Assembly: GCA_964455555.1 (NCBI GenBank) | Contig: CAYVXV010000003.1 | Location: forward strand, 1,475-65,474 | Length of the DNA: 64,000 nucleotides | Source of the DNA: an uncultured Pseudomonadales bacterium | GTDB taxonomy: Bacteria; Patescibacteriota; Microgenomatia; UBA1400; PJMF01 | Reading direction: 5' to 3' | Shown here: positions 1 through 64,000 of the stretch, piece after piece | How positions within the stretch are numbered: the first letter of the stretch is position 1 | How the letters are laid out: each line of letters begins with the position of its first letter | The notes under the pieces: generated by a model | Database searches by the model: none | Seen by the model: only the letters and a program-made list of their open reading frames with translations | Told to the model about the DNA's origin: nothing | Position numbers and translations under genes: made by a program

Positions 1-123
1 CTAGAGGATTTGGTTGCCGTAACCTTTGATAATGCAAATAACAGAAGAACAATCGGTACAGATTTTTTCTTTCAGGTAGATTACTAAAAAAACAATTTAT
101 TGGGGCTAAATGCAGGAAGGCAT

Positions 124-621
124 CTAAACGTGAGAGGCTAGAGCCTTGTCAGTGGAGCCAATTCTTAAAATGAGTGTTTTGACCCATTCAGATATTTCCA
201 AGTTGTGCTTTTCAATATCAAATGTATAAGAATCAATTTTCTTCATAGGAATGGCTTCATTTATTCCAATTGATTCTAAAAATTCCTTGATCAAGTCTCC
301 AGCAGTTGCGTAATGCTCGTAACTGGAATCTCCGGGGGCTAAGATTGCAAAATCAGCCGTAGGTTTTAATTTTTCTTCTTTAAGCAATTTATCGACCTCA
401 TCAAAGAAGAAACGGGCGCCATATTCTATTTCTCCCTCATCGTAAGTAGGGATTACAAAAATAACTAAGTCTTTATGCTCTAAGACGTCAGTTGTTGTGG
501 ATAGGATAAAAGATACATCTACCTTTAAATCAGAATCTGCCTCTTCCAACAGTTGCGACACAACATCTGCAATCATCTGACTCGTTCCCGTTTGAGTGGA
601 ATACAATACTGAGATTTGCAT
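124..621 (-). CDS. Flavodoxin-family protein, 165 aa
   Basis: N-terminus MQISVLYSTQTGTSQMIADVV matches the flavodoxin/NrdI FMN-binding loop ((I/V)LYxSxTGNTE-like); the length fits flavodoxin. Confidence 0.55.
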   Translation of the reverse strand: MQISVLYSTQTGTSQMIADVVSQLLEEADSDLKVDVSFILSTTTDVLEHKDLVIFVIPTYDEGEIEYGARFFFDEVDKLLKEEKLKPTADFAILAPGDSSYEHYATAGDLIKEFLESIGINEAIPMKKIDSYTFDIEKHNLEISEWVKTLILRIGSTDKALASHV

Positions 622-763
622 AGGACTGCTTTTTCCTGTTTATACTACAACACAGCTGCCATATTTCTACAAGTGCTTTGCAGAGAATAAACACTATATT
701 TTGATATTTTATGATATGCTAGCTCAGAATGAAGTTTGTACTAGCATACTTGGAGATTTAACA

Positions 764-964
764 ATGAATGAGCAACTAGTAATCCTTCCAGAACCAGAGG
801 AAATGTTGGAGAGGCTTGTATCAACTGATGACAGCCAATACATGAGGGATCGCTTTTACCCACATCTAATCCGCCATGCAGGGGAAGAGAAAGCTGCTGA
901 AGGTGTTCTAATCATGCTGCTCTTGGCAGTAGAAGAGTTATACAGCAGGGCAGATTTTTTCTGA
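764..964 (+). CDS. Hypothetical small protein, about 66 aa from the internal ATG
   Basis: The ORF 596..964 overlaps the flavodoxin gene. An internal ATG at 764 follows GGAG 7 nt upstream. No recognisable motif. Confidence 0.2.
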   Translation: MNEQLVILPEPEEMLERLVSTDDSQYMRDRFYPHLIRHAGEEKAAEGVLIMLLLAVEELYSRADFF

Positions 965-1270
965 TATGCATCCGGGGGTACTCATCACCTTTTACGCGAG
1001 ACTTGCAACATTTGTAGATGCCCTAGTAGATAACCCGGAAATTGCAGAAGAGATTAAGGCTATGCTCTAGTCTCAGGATTCTTATTGTATAATGCGGGCA
1101 GGCTGCAGTCAGATCAATGTTTGTTTTTTGTCATTTATGATCGTTTTAAACTAGAGAAAGTTCTGGTTTCTACCGTTTTGATTGGTTTCTTGTGCGCAGT
1201 CGCTAAAATTTAAAACTGCCCATCGTTATGTAGTTGTGGGAAATATTTTTCCGATTAAGAGAAATGTTCG

Positions 1271-2200
1271 ATGAATAAAAAAGAAATAGCTCCCAGTACT
1301 GAGCTCTCAAAATTCATATTGTTCCTGCTCATGGTAATTTTGCTGACTGCATGTCAGGAAAATGATAAATACAAACCTGGTGAAGCTGCAATGAAAGCTA
1401 CATTAGAAGCTCCATATTCCCCAATTTGCACTGTCTACGATGAGCGCTTTCCCCAAAATCAGGAGTACCTGTACAGTTCCAACGATACCTATCTTGATTA
1501 TGCAGACATATGTGCTTTAAGAGAGATGGGTATAACACCTGAAGCCCTCGCTTATATCCGCGAAAGAACTTATTACATTGGCTACAAAAATAAGGCAGGA
1601 GAAGCTGCATACTGCACTGCTTGGCTAGCCCAACAATCTGAAGACGGAGCAACACTCGTAACCAACAAACACTGTGACATTTCAGAAGGTGGAGAACTAA
1701 AAATAATCAGGCTAGGGATCGATTTAATGCCTAGGTACACCGAGATTCTTGAGCGAACTACGCATCCAAATGCAGATTTAGCTGCAATAAGAGTGCGGCA
1801 CTCAAGCATTTTGCCTCCTAATCTTGAACCTCTGGAGTTCACCACTCAAAAATTGTCCTTGGGAGAACCAATGATAACAGTGGGATTTCCGGGTGTCATG
1901 GCAAGAAATGGCTCAGTTTCCGTGCAAATACTTTTTGTTTCCGAGTCAGACAGGGGTTACTTTACAGCCAACGGCCTATCAGGCAGGGGAGGCAGCGGCA
2001 GCCCTGTGATAACCCTTATTAAGGACGGCCAAGTAAGCAAAGAAGGGTCTCCTCAAGTAGTTGGAGTAATTTATGCCTCTCCATCACGAGATGGGAGTGT
2101 TTTATTGTCTGCCGACCATCCGCTAAACCTAGAAGGAGGAAAAGTTGTTTACATGGAAGAAGGCAAGCTTATTAGTGGGTTATTTCCAGCTAACAAATAG
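1271..2200 (+). CDS. Trypsin-like (S1 family) serine protease, predicted lipoprotein
   Basis: N-terminal signal with lipobox LLTAC. Catalytic triad context: His in TNKHC, Asp in NADLAAIRV, Ser in GRGGSGSPVI (GDSGGP-like). Confidence 0.7.
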   Translation: MNKKEIAPSTELSKFILFLLMVILLTACQENDKYKPGEAAMKATLEAPYSPICTVYDERFPQNQEYLYSSNDTYLDYADICALREMGITPEALAYIRERTYYIGYKNKAGEAAYCTAWLAQQSEDGATLVTNKHCDISEGGELKIIRLGIDLMPRYTEILERTTHPNADLAAIRVRHSSILPPNLEPLEFTTQKLSLGEPMITVGFPGVMARNGSVSVQILFVSESDRGYFTANGLSGRGGSGSPVITLIKDGQVSKEGSPQVVGVIYASPSRDGSVLLSADHPLNLEGGKVVYMEEGKLISGLFPANK

Positions 2201-2203
2201 ACT

Positions 2204-2755
2204 TTACCTGATCAAGGATCGGTAACTAAATTTTCTATCAGTTTTTGCATGTCCTGTTGCCATCACTCCCATTTCTGATTGCTCACCATAGTACCAAGTT
2301 AGCAATTCTTTTCTTGAGAGAATTTGCTCGGGCTCTGGCTGCTTCATCCAGGGCAGCTCGCACACCGGATGTTTGCCGGGGGGCATGCCCGCCTCTGCCT
2401 CATAAATGCAACCTCGTCCGGCCGCGTATTTCAGGTAAAACAAAGGCCAGGGTTCATCCTGCATTTGTTTTAGATGATAGTGTTCGTGAGCTATGAGCCT
2501 CTCTGTAGGCTCCTTGAAATAAACTATGCCTATTGGTTCGGGGAAAGTAAAAGCGGCTGTTTTTCTGAAACTATGAACTGTGGCAACAACTAAATAGATG
2601 GCCAACATAGCTAAAAATAACCTCATTGTTTTTTTAAGTTCTTCTTTTCGATTTTTGCCTTCCACCTCTTTGCTTTTAACTGACTGAAATTCAGCCAGCC
2701 TTCCTTGTACAGGCCGGCCGATAGACAGACCAGACTCTGGGTATGATTTGATCAT
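2204..2755 (-). CDS. Hypothetical membrane-anchored protein with an HEHYH (HExxH-like) motif
   Basis: One TM helix (LFLAMLAIYLVVATV) then a soluble region containing AHEHYHLKQ. Alternative start at 2626 (MRLFLAML). No family recognised. Confidence 0.35.
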   Translation of the reverse strand: MIKSYPESGLSIGRPVQGRLAEFQSVKSKEVEGKNRKEELKKTMRLFLAMLAIYLVVATVHSFRKTAAFTFPEPIGIVYFKEPTERLIAHEHYHLKQMQDEPWPLFYLKYAAGRGCIYEAEAGMPPGKHPVCELPWMKQPEPEQILSRKELLTWYYGEQSEMGVMATGHAKTDRKFSYRSLIR

Positions 2756-2920
2756 ACTTGCCCTTCTAGTTAAAGCTCACTTACTCTCACGGAGAATATT
2801 TGTGAACAATATCACAACACACACAAGGCGTATATAAGCAATTTTTCGAAAGATGTAAGACCATCCAAAAGTATATATGGACTAATACGTTTTAGCTATT
2901 CTGATATCGCTGTTTTAGTT

Positions 2921-3280
2921 TTAGGAATTATTAGCCAATTTTACATTCCAATTAAGATCAAACTCGAGCGTTCCGTTGTCAACTAAATTCCAAATCACTA
3001 TCTTGGTTTCTCTGTCACCATTTTCAACTCTCATATGAAAACAAATCTTCTCTAAACTCCAAGCAGACTCCGGATATTCTGCCAATACCTTTAACAATGC
3101 TTCTCTCTTCTGAGTAACTCCCTCGGGCCTTTCCACAATTTCGCCGCTTAGGCTTTCTAAAAATTCATAAGGATGAAATAAAATAGCTGGGTTATCCGAT
3201 AATAGCTCTATAAGCTCCCGCTGCAATTCTTCTGAATCTTTTCCTGCCAGCGTTTCAACATGTTGTTTGATCATTAGCAC
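2921..3280 (-). CDS. Hypothetical protein, 119 aa
   Basis: Clean ORF between flanking genes. No recognisable motif. Confidence 0.35.
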   Translation of the reverse strand: MLMIKQHVETLAGKDSEELQRELIELLSDNPAILFHPYEFLESLSGEIVERPEGVTQKREALLKVLAEYPESAWSLEKICFHMRVENGDRETKIVIWNLVDNGTLEFDLNWNVKLANNS

Positions 3281-3345
3281 CTCTTATAACAATTATTATA
3301 GATTAACTAAACATTAACGTAATTTATCCGAGAGAAAATGTCAAA

Positions 3346-4515
3346 CTACAAAACTTGCTTGTTAATCTGGCTTGGCCTGCCTACCACTGAATCCCCAGCC
3401 TTCTGGAGAAACCTTTGGTTTAAACGCCTAACCTTTAGCGCCAAACTTAGATCTGAGGCAGCTTTTGGCGGCTTGTAAAGAAACTGATCCATCACCCGAT
3501 CATATGCCTTTTCGTAACCCTCCGCCATATTTTTATAATTAAAGAGAAGCCTGGATCTCTCAGAAATATACCGTCGGTCCATTTCAAAACACTCCTGAAT
3601 GACGTGCGCGCCTTCAGCGTAGTCTTCTACCAGTTTACCTGTTCTTCCGTCCTCAATTAGTTCGGGCATAGACCCCCTAGAAATGGCTAGAGTCGGAGTG
3701 CCACAATAGGCAGACTCCAGTACAGTCAAACCAAAAGGCTCCCTAAAGCCTGTTGGGTGCAAGTTGCATTTAGCCCGGCTTATCAGTTCAACTTTTTGGC
3801 TCATCTCAATCTCGCCTAAATATTCGACTAAAGGATTGCTCAGATGAGGTTCTATCAATTCCTCCCAATAACCGTTGGCTAAATAATCGCGTTTGCCCGC
3901 CAATTTAATTTTCATACCGAGATGAAGTGCGAGTTCTATGGCCATATGCGGATTTTTTTCACGGTCAAACCTCCCAATAAAGCAGAGATAGTTGTCCGGC
4001 TCCATCACCACTGGAAATTCCGTTGGGTCCAACCCGTTATAAACAACTCCAACATAATTCAGGTCAGGAAAAGAACTTTGCTGGTTTTCTGATATCGAGA
4101 CATAATAGAGGCCCTTGCGTTTTTCAAAGTAGTCCATCTTTTCTAAAGTAAATTTTCCGTGAAGAGTCGTTAGATTGGGAAATTCCTGAAAGTCTATAAG
4201 GTCCATGCTGTGTGAATGAATAATGTCAATATCAGGTTGAATTTTCTTGAGGATTTCACTTACTTCCCTCTCTATTTTTAAGCCTTTTTTCTTAACCTCA
4301 TCGTGCTCGCGTTTGTTCATGCCAAAAAAAAGTTCTTTGTCGCTAATTGGAATCAGCCGCACGCCCGGCACATAGGAGTCTCCTGTAGCCAGTAAAGTTA
4401 CATCGTGGCCCCGTTCAATCAACCCCTTAATCTGATGGTAAATAACCCTTTCAGTGCCACCATATTTTTTTGGAGGCACCTTAACCCACGGTCCCGATAC
4501 AATTGCAATATGCAT
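3346..4515 (-). CDS. Glycosyltransferase family 4 (GT-B fold)
   Basis: N-terminus MHIAIVSGPWVKVPPKKYGGTERV, and C-terminal EPFGLTVLESAYCGTPTLAISRGSMPELIEDGRTG nucleotide-sugar binding motif typical of GT4. Start placed at the internal ATG (MHIAIV) at 4515; the ORF track begins 28 codons upstream. Confidence 0.8.
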   Translation of the reverse strand: MHIAIVSGPWVKVPPKKYGGTERVIYHQIKGLIERGHDVTLLATGDSYVPGVRLIPISDKELFFGMNKREHDEVKKKGLKIEREVSEILKKIQPDIDIIHSHSMDLIDFQEFPNLTTLHGKFTLEKMDYFEKRKGLYYVSISENQQSSFPDLNYVGVVYNGLDPTEFPVVMEPDNYLCFIGRFDREKNPHMAIELALHLGMKIKLAGKRDYLANGYWEELIEPHLSNPLVEYLGEIEMSQKVELISRAKCNLHPTGFREPFGLTVLESAYCGTPTLAISRGSMPELIEDGRTGKLVEDYAEGAHVIQECFEMDRRYISERSRLLFNYKNMAEGYEKAYDRVMDQFLYKPPKAASDLSLALKVRRLNQRFLQKAGDSVVGRPSQINKQVL

Positions 4516-4663
4516 ATCACGCCTTTCTAGGTTGCTGTTCGTCCGCATTTTAGGTTTAGCTTGTAAGTTCCAAGTTAGAGCCATGTAACAAGACAACAAT
4601 CAAGCCACTTTCATCTGTCATACCCTTTAATTTTTATTCCAGATTTGCTAAGGTACACAAGCA

Positions 4664-6463
4664 ATGAAGTACTTCATAAAGGGCAATTACTACTTCGATA
4701 TAGACTTGCAGAATCAACTCAGAATTACCGGTCCAGAAAATCACCTTCTTCTGGGTTTAGCTGTTCCCCCGGCATTTCCTATCACTATTGAAAATTACGA
4801 TGTTATTGATGAGCAGCTATCGATTGAATTATCAGTTCCAACTGATGAAATATACGTTCCACTGCCTCTGGTCACAGATATACGAACTCTTCGTCATGAA
4901 ATAGAACCAGTAATGCCCCACCCAACATACAAAGATCTGATTGATCAAAATGTAAAAAGCGTCATGCCCCGCAATAGAAAGCAGTCTTTGGTCGGGGGCT
5001 CAACAGTTATTTCTCTCTCCAATACTTATGTAGATGGCTCTGGCATCGAGAGATCGTATGGGGCCGAGCTAACATTCCCGCCTGGATATATAGTCAGAAT
5101 GACCGACGCCTCTCTGGCTGTAAAAAGCAATACAGACAAAATTCATTTTTTTGTGTATTCAATAACAGCAATTGAGTCTCAGCGAGACTTAGATACTCCG
5201 ATCTTCGCTGAGATAGAAGATCCTGATCCAAATTTGTTGTCGCCTGGAATTATCTCGCTTTTTGACGAATCAAGAATTCAAGTAGAACATCTGGTAAAAA
5301 ATAGGAAAACCAGTAGTTTTGAGTATGGAACAATCTTCCCCCGTGACTGGATTGAGTCTGCAGACCTGGGAACCGGTGATTTGTCTGTGGAAACAATCGA
5401 TTATATGTACCGCCAATCTATGAAATATGTATCCGAGTCAGGCGAGGGATGGCATGAGGAAGTAATCGGAGAATACCGGAGCCGGTTTATTGAACATGAC
5501 AAACTAGTTGATAGGAAAATGATCGATATCGAACCTCATTATATCCTTGGAGTACCCCGTGTTAGTAAACGCTTTCTTTTTGATGATGACAATCACGAAA
5601 AATTTAAACGGGTGGCTGCATTCGTGCTCAAAAAAGCAGATGAAAAAGAATTTATTACCTTTAAACAAATTGATCCGAACAAAGAGGATTTTTATCCCGT
5701 GGGAAACTGGCGCGATAGCGCCAACGCCTTTCCTGGCCAAAAAAGCCCCCTAGCCCCCTACGACGTCAACTGTGTGTTTTATCCCCAAGCTTTAAAAATA
5801 ATTCACAAATACCATGAGTATTTCGAAATCACCGACCTAGGAAAGCTGGAGAAACTCATAGAAAAATGGGACCACCACAAGATTAAATTCCGCCTTTATC
5901 ATCCTAATGATATTAGTGGCTACTCTCTTGCACTACATGGCAAAAAAAATATCCCAATGCCGACTGCGCATTTAGACGAGTCGTACGACCTGTTTTACAA
6001 CAGCTCAGATTTGGAATCGATAATGAGCTTTGCCAAAAAAATTATTGACCCCGACTTTTTTTACACTCCGGTTGGGCCGATTTTAGTAGCATCAGACGAA
6101 CCAGAATTCACTACAAAGCAATATCATGGGAAAGTCATCTGGCCAAAACAGGTTGGCTTTGCTGTGGCGGGCATGGCTAAGCAGTATCGAATCGGCCTTG
6201 CAGAGAGCTGGCCTGACCCAATCATGGAGGCTCTGGCAGAAGCCATCATCATGACCTGTGAAGCTAGTTTTAGAGGCTGGAAAGACCTTAACTCTGTGCC
6301 AGAGCTGTATTACTACGATTCTGAACAAGACAGAGCGAGACTATACACCGATCAAGAAGATTATGAAGGCCAGATGAGCTTGATCCAATTGTGGTCAGCT
6401 GTCAGCTGCAGGCTTATTGTCAGAGAATACCAATTTATAAAAAAAGAGCTTGAACATAAATAA
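4664..6463 (+). CDS. Hypothetical protein, 599 aa, no recognisable domain
   Basis: Long uninterrupted ORF with an ATG start, divergent from the GT4 gene. Motifs GWHEEV and NWRDSANAFPG are noted but not assignable. Confidence 0.6.
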   Translation: MKYFIKGNYYFDIDLQNQLRITGPENHLLLGLAVPPAFPITIENYDVIDEQLSIELSVPTDEIYVPLPLVTDIRTLRHEIEPVMPHPTYKDLIDQNVKSVMPRNRKQSLVGGSTVISLSNTYVDGSGIERSYGAELTFPPGYIVRMTDASLAVKSNTDKIHFFVYSITAIESQRDLDTPIFAEIEDPDPNLLSPGIISLFDESRIQVEHLVKNRKTSSFEYGTIFPRDWIESADLGTGDLSVETIDYMYRQSMKYVSESGEGWHEEVIGEYRSRFIEHDKLVDRKMIDIEPHYILGVPRVSKRFLFDDDNHEKFKRVAAFVLKKADEKEFITFKQIDPNKEDFYPVGNWRDSANAFPGQKSPLAPYDVNCVFYPQALKIIHKYHEYFEITDLGKLEKLIEKWDHHKIKFRLYHPNDISGYSLALHGKKNIPMPTAHLDESYDLFYNSSDLESIMSFAKKIIDPDFFYTPVGPILVASDEPEFTTKQYHGKVIWPKQVGFAVAGMAKQYRIGLAESWPDPIMEALAEAIIMTCEASFRGWKDLNSVPELYYYDSEQDRARLYTDQEDYEGQMSLIQLWSAVSCRLIVREYQFIKKELEHK

Positions 6464-6525
6464 GCTTATTTGGCCAAGTGAATCTGCCATTTTGCAACAT
6501 TTAGATACTGTATAATTAAGTTTGC

Positions 6526-7653
6526 ATGAAAAAATATTTGGCATTTTTCATAATTGGAATTCTGCTCACAGTTGCAGGATTTGTTGCCGGCAGCTCACTT
6601 TCAGGTGACTCCACTACTGACTACCTGAACCCCTTAGCCTGGAAGGAAGAACCGGAAGCAGTCAAGATATACGAGCCATTCACCATTGAAAATCTGCGGA
6701 CTTACAATTTTCAGGCTCGCAGAATCGTGATTGAAAAAGAGCTGCAGGATTTCCCGAATTTTACCTCCTACCAATTCACCTTCGACCCACTGGGAAGAAA
6801 GATGACCGGCCAACTAAATATCCCAAAAGATATTGGGCCGAACCCCAAAGCAATCGTTTTAGTCAGAGGCTGGGCGCCTAGCGAAACATACTACACCGGC
6901 ATGGGGACAAAAAATGCTGCCGCTGTCTTTGCTCAGAATGGTTATATAACGATAGCCCCGGACTTCTTTGGCTATGGTGAAAGCTCACCTGAACCACCGG
7001 ATAATTGGTTGGCCAGGTTTGAAAAACCGATCGTAATTATAGAGTTAATGGAAAGCCTGAGGAAAAACGGCGCACCACTTAATATAGAGGCAACTTCCCC
7101 AGCGCAAATTGGCAACATTGGCATTTGGGCACATAGCAACGGTGGCCAAATTACTTTAACTGCCCTGGAAATTTCCGGTGAGCCGATCCCCAGCACACTT
7201 TGGGCTCCTGTTACGGCGCCGTTTCCATATTCTGTGATCTTTTTTAGCAATGAGTACGAAGACGAAGGCAAGTCCTTCCGCAAGGATGTGGCTGTGTTCG
7301 AAGAGATGTACAACGTTTTTGATTATAGTTTGACTCAACACCTAAACCTGCTTAATGCTCCGTTCCAACTCCATCATGGCCAAAGAGATGATGCTGCACC
7401 CTACTGGTGGAGTGATTCTTTCGTTGACAAGGTAAAATCAGAAAACACCAGGAGAACAAGTTTGAAAGAAGAGCTGGAAACAGCAACTAGTGAAGCTGTA
7501 CTTTCACCTGAAGTTCAAGCCGTGGCTGCTGAACAAATACTTGAGCCAATCAGGTTTAATTACTACCTTTATCCCAACGCCGACCACAATTTAGTGCCTA
7601 GCTGGAATACCGCCATACAAAGAGATTTAGAATTTTTTGCCAAAGAACTATAA
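6526..7653 (+). CDS. Alpha/beta-hydrolase (S9/dienelactone-hydrolase-like) with N-terminal signal/TM
   Basis: N-terminal hydrophobic segment. Nucleophile elbow GIWAHSNGG (A-x-S-x-G) and a C-terminal HHGQRDD acid/His region typical of the S9-type alpha/beta hydrolase fold. Confidence 0.6.
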   Translation: MKKYLAFFIIGILLTVAGFVAGSSLSGDSTTDYLNPLAWKEEPEAVKIYEPFTIENLRTYNFQARRIVIEKELQDFPNFTSYQFTFDPLGRKMTGQLNIPKDIGPNPKAIVLVRGWAPSETYYTGMGTKNAAAVFAQNGYITIAPDFFGYGESSPEPPDNWLARFEKPIVIIELMESLRKNGAPLNIEATSPAQIGNIGIWAHSNGGQITLTALEISGEPIPSTLWAPVTAPFPYSVIFFSNEYEDEGKSFRKDVAVFEEMYNVFDYSLTQHLNLLNAPFQLHHGQRDDAAPYWWSDSFVDKVKSENTRRTSLKEELETATSEAVLSPEVQAVAAEQILEPIRFNYYLYPNADHNLVPSWNTAIQRDLEFFAKEL

Positions 7654-7680
7654 GTTTATTTTCAGTTGACCTGAGTTATA

Positions 7681-8811
7681 TCACTCCTCCTCGATGACCT
7701 CCTCCGCTTCAATTTCGAGCTGTTCCTCAGATGGCAAGAGTGAGCCTGCCTGGTATGATTGAATTTTTTTAATTCTTCTATCCATTTGCCTTACTCTCGT
7801 GCCCGTGAGTTTTTCGTAGTCCGAGTGTAGCGTGGAAATTGATTTGCCGTATTTTTCAAACTGCTGCTTGAATCTGTCCCATTCACTCACAAATTCATCC
7901 ACGTAAGCTACTATTTCTTTGAGAGTGTCGCCTATTTTAAAATTGCGGAAGCTCTCCATTACTGTTCTGGCCACAATTAAAAATGAAAAAGGAGAAACCA
8001 TTATCACCCGCTTGGATAAAGCCAGGTCAATTAAGTCTGGAAACTTTTGATTTATAAATGAAAACACCATTTCATTGGGCACAAACAATATTGCATAATC
8101 AAGTGTCCCAGCCTCTGGGTTGATGTACTCTGAAACCTTGATTATTTTAATTTTCATGTCTTGTTTGAACTGCTTCATGTGAGCGTCTTTCTGGGTTCGG
8201 GAATCTGTTAATGACATCTTTTGAATCTCTTGGTACGGAAACTTCACATCCACTGCAACCTTGCGCGAGTCGGGCAACAGTAAAGAGATGTCTGGCTTAA
8301 GCTTGGTGCCCTTCAGAAATGCCTGACGGACATATTGAGTGCCTTCTATCAAACCGTTGGCCTGCAAAATGTCTTCTATGATCCGCTCACCCCACTCACC
8401 CCTGGTTTGATTGTTTGAGAGAATTCTTTCAAGCCCCTGTGTGGAGGTCTTTAAGGCCTCAGTCTGCTTATTTTGCTCTTCTATAGAAGTCCTAAGCTGG
8501 CTAAACGTTAAAGTCCTATCCTTCTCCAAATTGCGGATCTCATCCTGTTGGACTTTCATAGAATCCTGAAGCTGTTTTACCAATTTTTCAAAAATCTCCT
8601 GTTTATTGGCAAGGTCAGTCTTGATATGATCTTTCTCTCCCTGAAGAATCTGCTTGCTCTGCTCTGCCACTTTGTTGGCACTCATTCCAAAAACCTTGTC
8701 AACTATTTCCTCAATCTGAGCTTGTTTTGTCGATTGAGTTATCTGGCGCAAGGAAATTACCAGGATGACCACTGCAGAAATTAAGATCAATATTACAAGT
8801 GTTTCAAACAT
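7681..8811 (-). CDS. rmuC: DNA recombination protein RmuC
   Basis: N-terminal TM helix, long coiled-coil, then a C-terminal RmuC-type domain with an RGEWGE motif. Confidence 0.65.
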   Translation of the reverse strand: MFETLVILILISAVVILVISLRQITQSTKQAQIEEIVDKVFGMSANKVAEQSKQILQGEKDHIKTDLANKQEIFEKLVKQLQDSMKVQQDEIRNLEKDRTLTFSQLRTSIEEQNKQTEALKTSTQGLERILSNNQTRGEWGERIIEDILQANGLIEGTQYVRQAFLKGTKLKPDISLLLPDSRKVAVDVKFPYQEIQKMSLTDSRTQKDAHMKQFKQDMKIKIIKVSEYINPEAGTLDYAILFVPNEMVFSFINQKFPDLIDLALSKRVIMVSPFSFLIVARTVMESFRNFKIGDTLKEIVAYVDEFVSEWDRFKQQFEKYGKSISTLHSDYEKLTGTRVRQMDRRIKKIQSYQAGSLLPSEEQLEIEAEEVIEEE

Positions 8812-8861
8812 TGTCCCTACAGTATACTAAAGGATGAACATTTCTCAAAAGTTCTTAGAAC

Positions 8862-9323
8862 ATGAAAAGAGCTAAATCAAGACTTAAGCAACCGGCATTT
8901 GAAAAACCGGCCGGTAAGCATTCCAACCCAAGTCAGCCAATATTTAAGGCTAAAGACAGCAGGCAGAAACCAACAGGCCTGGGTGCTTATTTGCGATATC
9001 TGCCAGTCTTAATTTTGAGCCTGCCGTTTTATGCTCTGGTATTCTGGATTGTTTCTACTCAGTATCCTGATCAAATTGCTGACACACTCTTTTCCAACTC
9101 CTACCTTTATTTTCAAATACCACTATTTATAGCTAATACTTTGCTATTCAGCTTTTTGCTTCTTGATACAACCAGAGGTGTTTTATTGAGCAGCCTTATT
9201 TCCATCTTGTTGTTTCTAAGGCTTCAGCTGGTGATTTTTGAACTTAGCTGGATTTTGCCCTTGCTTGGAATTTTTGTCTTATTGGATTTAATAACAAAAA
9301 AGCTAATTCGGCCATCTGCCTAG
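8862..9323 (+). CDS. Hypothetical membrane protein, 153 aa
   Basis: Basic N-terminus followed by three or four hydrophobic helices. No motif. Confidence 0.4.
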   Translation: MKRAKSRLKQPAFEKPAGKHSNPSQPIFKAKDSRQKPTGLGAYLRYLPVLILSLPFYALVFWIVSTQYPDQIADTLFSNSYLYFQIPLFIANTLLFSFLLLDTTRGVLLSSLISILLFLRLQLVIFELSWILPLLGIFVLLDLITKKLIRPSA

Positions 9324-9364
9324 GTGGCTCTTGAGAGCTTATCCTGTATAATCTGAAAGAAGTT

Positions 9365-10879
9365 ATGCACCAGAAATTTTTCTATATCACCACTACCCTG
9401 CCATATGTGAATGCAACACCACACATCGGGTTTGCCCAAGAAATAGTAGCCGCTGATGTTTTTGCCAGGTATCAGCGTACACTCGGTACAGAAGTTTTTT
9501 TTAACACTGGTACAGATGAGCACGGGCAGAAAATCTATCAAAAAGCATTGGAGCAAAACAGGGACCCACAATCTTATGTAAATGACTACGCCAAACATTT
9601 TAAAGACCTGCAAGGACTTCTAAACCTTAGTTTTAATAGTTTCATCCGGACAACCAACCCTAAACATGTTGCTGCAGCGCAGGAATTTTGGAGGCGCTGC
9701 GAGGCCAATGGAGACATTTATAAACGAATGTATACACTCACCTACTGTGTCGGCTGCGAATTGGAAAAACAGGCTTCAGAGCTGGAAAACGGCCGTTGTC
9801 CGCTGCATCCCAATCAAGAATTAGAGGTAAGAGAAGAAGAAAATTACTTCTTCAGGTTCTCAAGATATCAGCAGTCACTGTTGAATATTTATGAAAACGT
9901 AACTGATTTTGTTGTTCCTGAGAGCAAATTAAAGGAGATTACTGCTTTTGTAGCTGGAGGCCTTCAGGATTTCAGCATTTCCAGATTAAAAGAAAAAATG
10001 TCCTGGGGCATACCTGTTCCCGGTGACGAAGATCATGTCATGTATGTTTGGTTTGATGCTTTGGTCAATTATGTTTCTGCCTTAGGCTGGCCGGACAACG
10101 AAGCTCAGGTAGAGAAGTTTTGGCCAGGTGTTCAAGTTGCGGGAAAAGACAACCTCCGTCAGCAGTCAGCTATGTGGCAAGCCATGCTATTATCCGCTGG
10201 ACTCAAGGCTTCAGAAAAAATACTTATAAATGGTTTCATTTCTGTCGACGGCCAAAAAATGAGCAAGTCACTTGGAAATGTCATTTCCCCTGACGAAATG
10301 GTTGAGCGTTATGGTGTTGATGCTTCCCGTTATCTGTTAATGAACCTCAATCCTTTTGGTGAAGATATGGATGTGACATGGGAAAAACTTGATAATGCAT
10401 ATACAGCAGACCTCGCAAATGGACTGGGAAACCTTGTTTCACGCCTAGCCAAACTCGCTGAAAAAAACGGTTTAACCACAGCTGAGGCAATCCCCCAGGA
10501 TGAGGGTTCGAAAATGCAAGCGCTGCTTGATTCAACAGATTTAAAAAGAGTAACAGATCAATACACTCAAGCTATGACTGATTTCAATCCGGGTCTTGCC
10601 CTTAAATCAGTATTTTTAGATGTTGTTGACTCGGAAACTGTAAAATCTACAATGCACATGAGTGTTTCAACTCTGGATAAGTATTTAGCAGTAGAGCAGC
10701 CTTGGAAATTGTCTGCAGAGGTAGCTGAACCCATTCTAAACAAAGCCATTGCTGACCTCATGCAGATAGCAACTAAACTAACCCCCTTTATGCCTGATAC
10801 AGCAGCCTACATTATTGAGCACTTTTCCGAAAGCAAGCTTAGAGCAGCAGACCCCTTGTTTCCACGGTTGGAAAAATAA
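9365..10879 (+). CDS. metG: Methionine--tRNA ligase (short form)
   Basis: Class I aaRS HIGH motif (PHIGFAQE) and KMSKS motif (KMSKSLGN). The CXXC knuckle (CVGCELE...GRCPLH) is typical of MetRS. Confidence 0.9.
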   Translation: MHQKFFYITTTLPYVNATPHIGFAQEIVAADVFARYQRTLGTEVFFNTGTDEHGQKIYQKALEQNRDPQSYVNDYAKHFKDLQGLLNLSFNSFIRTTNPKHVAAAQEFWRRCEANGDIYKRMYTLTYCVGCELEKQASELENGRCPLHPNQELEVREEENYFFRFSRYQQSLLNIYENVTDFVVPESKLKEITAFVAGGLQDFSISRLKEKMSWGIPVPGDEDHVMYVWFDALVNYVSALGWPDNEAQVEKFWPGVQVAGKDNLRQQSAMWQAMLLSAGLKASEKILINGFISVDGQKMSKSLGNVISPDEMVERYGVDASRYLLMNLNPFGEDMDVTWEKLDNAYTADLANGLGNLVSRLAKLAEKNGLTTAEAIPQDEGSKMQALLDSTDLKRVTDQYTQAMTDFNPGLALKSVFLDVVDSETVKSTMHMSVSTLDKYLAVEQPWKLSAEVAEPILNKAIADLMQIATKLTPFMPDTAAYIIEHFSESKLRAADPLFPRLEK

Positions 10880-10896
10880 GTGCGATTTTTATAATC

Positions 10897-11805
10897 ATGC
10901 AAATAATAGATACTCATTGCCATTATAATCTTGAGCCATTGTACTCAGGACGCAGTAATGATGAAGAAGCCAATCAAGCTGATTCAGATAACCTAACCTG
11001 GCAGCAACATTGGTCAAAAGCGCAAGAGCATGGTGTTGTCGGATCCATAGTTGTTGGCACTTCCTTCCAGACTTCAATTAGAGCTGCATCAATAGCAAAC
11101 CAGGCGTCAAATCTTTTCGCCACTATCGGCATTCATCCGAGTGAGGCTTATGGCAGGCTAATGGAAAAACAAGGCTTAGCCCTTGAGAGTTTTAAAGAGG
11201 AGTTGGAAGAATTGGAAGGCATAATAACAGAAAAGACAGTTGCGGTCGGTGAAATCGGTTTAGATTATTTCTGGCTTGAAGATACTCCCCACAAAAAAAG
11301 CGCCATTCTGCTGCAGCAAGAGCTTTTTAAACTCCAACTCATGCTGGCAGAAAAACATCACCTGCCGGTTTGCATACATGTCCGCGACCGGCAACAGCCG
11401 GAAACAAAAACTGAAGGCAATGCCTACTGGGATACGTTAGCCATTCTCGAAGCTAATTCCATGCACGAAACACCCTTTATTCTTCACTGCGTTTCCGGTC
11501 CGAAGCCATATATTGAGGCTGCAATTGGTTTAGGAGGCTATATTGGGGTAGCCGGTAATGCGACTTATCCGAATGCTCAGGCTCTTAGAGAGATAATTAC
11601 GGCTGCCAGCAAAGACAAAGTCTTGCTGGAAACTGACGCCCCCTATTTGCCCCCGCAGCAGTTCCGGGGTACAATCTGCGAACCCTGGATGATAAGAGAG
11701 ACAGGAAAATTTGTTCAAGAACAACTCAGTCTCAGTAATGAACAGATTCTTGAAAATACAAAAAATTTATTTAGGCAGTTTAACAACCAAAGTGATTTGG
11801 TATAG
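10897..11805 (+). CDS. TatD-family metal-dependent hydrolase/DNase
   Basis: N-terminal IDTHCH metal-binding motif and C-terminal LETDAPYLPP motif characteristic of TatD. Confidence 0.85.
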   Translation: MQIIDTHCHYNLEPLYSGRSNDEEANQADSDNLTWQQHWSKAQEHGVVGSIVVGTSFQTSIRAASIANQASNLFATIGIHPSEAYGRLMEKQGLALESFKEELEELEGIITEKTVAVGEIGLDYFWLEDTPHKKSAILLQQELFKLQLMLAEKHHLPVCIHVRDRQQPETKTEGNAYWDTLAILEANSMHETPFILHCVSGPKPYIEAAIGLGGYIGVAGNATYPNAQALREIITAASKDKVLLETDAPYLPPQQFRGTICEPWMIRETGKFVQEQLSLSNEQILENTKNLFRQFNNQSDLV

Positions 11806-11819
11806 TTAAAGAGGTCAAT

Positions 11820-13325
11820 ATGGGCAATTGGTTGCGGCATTACATCAAGCGTCATCCTATCAGGACTCAGCGGTTTTTAGAAATACTGCCGGGGTTTGTC
11901 TCTTGGTCCTTAATTTTATTCCCGCTTTGGGGGTCACTCATTTTTCCAACACTAGTTGCCTACTATGTTATTGCTTTTGCGGTTTATTGGCTGTTTAGAT
12001 CTTTGACAATGTCCTTCCTGGCTGTAATTGCTCACTTTAAAATTAAAGCTGCTTCAAAATTCGATTGGGTCGCTGACTTGAAAGCCACTTTTCCAAAGAG
12101 ATGGAACGAAATTCATCATATTATCGTTATACCCACTTACCAGGAACCTGTAGAAATTCTTGAGCGAACGATTGACGCATTGGCAAAACAAAGTTATTTG
12201 CTCTCCAACCTGCACATCATGGTTTCTTTTGAAGAAAGAGAGGGCAAACCCGCACAAGAAAAGGCGCAGCGTCTGGAAAAAAAATATAGCAAAACTTTTG
12301 GTAATATATGGACTACATTCCATCCGGATATCGAAGGTGAGGTTAAGGGAAAATCCTCCAACACCTGCTGGGGAGCAAAAATTGCCAAGAAAAAACTAGT
12401 TGATGAAGCAGGGCTTCCTATCGGTGACATCACAATATCCAGCGAAGATGCAGATGCCCAATTTCACCAGCACTACTTCTCTGCTGTAACCTATAGCTTT
12501 TTAGAAACAGACAGACCCTACAATGCAATCTGGCAAGGTGCCATAGTCTTCTACAATAACATCTGGCGCGTCCCTCCAGCTATAAGGGTGCTGGCTTCAA
12601 TGTATTCGGTTATCCAAATGCACATTCTTCTTAGGTCGGACAGACTTATTAATTTTTCTACGTATACGACGTCGCTCAAGCATGTTCACGACATCGGCTA
12701 CTGGGATACCGATGTTATTCCAGAGGACTATCGCCTTTTCTTTAAATCCTATTTTGCAAAAAAAGGAGATTTTGAAGTTAAACCCGTCTTCCTTCCTGTC
12801 TATTCTGATGCTGCTGAATCAACTTCAGTATTCGGCTCCTACAAAAATCAGTATGAACAGCTCAAGCGCTGGGCTTGGGGGGTTAGCGACGATTCATACA
12901 TTATCAAAAAATACATTGAGGCAAAGGATGTGCCTTTTTGGGATAAGACAGTCCGGGTTGCCTCAACAATAGAGGACCATTTCCTCTGGCCTGTCAACTG
13001 GTTTGCCATAACAATCTCGGCATTTCTGCCGCCGCTTTTAAACGAAAGTTTTAACCGTACTGTACTGGGTAAAACTCTACCCCAGGTGACTTCATCACTG
13101 CTAACGATAGCACTTGTTTCCATGGTCGTGATATTTATTATTGATGCGGTCAACCGCCCGCCGCGGCCAAACCGCAAAAACCCCCTGTCTTATATTTTTC
13201 AACCGCTCGAATTCTTGCTGTTGCCGATTGTCGGCTTCTTCTTTTCTGCTCTACCAGGTATAGATGCTCACACCCGGCTAATGCTTGGAAAATACATTGA
13301 ATATAAGGTGACTGAAAAAGTATAA
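11820..13325 (+). CDS. Membrane-embedded processive glycosyltransferase family 2 (cellulose/chitin-synthase-like)
   Basis: Two N-terminal TM helices; GT-A-like core IIVIPTYQEP with an acidic SSEDADAQ motif. A QxxRW motif (EQLKRWAWG) is characteristic of processive GT2 synthases. Three C-terminal TM helices. Confidence 0.6.
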   Translation: MGNWLRHYIKRHPIRTQRFLEILPGFVSWSLILFPLWGSLIFPTLVAYYVIAFAVYWLFRSLTMSFLAVIAHFKIKAASKFDWVADLKATFPKRWNEIHHIIVIPTYQEPVEILERTIDALAKQSYLLSNLHIMVSFEEREGKPAQEKAQRLEKKYSKTFGNIWTTFHPDIEGEVKGKSSNTCWGAKIAKKKLVDEAGLPIGDITISSEDADAQFHQHYFSAVTYSFLETDRPYNAIWQGAIVFYNNIWRVPPAIRVLASMYSVIQMHILLRSDRLINFSTYTTSLKHVHDIGYWDTDVIPEDYRLFFKSYFAKKGDFEVKPVFLPVYSDAAESTSVFGSYKNQYEQLKRWAWGVSDDSYIIKKYIEAKDVPFWDKTVRVASTIEDHFLWPVNWFAITISAFLPPLLNESFNRTVLGKTLPQVTSSLLTIALVSMVVIFIIDAVNRPPRPNRKNPLSYIFQPLEFLLLPIVGFFFSALPGIDAHTRLMLGKYIEYKVTEKV

Positions 13326-13356
13326 GCATTGCCTCCAACATTAGATATTGTCATTT

Positions 13357-14991
13357 ATGAGTAAAGCTCGCTATACTGGAGAGGTGTCTGTTAAAACGCT
13401 TGGTTTCTATAAAGTTATCGATCGAAAAGTAAAGCGCTCTATGCCCCTAGTGCTTTTGCTGCTCTTAGTCCTCCTGCTAAGACTTCCAAATTTTGCTGAA
13501 CCATATTGGTATGGTGACGAAGGCATTTATCTAACTATCGGCCAGGCACTCAATAAAGGCTATGGCCTTTATTCAGAAATAATTGACCACAAAACACCGC
13601 TGATTTATGTTTTGGCACAGGTAGGTACACAGACAAACTTCCGTCTTTTACTTGTGCTATGGATGTTGGCTACTACCAAGTTCTTTTACTTCTTCGCTCT
13701 TAAATTATTTGAAAACAAACAAGCACCGGCTATCATTTCCACCATCCTCTTCATTCTCTTAACCACTTTGCCGTGGTTTGAAGGGAATATCCCAAATGGA
13801 GAGCTTTTTGTCCTTGGGTTTGTGCTGCTTGGCGCCATTCTGCTAACAAAAACAGCTTATTTCTCCTCGTTGCTCAATACTAAAAAGGAAACAAAATTCA
13901 GCAAGAAAGAATCGGTTTTCCTCTTAGCTGCTGGGGCCTCGCTTGGCTTGGGAATTTTAACCAAGGTTCCGGCACTTTTTGACGCAGGTGCCCTAATGAC
14001 CGCCGGCTTCTTTGCAGTAACAAATAAATTTACCTTTATTCCCAGAAAAACTGAGTGGGTAAAGGCCTTGCAAAACACTTTACTGCGCTGGGGTTTGTTA
14101 ACTGCAGGCATAGCTTTGCCAATCATTGCCTCGGTGCTATATTTTACAGCCAAAGGAACGGCCGCAGACTACCTGCAATTCGGCCTGCTTTACAATTTCC
14201 ACTATGCCGGCTCATGGGGACTGCCATTCGAGAGCAAGTTACTACAAATGTTATTTACATTACCTGGAAAATTCGCTCTGACGGCCGGCATCATTTTATT
14301 ATTAACCTTCTTAAGAAAACATGTCCGTCCTATATATCAATTTTTAGGCGCATGGTTTGTCCTAGCCCTTTTTGCCAGCCTTTTGTCTAATCGCCCCTAT
14401 CCACACTATTTCATCCAAGTTATCCCTCCTCTCGTTCTGCTAACCGGCCAAGCAGCAGCTGACTTCATGTCCATCAAGGGTAAACTTCCCCAGGCCCTCA
14501 TGAGAACAAAACATCTGCAGACTCTTCTGATTCCCCTGGGCGCAATAGGTCTTTTCTCTGCTGTTTTGATTTTGTTGAATGTAGGGCTTTATCCTGTTAA
14601 AAGTTATTACAGCAACTGGTGGCAATTCTTTAGCGGTGCTATTAGCCGGGAAGAACACCGCCAGAGTTTTAACTACCTCATGAAGGACAATTACTCTGCT
14701 GCAGCCATTATCAAAACAGCTGGCTCTGATAGATTGTTTATCTGGGGAACCAACCCAATGCTTTATGCTCTGTCGGGTGCCACCCCAACCGGGCGCTTCA
14801 CGGTTTCCTTCCACATCAAGGATCTAGATGCCTTCGACGAAACATTTGAGGACTTTGTTGCGGTTTCACCGGAGTTTGTAGTGGTCATGAACAATGAGAA
14901 AGACCCATTTCCTAACTTCTACACTTATTTGCACAATAACTACAGGCCATATAAAAATCTAGACAACTTTATTCTTTGGCGCAGAATCTAA
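13357..14991 (+). CDS. GT-C fold glycosyltransferase (ArnT/PMT-like), polytopic membrane protein
   Basis: At least 10 predicted TM helices; first loop PYWYGDEGIYLTIGQAL resembles the DE-containing first periplasmic loop of ArnT/GT39/GT83 enzymes. The ORF track starts at a TTG (13348); alternative ATGs at 13357 and 13441. Confidence 0.55.
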   Translation: MSKARYTGEVSVKTLGFYKVIDRKVKRSMPLVLLLLLVLLLRLPNFAEPYWYGDEGIYLTIGQALNKGYGLYSEIIDHKTPLIYVLAQVGTQTNFRLLLVLWMLATTKFFYFFALKLFENKQAPAIISTILFILLTTLPWFEGNIPNGELFVLGFVLLGAILLTKTAYFSSLLNTKKETKFSKKESVFLLAAGASLGLGILTKVPALFDAGALMTAGFFAVTNKFTFIPRKTEWVKALQNTLLRWGLLTAGIALPIIASVLYFTAKGTAADYLQFGLLYNFHYAGSWGLPFESKLLQMLFTLPGKFALTAGIILLLTFLRKHVRPIYQFLGAWFVLALFASLLSNRPYPHYFIQVIPPLVLLTGQAAADFMSIKGKLPQALMRTKHLQTLLIPLGAIGLFSAVLILLNVGLYPVKSYYSNWWQFFSGAISREEHRQSFNYLMKDNYSAAAIIKTAGSDRLFIWGTNPMLYALSGATPTGRFTVSFHIKDLDAFDETFEDFVAVSPEFVVVMNNEKDPFPNFYTYLHNNYRPYKNLDNFILWRRI

Positions 14992-15013
14992 GGAGCGCTG
15001 CTATAATGCGCAT

Positions 15014-15382
15014 ATGAGATTAAGCCGAGCCAACTTCCCCTCATTTCGATTGTATATTCCACCGGCTGTCCAACAGCCCTTTAAGGCGGCGGCGGCTATC
15101 GGTATCGCCACCCTGCTCTTAGCTGGACTCTATTATCCCGGGTCACAGCCGCAACTACCCATCTTTTACTCAATGGCACAACAATCACAACAATTGGCTC
15201 CCAAAGAGTTAATCTTTCTTTTTCCGGGAATTTCATTTGTCATCTTGGCTGCACACCTCGCCATCATTCATGCTCTTAAAAACATAGATAAACTCGTGCT
15301 CAGGTTATTTGCTCTAATGACAGCTATTCTGCAATTTGTCCTATTATTATCACTGATAAGAATAATCTACATTACTTGGTAG
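15014..15382 (+). CDS. Hypothetical small membrane protein (3 TM)
   Basis: Hydrophobic ORF inside the glycosylation operon. No motif. Confidence 0.3.
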   Translation: MRLSRANFPSFRLYIPPAVQQPFKAAAAIGIATLLLAGLYYPGSQPQLPIFYSMAQQSQQLAPKELIFLFPGISFVILAAHLAIIHALKNIDKLVLRLFALMTAILQFVLLLSLIRIIYITW

Positions 15383-15394
15383 TTGGCGGAGTTT

Positions 15395-16468
15395 ATGTTT
15401 GTATTTCTACTAACCTGCGCAATAGCAGCGTTAATCACACCATTGATCATAAAGTGGTATCGCTCAAATAATTGGCTCGACACCCACAACAGCAAGCGCC
15501 CGGTAAAAAATACCCACAGTAAGGCTGTTCCCCGTGGGGGCGGGCTAGTGATTATGACCAGCGTCCTGCTTGCCAGCCTAATATTCTTGCAGGTTGATAA
15601 ATACTTAATTGCCATCCTAGCCGGCGGAGTTATCTTGACAGTGGTTGGATTTCTCGATGACCTTTTTGATTTGCATCCTCTCATCAGGTTGGTAGCTGGA
15701 GTCTTTGTTTCCTTGATAGTAGTAGGATCCGGCATAGGTATTGCATACGTCAGCAATCCTTTTGGCGAAGGTGTAATTCATCTAAATAATCCTCAGCTCA
15801 GTTTGAGCTTATTTGGAAATTTGCACACAATCTGGATAGTGGCAGATTTTTTTGCAATGCTATTTATTCTGTGGAACATGAATATTGTCAACTGGTCAAA
15901 GGGAGTGGACGGCCAAATGCCGGGTTTTGTCAGTATTGCTGCTATTATTATCGGCATCCTTTCCTTCAGATTTATAGATGACCCAACTCAATTTAATACT
16001 GCTCAACTCAGTTTTATCGTTTCCGGTGCTTTTGCTGGATTTTTAATTTGGAATTGGTATCCTCAAAAAATAATGCCCGGTTACGGCGGGGGTACTTTGG
16101 CCGGCTACTTTTTAAGTATTCTAGCCATTTTATCAGGCGCAAAAGTTGCCACCGCCCTGATGGTCTTAGGAGTACCCACTGCCGATGCTATTTTTACTAT
16201 TCTAAGAAGGATTAGGGCGGGCAAATCACCTTTCTGGGGCGACCGCGGGCACATGCATCACAAGCTGCTGGACGTGCTTAAGTGGGGAAGGCGGAGAATT
16301 GCTATTTTTTATTGGCTGTCCAGCCTTGTCCTTGGATTGTTGTCGCTATATTTGAATACTACTGGCAAGTTGATTACAATAATGTTAGTAATACTGTTAG
16401 TATTCACTTTTTTAATATGGGCAAAATGGAAATCTCTTCACCATAATGTAAAGGGGATAACTGCCTAA
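15395..16468 (+). CDS. Polyprenyl-phosphate N-acetylhexosamine-1-phosphate transferase (WecA/MraY family)
   Basis: Motifs SKAVPRGGG, DDLFDL (DDxxD) and NIVNWSKGVDG (NxxNxxDGxDG) are diagnostic of the MraY/WecA phosphoglycosyltransferase family; the PRGGG context favours WecA-like. The ORF track start is TTG at 15383; ATG at 15395 is used here. Confidence 0.8.
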   Translation: MFVFLLTCAIAALITPLIIKWYRSNNWLDTHNSKRPVKNTHSKAVPRGGGLVIMTSVLLASLIFLQVDKYLIAILAGGVILTVVGFLDDLFDLHPLIRLVAGVFVSLIVVGSGIGIAYVSNPFGEGVIHLNNPQLSLSLFGNLHTIWIVADFFAMLFILWNMNIVNWSKGVDGQMPGFVSIAAIIIGILSFRFIDDPTQFNTAQLSFIVSGAFAGFLIWNWYPQKIMPGYGGGTLAGYFLSILAILSGAKVATALMVLGVPTADAIFTILRRIRAGKSPFWGDRGHMHHKLLDVLKWGRRRIAIFYWLSSLVLGLLSLYLNTTGKLITIMLVILLVFTFLIWAKWKSLHHNVKGITA

Positions 16469-16474
16469 AACACC

Positions 16475-17440
16475 ATGCCCGAAACAACCCACCTCATCTA
16501 CCTTATCCTAAAAACAGCCCGGCCCAGACAATGGATTAAAAACTTAGCCTTATACGCAGCTTTAATTTTCTCCGGTTTCTTTTTCTATAATCCAGCGGAC
16601 GGTCTGCCTTATGCGCTTCAGGTTACTATAGCTTTTGTTCTATTTTCTGCCCTTACTGCCAGCATTTATATCATTAACGATTTAGTTGACTACGAAGCCG
16701 ACAAACAGCATCCGTTTAAAAGAAAACGGCCAATAGCTTCTGATGAGCTACCTAAAAACCTTGCAATCGTTGTGGCGCTTTCAGGCCTAACATTCGTTTT
16801 TGTAGCTTCGTTTTGGTTTCCAATTTTCTTTAGGGTCTTGCTGCTAGGATACTTGGTATTGCAGATTCTCTACTCCAAAAAGTTAAAGCATGTGCCAATT
16901 CTAGATGTTAGTTCGATTGCGACTGGATTTTTAATCAGAATTTATGCCGGTGCAGTGGTGGTAAATCTGCACATGAGCGTATGGTTTTTGCTGACTGTAA
17001 TTTCGGCTTCGCTGTTTTTGGCTGTGGGAAAACGTCAGAGCGAACGAACCCTTATGAGGGAATCAAAAGATCAGGATCTGGGTACTACCCGCAAAATCCT
17101 TAAAAGATACAGCCAGCGATTGCTTGATCAATATACTGCCATGTTTGCCAACGCTACCTGGCTGACATATGCCCTCTTTGCTTTTCAAAATGAGATTACC
17201 AAGCCGGATGACCGCTACGCCTTCATCTATACTTATCTGCCGACTGCGCTTCAATCACAAAAACTACTGATGCTGTCATTGCCTTTTGTTATTCTAGGAG
17301 TGATGAGGTACCTTCAGATTATCTATGAGAGCAATAAGGGAGAGTCTCCAGAGAGAGTTTTAATTCAGGACAAACCACTATTAATTACAGCCTTTTTATT
17401 CGCACTAGTAGTGATGTTGGTCACTTATGTGCTTTCTTAA
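16475..17440 (+). CDS. UbiA-family prenyltransferase, decaprenyl-phosphate phosphoribosyltransferase-like
   Basis: Motif YIINDLVDYEADKQHPFKRKRPIASDELP closely matches the NDxxDxxxD plus KRxRP signature of the DPPR-synthase branch of the UbiA superfamily. 8-9 TM helices. Confidence 0.7.
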   Translation: MPETTHLIYLILKTARPRQWIKNLALYAALIFSGFFFYNPADGLPYALQVTIAFVLFSALTASIYIINDLVDYEADKQHPFKRKRPIASDELPKNLAIVVALSGLTFVFVASFWFPIFFRVLLLGYLVLQILYSKKLKHVPILDVSSIATGFLIRIYAGAVVVNLHMSVWFLLTVISASLFLAVGKRQSERTLMRESKDQDLGTTRKILKRYSQRLLDQYTAMFANATWLTYALFAFQNEITKPDDRYAFIYTYLPTALQSQKLLMLSLPFVILGVMRYLQIIYESNKGESPERVLIQDKPLLITAFLFALVVMLVTYVLS

Positions 17441-17452
17441 GGCAGGTCTTTC

Positions 17453-18814
17453 ATGCACAGCTTCATAGAGCGTTACTACCCCACATTGCTCATATGCGTT
17501 CTAGCCTTTAGTTTTTTTACCCGCGTCTACCGCCTCAACCAGCCTGAGGGCTATATGTTCGATGAGGTTTACCACGCGGTCACCGCCAAGCTTATTGCCA
17601 AAGATGATCCCAGGGCATATGAGTGGTGGAACCCAGATCCTGAACCAAATACAGCTGTAGACTGGTTGCACCCTCCCCTCGCTAAATATACTCAAGCTTT
17701 TTTCATCTTGGCATTCGGAGAAAATGCCCTAGGCTGGAGATTTAGTTCAGCAGTTTTTGGCGTATTAACAATTTGGATGACTGCACTACTGGCTTATGAA
17801 CTCTTTTCCAAGCACTCTCTAAGCTTGCTGGCAGCCATTATTGCTGCACTTGATGGCTTATTGTTAGTTCAATCGCGCATTGCCATGAATGATATTCACG
17901 TAACATTTTTTATACTCCTGGCTTTTCTTTTTTACCTCAAACATCTGAAGCACTTTCATTTATTTGCCAAGAAAAAGCATAGTTTCCGCTATCTGGCATT
18001 AACAGGCATATCGGCTGGCATAGCAATATCATCCAAATGGTCCGGAGCATTTGCTCTCGGTGCCATAGTTTTTACCGAGGGAGTTATGTTTTTCGCTTCT
18101 TTAATCCGTTCCAGGGCTATGCTGAGGAGATCTGCCGGGCAGCTATCAAAGAAAGCCTTAGCCATATTTGCTGCTTTAGCTCTGGTACCAGCAGCAATCT
18201 ACTTCCTCTCCTACAGCCAGATGTTTATTCAGGGCAAAGATCTGGCTCATTTCAGAGGACTACACTACCAAACTTGGTATTATCAAACTCATCTCGAGGC
18301 AACACATGCCTATCAATCCCGTCCGATACAATGGTTTTTAAACCTTAGGCCTGTTTGGTTCGCAGTTGATTTTTCTACACTGGGGAAGCGGGCGGACATT
18401 TATGCGTTCGGCAATCCGGTCCTTTTTTGGTTAGGAGCATTCAGCATCGTTGGCTCCACGGCTTATTTAGGGGTGCTTATATTTAAGAGGAACTTAGAGA
18501 AGTTATTAAAGAGCAAATTTTTGGTTTTGCTGCTACTTTTCTATTTTGTCGTTTGGATCTTTTGGCAATTCTCACCAAGAATTATGTTCTTCTATCACTA
18601 CACGCCTGCTGTTCCATTAATGAGCATCAATCTGGCCTACTGGCTGCTGAAAATTAAAGAATACTCTAAATCCAGAATCGGCCGGCTGACACCTGCCATT
18701 GCTGTATCAATCATGGCGGTGGCATTTATTATTTGGTATCCCCATTGGACATTTTTAAGTGTCCCCACTTCTTTTGCAGACAATATTTACTTTGCTCTGA
18801 AAAGCTGGAGATAA
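17453..18814 (+). CDS. GT39/PMT-family GT-C glycosyltransferase (polyprenyl-P-sugar dependent)
   Basis: N-terminal loop YMFDEVYHAVTAKLIAKDD matches the PMT DE motif (DEVHF-like). Multiple TM helices throughout. Confidence 0.7.
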   Translation: MHSFIERYYPTLLICVLAFSFFTRVYRLNQPEGYMFDEVYHAVTAKLIAKDDPRAYEWWNPDPEPNTAVDWLHPPLAKYTQAFFILAFGENALGWRFSSAVFGVLTIWMTALLAYELFSKHSLSLLAAIIAALDGLLLVQSRIAMNDIHVTFFILLAFLFYLKHLKHFHLFAKKKHSFRYLALTGISAGIAISSKWSGAFALGAIVFTEGVMFFASLIRSRAMLRRSAGQLSKKALAIFAALALVPAAIYFLSYSQMFIQGKDLAHFRGLHYQTWYYQTHLEATHAYQSRPIQWFLNLRPVWFAVDFSTLGKRADIYAFGNPVLFWLGAFSIVGSTAYLGVLIFKRNLEKLLKSKFLVLLLLFYFVVWIFWQFSPRIMFFYHYTPAVPLMSINLAYWLLKIKEYSKSRIGRLTPAIAVSIMAVAFIIWYPHWTFLSVPTSFADNIYFALKSWR

Positions 18815-18819
18815 ATTAA

Positions 18820-21800
18820 TTAAATAGCTTGGTTAATCAACTCAAGAAACCTAAGTTCTCTTACTTCTTTTGCCACAGTCCTGATTAACTCCTTAAGGTC
18901 GTCCACATCCTCGTCCCTGAGTTCAAAACTTCTCCTGACAAGTTTGCCGTTTGATTTATTGGGCTCAATGAAGTCAAACTCCCCCTCTGTTACCACTGGA
19001 GTAAAAGTCTGGTCCAACTCCGCCAGCAGTTTATAAAAGAGTAGTTGCCGCTTATAACTGCCTCTTATGCTTTCAGGCAATTCTTTCTCCCTTGGCGAGA
19101 GGTTGGCTGCTACTGTTTTGCCTTCAATATCACCAACGCTCCGCACTCCTCCCGTCTTGTAGTCCACTACTTTCACAAATTTATTCTGCTTATCAATCCA
19201 ATCTACCCTATCTATTCTGCCTGACAGCTGAATGTCGTCTAAAATTGCCTTGTTCATTCCGGAACCAAAGAAGCGCTCAACATACAAAGGCGCCACAGGA
19301 TCTACTAATTCCTTTTCGTAGTAGTTGGCCAGGATGCTTTTGCCATGAGCAAGCCTGCGCTCCAAATCCTCAGCCACCAGAAGTTCGCCTGACAAACTCG
19401 CAGCGAAGCTGTCTAAAAATTCAGGTAGGCCTTGCCTTTCTTGTTTTCTCTGTAAGTGAAGATAAAAATTTTCTAAACTTTTATGAACCGCAGTACCAAA
19501 TGCCATTTGAGCAGATTTGGCTCGAGGGACCCGCAGCAAAACATTAGTTACAAAGTCCTCCGGGTTTTTTAAATAGGTGTTGAGTGAGGTGGCAGAGAAC
19601 TTAAAGTTCTTAACCAGCTTGCTGAAAAACTCCTCTTCTGAAATACTCACTTTACCTGCCGAAACCGGCTGGAGAAGAGTTGAAACAAACCGCTCGCTTT
19701 CATTTAAAAAGTCCAGGTTTTCATTCTTGGAAACTTCTTTCAAATGACCTGAGATCTCTTCAATAAACATACTGCCAAACACATCTTTGCTGCGGTTGTC
19801 AGATATCAAGGTTTCCGGATAACTAACCTGAAGCTCTTTTTTTGCCCTGGTAATTGCTACATAAAAAAGCCGCCTCTCATCTTCATTGCGCTCTTTTTTA
19901 GACAGATCGGTGTTTCTAACCAAGCCCGCAGGAAGCGGCAGCAGATCCCGTTTTCGTGCATTGCCCCACCTTCCATCCAAGCAATGAATTAGGAACACAT
20001 AATCCCATTCCCTGCCCTTTGCTTTATGGACAGTGGAAAGATGTACAGCCCCCTCAGTAACGTTTAAATCTTCGGCCTGGAGAGAAATATTGTGCACCAA
20101 CATTACATCGATTGCTTCCAAAAATCCATCAAGCTTGAGGCTGCGGTTACTATGAGCGAGTGCCTTGATTTCCCGGTAAAGCGAATTTAAATTCATCAGC
20201 AGCTCAATTTTTTGAGGGCGGCTCATAACCCAAGGCAGATATCCGCTCTCATTGATAACTTTTTCAGCCCACTCTGGAAAGATTAATCTCGCATCATCGC
20301 TACCCCAAATCCTTAACTGATCTATAAATAATTCAAGAGAAGCAAACTGCTCCTTAGTTACTCCGTTGCCCTCTTCATGCTTCTTAAAAGACTCATAGCC
20401 GGCATCAACAATGCCAATAATGCTTTTTTTGGCTCTTCCGGCAGCTCTGGCTACCCTCATCACTAAAACGTTGTCTAAACTAACCCACTCAAAACACATT
20501 GTCTCGTAGAGATTGATATCCTCCTCTGCTGTCCTCACTTGTTTGATTACTCTAAATAACTCCAGCAGTTGTCTAATCTCTTCGGTTTCCAGAATATTGA
20601 TGCCGCCGTCAATTGCATAGGGAATCTGCCATTTTTCCAATACCTGCTGCACTTCTTCTACCTCAACATTGTTGTGATATAGGATGGCAATTTCTTCTGC
20701 TTTGACTCCTTGGCCCAACAGCTCTTTAATTTTTTCAGCAGTGTAGATAAGTTCAACTGTTTGTGAAGGCGCCTTATAGAGAACTGGAGAAACTCCAGTT
20801 TCCTTGGCGCTGGCCAATTTTTTGTTAAGAGCCTGCTCTACCACATCTTTATGCGGTGCAATCCTTAGCGAAAGTTCGTTTGTCAGTTCATTATTGCCGA
20901 TGCTTTCATGAGCGGCATCATAAATAACCTGCGGGCAACGATAGCCTGTTGCCAAAGTCACAACTTTAGCCTGCTGGTACTTGTCCATAAATCCCAGCAT
21001 GTTCTCAACAGATGCGCCCTGAAACCTAAAAATTGATTGATGAGGGTCTCCCACCACAAATAGATTCGGCTGCTCTTCCCAATAGCTGGCCAAAAGATCT
21101 GCCACTTCATTTTGCGCAGTGTTGGTGTCCTGATACTCATCTACCAAAAAATAATGAATGTTTTCCTGATATTCCCGAAGCAATAGCTCATGTTTTTTAA
21201 ATGCCTGCACCACTAAACTGACCATATCATCAAAGTCGTACCGCAGCAGCTCCCTGAGTTTATTTTCGTGCTCATAATAAACTCTCAATAATTCCTGCTG
21301 TTTTTTCAAGTTTTTTACCTGCTTTGATATCTCGGCTTTTTTCATTTGCGTTCGTTCGTTTGAGAACCTTTTCAAATCTGCAGCCACGATCTTTTCAAAT
21401 TCCTCAGGAGTAACTCCCTCCCGCTTAAGCATAGAAATAGCCCACATGATTTCCTTGATGAAAAAAAGATTTCTGTTGAGAGGTTTGAGCACTTCTAAAT
21501 CCATACCGTGAATCAACCCTCTGAAAAGATCATATCTTTCAAGGTCTGTTAAAGGTTCGCTGCCTCGGTCTATAGGAAAATACTCAGGGTGTGACTGAAT
21601 CACCTCGCTGCAAAAAGCATGAAAAGTGCTGATTTGCACATAATAGCCTGTCTTTCCGATTAAACTCACTATTCTCTCACGCATGTTTTTGGCCGCCGAT
21701 TCAGTGAATGTCAGGGCTAAAATGTTGTAAGGCTTCTCGTCTGTTTTCAGGAGAATGTTGGCAATCCTGGTAGCTAGCACCTGCGTTTTTCCGGTACCCG

Positions 21801-21906
21801 GACCGGCAACCACCATCACAGGGCCCTCAATAGAATCGACAGCTTCTTTCTGCTCTTTATTTAAGCGGTTGTAGGCTTTTTTGAACTCTGGTGTTGTAAG
21901 TTCCAT
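18820..21906 (-). CDS. UvrD/PcrA-family helicase fused to a C-terminal PD-(D/E)xK (RecB-like) nuclease domain, AddA-like
   Basis: Walker A VVAGPGTGKTQVL at the N-terminus. The DEYQDTN-type motif II, FVVGDPHQSIF motif and the VHKAKGREWDYVFL motif are typical of SF1 UvrD helicases. C-terminal VVDYKTG is the RecB-family nuclease motif. Confidence 0.8.
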   Translation of the reverse strand: MELTTPEFKKAYNRLNKEQKEAVDSIEGPVMVVAGPGTGKTQVLATRIANILLKTDEKPYNILALTFTESAAKNMRERIVSLIGKTGYYVQISTFHAFCSEVIQSHPEYFPIDRGSEPLTDLERYDLFRGLIHGMDLEVLKPLNRNLFFIKEIMWAISMLKREGVTPEEFEKIVAADLKRFSNERTQMKKAEISKQVKNLKKQQELLRVYYEHENKLRELLRYDFDDMVSLVVQAFKKHELLLREYQENIHYFLVDEYQDTNTAQNEVADLLASYWEEQPNLFVVGDPHQSIFRFQGASVENMLGFMDKYQQAKVVTLATGYRCPQVIYDAAHESIGNNELTNELSLRIAPHKDVVEQALNKKLASAKETGVSPVLYKAPSQTVELIYTAEKIKELLGQGVKAEEIAILYHNNVEVEEVQQVLEKWQIPYAIDGGINILETEEIRQLLELFRVIKQVRTAEEDINLYETMCFEWVSLDNVLVMRVARAAGRAKKSIIGIVDAGYESFKKHEEGNGVTKEQFASLELFIDQLRIWGSDDARLIFPEWAEKVINESGYLPWVMSRPQKIELLMNLNSLYREIKALAHSNRSLKLDGFLEAIDVMLVHNISLQAEDLNVTEGAVHLSTVHKAKGREWDYVFLIHCLDGRWGNARKRDLLPLPAGLVRNTDLSKKERNEDERRLFYVAITRAKKELQVSYPETLISDNRSKDVFGSMFIEEISGHLKEVSKNENLDFLNESERFVSTLLQPVSAGKVSISEEEFFSKLVKNFKFSATSLNTYLKNPEDFVTNVLLRVPRAKSAQMAFGTAVHKSLENFYLHLQRKQERQGLPEFLDSFAASLSGELLVAEDLERRLAHGKSILANYYEKELVDPVAPLYVERFFGSGMNKAILDDIQLSGRIDRVDWIDKQNKFVKVVDYKTGGVRSVGDIEGKTVAANLSPREKELPESIRGSYKRQLLFYKLLAELDQTFTPVVTEGEFDFIEPNKSNGKLVRRSFELRDEDVDDLKELIRTVAKEVRELRFLELINQAI

Positions 21907-21929
21907 ATTTCTCTAATCGGTGAAAAATG

Positions 21930-23204
21930 CTAAAACAGGGACTGCGGCTCATCCTGGCCATCCTCTATTTCCAACTCACCTTCCGGCAATTCCAATTGTT
22001 GGATGCTCGGCAGCGAGCCGCCGATTATCCCCTGCAGATCACCATATAGTGATGATGTGTTGAGAATAACTTTTTCTATTTCCCTCTCCCTTTTGCTCCA
22101 AATTCTTTGCAGCGACCTTTTTTCGGTATCTAAATCCTGCTTCATACTGACAAAAGCCATAACAATGTTCTCAACCCTGTTCTTGAATTGCGGACCGGTT
22201 AAATAGCTGTAAAGATGGTTCATCTTGTCGTCCTGCCCGACTAGAGATTGTTTAAGTTTGCTAATTTCAATTAACTGTAACCTGAGCGCTGCTGCCAACG
22301 GTAGAACGAACTGATAACTCACAATCCAAACACCGTTCTTTATACCAAAGTTAGGAATGTCGGCAGGCATTGCTTGCGTAACCAGTATGGCTGCGTCAGC
22401 CTTAACGATACCTTGGTCGCTTTTGAGCTTAGCCAGCCAGCTGTCGCTAAATACCTTAGTATTTTTGGATTCCCAGATAATTGTTCCTGTTTTGCCGCCC
22501 AAGCTTCCGTTGATTGCCTGCACCAAGTCTGCACCGCGGACTCCCGCCGGAACGTCAGAAATTTTGTCTTCAGGAAAAGCATTGCTTAAAATTTCTTTGA
22601 GTCCATCCTCCTGAACCTCTCCTTGAATCTGCATTGAACCCTGTTCAGCTTGGCGTTTTAAGTCAGCAATTGTCTTTTGCATCAACTCCAGCTGCTTATC
22701 TTTTTCCTTAAGTTTTAAAGCGTATTGTTCCTCCTCATTTTTCTTGGTTGCATCAATGATCTTGCTGCGCTCTTCGTCAATGCGCCGGACCATTTCAAGC
22801 TCCATTTTTTTCTCTTTTTCCTCAAGCTCTCTCGTTTTCTTTCTGAGGGCTAACTCATGCTTCTCTGCCTCCTCAAGGAGCTGTGTTTTTTCTTTTAGGG
22901 TGTTTTCAAGATCTTTAAAAGCTTTGCCCTGATTTTCTTCTGCTTTTGCTTGGGCTATCTTCCAAATTTTCTGCTTTTCCAAATCCAGTTTGTTTTTTAC
23001 CTCTTCTTCAAGATCTTTTTTCCGGGCAGCAACTTCCTTCTCCTGCTCTTCCAGGAGTTTTTTTGCTTTTTCAAGTTCGAGCTGCTGCTTTTCATGCGCC
23101 GCCTTAAACTCTTGTGATAAATCTGCCTTTACCTGATCAGACAAAGTTTTGGAGATTGGAATTTTTGTGGAGCAGCTTGGACAAGTTAAGGTGGGTTCTG
23201 ACAT
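21930..23204 (-). CDS. Coiled-coil protein with N-terminal Cys pair, DUF2130-like (tentative)
   Basis: N-terminal CPSCSTKIP, then about 170 aa of K/E-rich coiled-coil. The conserved C-terminal globular region (GADLVQAING..KTGTIIWESKNTK...VSYQF) resembles DUF2130 proteins; recalled from memory, not verified. Confidence 0.35.
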   Translation of the reverse strand: MSEPTLTCPSCSTKIPISKTLSDQVKADLSQEFKAAHEKQQLELEKAKKLLEEQEKEVAARKKDLEEEVKNKLDLEKQKIWKIAQAKAEENQGKAFKDLENTLKEKTQLLEEAEKHELALRKKTRELEEKEKKMELEMVRRIDEERSKIIDATKKNEEEQYALKLKEKDKQLELMQKTIADLKRQAEQGSMQIQGEVQEDGLKEILSNAFPEDKISDVPAGVRGADLVQAINGSLGGKTGTIIWESKNTKVFSDSWLAKLKSDQGIVKADAAILVTQAMPADIPNFGIKNGVWIVSYQFVLPLAAALRLQLIEISKLKQSLVGQDDKMNHLYSYLTGPQFKNRVENIVMAFVSMKQDLDTEKRSLQRIWSKREREIEKVILNTSSLYGDLQGIIGGSLPSIQQLELPEGELEIEDGQDEPQSLF

Positions 23205-23228
23205 AAAATCCTTGATCTGTTAGTTTAG

Positions 23229-23462
23229 TCAACGTTTCTTTGTTTCATTCTGAAGCCGGCCGATTTTTCTTTCAACCATCCCACCTCTTTTTGCATAAAT
23301 CTTTTTAAGCTGATCTGCTGCAGATGATTCTCCAGCTGCCAATTTTCGCCGCTCTGCAATAGCCCGCTCAAGACGTTTCTCTAAAATCTTCAGCCGTTCG
23401 TCAGCTCGACTGGATTTGTCAATTTTTTTCACCTGCAAAAGTGATGAGAGAGGCCTTTTCAT
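23229..23462 (-). CDS. Hypothetical small basic coiled-coil protein, 77 aa
   Basis: Small ORF downstream of the DUF2130-like gene on the same strand; K/R/E-rich. No motif. Confidence 0.3.
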   Translation of the reverse strand: MKRPLSSLLQVKKIDKSSRADERLKILEKRLERAIAERRKLAAGESSAADQLKKIYAKRGGMVERKIGRLQNETKKR

Positions 23463-23545
23463 TCTAAGCTCATCTTACCGTAAGAAAATCGAAAAATAAA
23501 CGCCATGAAATTTTATCTCAAAGAATAAATTTTGTGAAAATAGTG

Positions 23546-23619
23546 TCGGGCTGACTGGACTCGAACCAGCGACCTCACGCACCCCATGCGCGCACTCTAG
23601 CCATCTGAGCTACAGCCCG
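23546..23619 (-). tRNA. tRNA-Pro (anticodon GGG)
   Basis: Reverse complement folds as a cloverleaf. Acceptor stem CGGGCTG/CAGCCCG, D-stem GCTC/GAGT, anticodon stem CGCGC/GCGTG with loop ATGGGGT (U33, anticodon GGG, G37). T-arm GCTGG-TTCGAGT-CCAGT, discriminator A. C1:G72 is the bacterial tRNAPro identity pair. No encoded CCA. Confidence 0.85.
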
Positions 23620-23833
23620 AACAGATAAAATAATCAGAGTTATCGCAGTTTCTTGTTTCACGTTGCCAGTAGATGAAAAAAACAACTCTACTACATTCAC
23701 TGCAAGATTAAGATCGTATTATACACACAACTCTCTATAGATATTCTCACAATTTTGTGCTTTAGTGAGAGTATATAAAGGTAATACAAAACCCAAAGTA
23801 TCATTGGAAATAAGAGAGCATATAAGGAGACCT

Positions 23834-24913
23834 ATGGCTAGAACTACCATTACTAAACCAGAGTCGGGAAAATCACAGGCAATCAACATTGCCATGCAGC
23901 AAATTGAGAAAGATTTCGGTAAAGGTTCAATCATGAAATTGGGCCAATCACTGAGGGATGCGCCGAAGATCCCGACAATTTCAAGCGGCTCACTGGCCTT
24001 AGACCTGGCATTAGGTGTTGGGGGTTTCCCAACCGGAAGAGTTGTTGAAATTTACGGACCGGAAGCATCAGGTAAAACAACTGTTTGTCTGCATGCTATT
24101 GCCAATGCTCAGAAGAACGGCGGCGTTGCCGCTTTTGTAGACGTGGAACATGCTCTTGACCCGGTTAGGGCTGAAAAAATAGGTGTAAATTTAGAAGACC
24201 TGCTGATTTCACAACCCGACTACGGTGAACAAGCCTTGGAAATCACTGAAACCCTCATACGCTCCGGCGGGGTTGATATAGTCGTTGTTGACTCAGTAGC
24301 TGCACTGGTTCCAAAATCCGAAATTGAAGGAGAAATGGGCGACGCTCAAATGGGTGTACAAGCCAGGTTAATGTCTCAAGCTATGCGCAAACTGACCTCA
24401 GCAATCAGCAAAACCAATACACTTGTAATCTTTACGAATCAAATCCGCCATAAAATCGGTGTGATGTTTGGCAGCCCAGAGACAACTGCAGGAGGCAATG
24501 CCCTCAAGTTTTATGCCTCGCAAAGATTGGACATTAGAAAAATCGGCAATATCCAAGAAGGCGATCAGGTGGTCGGCAGCAGGCACCGAGTCAAGGTTAA
24601 GAAAAACAAAGTTGCGCCACCCTTCAAAGAAGCAGAGTTTGACATGGATGATTTTGGAGTGTCACTGGTAGGCGACTTAGTGGATCTTGGAGTCAAATTT
24701 GATATTCTTGAAAAAAGTGGCAGCTTCTTTAAACATGACGGCGAAGTACTGGCCCAAGGCCGTGAGGCAACAAAAGCCTACTTACTAGAAAATGCCTCGT
24801 TTGCAGAAAAACTTGAAAAGGAAATTCGCAATAAGGTAAGTGGCATCCAAACTCCAAAGTCAGTAAAAGAGAAAGCAGGGAAAACTGCCAACGGAGCAGC
24901 AGCAAAAGCCTAG
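23834..24913 (+). CDS. recA: Recombinase A
   Basis: Canonical RecA sequence ([29 protein letters not shown] Walker A, L2 loop region). The ORF track start is GTG at 23765; an ATG at 23834 with AAGGAGA 8 nt upstream gives a normal-length RecA. Confidence 0.95.
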
Positions 24914-25368
24914 ATGTATTCAAGAAGAGTTTGAGCGGATTCTGTCAAAATTTTTCCTCAGAATTGCTGCCTTGACTTAATCACTAAGCCAATAATTATA
25001 TGCTCAGAGATTGACTGCAAGGGGCCAACAGAGTACAATGTGGCTATTAATTGCTGAGAAGCAGCAAATTTGCTACCAGGCTTAAATGCCTGCAGCAACC
25101 GGAAAAATAATTAGAAACTAATAACTAATAACAACATGAGACTGACACCAGAACTAATAATATCTGCATTAGCAGATAGTCTGGATTTACCAAGAACTCT
25201 TCTTAACCGATAATATCGGTATTGTTTTTAGTGATTTTTCCCTTCTCAAGCATTTTGAAGAAATTATTGTGAATGACCATTTTTATATTGGCCCTTCATA
25301 AATTACATTAATAAACACCTTGTACTGAGCTAAAAACAAGGTGGGACGCAATTAAATAAAGGAGTAGT

Positions 25369-26994
25369 ATGTCATTCTTTAGCAACTTGTCGACCCTGTT
25401 TGGGAACAATGAAACCGATCCCAACAGAAGGGTTAGAAAATCAAATAGACCAGCCGGCCAGCAGCAGCAGCAAAAAAACCGCAAGCAGCAGCAAGGGCAA
25501 AAGCAGCACCAGCAGCCCAAATATCAGCCTAAACAAAGACAACAAGGCAGCAAGCCAAATGGTGATGTGGCCTTGGTCCAGGAGGCAAATACTCTACTCA
25601 TGGAAGCACAATCCAAGGCTAGGGAAATAATTGTCGAGGCCAAAGCAGAAGCACTTTCCATCCGTAGCAAGGCTGAAAAAGAAGGACGCGAACTATCTGG
25701 GCAACTTGAAGCTCAGCAGCGCAAACTGGACAACAATCTGGACAGAATAGAAGAACGCCTCAGCCAAATGGATAAAAAAGAAGAACAGCTTGAGCGCGAC
25801 AAGAGCGAGGTAGAAATCCTCCGGGAGGAGTTTAGAAAAAAACGCCAACAAGTAATCGATAGGCTGGAAAAAGTAGCCGAACTAACCAAAGAAGAGGCAA
25901 AATCTGCACTTTTTGAGGATCTTGAAAAAAAACTCACAAGGGAAATGGCTCAGTTGATCCGGCAGAAACAAGAAGAAGCAGAAGCAGAAGCAGACGAGCG
26001 AGTCCAGGAAATCCTGATTGATGCAATGCGGCACGGCGCCACTGACTATGTACCTGAGTACACTGTTTCAGTTGTCCAGCTGCCTTCCGAAGACACAAAG
26101 GGAAAGATTATCGGCAAATCTGGCAGAAACATCCATGCTTTTGAGCATCGGACAGGTGTTGACGTAGACCTGGATATGTCCCCAACCGAAGTCAGGCTTT
26201 CTTGCTTTGACCCAGTCCGCAGGGAAGTAGCCCGGATTTCCTTAGAGCGCCTAATCAAAGATGGCAGGATTCAGCCATCCAGAATTGAAGAGATAGTTTC
26301 CAAGGTAGAAAAAGAAATAGATAAAATTACCTTGGAAGAAGGCAAAAAACTTTGCCATGAAGTAGGTGTCTACAATCTTCCGGTCGATTTGATGAAATTG
26401 CTCGGCAAGTTCAAATACCGCTTCTCCTACGGCCAAAACATGATCTCCCACACTCTGGAAGAAACAAAAATCGGCATCAAATTAGCGCATGAGCTAGGCA
26501 TAGATGTAAATACCGTTAAACTTGGCTGCTTGCTACATGACATCGGCAAGGTTTCAGATGAAGAAGAAGGCAGCCACGTTGAACTGGGTGTAAAAATTGC
26601 TAAACGCTTTAATCTACCCCAGCCAGTTGTAGACTGTATCGCTCAGCACCATGAGGATGAGCCGTTTACCGGTCCTGAACAAATGGCTGTTTATATCGCT
26701 GATGCAATCTCCGGCGCTAGGCCAGGAGCACGGTATGAGAACTACGATGAATACGTAACGCGTTTGCAGCAACTTGAGGAAATTGCCTCTTCATATGAGT
26801 CCGTCAGGCAAGCCTATGCTATACAGGCAGGTAGAGAGGTTCGTGTCCTTCTCGAACCGGAGCGCTCAAAAGATGCGGACGTGCAGGTTCTGAGCAGCAA
26901 AATTCGGGATGAGATTAAAAATAAAGTTACTTATCCTGGAACAGTTACTGTCACTGTAATTCGAGAAACCAGGCATCAAGAAGTGGCAAAATAG
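25369..26994 (+). CDS. rny: Ribonuclease Y with atypical Q/K-rich N-terminal region
   Basis: Coiled-coil region, KH domain (KGKIIGKSGRNIHAFEHRTGVDV) and HD domain (LLHDIGK...HHED), as in RNase Y. AAAGGAG RBS upstream. The N-terminal 90 aa are Q/K-rich low complexity instead of a TM anchor. Confidence 0.9.
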   Translation: MSFFSNLSTLFGNNETDPNRRVRKSNRPAGQQQQQKNRKQQQGQKQHQQPKYQPKQRQQGSKPNGDVALVQEANTLLMEAQSKAREIIVEAKAEALSIRSKAEKEGRELSGQLEAQQRKLDNNLDRIEERLSQMDKKEEQLERDKSEVEILREEFRKKRQQVIDRLEKVAELTKEEAKSALFEDLEKKLTREMAQLIRQKQEEAEAEADERVQEILIDAMRHGATDYVPEYTVSVVQLPSEDTKGKIIGKSGRNIHAFEHRTGVDVDLDMSPTEVRLSCFDPVRREVARISLERLIKDGRIQPSRIEEIVSKVEKEIDKITLEEGKKLCHEVGVYNLPVDLMKLLGKFKYRFSYGQNMISHTLEETKIGIKLAHELGIDVNTVKLGCLLHDIGKVSDEEEGSHVELGVKIAKRFNLPQPVVDCIAQHHEDEPFTGPEQMAVYIADAISGARPGARYENYDEYVTRLQQLEEIASSYESVRQAYAIQAGREVRVLLEPERSKDADVQVLSSKIRDEIKNKVTYPGTVTVTVIRETRHQEVAK

Positions 26995-27065
26995 GCAATA
27001 ATTTCTGCTTGGCTCAATGATACAATGCTTACTGTACTGACAAATACTTAAGTGGAAAAAGCACT

Positions 27066-27284
27066 ATGATTACATTTTGGTTAGTTGCTCAAATAATATT
27101 AGCAATACTTATTTCTGGAGCAGTTTTGCTTCAATCCCAAGGGGGCGGACTAGGTTCTGTCTGGGGTGGAGGCGGAGAAACTTATCATACCCGCAGGGGT
27201 TTAGAAAAAGTACTTTTCTATTTGACCATTGTCTTGATAACCCTGTTTACTCTAACTTCTGTTGCTGTATTATTGGCTCAGTAG
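27066..27284 (+). CDS. secG: Preprotein translocase subunit SecG
   Basis: 72 aa with two TM helices and a central LLQSQGGGLGSVWGGGGETYHTRRGLEK glycine-rich loop typical of SecG. Confidence 0.7.
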   Translation: MITFWLVAQIILAILISGAVLLQSQGGGLGSVWGGGGETYHTRRGLEKVLFYLTIVLITLFTLTSVAVLLAQ

Positions 27285-27298
27285 CAATTTAGCAACTC

Positions 27299-28702
27299 AT
27301 GCGCAAATTTTATTGGTATTTGACTGCCTACCTTAAGAAACATGGACTTGTTTTCTTTGTCTCAGTTCTTTTCGCAATTCTGATTTTTTCTTTTATAGTG
27401 CCGCAAATTGCCCAATCAATAGAGAGAGGCAACCGAACGTATATTGGAATAGTTGGTGAGTACGGTTTAGACAATCTACCTCCAAGAATAAAGTCAAAAC
27501 TTAGCGCTGGCCTAACCCATGTTGAAATTGATGGAACTGTCACTCCCCTCTTGGCAGAACGCTGGAGTGTAGAACAAGATGGCAAAACCTACCGGTTTGT
27601 CCTGAAAAACAATATATTCTGGAGTGACGGCTCAACCTTGAAGCCTGAGGACATCAATTACAACTTTAAAGATGTTGAAACAATTATTACGCCAAATGAT
27701 ATTGTTTTCAAACTTCCTGATCCTTATGCCCCCTTCCCCGTGGTTGTTTCTGAGCCACTTCTGAAACCCGCAGAAATGCCCTATTTTGTCTTTTTCTCTA
27801 AACCATCATTAATAGGAATTGGTGAATATCGAATTACAGATTACAAAAACAGAGGCCCGGTCTTAACTGAACTGACTCTAGACGGCAGAAATGAGCGGAT
27901 TGTCTACCGATTTTTCCTAACTGAAGAAGATGCTGTCTCTGCATTTAAACACGGCAAAATTGATGTTCTTCCAGACCTGACTTATAAATATGATGTCATG
28001 GATTGGGACACCACCGTGACCACTTCTGCGCTGAATACAAGCCGCTACCTGGCTGTGTTTTTCAATATCCGCAACCCAATGTTTCAAAAAAATATCCGCC
28101 AAGCACTTTCTTATGCTCTGGAGAAACCCACTCCGGAAATTAAGGCAAACGGCCCGATTAACCCAAAGTCATGGGCTTATCTTGAGGGCGGCAAATCATA
28201 TGACAAAGACTTAGATAGAGCCGTAGAGCGCCTTCTTGATGAAGTACCAAGCAGCCCTTTGGAATTTGAGCTCACGACCACTGCACTGTTTGAAGCGGAA
28301 GCAGAGTCAATTATTCAACAATGGAAAGAGTTTGGAGAAAAAGCCTTTCAGGATTGTCAATCAAGCAACAGTGTTGATGATAAAAACCTTTGTGAAAACA
28401 CAAAGATCACGGTCCGGCTAAAGATTTCAAACTTCCCCGATACCAGCAATTTCGAAGTGCTATTAATCGGCCAAGAATCTGCCCCAGATCCTGATCAGTA
28501 TCATCTCTGGCATTCAGAACAATCTACCAATTTTACCGGCTACAAAAACACCCGTATTGACAACCTGCTTGAAAAAGGCCGCCAAACTTTGAACCAAAAA
28601 GATCGTGCAGAGATTTACCAAGAGTTCCAGCAATTTTTCCTTGAGGACGCACCGGCCATTTTTCTCAGATACATTGAAACCTACGAGGTTCACCGGGATT
28701 AG
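27299..28702 (+). CDS. Solute-binding protein family 5 (peptide/nickel type), membrane-anchored, orphan
   Basis: N-terminal TM anchor. LAERWSVEQDGKTYRFVLKNNIFWSDGSTLKPEDINYNF matches the SBP_bac_5 N-terminal signature region. No adjacent permease or ATPase genes. Confidence 0.6.
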   Translation: MRKFYWYLTAYLKKHGLVFFVSVLFAILIFSFIVPQIAQSIERGNRTYIGIVGEYGLDNLPPRIKSKLSAGLTHVEIDGTVTPLLAERWSVEQDGKTYRFVLKNNIFWSDGSTLKPEDINYNFKDVETIITPNDIVFKLPDPYAPFPVVVSEPLLKPAEMPYFVFFSKPSLIGIGEYRITDYKNRGPVLTELTLDGRNERIVYRFFLTEEDAVSAFKHGKIDVLPDLTYKYDVMDWDTTVTTSALNTSRYLAVFFNIRNPMFQKNIRQALSYALEKPTPEIKANGPINPKSWAYLEGGKSYDKDLDRAVERLLDEVPSSPLEFELTTTALFEAEAESIIQQWKEFGEKAFQDCQSSNSVDDKNLCENTKITVRLKISNFPDTSNFEVLLIGQESAPDPDQYHLWHSEQSTNFTGYKNTRIDNLLEKGRQTLNQKDRAEIYQEFQQFFLEDAPAIFLRYIETYEVHRD

Positions 28703-28841
28703 CTGTTAAGTCAACTGTTTTTTTTCAGAGATTCTTTCTTTAAATTTTTGTGTTGTTTGTTTCTGCGCAGCGTTGGAAAAATATTATGTACGACCCAATC
28801 AAACTTGCAACAGAAAAAAACTTAAGTATACTGACAAAGTT

Positions 28842-29531
28842 ATGCCGATCAAATATCCTTCCCTGTTCTTACTAATAATTGCAACTGCTGCACTTGCTTC
28901 TGCTTGCGTCAGGGCACCACAGACTGATGACACACTGCAGCTAAGCAACTCGGATAATTTCTCTCTTGAATCAGATGCTAACCTTAATCCAAATAATATT
29001 GCTGAAGCGGAAGGAGCCGCCAATAACGCTATGAACCAACAAAGACAAGTCAAAACTATTGAAGATTTTAAGGCTATTGAAGCCTCAGAAGCAGTCCTAA
29101 CAACCAGCAAAGGCGAGGTTGTCATTGAGCTCTATACTGACCGCGCCCCTTTAACTACCGCTAGCTTTCTCAACCTAATTGATCAAGGTTTTTATGATGG
29201 GATTGTAATTCACCGGGTCGAACCGAACTTCGTGGTTCAGTTCGGAGATCCCCTCACAAAAGAGCCCGGCAATGAATCCCTATGGGGTACGGGCGGGCCT
29301 GGATATACTTTTGCTGATGAGTTTCATCCTGAATTAAGACATGACAGTGAGGGCATCCTTTCTATGGCCAATGCAGGGCCGAATACAGGCGGAAGCCAGG
29401 TTTTTATTACTCTCAATGAAACATCATTCTTGGACGACAAACATGCTGTCTTTGGCAAAGTTTCTCAGGGAATGGATGTGGTTAAAACCCTGCAAAGAGG
29501 TGACACAATCACTAAAGCTGTTTACCGCTAG
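28842..29531 (+). CDS. Cyclophilin-type peptidyl-prolyl cis-trans isomerase, lipoprotein
   Basis: Lipobox LASAC after the signal sequence. Cyclophilin core (HRVEPNFVVQFGDP, SMANAGPNTGGSQVFIT, HAVFGKV). The ORF track start is TTG at 28773; ATG at 28842 is used here. Confidence 0.85.
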   Translation: MPIKYPSLFLLIIATAALASACVRAPQTDDTLQLSNSDNFSLESDANLNPNNIAEAEGAANNAMNQQRQVKTIEDFKAIEASEAVLTTSKGEVVIELYTDRAPLTTASFLNLIDQGFYDGIVIHRVEPNFVVQFGDPLTKEPGNESLWGTGGPGYTFADEFHPELRHDSEGILSMANAGPNTGGSQVFITLNETSFLDDKHAVFGKVSQGMDVVKTLQRGDTITKAVYR

Positions 29532-29560
29532 AACCTACTGCATGTTATCCTAATTTATAT

Positions 29561-31246
29561 ATGCAGCTTAAGCCGGCAGGTATTTCCTTTAGCGTTACTC
29601 TAAGGCTCATTGCTTTTGCTCTTTTGGCAGCCGCAAGCATTTTTGTGCTGGCGCTGGTGGCAACCTTTTCCAGTATTAAATCGCTTCAAGCCGGTAATTT
29701 TCAAACAGCGTCCGTCAAGGCGAAAGCAGCTCACTATCCGGTGGAAATTCTTTCTGCCCTCCTCCGAAACAAATCCAACACTATTGAAGCTTGGAGGCTT
29801 GGTCTCCAACTGGCTATTTCTATGCCTAACGCACTTAATGAGGCAGCCTCAAGTTCTCAGTCTGAGAATACAGTTTTAGATTTTAACAAGCTAGCGGTGC
29901 TGTTTGGCCAAAAAAGCAAGGAGTTCAACAGTTTTAATAAAGCTGTACAAAACTCGCTTATTTCCAAAGCATTCCCAACTCAAACAAATGAGATAGATAC
30001 AGCCAGCGAAACTCTTCAATCATTAGCCGGCCTAGCAACAAACCTGTCCGAGAAGAATCAAACCTGGATAATTGTGTTGCAGAATAGCGATGAAATCCGG
30101 GCATCCGGCGGTTTTGCCGGATCTTACATAACAGTCCCGGTAATTGACGGAAAGATCAGCAGTTTTGTTGTTGAAGACATTTACGATGCCGATGGCCAGT
30201 TTGAAGGTTACATTGAAGCCCCTCCGGGAGCTAAGGAGTACCTTAGTAGCAACCGAGGCCTACGGCTGCCGGATGCAAACTGGCATGCCGATTTTCCATC
30301 TAGCGCTGACCAAATGCTCCAGTTTTTTGCTTTTGGCAATAAACAAAACGTCCACGGCTTAGTTGCCGTCAATCTTCATCTGGCAGAGGCAGTTTTAGGC
30401 ATGCTTGGCCCTGTCAACCTTCCCGATTATGATGCGCTGCTAACTCCAGACAACTTGAGCCAGGAATTGAGAAAAGGCAGAGATGATTTTTTTCCGGGCA
30501 GTATTCAAAAGAAACACATTCTCTCTCAGGTGGCTATAGCCGTAGTAATCGAGCTTAAATCTATCGGCCCCACCGCAGTCAAAGACCTCGGAGCGTTATT
30601 AAAGCAATCGGTTATTGAAAAAAACATTTTGGCATTTGCCCGTGATCCGGAAATGCAGATTTTTATTGAAAACCTGGGAGCTGATGGCAGCCTACTGGAT
30701 CCTGAAAGCGATTATCTTTATTTAGTTGAATCGAATGTGGCTATTAATAAAGCAAATAAAGGTATCTCCAGGGAGCTTGCAGTAAACTGGGATCAGCAGC
30801 TGATTGAAGTACTGCTTACCTTCACTAACAACAACCTGCCGCCTGAGGAAACGTCCTTGTCCGGGCTAATTCCTTCACAGCAGGAAATCGAAAACCGCAA
30901 TCAAGCAGAGCATAATGGCTATATCAACTATCAAAGAGTCTTAATGCCGCAGCATTGGGAGGTTGAGACGATCAATTACAGAGACAACAGTCTCACCAAG
31001 TGGGATGAAGAGATCATTAAAGATAGTCACGGAAATAGCTATAAGCAGATTGGTTTTCTCATCACCCTACCCGAAAGAGAACAGGGAAGTTTAGAGATAA
31101 AAATCCTTCCCCTGCGCGACAAAGCCCCTAAATCCTTAATTCTTCAGAAACAGCCGGGCACGCCGAGTTATGAGGTGAGCTTGACTAGTCCTTCAGAAAA
31201 AATCACAAAACATTTTGTGTCAGACCTGGTATTCCCGCTAGAATAA
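29561..31246 (+). CDS. Hypothetical exported/membrane-anchored protein, 561 aa
   Basis: N-terminal TM/signal ([23 protein letters not shown]) then a large hydrophilic domain. No recognised motif. Confidence 0.55.
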
Positions 31247-31289
31247 TCAACCTGCGTTTTCACACCCCCCACCATGCTACAATGAGCGC

Positions 31290-32393
31290 ATGAATCAAGC
31301 CTTGCGCGATGCCTCCAGCAAACTTTTAGAAAAAGCAGAGCAGTATCTAGATTCTCAAGAAATTCTCGGCTATCAGCAAGAACTGGAAAAACTTGAGCAG
31401 CAGACGTATGCCCCGGGTTTCTGGGAAAAAGCAGAAGCCAAATCTGTGATGCGCAAAATATCTTCGCTTAAGAGCAGGCTCGACTTATTTAATTCTGTTG
31501 AACAGCTCCATAACGACACTAAAGCCTTTACCGACCTGCTTGTGGAAACTGGTGAAGATCAGGACAACCAATCAGATATGGAAGGAGAATTTGAAAAAAC
31601 CTTGACGCTATTTAAAAAGAGCCTTAAGGAGCTTGAGCTGAGGCACTATTTGTCTGGCAAATTTGATGCCCAGGGAGCAATTCTTTCCATTCACTCCGGC
31701 CAAGGAGGCACCGAAGCCATGGACTGGGCTGATATGCTCAGGAGAATGTACCTCCGCTTCTTTGAAAAACGAGGCTGGAAGTTCAAACTTATCAGCGAAT
31801 CAAGGGGAGAAGAAGCAGGAATTAAGGCAGCTGAGTACGAGATTAATGCTGACTACGCCTACGGCTATTTAAAAGGTGAGGCGGGAACCCATCGCCTAGT
31901 GCGGCAAAGCCCTTTTAACGCGGACAATCTCAGGCAAACCTCTTTTGCATTGGTGGAGGTGCTGCCAATTATTGAAGATGACTCCGATGAGATTCAAATT
32001 AATGAAGCGGATTTAAGCTGGCATTTTACCAGGGCAGGCGGTGCCGGCGGCCAAAACGTCAACAAGGTCAATACAGCGGTGGAGTTAACGCATATACCCA
32101 CTGGAATTGTAATCCGCTCCAGAGAAGAACGCTCACAAACTCAAAATAAAGTACAAGCTTTAAAAAAGCTTAAAAGCCAACTGGCGATTATCGAAGAAAA
32201 AAAACTTACCGACCAGCTTAAAGAAGAAAAGGGCGAGCACGTATCGGCCAGCTGGGGCAATCAAATAAGAAATTATGTTCTTCATCCTTATCATCTGGTT
32301 AAAGACACTAGGACCGGTGTAGAAACTTCTGATACAGCAGCAGTATTAGATGGTGGTTTAGATGATTTTATCCAGGAGGAAATCAAGCTTTAA
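31290..32393 (+). CDS. prfB: Peptide chain release factor 2
   Basis: SPF motif ([19 protein letters not shown]) and GGQ motif ([27 protein letters not shown]). High identity in layout to bacterial RF2. Uninterrupted ORF with no programmed frameshift site. Confidence 0.9.
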
Positions 32394-32441
32394 CTGATAA
32401 CTTGACTTCGTTCTACGCTGAAAATACGATATACTGGGATT

Positions 32442-33047
32442 ATGCAAAAAATTGACCTGACCAAGCCTGATAATCAGCCCGACAATCAACCAGAAGAAGT
32501 TAAGCACGCTAAACCCGAAAACCCTGTTGACTCGGTGGGAAATTTGCCTGATAATCAAGCCTTGCCGAAGTCAACTGCAAGAACAAAAAAGGACCAATTA
32601 GATATGAAAAAAGTGCTCAAGCCATTACTGATTTTAGTTGTTGTAGCTGTTTTTGCAGGTGTCGGCACTGGCTACCAAGTTTACCGAACAGTTTCAAGCA
32701 AAGACACTGGCTTGCCGGCAGATGGCAATATTCAGAAAGTAGCCGGCACTGAAATAAATGCCGGTGATGTTTTCGGCAGCACAGATGAAAAAACCTTTAA
32801 AGATTCCGCTGAAGGATACCTTGAACAGGGAGACCCGGATGACGAAGGTACACACAAGCTGCTCAGGCCTGGAGGGGAAATGCAGACCGTTTATCTGACA
32901 TCTTCTGTTACGGACCTTGATAAACTTGTAGGAATGGAAGTTAAAGTCTGGGGCGAAACCTTCAAAGGCCAAAAGGCCGGCTGGCTGATGGATGTTGGCC
33001 GTGTAAGAGTCGAAAAAGTTGATGGCGACTCCCCTGTAATCGATTAG
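32442..33047 (+). CDS. Hypothetical single-pass membrane protein, 201 aa
   Basis: N-terminal PDNQPDNQPEE repeats, one TM helix (LLILVVVAVFAGVG), then a C-terminal exported domain. Located upstream of ftsE. Confidence 0.45.
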   Translation: MQKIDLTKPDNQPDNQPEEVKHAKPENPVDSVGNLPDNQALPKSTARTKKDQLDMKKVLKPLLILVVVAVFAGVGTGYQVYRTVSSKDTGLPADGNIQKVAGTEINAGDVFGSTDEKTFKDSAEGYLEQGDPDDEGTHKLLRPGGEMQTVYLTSSVTDLDKLVGMEVKVWGETFKGQKAGWLMDVGRVRVEKVDGDSPVID

Positions 33048-33119
33048 TACTAAAGCTACTAAAGTCCAGCATGGAGAAGCTGACAAAAACCATAAATGCC
33101 TACTCCAAAATAACTGCCC

Positions 33120-34112
33120 ATGCTAACCTTTGATCAAGTTACCAAACAATTTACAGCCGAATCTTTCGGGGTTAGCGATATTTCATTTGAGATCGGACCA
33201 GGTGAGTTTGTGTTTGTAACCGGCCCTTCCGGAAGCGGCAAGACCACACTAATGCGCCTCTTAACAAAAGAGTATACCCCTACCACCGGTGATATTATTT
33301 TTGAAAATTTAACTGTTAATAACTTGAGGAGCTCACAAGTTCATCAGCTCAGGCGCAAGATTGGTGTTGTTTTCCAAGACTATCGCCTGCTCTCTGAACT
33401 TAATGTTTGGGAAAACGTTGCCCTGCCGCTATATATCATTGGAAAAAAACAAGTTGAAATCGAAGAGCGAGTCACGGATTTGCTCAAGTTAGTTGAGCTA
33501 ACCGACAAAGCCCTGCTATTCCCCAGCCAACTTTCTGGAGGAGAAGCACAGAGGATCAGTATTGCCAGAGCCTTGGCAACAGGGCCAAGCATAATTTTTG
33601 CTGATGAGCCAACAGGCAACCTTGATGCGGAAAACTCGATGAGGATTGCCAAACTTCTTCATAAAATTAATGAGCTGGGCACAACCATACTATTCGCCAC
33701 CCATGACGGTGATGTTCTGGCGGAATTCAAAAACTCCAGGATTCTTCACCTTGAAAAAGGGAAACTGATCAAGGATGGCGGCAAGAAAAAAGTCAATGTT
33801 TCATCCCATAAGTTAGAAAAAGATGAAAAAGAGCCCACTGATGAAAAAGAGGAAACCGACAAAAAGGCAGGTGAGGCTAATCAAATAGAACAAGAAGACC
33901 AAACCACACCTGATGTCACTACAAATAAATCATCTAAAAAGGGTGTGTTAGGCAGGCTGTTTAACAAAAATAAACAGACCGACTCCCTTGAAAACTCAAA
34001 AGTAGCAGATGATGAACCAGTTGAACAGGATGCCAAACCTGAGCAGGCTGGTACTGATGATTCACCTAAGAAAAAGAAGCGAGCCGCCAAGAAAGAATCA
34101 GAGGACAAATAA
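33120..34112 (+). CDS. ftsE: Cell-division ABC ATPase FtsE with a long charged C-terminal tail
   Basis: Walker A GPSGSGKTT, ABC signature LSGGEAQR, Walker B IIFADEPTGNLD, and position immediately upstream of ftsX. An extra 110 aa K/E/D-rich tail follows. Confidence 0.85.
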   Translation: MLTFDQVTKQFTAESFGVSDISFEIGPGEFVFVTGPSGSGKTTLMRLLTKEYTPTTGDIIFENLTVNNLRSSQVHQLRRKIGVVFQDYRLLSELNVWENVALPLYIIGKKQVEIEERVTDLLKLVELTDKALLFPSQLSGGEAQRISIARALATGPSIIFADEPTGNLDAENSMRIAKLLHKINELGTTILFATHDGDVLAEFKNSRILHLEKGKLIKDGGKKKVNVSSHKLEKDEKEPTDEKEETDKKAGEANQIEQEDQTTPDVTTNKSSKKGVLGRLFNKNKQTDSLENSKVADDEPVEQDAKPEQAGTDDSPKKKKRAAKKESEDK

Positions 34113-34117
34113 ATCAT

Positions 34118-34987
34118 ATGCGATCACTCACCACTGCCCTAACCACCATTCGACGCTCCCCTTACCAGGCATTGGTATCCATTTCCATGATGACTGTCAC
34201 CTTTTTTGTAGCATTTAGTTTTTCTTTGATCATACTCGGGGCAAACCAGGTACTTCAATATTTTGAATCACAGCCGCAGATTATCGCGTTTTTTGAAATA
34301 GACACTAATCAAAATGACATTGCTGCTGCTGCTGAATCCATGAAAAGCAAAACCTATGTAAAAGAAGTAAATGTTGTCAGTAAAGAAGATGCGCTTAAAA
34401 TTTATCAAGAATCAAACAAAGATGAACCCTTGCTGCTCGAGTTGGTAACAGCTGAAATTTTGCCGGCCAGCATAGAGGTGTCCGGCACCAGCATCAGCTA
34501 CCTGAGTCAGATTAAATCCGATCTTGATGTCCTGGAGGGCGTGGAAGATGTCGATTTTCAAGAAAGCATAATTCAGCAATTGCATACATGGACCAGCAAC
34601 TTAAGAATGATTGGCTTGGCCTCCGTTATTACACTAGCCGTGATTTCCTTCCTAATAATTTTTGTCTTAATTGCTATGAAAGCCACTGCTCAAAAGACAG
34701 CAATAGGAATTATGCGAATAATTGGTGCTACCAAGGGATATATCAAGTTGCCCTTTATGTTTGAAGGTATGATTTATGGAGTAACCGGAGCCTTTATCGG
34801 CTGGCTTGGGATGTATGCGGTCCTTTTATATCTAACACCATGGATAAAGGACTTTGTAGGTGATATTTCCATCTTTCCGATTTCTACACAGTTCTTTTTA
34901 CTCCAGCTAGGTGTTGGCTTGCTTGCCGGAATCCTCCTGGGAGGTTCGGCCGGTTTGTTGGCAGTTGGACGGCTAATCCGCCGTTAG
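34118..34987 (+). CDS. ftsX: Cell-division permease FtsX
   Basis: 4-TM FtsX topology with a large first extracellular loop. Immediately follows ftsE. Confidence 0.8.
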   Translation: MRSLTTALTTIRRSPYQALVSISMMTVTFFVAFSFSLIILGANQVLQYFESQPQIIAFFEIDTNQNDIAAAAESMKSKTYVKEVNVVSKEDALKIYQESNKDEPLLLELVTAEILPASIEVSGTSISYLSQIKSDLDVLEGVEDVDFQESIIQQLHTWTSNLRMIGLASVITLAVISFLIIFVLIAMKATAQKTAIGIMRIIGATKGYIKLPFMFEGMIYGVTGAFIGWLGMYAVLLYLTPWIKDFVGDISIFPISTQFFLLQLGVGLLAGILLGGSAGLLAVGRLIRR

Positions 34988-34996
34988 ACAAACATC

Positions 34997-36337
34997 ATGA
35001 GATTTCAAATTCGAGCCTCCGCCTTGCCCGAAGCAACAACCTCGAGTATATTGGGGTCAAGTATGAAGACTGTACAAAGGCCTTCAGCCATTCAGGCTAA
35101 ACTCATCCTTGCTGTCATCTTTTCTGCCTTTTTAGTTTTGTTTCTGAGCTTTTCATCGCCTATCCAAGCTGCTGAGTGCGAGCAGTATAAATGTGACGCC
35201 GACAATCTCTCAAGTGATGAACGCTCCGTTTGTTACAATAAACAAATTGCCTGCCTACAGGGAGCAATTTCTGAGGTCAAGACACAGCAGACAACACTCA
35301 ACAGTACAATTTCCGTTTTAAACGGCGAAATTAATCTCCAACAAGTCCAGATAAATCAGTTGGTGGCTGAAATTTCCAGGCTGGAGAAGGACATCGGTGA
35401 ACTTTCAGAGAGAATTTCCGGGTTAAATGTTTCTTTAGACAGGCTCTCTACCATGCTGATTAACAGGATTAGGGCTCAGTACAAACGCGCAAATCAGAGC
35501 CCGATAGCACTATTGCTATCAGCAGACTCTTTTGGCAGTTTTATCTCGAAATATAAGTATCTAAGCACCGCCGGTGAACAAACCGCATATGCTATGACTC
35601 GGGCTGAATCGCAGCGGCTTGACTTCGATGAACAAAAAGAGCTTAAAGAGTCAAAACAAGCAGAAGTTGAAAAAAAACGGGCCGAGGTTGAAGAGCAAAA
35701 ACAATCCCTGGCAGCCAAACGCCAGGAACAGCAGTCTTTGCTGACTGCAACAAAAAATAGCGAGGCCAGGTTTCAATCAATGCTGCGGGATGCAGAGAAA
35801 GAGTTGGCTCAGATAGCAGCGGCTGCCAATATCGTCATCAGGCAGGGCAATGGCGTCCAGGTTAAAAAAGGTGAGGTTATTGGCACCATGGGCAATTCCG
35901 GCTATTCAACCGGCGCTCATTTGCACTTTGGTGTGTACAAGTACTCGGTCAGCCAGTTTCAGAACACAGGCAGCTGGGGATGGTACTACAGCAATTATGT
36001 TAACCCCCTAGACAAACTCAAATCTAAGAGCGTTACCTGGAGTACGGGCTGCGCCAACGATCCATCCGGTGTCGCTGATGCCGGTAAGGGCGATTGGGAG
36101 TGGCCAATGGGTGGAATCAGGATTACACAAAATTACGGCAGCAATACCTGTTATAACTGGCTATACGGCGGCAAACCCCATCCTGCCCTTGATATGGTGG
36201 CAATTGGGTCTAAATTTATTATGGCAGCAACTGACGGAGAAGCCTATTTCTGCCGAAACTGCCTGGGAGATGGCGGCAATGGAGTCTTTATTTTTCATGA
36301 TGACAATTATATGACCCTCTACTGGCATCTGGAATAG
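34997..36337 (+). CDS. M23-family peptidase with coiled-coil (EnvC-like murein hydrolase activator)
   Basis: Signal/TM, long coiled-coil, then an M23 LytM domain (GTMGNSGYSTGAHLHFGVYK). Confidence 0.8.
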   Translation: MRFQIRASALPEATTSSILGSSMKTVQRPSAIQAKLILAVIFSAFLVLFLSFSSPIQAAECEQYKCDADNLSSDERSVCYNKQIACLQGAISEVKTQQTTLNSTISVLNGEINLQQVQINQLVAEISRLEKDIGELSERISGLNVSLDRLSTMLINRIRAQYKRANQSPIALLLSADSFGSFISKYKYLSTAGEQTAYAMTRAESQRLDFDEQKELKESKQAEVEKKRAEVEEQKQSLAAKRQEQQSLLTATKNSEARFQSMLRDAEKELAQIAAAANIVIRQGNGVQVKKGEVIGTMGNSGYSTGAHLHFGVYKYSVSQFQNTGSWGWYYSNYVNPLDKLKSKSVTWSTGCANDPSGVADAGKGDWEWPMGGIRITQNYGSNTCYNWLYGGKPHPALDMVAIGSKFIMAATDGEAYFCRNCLGDGGNGVFIFHDDNYMTLYWHLE

Positions 36338-36464
36338 TAGTTCAACCATAATAAGTGCTCTAGTTTTATTATTTTGATGTAATATATCTTTCTGATCCAT
36401 TTTTTTGCCTGGGAGTAATTTTTTATCGCAATTTTCTTACTTTTTTATTACATCACTATAATTA

Positions 36465-36493
36465 TTGACTTTCGGCTCAATAGGTCTTATAAT
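36465..36493 (+). promoter_or_regulatory. Consensus sigma70-type promoter TTGACT-17 bp-TATAAT
   Basis: TTGACT at 36465-36470, a 17-nt spacer, and TATAAT at 36488-36493, within an AT-rich 230-bp intergenic region upstream of the 36568 gene. Confidence 0.5.
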
Positions 36494-36567
36494 ACCGATA
36501 TAGCTTTATAATATTGACTACGTTTAAAACGTCTTGCCCTGCTAAATCGCAAGTAACAAGGAAACTT

Positions 36568-36915
36568 ATGAACATCAAATATCTCACCCTAACTTTATTA
36601 GCTGTCTTCGCGATGGCTTCCCAGGTACGGGTAGTGCAAGCTGCAGAGGACGACTTTACAGCAAGCCAGGAGCAGGAATGCCGCCAGATTGTCGAGACTG
36701 AATGTGAAGCCGGAGCCTATGGCCAGGTTTCAAGCTGTAAGGCAAAAGCTGAGCAAGTCTGCAAACAGAAGCAGAAAATTGTAGTTAAAGACAAGGTTTT
36801 GGGAGTAGCTCATGAACCTGTTGATACTGCTTTAGACCTGCAAGCAAGTGTTGCAACAACAATGGTTTTGGCAGCCGGAGCCGGTTCGCTTGCTTTAAAG
36901 AAAAAGCTTAAATAA
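36568..36915 (+). CDS. Hypothetical small secreted Cys-containing protein, 115 aa
   Basis: Signal peptide MNIKYLTLTLLAVFAMASQVRVVQA; Cys-containing acidic/basic middle; C-terminal hydrophobic stretch plus KKKLK tail. The ORF track start is TTG at 36514; ATG at 36568 follows AAGGA. Confidence 0.45.
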   Translation: MNIKYLTLTLLAVFAMASQVRVVQAAEDDFTASQEQECRQIVETECEAGAYGQVSSCKAKAEQVCKQKQKIVVKDKVLGVAHEPVDTALDLQASVATTMVLAAGAGSLALKKKLK

Positions 36916-37485
36916 ACTATAAAACTGTGAATTATAAAGGCTGCTTATTTCTAAGCAGCCTTTTTGATGCAAGATGCATAAACCTAATGACAATACCACA
37001 ACTTATTAGTAAATATTACCGCTTCCTACTTGATCAAATTTATTATCCTATAACATTGATTTTTGAGGTTATAAATGATATAATATTTTATAGTAATAAT
37101 TTATTTTATGCCTATAAATCCAACCAAGTCCACGCAACCCTTTTCTTGTCAGATGTTTGATTATTGGCCCAGATAATTAAACATCTGCTAAGAACGCGCT
37201 TTTTTCGCCCAATCAGCATTTACGCTGAAACCGGCGCTGAAAGCACTCCTAGCAGTTGGCAGGCTTGATTGCACTTTGGTGCGAAAAAGCCGGCTCTTTA
37301 ACAGCAAGGCAATAAAATATATAGCTCAAAAGATAAACTCCTGTTCTTCCTGAGCCATTGTTGATGTGGCAGCTACCTTGCACATAAGTTTTTGTGTGCA
37401 GCGCTGCTGTCATGTCGGCAGCCAATTCTTTCCCTGGCGCAAGCATTGGGGAAGAGTTGTCACTTTTGGTTTAGGGAGGAAATTA

Positions 37486-37808
37486 TGTCGCTAGAGGCCA
37501 TGTGGCGAGAATTTCTCGCCACTCCCATCCTGGTCTTCTTGGCTGGGATGCTGACGTGTTGGCTGCTCAATGCGCTAGTTTTGCCGGATAACCGGTCGAG
37601 CTGGCTGCATGCGCGGCGCAATGTTCCCACAGTGCTGCTGCCTCTCGGGGTTGTAGCCTTGGTCATTGCTGCCGCTGCCATTATCCTGGGCTTAGCCCAG
37701 GCAATGGTTTACATTCGCATTAACCCTGCGGTCTGGCTCTTGCTAGCAGCTGGGTTAATTATCCTGATCTTGTGGTTCGCCACAAGAAGGAGACGACCGC
37801 ATGCCTAA
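37486..37808 (+). CDS. Hypothetical small membrane protein (GC-rich island gene 1)
   Basis: GGGAGG RBS 6 nt upstream of the ATG. Two or three TM helices, RRRRPHA tail. Overlaps the start of the next gene by 8 nt (operon). GC about 60%. Confidence 0.5.
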
Positions 37809-39174
37809 GTACATCTTTGTTCTGGCAGCGCTCATCGCGCTGCTCGTCGCTGGGTGTGGCGAGCTCGTGACCGTAACTGGTCCCGAGACGTCCACCCCGG
37901 CACCGGCGGCCCCGTTAGCGCCGTCTCAGGAAGAGGCCGCTCCCGCGGTCGAAGAGCCCTCGCAAGAGAGCTCGCCGCCCCTCCGCGACAACCCCGCACC
38001 CGCGGGGAATGCGGAAGAAGCTGAAACCAAAGCAGAGGTTGTACCTGCAACCAATGCTGAGGATTCCTCGACCGCCACTCCTGTGGTGGTTGAGGCAGCT
38101 AGCGTCGCTCTCAACGACAACCCGGGCCACCGAGTAATTGTCCGTTGGAGCGACATTGATGCTGTGCTGGCGGAGACGGAGGAAGCCTCCGATGTCTTTG
38201 CGGCACTTGTCGAGGAATTCTGGCCATTTATGGTCTCGCTCAGCCCTGAGCAGATCGAAAATGGCTTAATTCTCGAGGGAGAGGGACTGCTCTTCATCGA
38301 ACTGTATTACCTCGGGCAAGAACTGCCCGAAGGTGTGCAGTGGCTTTGTGACTCCTGCCATGAATTTGGCTGGGGCCTCATCGCCATCGATGAGGGGGTC
38401 GAGTACCAGATCCCCTGGGATGAGGATGCGCCAATCGCAGGCGCGTGGTACCTCCCCATTGGCCTGGCGCTTGAACGCGTCCAGGACACATGGCTGGTAA
38501 CCACCTATGATCAGCGGGCCCTACCGCTGGTCAGCGAAGACGCCGTCCGCAGTGAACTCGGTACGCTGGCAAACACCGAGCAAGCCATCAGCCACATGAA
38601 CAACAGTTACTGGCAGTCCGCCCTCGGGTGGACTGCTAGTGATGCCGACAGCGGTTACACCGTAGTCGGCCCAGCGTTCGTGTGGACGGCCTGGCACGGA
38701 AGCCAGCCCAGCGGAGTTGTTTCCGCCTGCGCTAACTGCGTACGGCAGGACTGGGGCGTCTTCTACGTCCCAGACGGTGTCTCCTTCGAGACGCCGGACA
38801 ACAACAGCGGTGGCCGTTGGCTTCCACTGTGGGGGTCGAGCTGTCAGGGTGCTTCGCGCATCCAGCAGTTCATCTCCAGTGCCGAAACGCCGCAGGATGC
38901 CGTCGGTCGGATGCACGGGGATCTCTGGTCCCCGGTGGAAGACTATGACGGCTACAACCGCACCGAAAACTTCGTCTTTGGCGGGGTCCTAGACCTCGCT
39001 GCTGATGAAGTGGCCGTCATCTGGACCGACTGGAAGGGCGCTCCCCCCGAGGGAGCTATGCCCGCCACCAGTTCGTCCTACGACTTTGGCTACGGTGTCT
39101 TCACCGCAGCCGGGCCGTGGGAATACCGGTTCAGTGACGGAGGCGGTGGCGCCTTCGTCTTCAGCTGCGACTAA
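37801..39174 (+). CDS. Lipoprotein with Pro/Ala/Glu-rich linker and novel C-terminal repeat domain (GC-rich island gene 2)
   Basis: Lipobox LVAGC; about 80 aa PAE-rich low-complexity linker. The C-terminal about 95 aa (AETPQDAVG...TDWKG...GYGVF...GPWEY) is homologous to both repeats of the 40508 protein. Very high GC3. Confidence 0.65.
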   Translation: MPKYIFVLAALIALLVAGCGELVTVTGPETSTPAPAAPLAPSQEEAAPAVEEPSQESSPPLRDNPAPAGNAEEAETKAEVVPATNAEDSSTATPVVVEAASVALNDNPGHRVIVRWSDIDAVLAETEEASDVFAALVEEFWPFMVSLSPEQIENGLILEGEGLLFIELYYLGQELPEGVQWLCDSCHEFGWGLIAIDEGVEYQIPWDEDAPIAGAWYLPIGLALERVQDTWLVTTYDQRALPLVSEDAVRSELGTLANTEQAISHMNNSYWQSALGWTASDADSGYTVVGPAFVWTAWHGSQPSGVVSACANCVRQDWGVFYVPDGVSFETPDNNSGGRWLPLWGSSCQGASRIQQFISSAETPQDAVGRMHGDLWSPVEDYDGYNRTENFVFGGVLDLAADEVAVIWTDWKGAPPEGAMPATSSSYDFGYGVFTAAGPWEYRFSDGGGGAFVFSCD

Positions 39175-39344
39175 CCGCCAGGTTAGCCGCATGAGCTACG
39201 CTAGTAATTGCCTTGCTAGATCCCCGCCCGCACACCGCCAGGTGTTGCGAGCGGGGATGCTCTTAAGCTTCTAACTTAACTAAGTTGGCGGTTTAAGAGC
39301 ATCTCCTTTAGCCAAATAATTCCTATCTCCTGCCCAGAGATATT

Positions 39345-40277
39345 ATGAAGAAAAACAACAAACAACCACTGGTTTCGGTGCTTATCCCCGTTTATAACGG
39401 TGCTGAGTACCTGGATGAAGCCATTGCTTCAGTCCTCAATAGTACCTACAAAAACTTTGAGATTATTCTGGTGGATGACGGCAGCACAGATATTAGCCGA
39501 AAAAAATGCGCCGAATATGCCAAAAATCACGAAAACACCCGCTTCTATGCTTTCCGCAAAAATAAAGGCATGACCCGCTGCCTTAACTATGGCGTTAAGA
39601 AGGCTAAAGGCAAGTATATCGCCCGCATTAATCAGGACGACATCATGGTTAAAGACCGCCTGGAAAAACAAGTCGCCTTCCTAGAGAAAAATACCGGCTA
39701 TGTGGTGGTTGGAGGTGCTATTCAGCTCTTTACCGATAACAACCCCAAATTTGACCGCATTCAATTCCCCCTAACCGATAAGCTGATCCGTTCACAGTGG
39801 ATGATCTTCAGCCCCTACTCTGATCCGACCGTTATGTTCAGAAAAAGCGCTTGGGACAAAACTGAAGGCTATAGCCAATACTTCTGGCCTGCAGATGATG
39901 TCCATATGTGGTATCAGCTCGGCAACATCGGCAAAATGGCCAATTTACCAGGCATCCTGACCAAAGTGCGCTGGCATGATTCCTGCGGTTCAATTAAAAG
40001 CCACCGCCTGCAGATGCAAAAAACCTGGCGGGTTCATAATTGGGCAGCTGAAATGGTTCAAAAACCCAAGTTGTATGAGCGATTGTTCTGGATCGGCGAA
40101 CTGTTGGCCGGCTACCTGTTCACGCCTCAATTTAACTGGCTGGTCTACAGAACTATGCGCAAATTCCAAGCGGCTTTGTATTTGTCCCGCACCCAGTCAA
40201 AAAAGGTGCATTCTTCGCTTAGAACCCAGTTCTTACTCTTCAAAAAACAGTTTTCGCTGCTGCTTTTAGGTGCTTAA
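39345..40277 (+). CDS. Glycosyltransferase family 2
   Basis: VSVLIPVYNGAEYL...ILVDDGSTD GT-A N-terminal signature and an acidic motif further in. Composition close to the host average. Confidence 0.8.
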   Translation: MKKNNKQPLVSVLIPVYNGAEYLDEAIASVLNSTYKNFEIILVDDGSTDISRKKCAEYAKNHENTRFYAFRKNKGMTRCLNYGVKKAKGKYIARINQDDIMVKDRLEKQVAFLEKNTGYVVVGGAIQLFTDNNPKFDRIQFPLTDKLIRSQWMIFSPYSDPTVMFRKSAWDKTEGYSQYFWPADDVHMWYQLGNIGKMANLPGILTKVRWHDSCGSIKSHRLQMQKTWRVHNWAAEMVQKPKLYERLFWIGELLAGYLFTPQFNWLVYRTMRKFQAALYLSRTQSKKVHSSLRTQFLLFKKQFSLLLLGA

Positions 40278-40507
40278 TTTCCTCGAGTGTTATTGATATT
40301 TAACCCTATATATTTTATAATATAAGATAGTTTGTAGTGTAGTTTTGCAATTGCTGCAGATACTACACTGCATGCTCTTTAACAAACTAACTGAGTAATA
40401 GATCTTCCCACTGTTTACGGGTTTCCAGGACCTCTGTCCTTTGATGGAGTTTGTGGTAACCCGTAAACCCTTGCAGCCGTATGACTGCATAAGAAAAGTG
40501 AGGAAAA

Positions 40508-41266
40508 ATGAGCAAGCCAGTAAAAAAGATTTTGTTCCTGTTGGGGTTGATGATCTTGGCCTGGCTGATCCTCGTGAGAGGAGTCCTTGGCCAAGAAACT
40601 TTCCCATGGACGGACCAATTCGTCCAAAAAGTGGTCGCGGCGGAAACGCCGCAGGACGCGGTCGGGCTTGTCCTGAGCGCATTTAACGAACCTGGTTCGT
40701 CGGGGATTAATTTCTCCGGAGGCGTCACCGTCACGGTTGACGCCGAAACCTGGCTAGTTGTAGCCACGGACTGGGGAGCTGATATCCCCGCCGAGGCAGA
40801 GCCCCTCAACATCGTTGAGGACTCTGGCTACGGGGCCTGGCTCATCGCCGGGCCCTGGGAGGGGTTTATTCCCTCCGGAGTGGGTGTGAGCTTGGCAGAG
40901 GAAGTCGAAGTGGTCCCTACCACCTTTACTGTCTATCTGCCATTCATTTCCACTCCGCCAAGCCCCTGGATGAGCGCTCCGCTCGTCCAGCAGGCTTTGG
41001 CCGCTGCCAGCCCCGCTGACAGCGTGGCCTTTGTCCTGGGGGTCTTCAACGACCCCACCCGTTCCGGCGGCATTAACTTCGCCGCCAACCCCACTCTTTC
41101 CGTTGCCGCTGGCCAGGCTTACCTGGTTGCGGTGGACTGGGGTGACGCCGATCGCATCGGCGCCATTCCCGTCAACGTGACGGAGGAAGGGGCATATGGA
41201 ACCTGGGTCATCCCGGGTCCTTGGAACGGCGCAGTTCCGGGTGGAGTGGGTGTTCCACTCCACTAG
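40508..41266 (+). CDS. Secreted protein with two tandem copies of the novel about 95-aa domain (GC-rich island gene 3)
   Basis: Signal peptide MSKPVKKILFLLGLMILAWLILVRGVLG. Repeat 1 (AAETPQDAVGLVLSAFNEP...TDWGAD...GYGAWLIAGPWEG) and repeat 2 (AAASPADSVAFVLGVFNDP...VDWGDAD...AYGTWVIPGPWNG) align with each other and with the C-terminus of the 37801 protein. Confidence 0.65.
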   Translation: MSKPVKKILFLLGLMILAWLILVRGVLGQETFPWTDQFVQKVVAAETPQDAVGLVLSAFNEPGSSGINFSGGVTVTVDAETWLVVATDWGADIPAEAEPLNIVEDSGYGAWLIAGPWEGFIPSGVGVSLAEEVEVVPTTFTVYLPFISTPPSPWMSAPLVQQALAAASPADSVAFVLGVFNDPTRSGGINFAANPTLSVAAGQAYLVAVDWGDADRIGAIPVNVTEEGAYGTWVIPGPWNGAVPGGVGVPLH

Positions 41267-41284
41267 CTCAGTTAGTTTAAACTA

Positions 41285-41317
41285 CACCCCGGCCTAAAAA
41301 CCGGGGTGTTTTCATTT
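41285..41317 (+). terminator. Rho-independent terminator
   Basis: CACCCCGG-cctaaaaa-CCGGGGTG stem-loop followed by TTTTCATTT. Confidence 0.6.
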
Positions 41318-41393
41318 ATATCCTATATTATTGATTTTTACATACTATTGTGATATAATATCTTATCTTATAGTAACTATAGATAAGATTATT

Positions 41394-41627
41394 ATGAACA
41401 ACATGACACGCTTATTTAACACCGTTGTATTCGCCAGTATTGCCATTGTTGGCATTATGCTGGGAATTCAGCGAGTTGACACTTACCTTAGAAACCATGC
41501 TATCGATGGCTGTGCTCAAACCAGCCGGTATATTCACACCGAAAGCAATGGCAACACCTCAGATGTTTTTGAGGAACCAAGCCAAGGTGTTTATCAAAAA
41601 TGCTTAGACTTGAAAAATATTGACTAA
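41394..41627 (+). CDS. Hypothetical small membrane/secreted protein, 77 aa
   Basis: ATG at 41394 (MNNMTRL...), one TM/signal helix. No motif. Confidence 0.3.
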   Translation: MNNMTRLFNTVVFASIAIVGIMLGIQRVDTYLRNHAIDGCAQTSRYIHTESNGNTSDVFEEPSQGVYQKCLDLKNID

Positions 41628-41672
41628 ATAATCCAAAAAATTCTTAAAAGCTCCAGTCCTGCTGGAGCTTTT

Positions 41673-44600
41673 TTATATCCTTCCTAGGAGGCTGCGCCTT
41701 ACTTTTCTCATTCTATTTCTTTTATAAGGACTGCGGATAATCGGTTTTCTTGACTTTGAATAAACTATTGTAGCCAACAACGAAAGCCCTGAAATAAACC
41801 AGCCAGCTATGGCCAGCCTCTCCGGCAGATAGAAAGCATAAAAAACAACAGGCTCTTCGTCAGAGATTTCTTGTCCTGAAACAATCCAGCCATTGCTCCA
41901 ACCATTCACTTTGACGTGCTGACCGGCAACTAACCCCCGACCCCAGAGGACATTTAAAATATTATCAGTCTTATAAAGCCGCCACTGAGTGTCATAAGCC
42001 TGCCCGAAGGCTAAGAGCATCTCTCCATCACTTGGCTGATCCCGTTCTACGCTAAACTGCCACAAAGAAGGCAGAATTTTCCTGATGTGAGTTATCTGGC
42101 CTGAGGCAAAATTCAGCCTGCTTTCTCCATTTTCCAAATAGGTGTTCTGCCAGTCTGAAGGCAGGGCAATTACATTATTACTGGCAAATTCCACCAACGC
42201 TTGATTGGCAACGGTGTGATGAACCTCGAAGTATTCCTTGCTGCCGGTTTGAATCGGCCCCTGAGAAATCAGCATCCGCTGCCCTCTTATTAATTGGCGG
42301 TTTTCAAGTGCATCCTGCACCATTTGGTCATAAAATCCCTCTGTCCTAAACAGCAGTGGGTCAGCTTTTTGCAGGCTTTTAAAACCAGGTAGGTTGGGAT
42401 AACCGTCTAAATAAGAAACATACTCATTGACTAACTGATATGGCTCGCTGGCAATAAATTGAGGCTGCCCGCCGGTATAAACATGATAATCTGTGGTCCA
42501 GAGATAAAATGCCTGAGAAATATAGGGCAAGCTAACGAAAATGCTTTGATAGCAGTCGCTTAAGTATGAAAGCAACCCGCCGTGTATTGAGGACTTTATC
42601 ATTCTAATAGAGCTGTCTCTGTGGTCGCCAACAGCCAAGCTGCAAACACCCCTTTCTCTCGGTTCCAAAGCATCCAAATTGGGGTTCATATAAAATGATG
42701 AAGGTGAAAACACTGGAGCAAACCTTATTGAATTGGTTTGATCAGCCAGGGTGTCAAAGGTTTCAGCAGTTTCAGAATAATATGCAGATATAGATGCCTC
42801 ATATTTTGGCTGGTATTCATGAACCATCAACTTAGTGACATCCAACTCATGCGTGCTGTTTTCTATTGTCGGTAGTATGAGGATGGTCTGTAGAACATTT
42901 CCTGAAAAGGTTTTTTCTGAAGTTACCCTGACATTCTGCAGCGGCCTATTGCCATTGAGCGAAAGCCTGCTGTTCAAACAATCTCCATCAACATCGTTCT
43001 TTATGCAAATTCCAAAAGATTGGTAATTTGGCAAACTGTTTACCACCCTCTCGATGGCTTTCTGAGTCTGAGAAGGAGTAAAGGATTGATCCAGATCAGC
43101 TTTGCCAAAACTATTCTGAGTTGCACTGACTTCGACTTCTACATACCTAGCAGCATCCGGAATTACAATTGTTTTAGCAATACAGGCTGATCCTTTTTCG
43201 GTTGTAAGGCTCAAGCGGTTTGGATTGACAGTCAGTTGAGGGTTATAACCCTCTGTAGCATCCAAAAGGCAGTTGGAGTCATCGGTAAGCCTAAAGGCAG
43301 GAGGAGTAATGGATATTAGGTCACTGCTCTTCTCAAGCAAGGCCACATTTGTAATACCCGGATTTACCAGAACCGAGCCCAGGAATTGGGGGTTGCTTAG
43401 AAATCCTGCCGGCAGCGGCAAAATTGTCTCTCCTATTTGGAGCCTGTAGGGTGACAATTGCTTATTCCCCAACATGTGCCAATTAGCCAACACCTGGTTG
43501 TAGGTAATATTTTCAGCCTCCAGATCGTCAAACTCAGCCGCGGAAATCTCCAGAGAAAATAAAAGCACCTCGTCCGACAAGGATTGGCCTATTACCGGTT
43601 TTGCCAAAGTTCCAAAAATATCCAAGCCGTCTACTCTCGGCCGGGAGTAAATGCTTACAGCAAAAGGGCTGTTTGCGCGCCGTTCTTGGCCGTAGGATAT
43701 CTTGTCAAACTCAGTTCCGGAATTTTCAAAAACTGCAGTTATTTCCTCATCTCCAAACGAGTACTTCGTTAAAGGATTGTGAAACGGATAAGTCCGGTAG
43801 GGATAAGCAGTTGTCTGAATAACAGTTCCTTGGCTGGTAAATAGTGGTTTAATAAAAGCGTTTGCAAATGTCGGATCCAAATTAATTGCGGAGTCAACAA
43901 CCTCAACTGCGTCAACGGTATTTTTTACTTCATAGAGCACCAAATTTGGATTGGCCGCAACTTGCTCATCAATCTTGGAGATATTTACTCCATATACCCG
44001 TGCATGCCTGGACAGGTTAATGGTTTCCGTTTGTATTATCTCTAAGTCTTCTTGATCAACCAGGGTATCCAGCATCTGCTTAACCTCAACCTGCTGAATA
44101 TATTCCCAAGTTCTTACATCCTTGGCAGCGATATTGCTGTCCACCGACTCATCAAAAAGTACATATTTGACACCAGCTCTCCTCAGTAGCTCGCCAAGCC
44201 ATTTTGCCCTGGAATTAATCTCAGCCTCATCGACTGCATAAGCATTCTGAAAAACGCTGTTTAGGGCAAAGTCAAAAAAGTCGTTGTCCTGGTTCGCAGG
44301 AGAAAAGGTTTTATCTAATAGCGGTTTATTAAGAATGAAATTAAAGAAGGATGAGCCGTAATATCCCCACTTGTATGACCGCCAATAACTAAACTGACCA
44401 ACAGGCAAGTGCAATACCCTTGCGTAGCTGTGGTCATTGTTGATAGTTGTGGCTACTGAATAGTATTCTTGAGGAAAACTCACTCTCAAGAGTGAAAACA
44501 GCATTGAACCTTTAAGCGGGAAATAAGCCATCCATCCCAACCAAACTATCAGCACAATTAAGCTAACAGACTTGGCTAAAAGAATTGCGCCCTTGGGAGC

Positions 44601-45911
44601 GGCTTGTAGATATCTATCCCTGAACCATTTAACGGACTGCAATAGAACATAAACTCCAGCTCCAACCATAACTGCAAAGGCTATCAGCAGCAGTGGATTT
44701 AGTTTGGTAGTACCAAAACGAAGCACTAATTTTAATGGAGGTATTTTCTCACCCAACAGATCATAGATATAGCCGAAGGGTGGATACTCTTTTCTAAGCA
44801 AAAACATGCTACCGGCAGCCAAAACAACCGGCCAGAGCGCCTCAAACTTTCTTTGCAACAATCTCCTAATCAGATAAAGAAAACCTAAGCCAACAAAGGG
44901 TAAGGGCAAAAAGAAATACCAAGCAACTTGTTTGCCTATATGAGTATATTCCAGGGACTCGTGAACTTTCACCGGCTCCCCTGTTGAAATTGAAGTAAAT
45001 GGCAGGCCAGAGGCAAACTCAGAAGAAAAAGTCAGCAGTTTATCCCAGCTAAAGCGCTCTGCGAACTGATTGAATAAATACTCATTCACCAGAGCAAAAG
45101 TAGAAGACTGCGTAATGGTTCCGGCTTTATGGTTGGTGTAATTTACAAACGGCAGCAACCAAAATAGATTAAGCATAAAAAATAGCAAAAAAATTGAGGC
45201 AAAGCGTTTGAGCCTGTGCGGATAACTAAACAACAATGTGAAAAAAAGTATAACCAGAGTAAAAAAGACTGTGGCGGTTAAATAAGACGGAGCACCTAAA
45301 AAGACAACAAGAGAAAATAAAATCAAATGCCGCCGTTCCCAATGGCGGTTGTCAAGTAGCTTAAGAAATAACAACAAAATTACAGGAAAAAAGGCAAATC
45401 TAACCAAATACATAACAATCGGTAGATAAAATACATCGACTGTGTATAGGCTAAAAGTATAGAAAAGTGCACCTGCTAGGGAGGCTGCCTGCAAGAGCTG
45501 GTTATTTTGCCTTGACGATGCCGACAGCTGCTCTAAAACCTCCTTAACCAGCAGAAAAGCAGCCGCGCCCCCGGTTACATATAGTGCCAAATAATAAACC
45601 TGGTCTACTAATCGAATCGGCAGTAGCAGATCCAAAGGCAATAAGATTATCTGCCGGAAAATATCTACAACTTCTGAATCACTAGGGACACCAAAGCCGC
45701 GGTAATCCCTCCAGGTGGCAAAGAGTGTCCGGAAAAAGTTGTCTTTCAAACTTAATGAAACACTGAAATTGTCCCAGCCCAAGATCGCTGTATCAATTTT
45801 AAGACTAATGATGCTAATGACAGACAGGAGAAACAAAAGAGTTATCAGTCCCCACCAATCAGCAACTGTTTTTTTAACCATTTGCTTAAACTGAGTAGAA
45901 TTTAATTGCAT
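41673..45911 (-). CDS. Giant polytopic membrane protein (1412 aa), possible GT-C/AftD-like glycosyltransferase
   Basis: About 12 TM helices in the first 470 aa, a roughly 900-aa hydrophilic (probably extracytoplasmic) region, and a C-terminal TM helix. Overall architecture is like the AftD/YfhO class of GT-C enzymes. The ORF track start is GTG; ATG at 45911 (MQLNSTQF) is used here. Confidence 0.6.
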   Translation of the reverse strand: MQLNSTQFKQMVKKTVADWWGLITLLFLLSVISIISLKIDTAILGWDNFSVSLSLKDNFFRTLFATWRDYRGFGVPSDSEVVDIFRQIILLPLDLLLPIRLVDQVYYLALYVTGGAAAFLLVKEVLEQLSASSRQNNQLLQAASLAGALFYTFSLYTVDVFYLPIVMYLVRFAFFPVILLLFLKLLDNRHWERRHLILFSLVVFLGAPSYLTATVFFTLVILFFTLLFSYPHRLKRFASIFLLFFMLNLFWLLPFVNYTNHKAGTITQSSTFALVNEYLFNQFAERFSWDKLLTFSSEFASGLPFTSISTGEPVKVHESLEYTHIGKQVAWYFFLPLPFVGLGFLYLIRRLLQRKFEALWPVVLAAGSMFLLRKEYPPFGYIYDLLGEKIPPLKLVLRFGTTKLNPLLLIAFAVMVGAGVYVLLQSVKWFRDRYLQAAPKGAILLAKSVSLIVLIVWLGWMAYFPLKGSMLFSLLRVSFPQEYYSVATTINNDHSYARVLHLPVGQFSYWRSYKWGYYGSSFFNFILNKPLLDKTFSPANQDNDFFDFALNSVFQNAYAVDEAEINSRAKWLGELLRRAGVKYVLFDESVDSNIAAKDVRTWEYIQQVEVKQMLDTLVDQEDLEIIQTETINLSRHARVYGVNISKIDEQVAANPNLVLYEVKNTVDAVEVVDSAINLDPTFANAFIKPLFTSQGTVIQTTAYPYRTYPFHNPLTKYSFGDEEITAVFENSGTEFDKISYGQERRANSPFAVSIYSRPRVDGLDIFGTLAKPVIGQSLSDEVLLFSLEISAAEFDDLEAENITYNQVLANWHMLGNKQLSPYRLQIGETILPLPAGFLSNPQFLGSVLVNPGITNVALLEKSSDLISITPPAFRLTDDSNCLLDATEGYNPQLTVNPNRLSLTTEKGSACIAKTIVIPDAARYVEVEVSATQNSFGKADLDQSFTPSQTQKAIERVVNSLPNYQSFGICIKNDVDGDCLNSRLSLNGNRPLQNVRVTSEKTFSGNVLQTILILPTIENSTHELDVTKLMVHEYQPKYEASISAYYSETAETFDTLADQTNSIRFAPVFSPSSFYMNPNLDALEPRERGVCSLAVGDHRDSSIRMIKSSIHGGLLSYLSDCYQSIFVSLPYISQAFYLWTTDYHVYTGGQPQFIASEPYQLVNEYVSYLDGYPNLPGFKSLQKADPLLFRTEGFYDQMVQDALENRQLIRGQRMLISQGPIQTGSKEYFEVHHTVANQALVEFASNNVIALPSDWQNTYLENGESRLNFASGQITHIRKILPSLWQFSVERDQPSDGEMLLAFGQAYDTQWRLYKTDNILNVLWGRGLVAGQHVKVNGWSNGWIVSGQEISDEEPVVFYAFYLPERLAIAGWFISGLSLLATIVYSKSRKPIIRSPYKRNRMRKVRRSLLGRI

Positions 45912-46002
45912 CGAACGCACATGCCAATTATACGTTAATTTTTCTCAAGTAAGCAAGTTAGAGGCTGATTAAATGCAAGAAAGATGAATTATCATCACGG
46001 CC

Positions 46003-47139
46003 ATGGCTCTAATCCTAGCGTTAGTGGTTTTCTTTTATGCAGCGGTTCAGCCTGCGGCAGCTTCCGTTCTCATTACTGAAGTCCATCCCAACCCAATTAG
46101 CGGACCAGAGTGGGTTGAGCTCTACAACAGTTCCTCGCAAAGTGCCTCATTAGCCGGCTGGCAGCTTAAAGACCAACTGTCTTCACCTTCTCTGGTCTTC
46201 ACATTTGCCAACGAAATCATGGCTCCCCTTGAAATTCTTGTTATTCAGCTTGCCGGAACCAAACTCAATAACACAGCTGATGGAGTGACCTTACTAGACT
46301 CTTCCGGCTCAATTCAGGACGAAATGCAGTATGAAAATACGGAATCAGGAAAAAGTTGGTCAAGAAAAAATTTAACTAGCAGCGTTTTTATTCTGACTGA
46401 TCCGAATCCAGGAATTTTTGAGCAAATATTGACAGATCCAACTCCTACGCCACCACTCAACCAGCCAACTCCCAGCCCGAGCACTGGGCTTGCCATCATT
46501 CAAGAATTTTCTCCCTGCCCCCCTACCGGCCAACAAGAGTGGGTGAAAATCTACAATCCAGGCAGCAGCAATTTAGATCTGACAGGTTGGAAAATCAAAG
46601 ACGCCCAGAATAACAGCCGCGCTCTAGCTGGCAGCTTGCCTCCTCAATCAAACAATACCTTTTCCTGGCCGGCCAGCATTTTAAATAATGCTGGGGATGA
46701 GCTGTTTCTTTACAATGCATCCGAGGCCTTAATCGACTCGGCATATTACGAGGACTGCACTGGTGGCCAGGTTTTTGTCAAAAATGGCGATGAATGGCGG
46801 CCGATGGGAGAAGCTCCCAACTCAAATCCGGCTAATCCTGATATGTTAACACTAAAAAATTCACTACTGACAACTCAGGCTGCCGATTCGCCGGAACAAA
46901 ACAAAGATCAACGCTTTCTGCCAAAAAACCTAAGCCCGTCTGATTTTAAGCTTTCTACCGGCGCCCAAGACTCAAAAACCCATAATGGCCGCGCCATCTT
47001 CCTTACCAGCGCTCCCAACAGCCTTACTTCAGAAGTTCCTGCAAGTGTTATACTAGGTGGGTTATTTGTGAGCTGCGCGGGAGCAATATTTATTTATGAA
47101 TCCGACAAGAAGTACCAGCAGGCAAAAGTTTTGGACTAG
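46003..47139 (+). CDS. Lamin-tail-domain (LTD) protein with two LTD repeats and C-terminal TM anchor
   Basis: Two copies of the LTD signature (ITEVHPNPISGPEWVELYN...LAGWQLKD and IIQEFSPCPPTGQQEWVKIYN...LTGWKIKD). N-terminal signal; C-terminal hydrophobic helix. Confidence 0.7.
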   Translation: MALILALVVFFYAAVQPAAASVLITEVHPNPISGPEWVELYNSSSQSASLAGWQLKDQLSSPSLVFTFANEIMAPLEILVIQLAGTKLNNTADGVTLLDSSGSIQDEMQYENTESGKSWSRKNLTSSVFILTDPNPGIFEQILTDPTPTPPLNQPTPSPSTGLAIIQEFSPCPPTGQQEWVKIYNPGSSNLDLTGWKIKDAQNNSRALAGSLPPQSNNTFSWPASILNNAGDELFLYNASEALIDSAYYEDCTGGQVFVKNGDEWRPMGEAPNSNPANPDMLTLKNSLLTTQAADSPEQNKDQRFLPKNLSPSDFKLSTGAQDSKTHNGRAIFLTSAPNSLTSEVPASVILGGLFVSCAGAIFIYESDKKYQQAKVLD

Positions 47140-47485
47140 TTATCTACTGCCAGTTCTTTGGGCAGCCTTTATTTTCATCCTCTCAAACCAAACCAGCCTT
47201 CCCGGTTTTGAACTTTCAGCTGCTGACTTCGTTTTGAAAAAATCCGCTCATATGTTTGTGTACGGGGTACTCTTCATTTTAGTTCACCGTGCTTTAAACA
47301 CTGCCGGTTTCGGCAGAAAAGGTATGCCTGTTTGGGCCATGGCTTTTGCCATTACAATAATTTATGCCGTTAGCGATGAATTGCACCAAACTTTTGTTGC
47401 CGGCAGATACGGTTCTGCCAAGGATGTTGGGTATGATGCTCTAGGTGCATATGTAGCTATATTACTTAAGTATAAGTACATTTAG
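47096..47485 (+). CDS. VanZ-like family membrane protein
   Basis: KKSAHMFVYGVL...DELHQTFVAGRYGSAKDV matches the conserved VanZ-like core. Overlaps the end of the LTD gene by 44 nt. Confidence 0.55.
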   Translation: MNPTRSTSRQKFWTSYLLPVLWAAFIFILSNQTSLPGFELSAADFVLKKSAHMFVYGVLFILVHRALNTAGFGRKGMPVWAMAFAITIIYAVSDELHQTFVAGRYGSAKDVGYDALGAYVAILLKYKYI

Positions 47486-47609
47486 ATGAGTGTGATGCTC
47501 GTCACAGTTTAAAAAGGGCTTTACATCGCTGATAAACTGGTTATAATTCAAGTTCAGTCCATTAAGACCTACTTAATAGGCAGATACAAAGAAAAATTAG
47601 AAAGTTCGC

Positions 47610-47885
47610 ATGACAAAGTCTCAGCTCATTGCTGTAGTCGCAAAAAAAGCTCACCTGACTAAAAGAGCCTCTTCAGATGCTGTTGAAGCAATGTTTGATG
47701 AATTAATCCGCTCTCTGAAGAAGGGTGAGAAAGTAGTAATTTCTGGCTTCGGCACCTTCTATGTGAGCCAAGTGGATGATAAAGAAGTAGTCCCCTTCGG
47801 AGATGAAACAAAAAGACAAACCATAAAAGGACACCGTGTAGTAAACTTCCGGGTCGGCAAACCGCTTAAAAAAGCTGTCTGGTAA
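47610..47885 (+). CDS. hup: DNA-binding protein HU
   Basis: 90-aa HU/IHF fold: MTKSQLIAVVA..., GFGTFYVSQ, arm RQTIKGHRVVNFRVGKPLK. Confidence 0.9.
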   Translation: MTKSQLIAVVAKKAHLTKRASSDAVEAMFDELIRSLKKGEKVVISGFGTFYVSQVDDKEVVPFGDETKRQTIKGHRVVNFRVGKPLKKAVW

Positions 47886-47906
47886 AATCAGATTATTTTG
47901 AAGCTA

Positions 47907-47936
47907 AACCCCCCGAACAAACGGGGGGTTTTTGTT
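47907..47936 (+). terminator. Rho-independent terminator after hup
   Basis: AACCCCCCG-aacaaa-CGGGGGGTT stem-loop followed by TTTTGTTT. Confidence 0.6.
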
Positions 47937-47993
47937 TAACCCTATTTTTTAACTCAAGCAATGCTTAAATAATTAGACTACAATAAATAACTC

Positions 47994-48794
47994 ATGTTAA
48001 CTAAATTTTATACGCTATTCCGGCAAAACATCATGATTGCTCTGCAATTCAGAGCAGAAACCTTGCTGTGGCTGGTTATTGATATAGTGCCTTTCATTAC
48101 GATGATCTTCATCTGGAAAGCGATATATGCCGGCAGCACCGAGTTAAGCGGTTACTCTTTAAACCAGGTCATGCAATACTACTTTGTTATTGCCCTAATA
48201 GACCGGCTAACCTATGTACATTTTGAACCATACCGAACGGAGCAGATTAGGGAAGGCAAAATTGATTTTTACCTTGTCAGGCCAATTTCTTACAACAAGG
48301 AAATGCTTATCTCACACCTGAGCAGCAAAATTTTTTCAATAGTGCTGTTCGCCCCGGTAATATTTTTCTTCTTGATCGCCTTAAACGCACTAATCCCTGA
48401 TTTCACTTTCGCATTTCAAGCATCCTCACTGCCTGCATTCGCTTTCCTATTTGCAGCATCTTTCGCTATTCAGTTTATGATCGGCCTGCTAATCGTTTAT
48501 GCAACCTTTTGGCTTGAAGGCTCTCAAGGTTTAGAGCACTTTAAATGGATTGGGGTTGCTATGCTCAGCGGTACTCTGATGCCAATTGCTTTTCTGCCGG
48601 ATTGGCTATCCGGCCTCATCTTAGCATTGCCCCTAAAGTATCTTTATGCTGTACCGATATCATTAATTGATGGCAGTTATATCATGCAGTTATCTGATTA
48701 TCTTTACGCATCCGGCTTTATGGCAGCAATGTGGCTTTTGTGCAATTATGTATGGAAGTCGGCACAGAAGCAGTATGCTTCTGCCGGCGGATAA
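47994..48794 (+). CDS. ABC-2 type transporter permease (pair 1, subunit A)
   Basis: 6-TM ABC-2-like permease; paralogous to the 50676 gene (FRAETLLW versus YRTNVIMW region). Confidence 0.65.
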   Translation: MLTKFYTLFRQNIMIALQFRAETLLWLVIDIVPFITMIFIWKAIYAGSTELSGYSLNQVMQYYFVIALIDRLTYVHFEPYRTEQIREGKIDFYLVRPISYNKEMLISHLSSKIFSIVLFAPVIFFFLIALNALIPDFTFAFQASSLPAFAFLFAASFAIQFMIGLLIVYATFWLEGSQGLEHFKWIGVAMLSGTLMPIAFLPDWLSGLILALPLKYLYAVPISLIDGSYIMQLSDYLYASGFMAAMWLLCNYVWKSAQKQYASAGG

Positions 48795-48800
48795 TAGTGT

Positions 48801-49601
48801 ATGAAACAAACACTTAGAAAATATTGGCGGCTTTTTTGGTATTTCAGAAAACTTCAACTGATGAGGATGATGGAGTATCGCGGCGATTTCTTTTTCTGGT
48901 CCTTCGTCTCACTAATGTGGACATTTTTTAATATTTTCTTCTTTAGATTATTAATTTCTGTCAATGACAATATTGCCGGTTGGAACGAGTATGAGCTCTA
49001 TGCATTTATGGGAATTTACACCATGGTGGATGCTGTCTTCTGGTCATTCTTCTACTCGAATATGTCGGAGTACCGGACTACTATTTATGATGGCAAGCTT
49101 TCCAATCTGCTTCTCAAGCCAATCAGCCCCATCTTTATCATCTTGGTTCAACGCAATAGCTACAACAACATGCCTCGATTTTTTATTGGCCTAGGCTTAC
49201 TGCTTTGGTCGTTGAACAGCCTTGGAATATCCCCTACTATTGAGCAAATTTTTACTTTTTCTGTTGTTTTCATCACTGCTTTGATATTTATCTATTTCGG
49301 CTGGTTTATGATAACTACTCTAGCCTTCTGGGTAGAGCGGTTAAATAATATTATTGAAATCATGCCGGGACTCAAACAAATCTACCAGTTTCCTGCCAGT
49401 GTATACACAGGAATTTTTTCATTTGTGTTTACCGTCCTTTTTCCAATACTAATGGCTACAACATTACCTGCGGAAACACTTTTAAGGCAAACCAATTGGA
49501 CTATGACTGCCTATTTTATGGTTTTTACAGCAGGATTAATTGCAGCCAGCCTAAGGTTTTTTAACTTCAGCGTGAAAAAATACTCAGGTATCGGCAATTA
49601 G
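48801..49601 (+). CDS. ABC-2 type transporter permease (pair 1, subunit B)
   Basis: 6-TM permease; paralogous to the 51448 gene. Confidence 0.65.
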   Translation: MKQTLRKYWRLFWYFRKLQLMRMMEYRGDFFFWSFVSLMWTFFNIFFFRLLISVNDNIAGWNEYELYAFMGIYTMVDAVFWSFFYSNMSEYRTTIYDGKLSNLLLKPISPIFIILVQRNSYNNMPRFFIGLGLLLWSLNSLGISPTIEQIFTFSVVFITALIFIYFGWFMITTLAFWVERLNNIIEIMPGLKQIYQFPASVYTGIFSFVFTVLFPILMATTLPAETLLRQTNWTMTAYFMVFTAGLIAASLRFFNFSVKKYSGIGN

Positions 49602-49637
49602 CAATTTATTTCGAAGAAAGTGAGTTACAATAATTTC

Positions 49638-50663
49638 ATGCCAAAAAGCAAACAGTTAAACCCTTCAGCTGTCATCCAAGTCAAAAACCTTAGGAAGCAT
49701 TTTAAAGTCTATCATAAGGAGCCGGGGCTATCAGGGTCAATAAAATCACTTTGGAGCCGAAAATACGAGACTGTAAAGGCCGTTGATGATATCAGTTTTG
49801 AGATCAAGCAAGGGGAAATGGTTGGATTTATCGGTCAAAACGGCGCCGGAAAAACCACAACACTAAAAGTGCTCTCCGGCTTGCTATACCCCACCGATGG
49901 CCAAGTTCGGGTCCTGGGGTACAATCCTTGGGATCGAAAACCGGAGTTCCAGAAGCAGTTTGCTTTGGTGATGGGCCAAAAAAATCAACTTTGGTGGGAT
50001 TTGCCTGCCATGGAAACATTCTTGCTGAATAAGGCTATCTATGAGATTCCGGAAAAACAGTTTGACGAGACCCTCAACCGCCTTGTAGACTTACTGGATA
50101 TCCGGAAGATTATGCATGTCCAGGTCCGCAAGCTTTCCCTCGGACAACGCATGAAAGCTGAACTTGTGGCTGCACTGCTGCATAACCCCAAAGTGCTTTT
50201 CCTTGACGAACCCACCATCGGACTGGACGTGGTTATGCAAAAAACTCTCCGTGATTTCATTAAGAAATACAACGAAGAGTTTGGGGCCACAATTATTCTG
50301 ACAAGCCACTACATGGATGATGTTAAAGAGCTGTGCGAACGCGCCATTATTATCGACAACGGCCATAAGATTTTTGACGGCAAACTGCAAAATATAATCG
50401 ATAAATACGCTAGGAATAAAATCTTATCGCTCGTTTTCAGCCAAGAAATCAGCGAGAAAGACCTCACTCCCTACGGAGAAATTAAAGAGTTAGACCAAGA
50501 CGGATCAGCTTATACAGCCACCCTATTGGTACCCAGAAAATCCGCCACCTCACAAGCCGGCAAAATCTTGAACAAACTGCCCGTCCAAGACCTGAATATC
50601 GAAGAACCGCCTATAGAAGCAATTATCCGCGAGGTTTTCGGCGATACCAACAAATCCCGCTAG
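49638..50663 (+). CDS. ABC transporter ATP-binding protein (COG4586-like, with C-terminal extension)
   Basis: Walker A GQNGAGKTT, signature LSLGQRMK, Walker B LFLDEPTIGLD, followed by an extra about 100 aa C-terminal domain. The ORF track start is GTG at 49620; ATG at 49638 is used here. Confidence 0.85.
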   Translation: MPKSKQLNPSAVIQVKNLRKHFKVYHKEPGLSGSIKSLWSRKYETVKAVDDISFEIKQGEMVGFIGQNGAGKTTTLKVLSGLLYPTDGQVRVLGYNPWDRKPEFQKQFALVMGQKNQLWWDLPAMETFLLNKAIYEIPEKQFDETLNRLVDLLDIRKIMHVQVRKLSLGQRMKAELVAALLHNPKVLFLDEPTIGLDVVMQKTLRDFIKKYNEEFGATIILTSHYMDDVKELCERAIIIDNGHKIFDGKLQNIIDKYARNKILSLVFSQEISEKDLTPYGEIKELDQDGSAYTATLLVPRKSATSQAGKILNKLPVQDLNIEEPPIEAIIREVFGDTNKSR

Positions 50664-50675
50664 CCCTACTGACCA

Positions 50676-51467
50676 ATGCAAAAATATCTCACACTGCTCA
50701 AGCTATCCTGGGAAACCGGACTGGTGTACCGGACCAATGTCATTATGTGGAGATTCAGGCAATTTTTATTGACCCTGATGTCACTAACCATCTGGACTGT
50801 GATATTTGGCTCTCAGGAGGAGGTCTTTGCCTATTCCAGCTCCCAAATGATTACCTACATTTTTATCGCGGCTATCACCCAAAGTGTTATTTTGGCAACA
50901 GCCCTCAATGGGTTGGCTAACACCATTTACTCCGGTGCACTTAGCAATATCCTGGTGAAACCAGTTAGTTTGTTCTTATATTTTGCAGCGGAAGATTTGG
51001 CGGACAAACTAAAAAATTTTGGCTTTATAGTTATCGAAACAATTATCTTGTTTTTAATTTTCAAGCCACCGGTTGTCTTGCCGGAACCACCGGTGGTTTT
51101 GCTGTTTATAATCTGGATTCTAGCCGGCGCTGTGCTTAACTTCCTCATCACTCTTTTATTCGGTGCCATGGGTTTTTGGAGCCCCGATGTGTGGGGGCCG
51201 CGCTTCTTGTTTTTCATGATTGTGAGTTTTACTGCAGGAACTCTTTTTCCGCTCGATATTTTGCCGGCAACGTTTACCAGGATTTTATTCTTTACGCCAT
51301 TTCCATACTTTGCCTACATGCAATCCCAGTTGTTTCTGGGCCGAATAGCCGGAAGTGATATCTTATTGCACTCAATAGCATTATTTTTCTGGATTTTAGC
51401 CTTTGGATTTATAGTAAAAATGGTTTGGAGCCGCGGAATTAAAAATTATGCCGCTCAGGGACAGTAA
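50676..51467 (+). CDS. ABC-2 type transporter permease (pair 2, subunit A)
   Basis: Paralog of the 47994 gene. Confidence 0.65.
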   Translation: MQKYLTLLKLSWETGLVYRTNVIMWRFRQFLLTLMSLTIWTVIFGSQEEVFAYSSSQMITYIFIAAITQSVILATALNGLANTIYSGALSNILVKPVSLFLYFAAEDLADKLKNFGFIVIETIILFLIFKPPVVLPEPPVVLLFIIWILAGAVLNFLITLLFGAMGFWSPDVWGPRFLFFMIVSFTAGTLFPLDILPATFTRILFFTPFPYFAYMQSQLFLGRIAGSDILLHSIALFFWILAFGFIVKMVWSRGIKNYAAQGQ

Positions 51468-52266
51468 TATGTTTAACAGACTGATTTCTTACTGGAAGGT
51501 GTGGCACCTAATTGCCGGTAATGCTCTGCAGGAGACATTTGTAAACAGGTGGACAAACTCTCTATTCTTCATCGGTAAAGTATTCCGGTTGGCCATGACC
51601 TTGTTTTTGCTGCTTTTAATCAAAGAGCGGGTTCAAACTTTTGCCGGCTACAGTACAGATGAGATTATCATCTTCTTTCTTACCTATCAGTTTATTGACG
51701 TACTGGTACAAATACTCTACCGGGGAGTTTATATGTTTACCCATCAGATGAGAACCGGTGAGTTTGATTTTCTTTTGACTAAACCTATTAACGCCCTTTT
51801 TCAATCTCTGATGGGCAAACCGGATTTTACAGATGTGCTTTTTATTATTCCTGCCACTCTAGTAAGCCTCTGGATTGCACTGCAGTTGGATATCACCGTC
51901 ACCGGAGCCTCAATTTTTTGGTATTTAATACTGCTGGGCAACGCCTTCCTAATCGGCACCGGACTTCATATCTTAATTCTATGCCTTGGGATAGTCACAA
52001 CAAATATTGATAGTGCTATCTGGCTCTACCGTGACCTTATGCAAATGGGTCGCTTTCCTGTAAGCATATACTTAGAGCCCATTAAACTGGCTTTATTCTT
52101 TTTAGTGCCTGTAGGAATGATGATAACAATTCCCAGTGAAATTCTGCTGAACCGCCCACCAACTTATAGTGCTGTCATGGCGACTATCTTTGGAATCAGT
52201 TTTTTCTTAGCCAGCTTGCACATCTGGAAGTTGAGCCTGAAGCAATACAGCAGTGCCAGCAGTTGA
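51448..52266 (+). CDS. ABC-2 type transporter permease (pair 2, subunit B)
   Basis: Paralog of the 48801 gene. Overlaps the upstream gene by 20 nt; an alternative ATG lies at 51469. Confidence 0.65.
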   Translation: MPLRDSNMFNRLISYWKVWHLIAGNALQETFVNRWTNSLFFIGKVFRLAMTLFLLLLIKERVQTFAGYSTDEIIIFFLTYQFIDVLVQILYRGVYMFTHQMRTGEFDFLLTKPINALFQSLMGKPDFTDVLFIIPATLVSLWIALQLDITVTGASIFWYLILLGNAFLIGTGLHILILCLGIVTTNIDSAIWLYRDLMQMGRFPVSIYLEPIKLALFFLVPVGMMITIPSEILLNRPPTYSAVMATIFGISFFLASLHIWKLSLKQYSSASS

Positions 52267-52278
52267 TATAATCAAAAC

Positions 52279-52662
52279 ATGAAAAGATTTTTTAAAGAGA
52301 TTCAGAGTGCAGCCAGAGAAAGTTGGGAGGCAGGCAAGCGCAAAGCCCAAACCAACCAAGAACAAAAAAACAAGGAAGAATGGCTTAGGACCATCAGGGA
52401 GGATTTAATATATACGATCAATAATCCTCCTGATATTGATAAATCAGCTCCGGTCCTGTCCGAACTTGATGAGCTCATTGCCAGCAGAAGAGTACTGAGA
52501 ATCTTTAGCGCCCTGCCAAACTCGATTGTTTGCCTTCATTTAGGAAACTATGCCTATTACCGCTCCCAGCAATATACCTACGGAGCCGCAAAACCCTGGA
52601 CTGCAGAAGATATAAATGCTCACCTTAAGTATAGGTATGGAGATCTATGGCAGGATGTTTGA
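52279..52662 (+). CDS. Hypothetical protein, 127 aa
   Basis: ORF following the ABC genes. No motif. Confidence 0.35.
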   Translation: MKRFFKEIQSAARESWEAGKRKAQTNQEQKNKEEWLRTIREDLIYTINNPPDIDKSAPVLSELDELIASRRVLRIFSALPNSIVCLHLGNYAYYRSQQYTYGAAKPWTAEDINAHLKYRYGDLWQDV

Positions 52663-52725
52663 TCTGTAATGAAGCGTAAACCAAAAGCAGCCTTGATGGC
52701 TGCTTTTTTTCTTTCGATAGTATTT

Positions 52726-53238
52726 TTACCGCCTTGGTGACTGGCGCTTGCGTCGAGCGCTTCCTCCGCGTCCAGGTTTTCTTGTTTCTTTCATTCTTGG
52801 ATCACGGGTAAGTAGTCCTGCCGGCTTCAGCAGCGCCCTGTTTTCAGGGTCAAATTCTACCAATGCTCGCGCAATGCCGTGAACCATGGCATCTAACTGG
52901 GAAGAAAGGCCTGAACCACTAACTCTGACGGTGACTGCATATTTGTCTACTGAATTTGTCAATTCAAAAGGTACATTATAGATTTTTTTAGCTCCAGCAA
53001 TAGAACTAAAGTAATCAGAAACCATTTGATCATTTACAACAAATTCCCCTGCAGCCTCATAAAGACGCACTCTGGCAGAAGCCACCTTGCGGCGACCTAC
53101 AGCTTCAGTAAACCTGCCTGTTGGCATGTTGATATTTGGGTTTGCCTTAGTTTCCGCATCCGGTTTAGATCCGGGCTGATTAGCCTTTTTAATGATCTTT
53201 TTAACCTTATTTTGTTTCTTGTTTAGTTTTAATGCCAT
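52726..53238 (-). CDS. rpsI: 30S ribosomal protein S9 (with about 37-aa Lys-rich N-terminal extension, or start at 53127)
   Basis: GRRKVASARVRL and C-terminal KPGRGGSARRKRQSPRR match S9. Tight 21-nt spacing to the rplM stop supports the long form. Confidence 0.9.
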   Translation of the reverse strand: MALKLNKKQNKVKKIIKKANQPGSKPDAETKANPNINMPTGRFTEAVGRRKVASARVRLYEAAGEFVVNDQMVSDYFSSIAGAKKIYNVPFELTNSVDKYAVTVRVSGSGLSSQLDAMVHGIARALVEFDPENRALLKPAGLLTRDPRMKETRKPGRGGSARRKRQSPRR

Positions 53239-53259
53239 ATTTGCCTTGTTTAACTATGA

Positions 53260-53727
53260 TTACTCACCTACACCTGATTCTTTTACTTCAGAGGTATTTT
53301 TGGCTTTTGGTACTGGAAATTGGCTCTTATGTTTGTGTTCTGGCCCGGCATAAACTTTCAAACGGGCCATTCGGTCTGATTGAAGCCTATTTTTAGGAAG
53401 CATGTTCTTCACAGCCAACTCAATAACCCGCTCTGGGAAATCTTGCCTCAACTCGTCAAAGGTTTTCACTTTCAATCCGCCAGGGTACCCAGAGTGCCTA
53501 TAGTATTTCTTTTCAGTGGCTTTATTGCCTGTAACTTCAATTGCACCTGCGTTGATGACAACTACGTAATCTCCACTGTCAATGTGGGGGGTATATTCTT
53601 TCTTATTTTTTCCAATCAATAAGACCGACACTTCAGTAGCAAACCGTCCTAGAACCTTTCCTTTAGCATCCAGAAGATGCCACTTCCGCTCAACTTCGCT
53701 TGTTTTCTGCATGTATGATTTTTGCAT
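53260..53727 (-). CDS. rplM: 50S ribosomal protein L13
   Basis: KWHLLDAKGKVLGRFATEVSVLL... typical of L13. Confidence 0.9.
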   Translation of the reverse strand: MQKSYMQKTSEVERKWHLLDAKGKVLGRFATEVSVLLIGKNKKEYTPHIDSGDYVVVINAGAIEVTGNKATEKKYYRHSGYPGGLKVKTFDELRQDFPERVIELAVKNMLPKNRLQSDRMARLKVYAGPEHKHKSQFPVPKAKNTSEVKESGVGE

Positions 53728-53745
53728 TTTTGTCTGTCCAATAAA

Positions 53746-54225
53746 TTAGGCTTTGGCCACCTGTTTTTTAGTTTGTTTAGCTGGGGCTTTGACCCTAGAA
53801 ACCTTTGTTTTAGGTGAACCAGCCTGGACTGCCTTTTTTTCAGTGTTTTTAAGGCTGCCGGTCACAGCTGGTTTTTCTACTAGCTCCAACTTAACCATCT
53901 TGGTATTGTCACCACGCCGGCTGCCAAGTTCAGTAATTTTGGTAAAACCAGAATCTCTTTTAGCAAAAACAGGAGCAACTCTGTCAACCAAGGTATTTAC
54001 CACATCACGCTTGCCAAAAAATGTGTGCAGCTGCCGCCTAGTTGCCAAAGAATTGTCCCTAGCCTTTCCAATGAGTTTGTCGGCAATTTTCCTGGTTTCT
54101 TTAGCTTTTGCTTCAGTGGTGGTGATTTCACCATGTTCCACCAACTGGCGCACCAAATTTCTAAGCAAGGCTTTGCGGTTATTGGTGTCGCGGTTGAATT
54201 TTTTAGTTTTTACTCTGTGTTTCAT
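53746..54225 (-). CDS. rplQ: 50S ribosomal protein L17 (C-terminally extended)
   Basis: MKHRVKTKKFNRDTNNRKALLRNLVRQLVEHGEITTT matches L17; a basic C-terminal tail follows. Confidence 0.9.
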   Translation of the reverse strand: MKHRVKTKKFNRDTNNRKALLRNLVRQLVEHGEITTTEAKAKETRKIADKLIGKARDNSLATRRQLHTFFGKRDVVNTLVDRVAPVFAKRDSGFTKITELGSRRGDNTKMVKLELVEKPAVTGSLKNTEKKAVQAGSPKTKVSRVKAPAKQTKKQVAKA

Positions 54226-54236
54226 ACTAACTTCCT

Positions 54237-55181
54237 TTAGTCAGCCAGTTTAACGCCTTTTTTTTGCAATGCTTCATCAATTACATCAACGCTTTTTTCG
54301 CCGAGGTTTTTGACTTTCGCAACAATATCTTTATCAATTCCAACTAAGTCACCTACTGTTTTGAAACCGCCTTTTCGGAGAGCATTTGCAATCCTAGTGG
54401 GTAGATCCAGCTCTTCAACAGTAAGCCTGAGAACTTCAGCTTCTTCTGGAGACAACTCCTCTTGAGGTTCCTCCTCTTGAATCACAACTGGGTCGAACAC
54501 CTGGCTAAATTGCTTAGCTAGAATCCTAGCAGACTGGTGTACTGCCTCTGAAGGACTAATTGTGCCATCTGTGTCGATTGCTAAAATAATTTTGTCATAG
54601 TCTGTTCTGCGGCCAACGCGAGTCTGCTCCACATCGTAAGAAACTTTGACGATCGGTGAGAACAGTGCGTCAAGCATAATATCACCGATTGCCGCTGCTT
54701 TCTTGTCATCTGCAATCACATAACCCACGCCTGCTTCAGCAATCATTTCCATCTCCAGCTTGGCGCCTTTGGCTAAGGTAGCAATATGAAGGTCTTTGTT
54801 GATAATTTCATATCCAGCGGATGTCTCAATATCTCCAGCAGTTACCTCTGCAGGACCAGAAACTGAAAGGGTAAATGTTCCAGGATCCTGGCTTTCAGAT
54901 TTGATTCTGATTTGTTTAACATTCAAACTCAGCTCTAAAATATCTTCAGTCATTCCCTCCAATGAGCTGTAGAGGTGTTCAACGCCCTCCACTCTCATGC
55001 TGGTTAAAGCATGCCCGGGAAGTGAAGTAAGCAACACTCTTCTAAGTGAATTGCCTAGGGTGTGTCCATATCCCTGCTCCAAAGGCTCAATGGTAACTAT
55101 TGAACGAGTTTCGCTCTCTTTGGTCACTTCCGTTTGGAAAGTCGGGTTCATAGTTGGATAGCTTGAAATATCTTGACTCAT
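54237..55181 (-). CDS. rpoA: DNA-directed RNA polymerase subunit alpha
   Basis: Alpha N-terminal and C-terminal domain arrangement, in the conserved operon position after rpsD. Confidence 0.95.
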   Translation of the reverse strand: MSQDISSYPTMNPTFQTEVTKESETRSIVTIEPLEQGYGHTLGNSLRRVLLTSLPGHALTSMRVEGVEHLYSSLEGMTEDILELSLNVKQIRIKSESQDPGTFTLSVSGPAEVTAGDIETSAGYEIINKDLHIATLAKGAKLEMEMIAEAGVGYVIADDKKAAAIGDIMLDALFSPIVKVSYDVEQTRVGRRTDYDKIILAIDTDGTISPSEAVHQSARILAKQFSQVFDPVVIQEEEPQEELSPEEAEVLRLTVEELDLPTRIANALRKGGFKTVGDLVGIDKDIVAKVKNLGEKSVDVIDEALQKKGVKLAD

Positions 55182-55267
55182 ACTATTTTTCTCCTTGTTT
55201 CTTCTCCCTCTGCTAATTGCAGAAGAATCCGTTGCCGGGTAATTTTTATACTATTAAATATTGCTAA

Positions 55268-55876
55268 TTATCGACTGTAATACTCCACTACTAATTGTTC
55301 TTCTACACTTTCGCGAATATCATCACGCTCAGGAAGCCTTTCAACTTTTGCAACTGCCCGCTTGCGAGACAGCCATTCCGGTACCTCAATGCTTTCGGAT
55401 TCGAGCAGCTCCACAACAACAGGAACTTTTGCTCCTGAATCCTTGAGTACCACCACATCATTAACCTGAACGCGGTAGGAGGGCACATCCATCTTTTTGT
55501 TGTTTACCTGCAGGTGGCCATGAGACACAAGTTGCCTGGCAGCTGCCCTAGTTGGAGCCCAACCCAAGCGATATACAGTGTTGTCCAAACGGCGTTCCAG
55601 CAAACTAAGAAGAGCAGAGCCTGTAGCAGTGGGGTTCTTGCTGGCTTCCTCGTAGAGTTTCCTAAGCTGCTTCTCTAATATTCCATAAATATACTTTAAT
55701 TTTTGTTTTTCTTTTAACTGCACACCATAGTCAGAAAGCTTTCTGCGGCCTCTGGCACCGTGTTGACCGGGGCGGATCATCATCCTCCTGGCAACTTTAA
55801 GCGGATTCGATTTGAGACCTAGATCTTCACCGACTTTTCTGGTTAGCTTGTTTTTAGGACCTGTGTATCTTGCCAT
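55268..55876 (-). CDS. rpsD: 30S ribosomal protein S4
   Basis: MARYTGPKNKLTRKVGEDL N-terminus. Confidence 0.95.
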   Translation of the reverse strand: MARYTGPKNKLTRKVGEDLGLKSNPLKVARRMMIRPGQHGARGRRKLSDYGVQLKEKQKLKYIYGILEKQLRKLYEEASKNPTATGSALLSLLERRLDNTVYRLGWAPTRAAARQLVSHGHLQVNNKKMDVPSYRVQVNDVVVLKDSGAKVPVVVELLESESIEVPEWLSRKRAVAKVERLPERDDIRESVEEQLVVEYYSR

Positions 55877-55885
55877 AATTTTGCC

Positions 55886-56287
55886 TTATTTATTGTGCTT
55901 TGCTTTCCTTGGCCTAGTGCCATTGTGGGGATCAGGTGTTTGATCAACAATCATTGGCACCCTTATTCCCTGTGCCCTCAAAACCCTCAAAGCCACATCG
56001 CGGCCTGGCCCCGGGCCTTTCAAAAATACATCCATGGTATTCATACCGAATACTCTTGCCTTGCTAACGGCATTCTCTACTGTAATTGTAGCTGCATAAG
56101 GAGTAGACTTCCTCGATCCGGAGAAACCAGCCTCACCCGCTGTTGACCAGCAGACTACATTTCCCTTGTCATCTGTAATGCTGACCAAAGTACTATTGAA
56201 TGTGGCAGTGACGTACATTCTCCCTTTGGGGACTGTTCTGCTGATTTTCTTCTTAACGGTTTTTTTCTTTGTTCGATCTTGAGCCAT
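55886..56287 (-). CDS. rpsK: 30S ribosomal protein S11
   Basis: S11 signature and operon position. Confidence 0.95.
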   Translation of the reverse strand: MAQDRTKKKTVKKKISRTVPKGRMYVTATFNSTLVSITDDKGNVVCWSTAGEAGFSGSRKSTPYAATITVENAVSKARVFGMNTMDVFLKGPGPGRDVALRVLRAQGIRVPMIVDQTPDPHNGTRPRKAKHNK

Positions 56288-56322
56288 AAAATTTTTGGCA
56301 GATTGCTGCCAACCCTAATTTG

Positions 56323-56733
56323 TTATTTTTTGTCCTTGGAATCAAGTTTTGCTGCCATTTCTTTTGTCATGGATCCTACGGTACGGCGCCTGCCTGAAGC
56401 ACCCCTGGCATTGCGGGAGTTTGTCCTGGTCCGTTGTCCTCGGACCGGTAGCCCTGCGCTGTGGCGCATACCCTTATATGAACGAATTCTTTTAAGGCGG
56501 TCAATGTTGTCGTTTATGTCGCGGCGAAGGTCTCCTTCGAGCATCATGCCGTCAAGAGCCCTCTGGATCCTATTTAGCTCATCTGCGTCCAAGTCTTTTG
56601 CTCTCTTATCAAAATCAATTCTGGCGATAGTCAATACTTCCTGAGCTCTTGTTGATCCAACACCATAAAGATACTGCAGAGCAGCTAAGATTTTCTTTTC
56701 TTCTGGAATATCAACACCAATAATACGTGGCAT
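56323..56733 (-). CDS. rpsM: 30S ribosomal protein S13
   Basis: MPRIIGVDIPEEKKILAALQYLYGVG. Confidence 0.95.
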   Translation of the reverse strand: MPRIIGVDIPEEKKILAALQYLYGVGSTRAQEVLTIARIDFDKRAKDLDADELNRIQRALDGMMLEGDLRRDINDNIDRLKRIRSYKGMRHSAGLPVRGQRTRTNSRNARGASGRRRTVGSMTKEMAAKLDSKDKK

Positions 56734-56738
56734 ATTTT

Positions 56739-56855
56739 TTAACCCTGTCTCTGTTTATGTTTTGGATACACTGGACATACAATCCGCAATACCCGCTTGC
56801 GCCGGATTATTTTGCAGTGCATGCACATTTTTTTAAGTGATGATTTAACTTTCAT
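56739..56855 (-). CDS. rpmJ: 50S ribosomal protein L36
   Basis: Hand translation of the minus strand gives [38 protein letters not shown], which is canonical L36 with a C-x2-C...C-x4-H zinc ribbon. Too short to appear in the ORF track. Confidence 0.85.
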
Positions 56856-56918
56856 TCTTCCTTTATTTAGGCAGGGTTGAACTATACCTCAGAACTCGAA
56901 AAATTAAAAGCAGCAGAT

Positions 56919-57242
56919 TTACTGCGACTGGTTTTTTGTTGATCTATAGGTAATTTTACACTTATTGAGGTCATATTTTGTGATATATCCCTTGACAAAA
57001 TCGCCTGGCATAACCCTAATTCTGTACAGCCTCATTTTCCCAACCAAAGTTCCTAAGACCTCACGGCCTTTCATCGGTTCAACTTCAGATTCAAGCACCT
57101 TGACGCGGAACATAGTGTTCGGCAGGCACTCCTCAACTACACCCTCGATTTCAAACCTGTCATCGCGGGCTGCTTTTGCTCTGGTGGTGTCAACCTGCCT
57201 CTTAGTTTTAGCAGATCTTTTGTGATCTTGTACTTTTCCCAT
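56919..57242 (-). CDS. infA: Translation initiation factor IF-1 with about 27-aa basic N-terminal extension
   Basis: Core EIEGVVEECLPNTMFRVKV...GKMRLYRIRVMPGDFVKGYITKYDLNKCKITYR aligns with IF-1. Confidence 0.85.
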   Translation of the reverse strand: MGKVQDHKRSAKTKRQVDTTRAKAARDDRFEIEGVVEECLPNTMFRVKVLESEVEPMKGREVLGTLVGKMRLYRIRVMPGDFVKGYITKYDLNKCKITYRSTKNQSQ

Positions 57243-57270
57243 ATGAACTCTGTATTATATCAAATCCAGG

Positions 57271-58008
57271 CTATTTTGTCAGTATCTCGGGCCCTTTTTT
57301 TGTAATCAGCACCGTTTCTTCAAACATTCCTGAGATTGATCCGTCAGCCGTCCTAAAAGTCCAACCATCATCTGCTTCCACTAATTTTGCCTCTCCCATG
57401 GCATACATCACTTCAATGGCTAATGTTTGTCCTTCTGTCAGAATCTCTTTCTTGAGTTTTTTTAAGGCAAAAACAGGCACTTCCGGCTCCATGTGCAGCT
57501 TTTCCCCAATGCCGTGGCCGGTAAGCTGATAAACTACTCCATAGCCATGGCGCTGCAGGCCTTTTTCCATCTGAAAACTAATGTCATATACGCTGTTGCC
57601 AGCTTGCGCTTTGGCAATTGCCTTATCTAAAACCTGCTTTCCAACCTCAAGAAATCTGGCCGCTGATTCCGAAATTTGACCTACTCCAAAGGTAATAGTA
57701 GTATCCAAGTGATAACCTTGATTAATCAAACCCACATCAATGGTAATAATATCGCCTTCATCGACGGTTTTTTTAAGTGGAATTCCATGGCAGACCTCAT
57801 CGTTTTTCATGATGCAGGTTGCCCACTCATATCCTGGTACGGTAGAAAAACTTGGCACCATGCCCTCTGCCCCAATCAAGCGCTGAGCCTCTGCCTCAAT
57901 TGCTTCAAACCTAACACCAGGGCCGGTAAAATCCCTAAGCTGAGACTTGATTTTGCCGAGCGACCTGCCGCCCTCTCTCATGGCTTGAATTTTTTTATGG
58001 TCTTTCAT
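57271..58008 (-). CDS. map: Methionine aminopeptidase type I
   Basis: MetAP metal ligands in conserved contexts (DVGLIN, GHGIG, E-containing motifs). Confidence 0.9.
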   Translation of the reverse strand: MKDHKKIQAMREGGRSLGKIKSQLRDFTGPGVRFEAIEAEAQRLIGAEGMVPSFSTVPGYEWATCIMKNDEVCHGIPLKKTVDEGDIITIDVGLINQGYHLDTTITFGVGQISESAARFLEVGKQVLDKAIAKAQAGNSVYDISFQMEKGLQRHGYGVVYQLTGHGIGEKLHMEPEVPVFALKKLKKEILTEGQTLAIEVMYAMGEAKLVEADDGWTFRTADGSISGMFEETVLITKKGPEILTK

Positions 58009-58071
58009 AATTAACTGAAAAGAGGCGGTACTGCCATAAGAGCCGTACCGCCCCTGCCTTTTTCAAGTTAT

Positions 58072-58631
58072 CTATTTGGCTTTTTGTTCTTCCAAATGCT
58101 TATCTAGTGCCTCCACAATGTCTTTGGAAACTTCCTCCACAGTCTGTTCTCCGTCAACCCGCAGCAGCTTGCCCTCTTTTTCGTAGAAAGATACAACAGG
58201 TTCTGTAACCTCATGAAACAGCTCAATTCTCTTCCTAATGGCTTGAAGTGTCTCATCCTCGCGGTCGCTCAATCTGCCGGCAATCCTCCACAAAGCCTCT
58301 TTGTCAGAAACCTCCAGAATTACGACTCTATCGACTCCACCATTAAACGCCTCAGCCTGGGCTAATGTTCTGGGGAAACCATCCAGAATGTAACCTTCCG
58401 AATACTCTGGTTTCTCAAGATAAGTTAAGATAATTTCTAAAGTCAGGTCATCAGGGATTAGGGCGCCTGCATTCATTGTTTCCTTCAGCCAACGGCCCAG
58501 GTCACTCTTCTCCTTTGCCATTTCCCTAAAAATATGGCCTGAAGACAAATATGGTATACCATACTGCTCTGACAAAAAATTGCCCTGTGTTGATTTTCCG
58601 GCACCTTGAATGCCGATAAGAACTAGTCTCA
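58072..58631 (-). CDS. adk: Adenylate kinase
   Basis: P-loop GIQGAGKSTQG after MRLVLIGIQ. Start at the internal ATG 58631; the ORF track starts 5 codons upstream. Confidence 0.9.
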
Positions 58632-58732
58632 TAATATCTTGCTCCATTGCAGCCGTAATAGACTCTACTTATTATTAATTGCTGGAAAGCCAGCTTTCTG
58701 TTTTTCTCCCTGTATATTTCAACAGTTACTCA

Positions 58733-60016
58733 TTACCGATACTGATCATAGTTTTGTTCTATGACCATACTTTCAGCCTGCTTAAAGGTCTCCAGAATTA
58801 CAGAAACCACAATCAGGACACTTGTACCGCTGATTGCCAAGCTGCCGATTCCAGTAAAAATTTGGGCAAGTGAGGGCAGAATTGCAATTGTGCTCAAGAA
58901 AAGTGCACCTGCAAAAGTAATTCTAGTGACCACAAATTCCAAATATTTTTTTGTTGCCCCTCCTGGTCTTGTACCAGGAATGAAGGCTCCGCTTTTCTTC
59001 AGCTCATCAGAAATATCCTCTGCATTAAAGAAAATTAAAGCCGAAAAATAGGTAAAGAAGAAAACAACGAAGAAGTAAGTGACTATATAAAATGGTGCAG
59101 TTTCGCCAAAGTTGATGGTCAGCCAATTGCCCAAATTAATTAAGCTTGGGTTGCTCGAGGAGATAAGCAGTCTGGACATGAAAGAAGGAATGAGAAGTAT
59201 AGTAACAGCGAAAATAATGGGCATAACTCCGGCCACATTAACCTTAATAGGCAGGTGAGTCATCTGGCCTCCATAGACCTTACTGCCCCTAACTCTTTTT
59301 GCGTACTGAATAGTGACCTTGCGTATGGCCTCGTTCATGAATACCACTACGCCAATAATTATCAAGAACACAACAATAAAGGATGCAAAGGTCATCAGCT
59401 GCTCCGATGTAGTTATAGACAGGGCTTGGCTGAAGCCTGCCGGCAACTGACTAACGATTCCGGCAAACAAAATCATCGATATGCCGTTGCCCAAGCCATA
59501 TTGAGTAATCAGCTCACCCAGCCAGGTTAAAATTAAGGCTCCTGCCACTAGAGTAAAAATCATTGCAATCAGAACCAGTGGTTCCGGATTAAGCAGCAGG
59601 CCTTGAGTTCTCAATAGGACCAAAACTGAAATGCTTTGAGCTATTGCCAGCGGAACGGTAAGAAACCTGGTATATTGGTTAATTTTTTCTCTGCCAGATT
59701 CTCCATCTTTCTGAAGCTCTTTGAGCTGAGGAATAACCATTCCAGATAGCTGCATGATAATGGATGCAGTAATGTAAGGATTAATGCCTAAAGCAACAAT
59801 AGAAAAATTAGCTAAGGTCCCGCCTGAAAAAACATTAAGCAGGCTCAAAAACTGGCTGCCTTCAAAAATTGCTCTTAACTGATTTAGGTCAATTGCAGGT
59901 AGAGGGATGTGGGCAAGCAGGCGGTATACTAAAAAAATGCCTGCGGTAAAAATCAGCTTATTTCTAAGCGCGGGGTTGTTAGCTACTTTTTGTACAAAGG
60001 CAGTTAATTTTTTCAT
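58733..60016 (-). CDS. secY: Preprotein translocase subunit SecY
   Basis: 10-TM SecY with conserved operon position between rplO and adk. Confidence 0.95.
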   Translation of the reverse strand: MKKLTAFVQKVANNPALRNKLIFTAGIFLVYRLLAHIPLPAIDLNQLRAIFEGSQFLSLLNVFSGGTLANFSIVALGINPYITASIIMQLSGMVIPQLKELQKDGESGREKINQYTRFLTVPLAIAQSISVLVLLRTQGLLLNPEPLVLIAMIFTLVAGALILTWLGELITQYGLGNGISMILFAGIVSQLPAGFSQALSITTSEQLMTFASFIVVFLIIIGVVVFMNEAIRKVTIQYAKRVRGSKVYGGQMTHLPIKVNVAGVMPIIFAVTILLIPSFMSRLLISSSNPSLINLGNWLTINFGETAPFYIVTYFFVVFFFTYFSALIFFNAEDISDELKKSGAFIPGTRPGGATKKYLEFVVTRITFAGALFLSTIAILPSLAQIFTGIGSLAISGTSVLIVVSVILETFKQAESMVIEQNYDQYR

Positions 60017-60066
60017 GCTCGCACAATCTTGGATCGCGGCACTCAGTATAGCCTAAGAAGTATTAC

Positions 60067-60513
60067 TTAGGCAACCGAAACAACAGATCCGCCCAGTTCC
60101 TTTACTGCCTCTGCAGCTGCCTTCGAAACCGGAATGTTTTTTATGGTCACCTTGCGGGTTAGTTTTCCAGTAGCGATAACTTTCGCTTTCTTAAACCGTT
60201 GATCGATCACTCTTTCTGACTTGAGAGCTTCCAATGTTATTTCTGTTGCTTTCATTTTACTGATGTCATCCAAAGTAATTTCGGCAGTTGGCCTTACTAC
60301 TTTGAATTTTCCCTTACCTCTCAACATAGGCATGCGTTTGATCAATGGCAATTGACCACCTTCAAACCACAGTGGGATCTTTGCTCCCTGCCTCGACTTC
60401 TGGCCTTTCATTCCGCGGGTAGATGTATGACCACCCTTTCCGGAACCATAGCCGCGCCCCACTCTCTTTTGTTTCTTATCGGTAACGCTGGTAAGTTTGT
60501 GTAATAACGACAT
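60067..60513 (-). CDS. rplO: 50S ribosomal protein L15
   Basis: [26 protein letters not shown] motif. Confidence 0.9.
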
Positions 60514-60524
60514 AGTGACTCTCT

Positions 60525-61241
60525 TTATTTAGCCGGTTTATTAGCTGTTTTTTTTGCTGCTGGCTTAGCTGGTTTTTTAGCTGGCTTAGCTTTAACTGAA
60601 GCGACCTTGCCCTTATTGGAAACCTTGGCTGTTTTAGCTTGCTTTGGCTTGTTGGCTTTGGCAGAAGACACTTCTTTTTCAACTTTTTCTTCAGCGCGCT
60701 TTTTGTGTTTTTCCTGAACTTCTTCTAGCCGCTGCTTCTCTTCTGCTTCTATCTCTGCAGTTGAGCGAAGCTTCAAGCCTTTAATGCTAACCAATTGCTC
60801 AATCTGCTTGAGTGCTTCAAATGTAGCATAAACGTTCGAAGCCTGATTTTCTGATCCCAGTATTTTTGCTGAGATATCACGAATACCGGCTGCCTCAACA
60901 ACAGCCCTGACCGGACCGCCTGCGATAACTCCTGAGCCTTTTGGAGCTGGCTTCAATAGAACAGTGCCTGCACCTTTCTTGACCCGAATGGGGAAAGGTA
61001 TAGTGGTTCCATCTATTGCTACAGTAATCATTTTCTTTTTTGCTTTTTTAATGCCTTTTTTTATTCCTGAGACTACGTCGGGAGCTTTGCCCAAACCAAC
61101 ACCAACCCTGCCCTTGCGGTCACCAACAACCATCAGTACTGAAAACCCAATCTTATTTCCACCTTTGGTTTTCTTTGAAACCCGGGAAATTTGAATGACC
61201 TTTTCTTCAAATTCTTGTGGTTCGCGTACTTGTGAAGACAT
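60525..61241 (-). CDS. rpsE: 30S ribosomal protein S5 with about 70-aa Lys/Ala/Pro-rich C-terminal tail
   Basis: S5 core ([28 protein letters not shown]...), then an extension ending [22 protein letters not shown]. Only 11 nt separate it from rplO, so there is no L30 gene. Confidence 0.9.
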
Positions 61242-61243
61242 GT

Positions 61244-61609
61244 TTAAACCTTTATTCCTTGTTCGCGCAAAGTTTCAGCCACCTGCCTAACTCTGCCGTG
61301 ATACTTATATGAACCTCGATCAAAAACCACATTGGAAATTTTCTTGGCCTTTAGCTGCTTAGCAATAGACTCAGCTGCAAGCTTTGCTCTTTCCATCTTA
61401 GTTTCGCTTTTTTTAGCATTCTTTTTAAGATCCAGATCATTGGCTGCTGCCAAGGTGGCCATCTTGTCATCATCGATAACCTGAATGTAGATAAACTTGT
61501 TTGACCTGTATACAGTAACCCTAGGTTGCTTAGCAGAGCCATGGAGTTTTGAGCGCACCCTCTTGGCCCGCTTCATAGATTTAGTTAAATAGTGATTAAT
61601 GCGTATCAT
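61244..61609 (-). CDS. rplR: 50S ribosomal protein L18
   Basis: L18 fold sequence and operon position. Confidence 0.9.
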   Translation of the reverse strand: MIRINHYLTKSMKRAKRVRSKLHGSAKQPRVTVYRSNKFIYIQVIDDDKMATLAAANDLDLKKNAKKSETKMERAKLAAESIAKQLKAKKISNVVFDRGSYKYHGRVRQVAETLREQGIKV

Positions 61610-61629
61610 ATCTTCTTCCGGTCAGATTT

Positions 61630-62166
61630 TTATGCTGCGGTCTTTCCTGGTTTTGTGCGGACCAGCTCATCCTCATATCTGATACCTTTGCCTTTATAAG
61701 GTTCCGGCGGCCTAACTCTTCTGATATTGGCAGCTACTTGGCCAACTGCTTGTTTGTCTATTCCCTCAACGTGAATTGTGTCAGTGCCTTCAAGGGTAAA
61801 CTTAACACCTTCAGTAGGATCAATTTCGACTGGATGTGAAAAGCCAAGTGCTAAGCTTAAGCCTGCACCCTTATTTTGAGCTCTGCATCCTGTTCCAACT
61901 AACTTTAAAGTTTTTTTATAACCTTCAGTCACACCAATAATCTGATTACTAATTAAGCTTCTCACTAACCCATGGTAAGCTCTAGTTTGCCTATCATTAT
62001 TTTTTCGGCTGACGCTGATTTCAGAATCTCCAATTTTTACATCAATTCCCGCAGGTACAGCAGCCTTAAGCTGGCCTTTTGGTCCATTTATTACAGCTTC
62101 CCCACCGGCAACTGAAACAGTTACTCCTTGTGGGATACTGATGGGTGTGTTTCCTATTCGTGACAT
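61630..62166 (-). CDS. rplF: 50S ribosomal protein L6
   Basis: Two-domain L6 sequence; operon position. Confidence 0.9.
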   Translation of the reverse strand: MSRIGNTPISIPQGVTVSVAGGEAVINGPKGQLKAAVPAGIDVKIGDSEISVSRKNNDRQTRAYHGLVRSLISNQIIGVTEGYKKTLKLVGTGCRAQNKGAGLSLALGFSHPVEIDPTEGVKFTLEGTDTIHVEGIDKQAVGQVAANIRRVRPPEPYKGKGIRYEDELVRTKPGKTAA

Positions 62167-62180
62167 ATATCGTTTCTAAA

Positions 62181-62570
62181 TTACCAGATTTGGCAGACCA
62201 GTTCTCCACCTACATTTGCTTTTCTTGCTTTATCATTAGTCATCAGGCCTTTATTTGTCGAAACAATGGTGATGCCATATCCACCCAAAGCCCTGGGAAT
62301 CTTACTTGCGGGTGTATAAAGTCGCCTGCCGGGTTTTGAAAGCCTTTTAACTTCTGTGACTGCCGGCAGCCTGCCAATGTATTTCAGTGTCAGTTTAAGT
62401 TCTGTAAATGGTTTTCCCTCAATTACATCAACTGCTTCTAGATAACCTTCTTCAACTAGGATATCAGCCATACTCTTTTTCATTTTTGAGTAAGGCACCA
62501 ACACTTCTTTGTGGTTGGCCATTAAGGCATTCTTTATTCGGATAATGAAATCTGCTATTGGATCAGTCAT
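62181..62570 (-). CDS. rpsH: 30S ribosomal protein S8
   Basis: MTDPIADFIIRIKNA N-terminus. Confidence 0.95.
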   Translation of the reverse strand: MTDPIADFIIRIKNALMANHKEVLVPYSKMKKSMADILVEEGYLEAVDVIEGKPFTELKLTLKYIGRLPAVTEVKRLSKPGRRLYTPASKIPRALGGYGITIVSTNKGLMTNDKARKANVGGELVCQIW

Positions 62571-62574
62571 ACTT

Positions 62575-62805
62575 CTACTTGCTTGCTTTTACCACTCCGG
62601 GCAATTCTCCTTTTACTGCTAGTTCTCTAAATGTCAGACGGCTCAAGCCAAAGTACCTCATATAGCCTTTGGGGCGGCCGGTTATTCTGCAGCGATTAAC
62701 ACCACGAGTCGAAACTCGGTTTTGTTTGGTTACACCGCTTGCTTTTAAGGCTTTGCGTTTGGCCAAAAGCCTTTTTGATTTAATAATTTTTGATTTTTTA
62801 GCCAT
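62575..62805 (-). CDS. rpsN: 30S ribosomal protein S14 (short type)
   Basis: C-terminal [34 protein letters not shown] is the S14 signature. Confidence 0.85.
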
Positions 62806-62820
62806 GGTTTGTTAACTTTC

Positions 62821-63375
62821 CTACTGTTCTTTCTCAAAAGGCATTCCAAGCATTTCTAAAAGCTTGCGGGATGCATCATCTGTTTCAGCTGTTGTTACAA
62901 TGGTTACCTGCAAACTCCTGACACTCTCGATTTGATCATAATTAATCTCTGGGAAAATAATCTGCTCTTCTATTCCCAAGCTATAATTTCCTTGGCCATC
63001 AAAAGCTGTCCTGGAAATACCTCTAAAATCTTTAACCCTGGGCAAAGCGATAGAGATTAACTTTTCTAAAAATTCCCACATATTTTTGCCCCTGAGAGTG
63101 ACCATCACACCAAGTGGGTCGCCTTCCCTCAGTTTAAAACCTGCTATTGATTTTCTGGCAGTGGTCATCTGAGGCTGTTGGCCTGTTATCATTTTAAACT
63201 GCTCAGCAACATTTTCGATGACCGGCTTGCGCTGGCGTGGATCCTGAGGATTAGCTACTCCAGCATTAACCACAATTTTGCTGATTCTAGGCACGGCATA
63301 AACACTCTTATAGCCTAACTCTTTCTTCAGAGCTGGGACAACTTCGCTGGTGTATGTTTCCCTTAATGTTGCCAT
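62821..63375 (-). CDS. rplE: 50S ribosomal protein L5
   Basis: L5 sequence and operon position. Confidence 0.95.
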   Translation of the reverse strand: MATLRETYTSEVVPALKKELGYKSVYAVPRISKIVVNAGVANPQDPRQRKPVIENVAEQFKMITGQQPQMTTARKSIAGFKLREGDPLGVMVTLRGKNMWEFLEKLISIALPRVKDFRGISRTAFDGQGNYSLGIEEQIIFPEINYDQIESVRSLQVTIVTTAETDDASRKLLEMLGMPFEKEQ

Positions 63376-63380
63376 ACGAT

Positions 63381-63719
63381 TTATTTCTTCTTTTCTTCTT
63401 GCTGTTTCTTGTTTTCTGGTACAACTGCCCCAGTTTTTTTAAACACCCTGGTTTTGCTGCCTTTTTTGTCTACTGAGTAACCAATCCTATCTGGATTACC
63501 TTTTTCATTTAAGATTGCAATTTTAGCAGTAGGCAGCGGTCTTTCCAAGACAACTTTGTCACCTGCTTGTCCACCCATAGGCTTAACGTGCTTGGTATAA
63601 AGGTTGATGCCTTCTACCACTACCTTGTCCTTTGCAGGAATTACCCGAGTGATAGAGGCTTTTTTGCCCTTATCTTTTCCTCCGGTGATGATGACTTCGT
63701 CTCCTACTTTAAATTTCAT
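63381..63719 (-). CDS. rplX: 50S ribosomal protein L24
   Basis: KVKVGDEVIITGGKDKGKK KOW motif. Confidence 0.9.
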   Translation of the reverse strand: MKFKVGDEVIITGGKDKGKKASITRVIPAKDKVVVEGINLYTKHVKPMGGQAGDKVVLERPLPTAKIAILNEKGNPDRIGYSVDKKGSKTRVFKKTGAVVPENKKQQEEKKK

Positions 63720-63731
63720 GTCTATTTGCCT

Positions 63732-64000
63732 CTATAATACTTCTGGTGCCAAGCTAGCAATTTTATTGAATCCATTTTCCTTAACCTCTCTTGCAACCGG
63801 ACCAAAAACACGGGTACCGATAGGATTGGGACTGGTGCGTGATTCAATAATCACTGCCGCATTGTCATCAAACCTAATGTACTCTCCTGACGGCCTTCTT
63901 TTTTCCTTGGCGGTCCTGACAATTACAGCCTTAACCATTTCACCTTTTTTAAGGTTGCCCTGGGTATCAGCCATGATGACCGATGCAGTGACTATGTCAC
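63732..64000 (-). CDS. rplN: 50S ribosomal protein L14 (partial; N-terminus beyond window end)
   Basis: C-terminal L14 sequence (...[10 protein letters not shown]...[12 protein letters not shown]...). The ORF runs off the window edge. Confidence 0.9.

Follow-up and report, generated by a model that had tools for sequence, protein, structure and literature searches.

Five genes that are co-conserved in order most likely form an envelope-glycan module of Microgenomates-type Patescibacteria, and the host of the DNA studied here is a bacterium of this type. The genes are part of a tight run of same-strand genes (Table 1) within the 64,000-nucleotide stretch of genomic DNA that was analyzed, which is referred to here as the window. 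In the model that we favor, a primer enzyme and a polymerizing and exporting synthase would act together with extracytoplasmic pentofuranosylation from a polyprenyl-phosphate donor, and we consider the odds for this model as a whole to be about even (probability of roughly 0.5). An earlier note on this DNA had proposed that the genes build a lipid-linked, pentose-containing surface polymer, and this reading is supported by the enzyme families, the phosphoribosyl pyrophosphate (PRPP) site of the UbiA-family protein, and co-conservation. A literature search found no paper on such a module in Patescibacteria. To our knowledge, the envelope composition of candidate-phyla-radiation bacteria, which are hard to culture, is essentially unknown.

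Table 1. Position and predicted products of the glycosylation genes and associated features in the window
Feature	Coordinates	Strand	Length	Predicted product or remark
153-aa membrane protein (8862), MetRS (9365), TatD (10897)	8862-11805	+		Co-directional upstream genes
GT2L	11820-13325	+	501 aa	Membrane-integrated processive GT2, synthase type
GTC1	13348-14991	+	547 aa	ArnT-like GT-C; likely start ATG 13357
TATAAT box	15002-15007	+		Lies 6 nt before the start codon of sm122; possible internal promoter or leaderless start
sm122	15014-15382	+	122 aa	Lineage-restricted small membrane protein
GT4	15383-16468	+	361 aa	Polyprenyl-phosphate sugar-1-phosphate transferase, MraY/WecA superfamily (PNPT)
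UbiA	16475-17440	+	321 aa	UbiA-family polyprenyl-phosphate 5-phosphoribosyltransferase, DPPR/PPPR synthase type
PMT	17453-18814	+	453 aa	PMT/GT39-like GT-C, accessory

Gene arrangement and transcription

All six co-directional ORFs described in the earlier note were found on the + strand at 11820-18814, and the gaps between them, given there as 3 to 25 nt, were close to those measured (22 or 31, 22, 0, 6, and 12 nt). A 544-aa database protein (P0241) that is identical over 99% of GTC1 fits the ATG start at 13357. The tight same-strand run begins upstream at 8862, with gaps of 41, 17, and 14 nt for the 153-aa membrane protein, MetRS, and TatD, respectively, and thus comprises nine genes rather than six. 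The three upstream genes belong to the same gene run but probably lie outside the pathway.

A scan for consensus promoters and terminators gave no signal above shuffled controls. Of 58 orthologous junctions, 36% had a perfect TATAAT before sm122, in most cases 6 to 7 nt from the ATG; the starts of other ORFs gave a background of 5%, and random 30-mers gave 0.6%. The start of MetRS was preceded by a TATAAT box at 6 to 12 nt in 94% of loci, and there was also a conserved TATAAT-like box before the start of GT2L, weaker than those at MetRS and sm122. In view of the -10-like boxes before GT2L and sm122, the genes may belong to more than one transcript. The proposal of one operon agrees with the spacing and common direction of the genes, but the unit of transcription could extend beyond the six genes and could also be split internally.

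The UbiA-family protein groups with DPPR synthases

The diagnostic motif that had been noticed in the UbiA-family protein is real (NDLVDYEAD...KRKRP). The protein scored 217.4 bits against the NCBIfam model for decaprenyl-phosphate phosphoribosyltransferase (NF008978; cut-off, 207) and 199.7 bits against NF008977 (cut-off, 234), and the top prenyltransferase model outside the DPPR synthases gave 42.7 bits. In a sequence search of the PDB, the only matches were to Rv3806c (8j8j/8j8k; 3.7e-36), with which the protein shares 34% identity. The Rv3806c ligands of PRPP, ribose, 5'-phosphate, pyrophosphate, and Mg (R22, K28, Y70, N73, D77, K87, R90, Q135, Y138, K143, and Y157) have the counterparts R16, K22, Y65, N68, D72, K82, R85, Q130, Y133, K138, and F152. 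The PRPP/Mg ligands are kept in 81 of 81 sequences, save that Q130 (Rv3806c Q135) is His in 6, and the position of Rv3806c Tyr157 is Phe (F152) in all 81. The change of Tyr157 to Phe has also been reported for some mycobacteria (PMC10994848).

The NF008978 score, the Rv3806c match, and the ligand sites group the protein with DPPR synthases, as had been suspected, rather than with MenA/UbiA. By its sequence, it is a member of the polyprenyl-phosphate 5-phosphoribosyltransferase clade with an intact PRPP site, and the predicted reaction is the conversion of PRPP and polyprenyl phosphate to polyprenyl-phosphate-ribose-5-phosphate. UbiA proteins of this kind are often labeled "4-hydroxybenzoate polyprenyltransferase" in databases, and in a Saccharimonas genome, ubiA was interpreted as ubiquinone synthesis (PMC11484240). 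The assignment made here corrects this recurring misannotation.

The synthase, the primer enzyme, and the small membrane protein

Sequence and profile searches of the PDB with GT2L and GTC1 returned nothing useful, and structure prediction was therefore needed for both. GT2L had no Pfam match at 0.01, and the PgaC model reached just 20 bits; a precomputed match to PF13632 was available for many GT2L orthologues. The QxxRW and Asp motifs survived realignment, with HHIIxIPTYxEP, EDAD (208-212), PEDY (301-304), and QLKRW (347-351) invariant in 55 orthologues that had a mean column identity of 76%. The best Foldseek matches of the full-length AF2 model (pLDDT, 77.7; pTM, 0.79) were the hyaluronan synthases of a Chlorella virus and Xenopus and BcsA (E values, 2e-9 to 1e-6; TM, about 0.5), with 10 to 16% identity between GT2L and solved synthases. 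The D, DxD, ED, and QxxRW motifs and the match of the model to hyaluronan and cellulose synthases are consistent with the proposal of a cellulose-synthase-like GT2, and GT2L thus has the motifs and the predicted fold of a membrane-integrated processive GT2 synthase. Across the same genomes, GT2L was 65 to 86% identical, compared to 38 to 67% for MetRS. Its acceptor could be a lipid, or it could make an unrelated exopolysaccharide.

GT4 matched PF00953 (4.4e-23; 82.5 bits; cut-off, 27) and, in the PDB, MraY (5jnq; 3.8e-10), and its DD (92-93) and GDRGHxHH (286-293) motifs are invariant in 74 orthologues. It fell below the equivalog cut-offs for both WecA (TIGR02380; 74 bits versus 326) and MraY (TIGR00445; 47 bits versus 192). 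The description "WecA-like" thus holds at the level of the MraY/WecA superfamily but not for a WecA equivalog.

The alignment of sm122 indicated about three hydrophobic segments, and among 59 orthologues, P49, P71, and R116 were invariant and a QPxIPLFYSL loop was conserved. A phmmer search over 1.8 billion proteins yielded 167 representative clusters with only same-size relatives, and 9 of the 59 orthologues matched DUF1648 weakly. A GtrA-type flippase like Rv3789 was rejected as the identity of sm122, as there was no GtrA, SMR, or MATE match in sm122 and its orthologues (59 in total), no SMR/EamA signature in sm122, and no match in a PDB profile search with sm122. By its size and position, sm122 is a candidate flippase or accessory subunit.

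Two GT-C proteins, one of which tracks UbiA

The loop-1 motif of GTC1, PYWYGDEGIY, is invariant in 66 orthologues, and the AF2 model (pLDDT, 93; pTM, 0.91) matched ArnT (5f15; 7e-7; TM, 0.53) as well as AglB/STT3, AftA, and Pmt4 in Foldseek, with ArnT a better structural match than AftA. The match to Pfam PMT was weak (0.0027). With its loop-1 Asp-Glu motif, a GT-C fold in the model, and ArnT as the top structural match, GTC1 fits the ArnT-like GT-C that had been expected upstream. By analogy with ArnT, its C-terminal alpha/beta domain of about 130 aa is presumed to be extracytoplasmic. The donor and acceptor proposed for GTC1 below are guesses.

The PMT protein matched PF02366 (9.6e-21) and PF16192 (2e-16) and, in the PDB, yeast Pmt1 (3e-7), and its FDE motif at 36-38 is the same in all of 42 orthologues. 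Together with this loop-1 Asp-Glu motif, the PMT and PMT_4TMC domains confirm the GT-C of the PMT/GT39 type that had been recognized here, although the protein is below the bacterial Pmt equivalog (NF058602; 91 bits; cut-off, 800). No polyprenyl-phosphate-mannose synthase partner for it was found in the window. The sole other GT2 of the window (39345-40277) was rejected as a polyprenyl-phosphate-hexose synthase for PMT, as it resembles the soluble Leloir enzymes EpsE and TuaG rather than Ppm1 or GtrB.

In 39 of 67 loci, a PMT gene lay downstream of UbiA, and about half of the related genomes had none; in PMT-less genomes, a gene for a GalU-like UDP-glucose pyrophosphorylase often follows UbiA. 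Because of this frequent absence, PMT was ruled out as the primary partner of UbiA, and the upstream GTC1 is taken as the partner instead. The earlier note was thus right that UbiA sits beside the PMT GT-C, but the GT-C that tracks UbiA is GTC1, which was linked upstream of it in 60 of 63 loci. PMT would be an optional extra in some lineages, probably glycosylating proteins or the same polymer.

It is also conceivable that the module serves protein O-glycosylation, with the GT-Cs placing pentofuranose and/or hexose on pilins, S-layer proteins, or lipoproteins. The PMT/GT39-like enzyme adjoins UbiA, one gene of the window is predicted to code for a lipoprotein whose linker is rich in Pro, Ala, Ser, and Thr, TfpW provides a precedent in the placement of arabinofuranose on a Pseudomonas pilin (cited in PMC11127046), and type IV pili are prominent in the group according to PMC11623550. 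However, the module persists where PMT is gone, the conservation of a GT2 synthase and a PNPT along with it suggests a polymer that is assembled on a lipid carrier, and the module has no linked pilin gene. Thus, O-glycosylation as the role of the module seems unlikely.

Co-conservation across Patescibacteria

The order GT2L-GTC1-sm122-GT4-UbiA was repeated in about 80 species-level genomes, in line with the expectation that the genes would be kept together in relatives. GT4 adjoined UbiA in 70 of 71 loci (median gap, -4 nt), and sm122 and GT2L were linked to UbiA in 56 of 69 and 51 of 57 loci, respectively; median gaps in the co-conserved loci were -4 to 32 nt. Most of the 80 genomes were syntenic also for the unrelated neighbors RmuC, MetRS, TatD, UvrD, and DUF2130, and much of the conserved order is therefore attributable to shared ancestry.

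It is the dozen loci with broken synteny that speak for functional coupling. In five of these (L061/68/70/81/82), GTC1-sm122-GT4-UbiA was retained between entirely different flanks, and the neighbors of the core were a GtrB/GtrA-type GT2, another GT-C, and nucleotide-sugar enzymes. GT2L-GTC1-GT4 was retained without MetRS or TatD in L074, and GT4-UbiA was retained in L030 and L034. The genes for MetRS, TatD, and the 153-aa protein, syntenic in most loci, were lost where the core module stays together.

These loci bear on the possibility that the genes are adjacent without sharing a pathway, so that an exopolysaccharide or glycolipid synthase, a lipid-carrier primer enzyme, and a pentose donor would each serve the envelope independently and be held together only by the strong synteny of streamlined genomes. 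The equal synteny of the unrelated neighbors in most loci speaks for this possibility, as do the promoters that GT2L and sm122 may each have. However, where synteny was broken, the four- or five-gene core remained together and the housekeeping genes did not, all members are predicted membrane enzymes of lipid-carrier glycan synthesis, and in all but one of the loci, the gene for GT4 overlaps that for UbiA or directly adjoins it. Mere adjacency therefore appears quite improbable.

Missing parts of the pathway and the sugar transferred

The scan of the window covered the six cluster proteins, individually scanned ORFs, and a 51-ORF batch for which the best 25 of 57 families were considered; about 17 ORFs, mostly of ribosomal-protein size, were covered through the batch list (best 25 families) only. 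No phosphatase domain (HAD or PAP2) was found in the cluster proteins, the window ORFs scanned, the best 25 batch families, or the recurrent neighbor families examined, and no recognizable flippase (MATE, GtrA, or SMR) was found in the first three of these sets. TatD was rejected as the missing phosphatase because its gene is lost from loci in which the core module stays together. MetRS and TatD are commonly paired in bacteria.

Neither a DprE1-type (FAD_binding_4/ALO) nor a DprE2-type (short-chain dehydrogenase) protein was found in the window ORFs scanned or the recurrent neighbor families examined. The analogy to the arabinose donor DPA that had been drawn for these genes therefore has no support, and ribofuranose is taken as the sugar by default. 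A true Corynebacterineae-type arabinan, for which DprE1/DprE2-like epimerization would be encoded elsewhere and the GT-Cs would build on a WecA-primed linker, has the same entry enzyme with its PRPP site, a PNPT primer enzyme beside UbiA, and AftA among the GTC1 structural matches in its favor, but given the lack of DprE1/DprE2 matches in the sets just named and a GTC1 closer to ArnT than to AftA, it is the least probable of the alternatives.

Proposed pathway

In the favored model of a pentofuranosylated, synthase-made polymer, the UbiA enzyme would transfer ribose-5-phosphate from PRPP to polyprenyl phosphate at the cytoplasmic face, and dephosphorylation by a further enzyme would give polyprenyl-phosphate-ribofuranose, or another pentofuranose if there is an epimerase elsewhere in the genome. 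The donor would be flipped across the membrane, possibly by sm122, and would be used outside the membrane by GTC1. The acceptor would most likely be a polysaccharide that GT4 primes as a polyprenyl-diphosphate-linked sugar and that GT2L polymerizes and exports. Such a synthase-dependent route would need no Wzx/Wzy or ABC exporter and would fit a genome of about 1 Mb. The PMT-like GT-C would be an add-on in some lineages, probably acting on proteins or the same polymer. We infer the donor, the acceptor, and the operon structure. Experiments in Citrobacter and mycobacteria have established the combination of a polyprenyl-phosphate phosphoribosyltransferase with a GT-C that acts outside the membrane (PMC11127046, PMC10994848).

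We tentatively suggest, as a possibility that falls well short of even odds, that the module is a minimal self-exporting pathway (PNPT primer, GT2 polymerase-exporter, PRPP-derived lipid-linked pentose, and ArnT-like GT-C) to a pentofuranose-bearing wall or surface polysaccharide that is a core, and probably essential, envelope component of Microgenomates-type Patescibacteria.

The model makes a testable prediction, a PRPP-derived pentofuranose on a synthase-made polymer, from five named genes. The minimal self-exporting pathway, if true, would be the first envelope glycopolymer pathway defined for candidate-phyla-radiation bacteria and would mean that the chemistry of mycobacterial arabinan is used independently outside Actinobacteria. 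In addition, the very well conserved membrane glycosyltransferases, including the GT-C with a model pLDDT of 93, offer material for structural and mechanistic work.

Comparison with known systems

The mycobacterial DPA pathway (Rv3806c, Rv3807c, DprE1/DprE2, Rv3789, and Emb/Aft, with WecA-primed arabinogalactan) has a homologous entry enzyme, a PNPT primer, and, like the proposed pathway, GT-C transferases that use a lipid-linked donor. In contrast, no homologue of DprE1/DprE2, the Rv3807c-type phosphatase, or the GtrA-type Rv3789 was detected in the ORFs scanned, there is no GT-C of Emb size, and a processive GT2 is found in place of GlfT-type galactan enzymes.

Like the BcsA and hyaluronan synthase pathways, the module has one membrane GT2 that carries the D, DxD, ED, and QxxRW motifs and a transmembrane domain and is predicted to be both polymerase and exporter, whereas it is without PilZ, BcsB, or another known partner. 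WbbF of Salmonella O:54 belongs to a WecA-primed, synthase-dependent system. The likeness to ArnT/ArnE/ArnF, which transfer aminoarabinose from undecaprenyl phosphate to lipid A, is one of fold only, with ArnT as the top structural match of GTC1; in the arn operon, a gene for a small membrane protein follows the GT-C gene, as in the module. However, sm122 has no SMR/EamA signature, and the monoderm-like hosts have no lipid A.

The three-component system of Citrobacter youngae O1/O2 (Kelly et al. 2024, PMC11127046) likewise pairs a UbiA-type phosphoribosyltransferase with a GT-C, and in the module, too, the acceptor is presumed to be a glycan that other enzymes make. It has a fused HAD phosphatase domain, a MATE flippase, and an epimerase, none of which was detected for the module in the ORFs scanned, and without an epimerase, the sugar transferred here would be ribofuranose. 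The GT-C of the Citrobacter prototype is GT136; that of the module resembles ArnT most and is unplaced among CAZy families. Unlike the Citrobacter system, the module is tied to a GT2 of the hyaluronan/cellulose synthase kind, to a PNPT, and to the novel 122-aa protein, and it appears as a conserved core trait of its lineage rather than a serotype-variable O-antigen decoration. On the favored model, the module adds a variant to the three-component pentofuranose systems known so far, with a different architecture and in another phylum.

The UbiA protein

The UbiA protein scored 217.4 bits on NCBIfam model NF008978, which describes decaprenyl-phosphate phosphoribosyltransferase and has a cut-off of 207. 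Two sister models gave 199.7 and 155.3 bits, and the best-scoring model of any other UbiA subfamily gave 42.7 bits. Among all PDB sequences, it matched at E 0.01 only the two entries for Rv3806c, the mycobacterial DPPR synthase (8j8j, 3.7e-36, and 8j8k), to which it was 34% identical. The structure of Rv3806c names the ligands of Mg and of the ribose, 5'-phosphate, and pyrophosphate of PRPP, and the phosphoribose site is absent as a conserved feature from ordinary UbiA enzymes (PMC10994848). In a MAFFT alignment of Rv3806c residues 12-241 with the window protein and 81 Patescibacterial sequences, R22, K28, Y70, N73, D77, K87, R90, Q135, Y138, K143, and Y157 of Rv3806c were retained in the window protein and in 81/81 sequences, with two exceptions: Gln135 was His in six of the 81, and Tyr157 was Phe in every Patescibacterial sequence, a replacement also seen in some mycobacteria (PMC10994848).

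The proposal that this protein groups with DPPR synthases and not with MenA/UbiA was thus borne out by the NF008978 score, the restriction of PDB matches to Rv3806c, and the conserved PRPP ligands. Judged from its sequence, the protein taken alone is very probably a PRPP-dependent polyprenyl-phosphate phosphoribosyltransferase. Some relatives have already been named "decaprenyl-phosphate phosphoribosyltransferase" or "glycosyltransferase family 2 protein" by the NCBI pipeline; the JGI name for UbiA relatives is often "4-hydroxybenzoate polyprenyltransferase," and the ubiA of a Saccharimonas genome was read as ubiquinone synthesis (PMC11484240).

Organization of the gene run

All six plus-strand open reading frames of the earlier note were found at their stated positions, as were its motifs: the UbiA protein carries NDLVDYEAD...KRKRP, and the GT2 protein, GT2L, carries QLKRW. 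The co-directional run does not start at GT2L but with genes for a 153-aa membrane protein, methionyl-tRNA synthetase (MetRS), and TatD. Gaps were 41, 17, and 14 nt in this upstream part and 22 or 31, 22, 0, 6, and 12 nt between the six module genes, and GC content was uniform (0.39-0.44) over all nine. A convergent gene for a UvrD/PD-(D/E)xK helicase lies 5 nt past the last module stop. The likely start of the ArnT-like GT-C gene, GTC1, is consistent with database protein P0241 (544 aa), which is identical to GTC1 over 99%.

Features of the window
Feature	Position	Strand	Product or remark
GT-B glycosyltransferase (PF00534)	3346-4599	-	divergent from the 599-aa protein gene; ~5 kb upstream of module
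599-aa protein	4664-6463	+	no Pfam match
153-aa membrane protein	from 8862	+	precedes MetRS
TATAAT-like box	9347-9352		before MetRS
MetRS	from 9365	+	upstream of TatD
TatD hydrolase	from 10897	+	directly precedes GT2L
TATAAT-like box	11801-11806		TATAGT, before GT2L
GT2L	11820-13325	+	501 aa
GTC1	13348-14991	+	547 aa; likely start ATG at 13357
TATAAT-like box	15002-15007		before sm122
sm122	15014-15382	+	122 aa
GT4 (MraY/WecA family)	15383-16468	+	361 aa
UbiA protein	16475-17440	+	321 aa
PMT/GT39-like protein	17453-18814	+	453 aa
GC-rich patch	37392-39174		GC 0.53-0.63 (both patches); background 0.43
Leloir-type GT2	39345-40277		flanked by GC-rich-patch genes
GC-rich patch	40508-41266
1,414-aa ORF	41673-45920	-	no Pfam match
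Lamin-tail-domain protein	46003-47139
VanZ-like protein	47096-47485
ABC-2-type transporter run	47994-52266

Glycosyltransferases and the small membrane protein

GT2L of the window had no Pfam match of its own. The motifs HHIIxIPTYxEP, EDAD, PEDY, and QLKRW were invariant across 55 orthologues, and column identity among these averaged 76%, which is unusually high. Its AlphaFold2 model (pLDDT 77.7, pTM 0.79) resembled, over its full length, Chlorella-virus and Xenopus hyaluronan synthases and BcsA (E 2e-9 to 1e-6, TM about 0.5), and GT2L is, as modeled, a membrane-integrated, processive synthase-type GT2. GTC1 had a weak Pfam PMT match and an invariant PYWYGDEGIY after the first helix. Its very confident model (pLDDT 93, pTM 0.91) best matched ArnT (7e-7, TM 0.53), followed by AglB/STT3, AftA, and Pmt4. 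GTC1 is a GT-C enzyme, assignable at that level only.

GT4 matched PF00953 at 82.5 bits, with invariant DD and GDRGHxHH motifs. Its description as a WecA-like enzyme holds at the level of the MraY/WecA superfamily, in which its membership is clear, but its scores fell far short of the WecA and MraY equivalog cut-offs. The 122-aa protein, sm122, has about three hydrophobic segments, judged from the alignment, and a conserved QPxIPLFYSL loop; it carried no GtrA, SMR, or MATE signature. Its relatives made up only 167 representative clusters among 1.8 billion proteins, nearly all of them the same size. The 783-aa database protein P0446 matched sm122 residues 47-106 in nine separate stretches, and its own Pfam matches were weak and FAM210A/B-like.

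Proposed pathway

The observed family assignments, active-site residues, folds, and linkage of the module can be assembled into a pathway. The UbiA enzyme would transfer ribose-5-phosphate from PRPP to polyprenyl phosphate, a phosphatase would then remove the 5'-phosphate, and the donor would be flipped, possibly by sm122. The position of sm122 after the ArnT-like GTC1 is much like that of ArnE/ArnF, which follow ArnT in the arn operon. GTC1 would transfer the pentofuranose on the outer side of the membrane. The most economical acceptor would be a polymer that GT4 primes on polyprenyl diphosphate, with GT2L carrying out both elongation and export; the Salmonella O:54 O antigen is a WecA-primed, synthase-dependent precedent. 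The use by a GT-C of donors made by a polyprenyl-phosphate phosphoribosyltransferase, for post-polymerization decoration, has been demonstrated experimentally in Citrobacter, and a related arabinan pathway is experimentally established in mycobacteria (PMC11127046). We put the probability of the whole model, pentofuranosylation by GTC1 of a GT4-primed, GT2L-made polymer, at about 0.5.

The protein encoded by the last gene of the run combines PMT and PMT_4TMC domains with an invariant FDE motif and is not an equivalog of actinobacterial Pmt. An unlikely alternative role for the module is the O-glycosylation of proteins such as pilins or lipoproteins, in the manner of TfpW of Pseudomonas. Elsewhere in the window, a GC-rich patch encodes a 457-aa product with an LVAGC signal of the lipoprotein type and a linker rich in Pro, Ala, Ser, Thr, and Glu; this product and a 252-aa GC-rich-patch product share an AETPQDAVG segment, and neither had a Pfam or NCBIfam match. 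Both products could be surface proteins gained by horizontal transfer and potential targets of O-glycosylation.

Conservation of the module

When the UbiA protein was used to search one genome per species, 80 loci were recovered (56-77% identity). Same-strand genes upstream of UbiA were counted by tBLASTn and ORF clustering in loci with enough sequence. GT4 was present in 70/71 loci (46-78% identity to the window protein), GTC1 in 60/63 (31-61%), sm122 in 56/69 (28-54%), GT2L in 51/57 (65-86%), and MetRS in 46/52 (38-67%), with median gaps of -4 to 32 nt between successive core genes. GT2L was better conserved than MetRS in the same genomes. The PMT gene was downstream of UbiA in only 39/67 loci.

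Because the unrelated neighbors RmuC, MetRS, TatD, UvrD, and DUF2130 were also syntenic in most of these genomes, conserved order alone is weak evidence of shared function. However, GTC1-sm122-GT4-UbiA was still present in five loci with wholly different flanks (L061, L068, L070, L081, and L082), GT2L, GTC1, and GT4 were kept without MetRS or TatD in L074, and GT4-UbiA alone was kept in L030 and L034. These cases show a gradient of linkage, strongest for GT4-UbiA, followed by GTC1 and sm122, then GT2L, then PMT. Housekeeping genes were the first to drop out. Adjacency without a common pathway is distinctly unlikely.

Beside the core in the five loci with different flanks (~8.9-16.9 kb, minus strand) was a second, classical lipid-linked-sugar system, made up of a PMT_2-type GT-C and a GT2 that carries a fused GtrA/DPMS transmembrane domain; genes for UDP-glucose dehydrogenase and two GDP-mannose-dehydratase-like enzymes accompanied it. 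In most of 14 PMT-less loci, a GalU-like UTP-glucose-1-phosphate uridylyltransferase (TIGR01099, 210 bits, under the cut-off of 327) was on the same strand 3' of UbiA (e.g., L042, 8949-9833); no homologue was found in the window. UbiA was followed on the same strand by a 548-aa protein without a Pfam match in L030 (5789-7435) and, at the same position, in L034. In L057, a DUF2298 membrane protein came after UbiA. MetRS identity to the window protein was bimodal (~38-43% versus 52-67%) in otherwise syntenic loci; two MetRS types could have been exchanged in place.

Homologues had names such as Candidatus Pacebacteria (now under phylum Minisyncoccota at NCBI), Woesebacteria, Microgenomates, and "Patescibacteria group," which places the window in a Microgenomates-type bacterium of the candidate phyla radiation. 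Many of loci L005-L083 were labeled "uncultured Pseudomonadales," "Vitreimonas sp.," or "Limisphaerales," which, given the locus content, are probably taxonomic mislabels.

Transcription

A scan for consensus promoters and terminators performed no better than on shuffled sequence. TATAAT matches were also tallied across loci in the 30 nt before start codons. Matches at ≥5/6 positions occurred before 94% of MetRS starts (perfect, 65%), 60% of GT2L starts (9%), 52% of sm122 starts (36%, in most cases 6-7 nt before the ATG), and 36% of other ORF starts (5%), compared with 11% of random 30-mers (0.6%). The boxes lay 6-12 nt before the start codons in the window and across the loci. Transcripts with short leaders or none may be common in these genomes, and internal transcript starts before GT2L and sm122 are plausible. 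The suggestion of one operon therefore stands for gene co-conservation but not for a single transcript.

Partner enzymes

The six module proteins and 30 other window ORFs were scanned individually, and 51 window ORFs were scanned as a batch, of which the 25 most frequent of 57 families were considered; the scans left out seven short ORFs located past 61.2 kb and a few others of <100 aa. Within this scope (for the batch, the 25 most frequent of 57 families) and in the scanned recurrent neighbor families, there were no DprE1-type or DprE2-type enzymes, PAP2 or HAD phosphatases, MATE or GtrA proteins, or polyprenyl-P-mannose synthase. Apart from GT2L, the window encodes a single GT2 (39345-40277), which resembled soluble EpsE/TuaG-type enzymes. 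With no DprE1/DprE2-type enzyme in the scanned window ORFs and neighbor families, arabinose is unsupported and polyprenyl-P-ribofuranose is the default product; a genuine arabinan pathway whose epimerases lie elsewhere in the genome is very unlikely.

Comparison with known systems

No description of the module in these bacteria was found in full-text searches of the literature. Of known systems, the three-component pentofuranose system (Kelly et al. 2024) is nearest to it, with the mycobacterial pathway to the arabinofuranose donor DPA next. Both share the entry enzyme and GT-C logic with the module. In contrast to them, the module has no recognized phosphatase, flippase, or epimerase within the scanned ORFs and neighbor families, its GT-C is unclassified, and sm122 adds a small membrane protein specific to the lineage. 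The module is also tied firmly to a GT2 of the synthase type and to a polyprenyl-phosphate sugar-1-phosphate transferase. It is a conserved core feature of its Patescibacteria lineage and not a variable antigen decoration.

Follow-up and report, generated by a model that had tools for sequence, protein, structure and literature searches.

Introduction

AftD, the alpha-(1->3)-arabinofuranosyltransferase of Mycobacteriales/Actinobacteria (PF11847, GT-C_AftD, formerly DUF3367; structures 6W98, 6WBX and 6WBY), is a GT-C membrane glycosyltransferase. Enzymes of this type are essential and complete the arabinan of the cell wall in mycobacteria. We know of no arabinan, the AftD substrate, in Microgenomates-group organisms. 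Homologues of AftD have been reported from Actinobacteria only, and the C-terminal bundle of the enzyme consists of five TM helices (TM12-16), with an acyl carrier protein bound cytoplasmically (bioRxiv 10.1101/2019.12.22.885152). The ectodomain of AftD is large, comprising a soluble GT-C domain, three CBMs and a structural beta-sandwich. Oligosaccharyltransferases (OSTs) such as AglB, STT3 and PglB (PF02516) are also of the GT-C fold. A further comparison is offered by three-component systems, namely, GtrA/GtrB/GtrC, CsbB-YfhO and the pentofuranose system of UbiA, MATE flippase and GT136 GT-C (PMC11127046). In these systems the GT2 or UbiA protein is a membrane-bound polyprenyl-phosphate-sugar synthase, and some of the GT-C enzymes bear a C-terminal CBM.

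Here we describe a large membrane protein encoded in a window of 64,000 nucleotides, the whole stretch of DNA that was analysed. It is likely an active GT-C-class glycosyltransferase (GT-C_A, AftD/OST-like) of an uncultured, ultra-small bacterium of the Microgenomates group (CPR), working in a conserved gene module.

Gene integrity and domain organization

A polytopic membrane giant of 1412 aa had been proposed for this position with no strand given, and the ORF is confirmed on the minus strand (Table 1). It starts with ATG, an alternative GTG at 45920 adding three codons, and ends with a stop codon at 41673-41675. No ORF of at least 100 aa overlaps it on the opposite strand. Together with the end-to-end alignment of ~57 full-length homologues (1270-1420 aa), an identical protein in NCBI (P0001, from a contig of 118 kb) shows that the gene is real and intact. 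Members of the family carry no annotation beyond 'hypothetical protein'.

Table 1. Coordinates of the large GT-C gene, its domains and other genes of the window.
Feature	Coordinates	Strand	Basis or remark
Gene for the 1412-aa AftD-like GT-C membrane glycosyltransferase (likely)	41673..45911	minus	Uninterrupted ORF, translation, homologues
Polytopic GT-C membrane domain, residues 1-470, 11 or 13 TM helices	44502..45911	minus	
G45-W46-D47-N48 motif, first extracytoplasmic loop	45768..45779	minus	Conservation; directly after TM1
Mixed alpha/beta soluble part of the GT-C super-domain, residues ~471-700	43812..44501	minus	AF2 secondary structure, alignment to AftD, conservation
About four beta-sandwich domains (CBM-like jelly-rolls), residues ~716-1361	41829..43766	minus	Six conserved Cys
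Single C-terminal TM helix, residues 1366-1384	41760..41816	minus	Hydropathy, charge count
Basic cytoplasmic tail, residues 1385-1412	41676-41759	minus	Charge count
Partner gene, 310-aa soluble GT2, GT-A fold, Leloir type	39345..40277	plus	Pfam Glycos_transf_2, 5e-35; no TM helix
Third neighbour, 457-aa predicted lipoprotein, lipobox LVAGC	37801..39174	plus	Sequence; directly upstream of GT2
Insert, 252-aa secreted paralogue of the lipoprotein C-terminal repeat	40508..41266	plus	Signal peptide; window-specific, between GT2 and the large GT-C gene
UbiA/DPPR-synthase-like gene	16475-17440		NCBIfam model; 25 kb from the large GT-C gene

In the N-terminal part of the protein, a Kyte-Doolittle scan separates ~10 hydrophobic segments within residues 21-459, and the AF2 model has ~11-13 long helices within residues 20-466. 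Both loop 1 and the ectodomain have to be extracytoplasmic, which requires an odd number of N-terminal TM helices (11 or 13), so that the ~12 counted in the first-pass annotation were a fair reading. The ~900-aa hydrophilic domain noted previously spans residues 460-1365 (906 aa, Kyte-Doolittle) and is indeed followed by one final TM helix. Behind this helix, the 28-residue tail contains 12 K/R and no D/E, and the topology, judged by hydropathy and charge count, agrees with the positive-inside rule. Four ectodomain cysteines (C881, C910, C969 and C978) are invariant in the family and two more (C1090 and C1120) are at least 90% conserved, consistent with an extracytoplasmic location.

Relationship to AftD

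Searches with the single sequence gave no match in Pfam, PF11847 included, even at E<=1, and nothing useful among PDB sequences (best hit RFC at E 2.2). A 15-bit NCBIfam match to a 23S rRNA methyltransferase model was spurious. A 54-sequence family HMM retrieved only chance matches among PDB sequences (Cse4, E 0.58), and AftD was not retrieved. Thus, the homology to AftD is detected only by profile-profile and fold comparison. When the family profile was aligned with 22 AftD-family proteins (hhalign), the probability was 93.3% (E 2.6e-7, 433 columns). The family profile also reaches, at E 3e-5, a protein with a PF11847 score of 147.8 bits. A motif preceding the C-terminal TM helix, GQ..D.QW...VNGWSNGW...P-E-R-L..GW, aligns to the AftD segment before TM12 (hhalign, 84%). 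Only this C-terminal motif was recovered when the family alignment (A4) was compared with AftD-family protein P0081, which begins at position 228 of the PF11847 model; the N-terminal relationship emerged only with full-length AftD proteins.

Fold comparisons point in the same direction. All top Foldseek matches of residues 1-600 are GT-C enzymes, AftD ranking first or second, and the polytopic domain shows the helical arrangement of the GT-C_A class. The ectodomain shares the AftD organization of a soluble GT-C part and beta-sandwich modules, and is closest to AftD and then to CBM15/CBM4/CBM22-type modules; identity to AftD in the structural alignments is 12-14%. The proposals of an AftD-like GT-C enzyme and of carbohydrate-binding modules in the ectodomain are thereby supported. 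Neither of the two outcomes that were to speak against them was observed, the GT-C fold being present and matches to MMPL/RND transporters, or confident ones to any other unrelated family, being absent. A transporter of the MMPL, RND or MFS type was rejected, as the Foldseek matches to MFS proteins have probabilities <=0.13 and TM ~0.1. The suggested likeness to YfhO was not borne out, with no PF09586 match for the query and seven homologues at E<=1. We regard fold, domain order and homology to AftD at the profile level as demonstrated.

The protein is nevertheless not a threshold-level member of the AftD family. With a PF11847 gathering score of 26 bits, its close homologues reach 21.5-24.9 bits and only distant paralogues pass (26.1-28.5 bits). 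A single C-terminal TM helix followed by the 28-residue tail replaces the five TM helices of AftD, so that the cytoplasmic region for binding the acyl carrier protein is missing. An invariant serine also occupies the position of AftD D474. Sequence and structural model together mark it as a distant GT-C variant of the AftD-like kind, and it does not represent a new class of enzyme.

Unlike AftD of Actinobacteria, the family is found in genomes of the Microgenomates group of CPR. The same lineages contain a shorter paralogue group (~900-1290 aa, e.g. P0058-P0076), which is far more abundant. Homology extends over the N-terminal 560 residues (22-27% identity, E 1e-16 to 1e-38), and the two groups have the invariant W67, G74, P176, W251, R398, K403, P480, P503 and D587 in common. 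The C-terminal anchor is also present, and a GT2 gene is found nearby in four loci (L043-L046), whereas the ectodomain is shorter and of another type and some members reach the PF11847 threshold. With a profile composed largely of these paralogues, 8733 clusters (50% identity) were collected at E<=1e-3, the top 150 of which belong to the paralogue group.

Conserved residues and the AftD active site

G45, W46 and D47 do not vary among 54 full-length homologues. Over 71 sequences, the distant paralogue group included, conservation of D47 is at least 90%. Located 8 residues past TM1 (residues 21-39), D47 occupies the position of the conserved acidic residue of the first extracytoplasmic loop and is a candidate catalytic or metal-binding aspartate. 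R398 and K403 are also invariant in the family and E277 is at least 90% conserved. The soluble domain contains a conserved block, R498-V-L-H501-L-P503 ... W515-G516-x-x-G519-S520, which aligns to the 'RVLEIPG...WG' block of AftD (hhalign).

The essential residues of M. abscessus AftD are K39, D41, E251, K361 and D474 (bioRxiv 10.1101/2019.12.22.885152). We mapped them transitively, from the family to the AftD set by hhalign and then from P0228 to 6w98 by phmmer, the 6w98 chain index being the native AftD numbering plus 3. By this mapping, E251 and K361, both shown to be essential (bioRxiv 10.1101/2019.12.22.885152), correspond to E277 and K403, respectively, and D474 to S520. D41 falls on S50 and K39 on ~N48, both approximately, as these positions are just beyond the aligned block. 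Three of the five essential residues thus appear not to be kept (D474 and, by approximate mapping, D41 and K39). The Acidimicrobiia AftD set, too, departs from D41, with Tyr in its place, and the invariant D47 lies at most one residue from AftD D37.

The AftD-like fold and overall build make it very probable that the protein glycosylates a polymer of the cell surface, on the external side of the membrane. As the fold, the topology and R398/K403 suggest, the N-terminal 11 or 13 TM helices would take up a polyprenyl-phosphate-linked sugar donor on the external side of the membrane, with the basic R398 and K403 contacting the donor phosphate. D47 (loop 1) and E277 (long external loop) may serve catalysis or metal binding. 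The acceptor of the sugar would be a large extracytoplasmic glycan, bound by the ~four CBM-like beta-sandwich domains, with the C-terminal TM helix tying the ectodomain back to the membrane.

A conserved gene neighborhood

The most constant neighbor is the GT2 gene, left unmentioned in the first-pass annotation. Its orthologue (43-73% identity) directly adjoins the large GT-C gene in all 35 informative loci, which span Roizman-, Woese-, Gottesman- and Shapirobacteria and WWE3. The pairing occurs in two different gene orders. In the window the two genes are convergent, as in most loci, and the members of such pairs are thus not co-transcribed. The closest solved relatives of the GT2 protein are the GlcA-transferase domain of chondroitin synthase, GalT1 and heparosan synthase, and its best full-length matches are EpsE and chondroitin synthase. 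ArnC, DPMS and GtrB match with only 24-37 bits, restricted to the N-terminal 100 residues. These weak matches and the lack of a TM helix led us to reject a GtrB/ArnC/DPM1-type polyprenyl-phosphate-sugar synthase as the leading reading. From its sequence, GT2 looks like a glycan-elongating Leloir enzyme, which leaves no donor-making gene linked to the large GT-C gene.

The slot upstream of GT2 is occupied in ~25 of 32 loci by an anchored or secreted protein with a Pro/Ala/Ser/Thr-rich (PAST) linker. In the window this is the predicted lipoprotein, with a Pro/Ala/Glu/Ser-rich linker and Cys-containing repeats; a homologue adjoins GT2 in locus L004. The inserted secreted paralogue is 34% identical to it over 97 aa. 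GT2 and the large GT-C gene are 1395 bp apart here, versus 0-420 bp or an overlap in the other loci. Three minus-strand ORFs in this interval (40290-40682, 40387-40812 and 40754-41263) have no Pfam match and odd composition and were treated as non-coding shadows of 40508-41266. Rfam and tRNA scans of the window yielded only one tRNA-Pro (23545-23619), and the absence of rRNA from the Rfam scan indicates that the GC-rich stretch at 38-41 kb is protein-coding. No GtrA-like flippase was found next to the large GT-C gene.

Three products make up this conserved module, namely, a Pro/Ala/Ser/Thr-rich protein that is anchored or secreted, a Leloir-type GT2 of the cytoplasm and the large GT-C protein. 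Membership in it suggests that the GT-C protein probably performs a late, extracytoplasmic step on a surface glycopolymer or glycoconjugate which GT2 helps to build inside the cell. A conserved Leloir-type GT2 neighbor distinguishes the locus from AftD. The locus resembles the three-component systems in pairing an extracytoplasmic GT-C with a GT2, but here the GT2 is soluble and close to chondroitin and heparosan synthases and EpsE. In addition, the GT2/GT-C pair includes no flippase gene, and the GT-C protein is two to three times larger than theirs and without a YfhO match.

Alternative functions

The large protein might instead be a true arabinofuranosyl- or pentofuranosyltransferase using a polyprenyl-phospho-pentofuranose made by the UbiA gene, an idea close to that of the first-pass annotation. 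The DPPR-synthase-like identity of this gene stands, as it clears the NCBIfam decaprenyl-phosphate phosphoribosyltransferase cut-off (217.4 versus 207 bits). AftD is the nearest characterised relative of the large protein by both sequence profile and Foldseek, and systems of a UbiA-type synthase with a pentofuranose GT-C are widespread (PMC11127046). The functional link, however, finds no support in synteny. Only one of ~40 related loci (L005) has a UbiA homologue near the large GT-C gene, 6 kb away; it is missing from the 6-kb flanks of all others, and the conserved partner is GT2 instead. The UbiA gene, 25 kb off, belongs to a same-strand run of its own that has one or two GT-C genes. This run encodes a WecA-like GT4, a PMT-type GT-C of 453 aa and a 9-TM protein of 547 aa, in which the UbiA product has its obvious users. 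No DprE1/DprE2-type epimerase or PAP2-type phosphatase gene was found among the window ORFs scanned, the D474 position is changed to serine, and the fold does not separate pentose from hexose donors. We hold this function to be improbable.

An OST-like protein glycosyltransferase, acting for instance on the Pro/Ala/Ser/Thr-rich linkers of the GT2-adjacent anchored proteins, has a correspondingly small likelihood. The likeness to OSTs is one of fold only, and a close structural relation to OSTs is known for AftD as well (bioRxiv 10.1101/2019.12.22.885152). Neither the protein nor the homologues tested have a Pfam match to STT3 (PF02516), and sequence profiles tie the family to AftD. The WWDYG motif is missing, its counterpart Y509-W510-x-S-Y-x-W515-G516-Y-x-G519-S520 being devoid of a conserved Asp. 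There is also no OST-type C-terminal domain; the ectodomain is instead much larger, with CBM-like sandwiches and an extra C-terminal TM helix, and its matches to AftD and glycan-binding CBMs argue for a glycan acceptor. The neighboring anchored or secreted proteins, moreover, fall into at least two unrelated BLAST families. A related reading, which we give only a slim chance, is that the three recurrent genes form an undescribed CPR-specific surface-glycosylation module, in which a new protein-directed GT-C with a lectin-like ectodomain and an altered active site (Ser for AftD D474) glycosylates, or attaches a glycan to, the neighboring secreted protein.

PIG-U keeps the GT-C fold without transferase activity, but a similarly non-catalytic scaffold or lectin-like surface anchor is very unlikely here, as the charged D47, E277, R398 and K403 are conserved at canonical GT-C positions in 54-71 sequences of only 22-35% identity and the gene is strictly paired with one for a glycosyltransferase, which speaks for a part in making glycans. 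The AftD-like glycosyltransferase acting on a surface glycan is the reading that we prefer.

Implications for CPR bacteria

A distant relative of AftD in structure and sequence is now placed in Microgenomates-group CPR bacteria, with most members of the family scoring under the Pfam threshold. As a natural AftD variant without the acyl-carrier-protein-binding TM bundle and with an altered active-site position, it should be of use in defining the core catalytic features. To our knowledge, CPR envelope glycans are essentially uncharacterised, and the secreted protein, GT2 and GT-C provide a three-gene handle for their study. The constant pairing with GT2 implies that ~4 kb of a reduced genome is given over to a dedicated step of surface-glycan assembly outside the cytoplasm. 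If the module were protein-directed, it could build a surface layer for envelope integrity or host contact in episymbionts.

Architecture and distribution of the giant protein family

Upstream of the ATG of the giant gene by three codons, at position 45920, there is an alternative GTG start, and the opposite strand contains no ORF of at least 100 aa inside the gene. A Kyte-Doolittle scan of the protein detected ~10 separate hydrophobic segments in residues 21–459, a hydrophilic stretch of 906 residues (460–1365) and a last hydrophobic helix (1366–1384); the 28-residue tail behind it contains 12 Lys/Arg and no acidic residue. Both loop 1 and the ectodomain have to lie outside the membrane, which requires an odd number of N-terminal TM helices (11 or 13), and the helices of the AF2 model agree with this. 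This is the architecture that the first-pass annotation had described, leaving only the strand unstated.

An identical protein is on record at NCBI, encoded on a 118-kb contig. One relative shares 65% identity with it and ~55 more full-length relatives share 26–40%; the named homologues are all labelled 'hypothetical protein'. The scan of one genome per GTDB species yielded 44 giant-gene loci. Informative organism names for these loci nearly all belong to the Microgenomates group (CPR), namely Roizman-, Woese-, Gottesman-, Shapiro- and Chisholmbacteria, WWE3 and 'Patescibacteria group', the exceptions being one Vitreimonas and one Limisphaerales. Labels such as 'uncultured Gammaproteobacteria' appear to stem from automated MAG submissions, and we regard these labels and both exceptions as unreliable. 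The giant subfamily (1300–1420 aa, ~57 clusters at 90% identity, 44 species-level genomes) is much smaller than the superfamily, which is dominated by shorter paralogues. An exhaustive HMM search with an N-terminal-domain profile, built mainly from these paralogues, collected 8733 clusters (50% identity) at E ≤ 1e-3, of which 2444 remained at the stricter E ≤ 1e-30; the best 150 of the 8733 clusters are all 874–1296-aa proteins of the shorter group. The latter (P0058–P0076, ~900–1290 aa) has in common with the giant protein a GT-C domain at the N terminus and an anchor at the C terminus, and some of its members reach the threshold of the AftD family PF11847 (GT-C_AftD, formerly DUF3367). In loci L043–L046, a GT2 gene 29–39% identical to that of the window is found within ~2.5 kb of a shorter paralogue.

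Relationship to AftD

Single-sequence searches with the giant protein gave no matches, and the family HMM (54 sequences) did not retrieve AftD from the PDB sequences. Three close homologues match PF11847 at 21.5–24.9 bits, under the cut-off of 26 bits, and three paralogues of the shorter group score 26.1–28.5 bits. The family profile search also reached, at E 3e-5, a protein with 147.8 bits on PF11847, which bears CBM_AftD and F5/8-type-C domains as well. In profile-profile comparison with 22 aligned AftD-family proteins from Acidimicrobiia, the giant family matched with 93.3% probability (E 2.6e-7, 433 columns). The alignment spans query residues 51–538 and AftD residues 48–491 and so takes in the entire membrane domain as well as the first part of the soluble GT-C domain. 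In a separate comparison, the last β-strands and the start of the C-terminal TM helix align with AftD at 84% probability, with the motifs '...GQ..D.QW...VNGWSNGW...PERL..GW' in the query family and '...GQS.DDGW...VNGFANGW...PQRF.WFGF' in AftD.

The AF2 model of residues 1–600, built with the family alignment, is confident (pLDDT 92.6, pTM 0.93). In a Foldseek search against the PDB, the three AftD entries came on top (6w98, E 8e-7, TMq 0.55), followed by AglB, AftA, STT3, DPY19 and ArnT; lower matches were MFS-type noise (probability ≤0.13). The model of residues 468–1412 is also confident (pLDDT 89.3) and contains an α/β domain (residues ~481–699), about four β-sandwich domains (~716–1361) and, at the C-terminal end, a TM helix with a short cytoplasmic helix. 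Among solved structures, AftD comes nearest to either half. The GT-C membrane domain and carbohydrate-binding-like modules proposed from sequence alone are thus borne out by both models, and we consider it very likely that the giant protein is a GT-C-fold protein homologous to AftD.

Mycobacterial AftD has 11 N-terminal and five C-terminal TM helices, carries three CBMs and a structural sandwich in its periplasmic region, and binds an acyl carrier protein; its homologues were found by PSI-BLAST in Actinobacteria only, and K39, D41, E251, K361 and D474 are each essential (bioRxiv 10.1101/2019.12.22.885152). By contrast, the giant protein has a single C-terminal TM helix and the short tail, and lacks the C-terminal bundle associated in AftD with acyl-carrier-protein binding. 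Residues of M. abscessus AftD were mapped through two alignments, giant family to AftD family and then P0228 to 6w98, in which the chain index equals native numbering + 3. E251 corresponds to E277, at least 90% conserved in the giant family and adjoining the invariant N276; K361 and R357 correspond to the invariant K403 and R398, respectively. D474 corresponds to S520, an invariant serine inside the W515-G516-x-x-G519-S520 block. Beyond the aligned block, the equivalents are approximate: about S50 for D41 and about N48 for K39. Eight residues past TM1, the giant family has an invariant G45-W46-D47 motif, within one residue of the conserved D37 of AftD. The alignments suggest that the typical GT-C catalytic framework is kept (an Asp in loop 1, an acidic side chain in the long external loop, basic side chains for the phosphate) and that one AftD-essential position is systematically different. 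Six ectodomain cysteines are retained (C881, C910, C969 and C978 invariant; C1090 and C1120 at least 90%), consistent with disulfides outside the cell.

A GT2 gene accompanies the giant gene

A tblastn comparison covered the flanks of every related locus. A GT2 orthologue directly adjoins the giant gene in all 35 distinct loci with a long enough contig, and is better conserved (43–73% identity) than the giant protein itself (25–35%). The two genes are convergent in 31 loci, with the GT2 gene either overlapping the 3' end of the giant gene or lying at most 420 bp away, and in four loci (L027, L028, L034 and L049) GT2 is immediately upstream on the same strand. The other flank of the giant gene varies, so the pairing has outlasted rearrangement, which argues for functional coupling.

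The window GT2 lacks TM helices. Over its full length it best matches Leloir enzymes that elongate glycans, including EpsE (132 bits) and the GlcA-transferase domain of chondroitin synthase (101.6 bits, residues 6–235); further matches are GalT1, heparosan synthase and SpsA. The polyprenyl-phosphate-sugar synthases ArnC, DPMS, GtrB and PpgS score only 19–37 bits, over the N-terminal ~100 residues, which disfavours GT2 as the maker of the GT-C donor. Given these matches, it probably works in the cytoplasm, in the glycan pathway that the giant protein also serves.

The gene just upstream of GT2 on the same strand has recurrent features in ~25 of 32 loci: the product is 150–400 aa long, with an N-terminal anchor or signal, a Pro/Ala/Ser/Thr-rich stretch and several Cys. 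These proteins split into at least two BLAST families. In four loci the genes for the secreted protein, GT2 and the giant protein follow each other in this order on one strand. Within the module, the secreted protein may act as acceptor or as accessory protein. The 1395-bp gap between GT2 and the giant gene (40278–41672) is unique to the window; ORF 40508–41266 in this gap encodes a secreted paralogue of the C-terminal repeat of the window lipoprotein (34% identity over 97 aa). GC content is 0.48–0.55 at 38–41 kb of the window versus 0.41–0.44 elsewhere.

On the divergent side, 91 bp from the giant gene, lies the gene for a lamin-tail-domain (LTD) protein with an N-terminal signal and a C-terminal TM helix, followed by VanZ, HU and ABC-2 transporter genes. 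This order is retained in 36–40%-identical relatives (the P0003 contig and L001) and lost in more distant loci. Small genes with 23S_rRNA_IVP/bAvd domains are found near the module in two loci (L005, 4836–5204 and 14713–15093; L004, 15502–15924), in L004 directly upstream of the LTD protein gene. The bAvd domain occurs in accessory proteins of diversity-generating retroelements. Elsewhere, the window carries recA, RNase Y, metG, RF-2, ftsEX, rpoA, secY and one tRNA-Pro, in keeping with a small bacterial genome.

Features of the window and counterparts in related loci
Feature	Position	Strand	Remarks
Large ORF	4664–6463	+	599 aa, no TM helix, no Pfam match
Large ORF	11820–13325	+	501 aa, 4 TM helices, no Pfam match
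Envelope gene run	13348–18814	+	same-strand; includes the UbiA-family gene
Run member			547 aa, 9 TM, weak PMT match
Run member			122 aa, 2 TM
WecA-like GT4 (run)	15383–16468	+	
UbiA-family gene (run)	16475–17440	+	217.4 bits; NCBIfam decaprenyl-phosphate phosphoribosyltransferase cut-off 207
PMT-type GT-C (run)	17453–18814	+	453 aa
Pre-GT2 gene	37801–39174	+	predicted lipoprotein, lipobox LVAGC
GT2	39345–40277		310 aa, convergent with giant gene
Secreted paralogue in gap	40508–41266	+	252 aa, two internal repeats
Single-TM ORF in gap	41331–41627		98 aa
Giant gene	41673–45911	−	1412 aa, uninterrupted, ATG start
Divergent flank	46003–52266	+	LTD protein, VanZ, HU, four ABC-2 permease genes, one ATPase
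Pre-GT2 counterparts	L001 13207–14013; L003 13314–14111; L004 13017–13994; L019 6602–7456; L030 10923–11603		

The UbiA-family gene and the nature of the donor

The first-pass annotation had linked the giant protein to a DPPR-synthase-like gene 25 kb upstream. The family assignment of this UbiA gene holds, since it passes the cut-off; none of the analyses made supports the functional tie. Pentofuranose systems consisting of a synthase and a GT-C were described by Kelly et al. (PMC11127046), and the UbiA run resembles such polyprenyl-phospho-pentofuranose systems; no epimerase or MATE flippase was seen. The neighbours of the UbiA gene in this run are the evident consumers of its product. Because different enzymes of a genome can draw on one lipid-linked donor, the giant protein could still be a pentofuranose transferase served by this gene; however, UbiA has candidate partners in its own run, a homologue is found within 6–8 kb of the giant gene in a single related locus (L005), and no DprE1/DprE2-like or PAP2-type gene was found among the window ORFs scanned. 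We consider this reading unlikely.

Proposed role of the giant protein

For the giant protein, the analyses show a GT-C fold, domains ordered as in AftD, conserved charged residues at canonical positions, the topology and a strict pairing with GT2. It is probably an active extracytoplasmic glycosyltransferase. At the outer membrane face, it would accept a sugar linked to polyprenyl phosphate and transfer it to a large glycan, or perhaps to a glycoprotein, bound by its CBM-like domains. A role as an OST-like protein-glycosylation enzyme is improbable, and a non-catalytic role is very hard to credit. As a transferase, the giant protein would complete or decorate a surface polymer, with GT2 helping to build the lipid-linked precursor in the cytoplasm.

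Full-text literature searches turned up no account of AftD-like enzymes in CPR bacteria. The giant protein represents no new enzyme class. Among AftD-like GT-C proteins it is a distant one, set apart by its simpler C-terminal anchor, by a change at one active-site position, by the lineage in which it occurs and by the distinctive gene module conserved around it.
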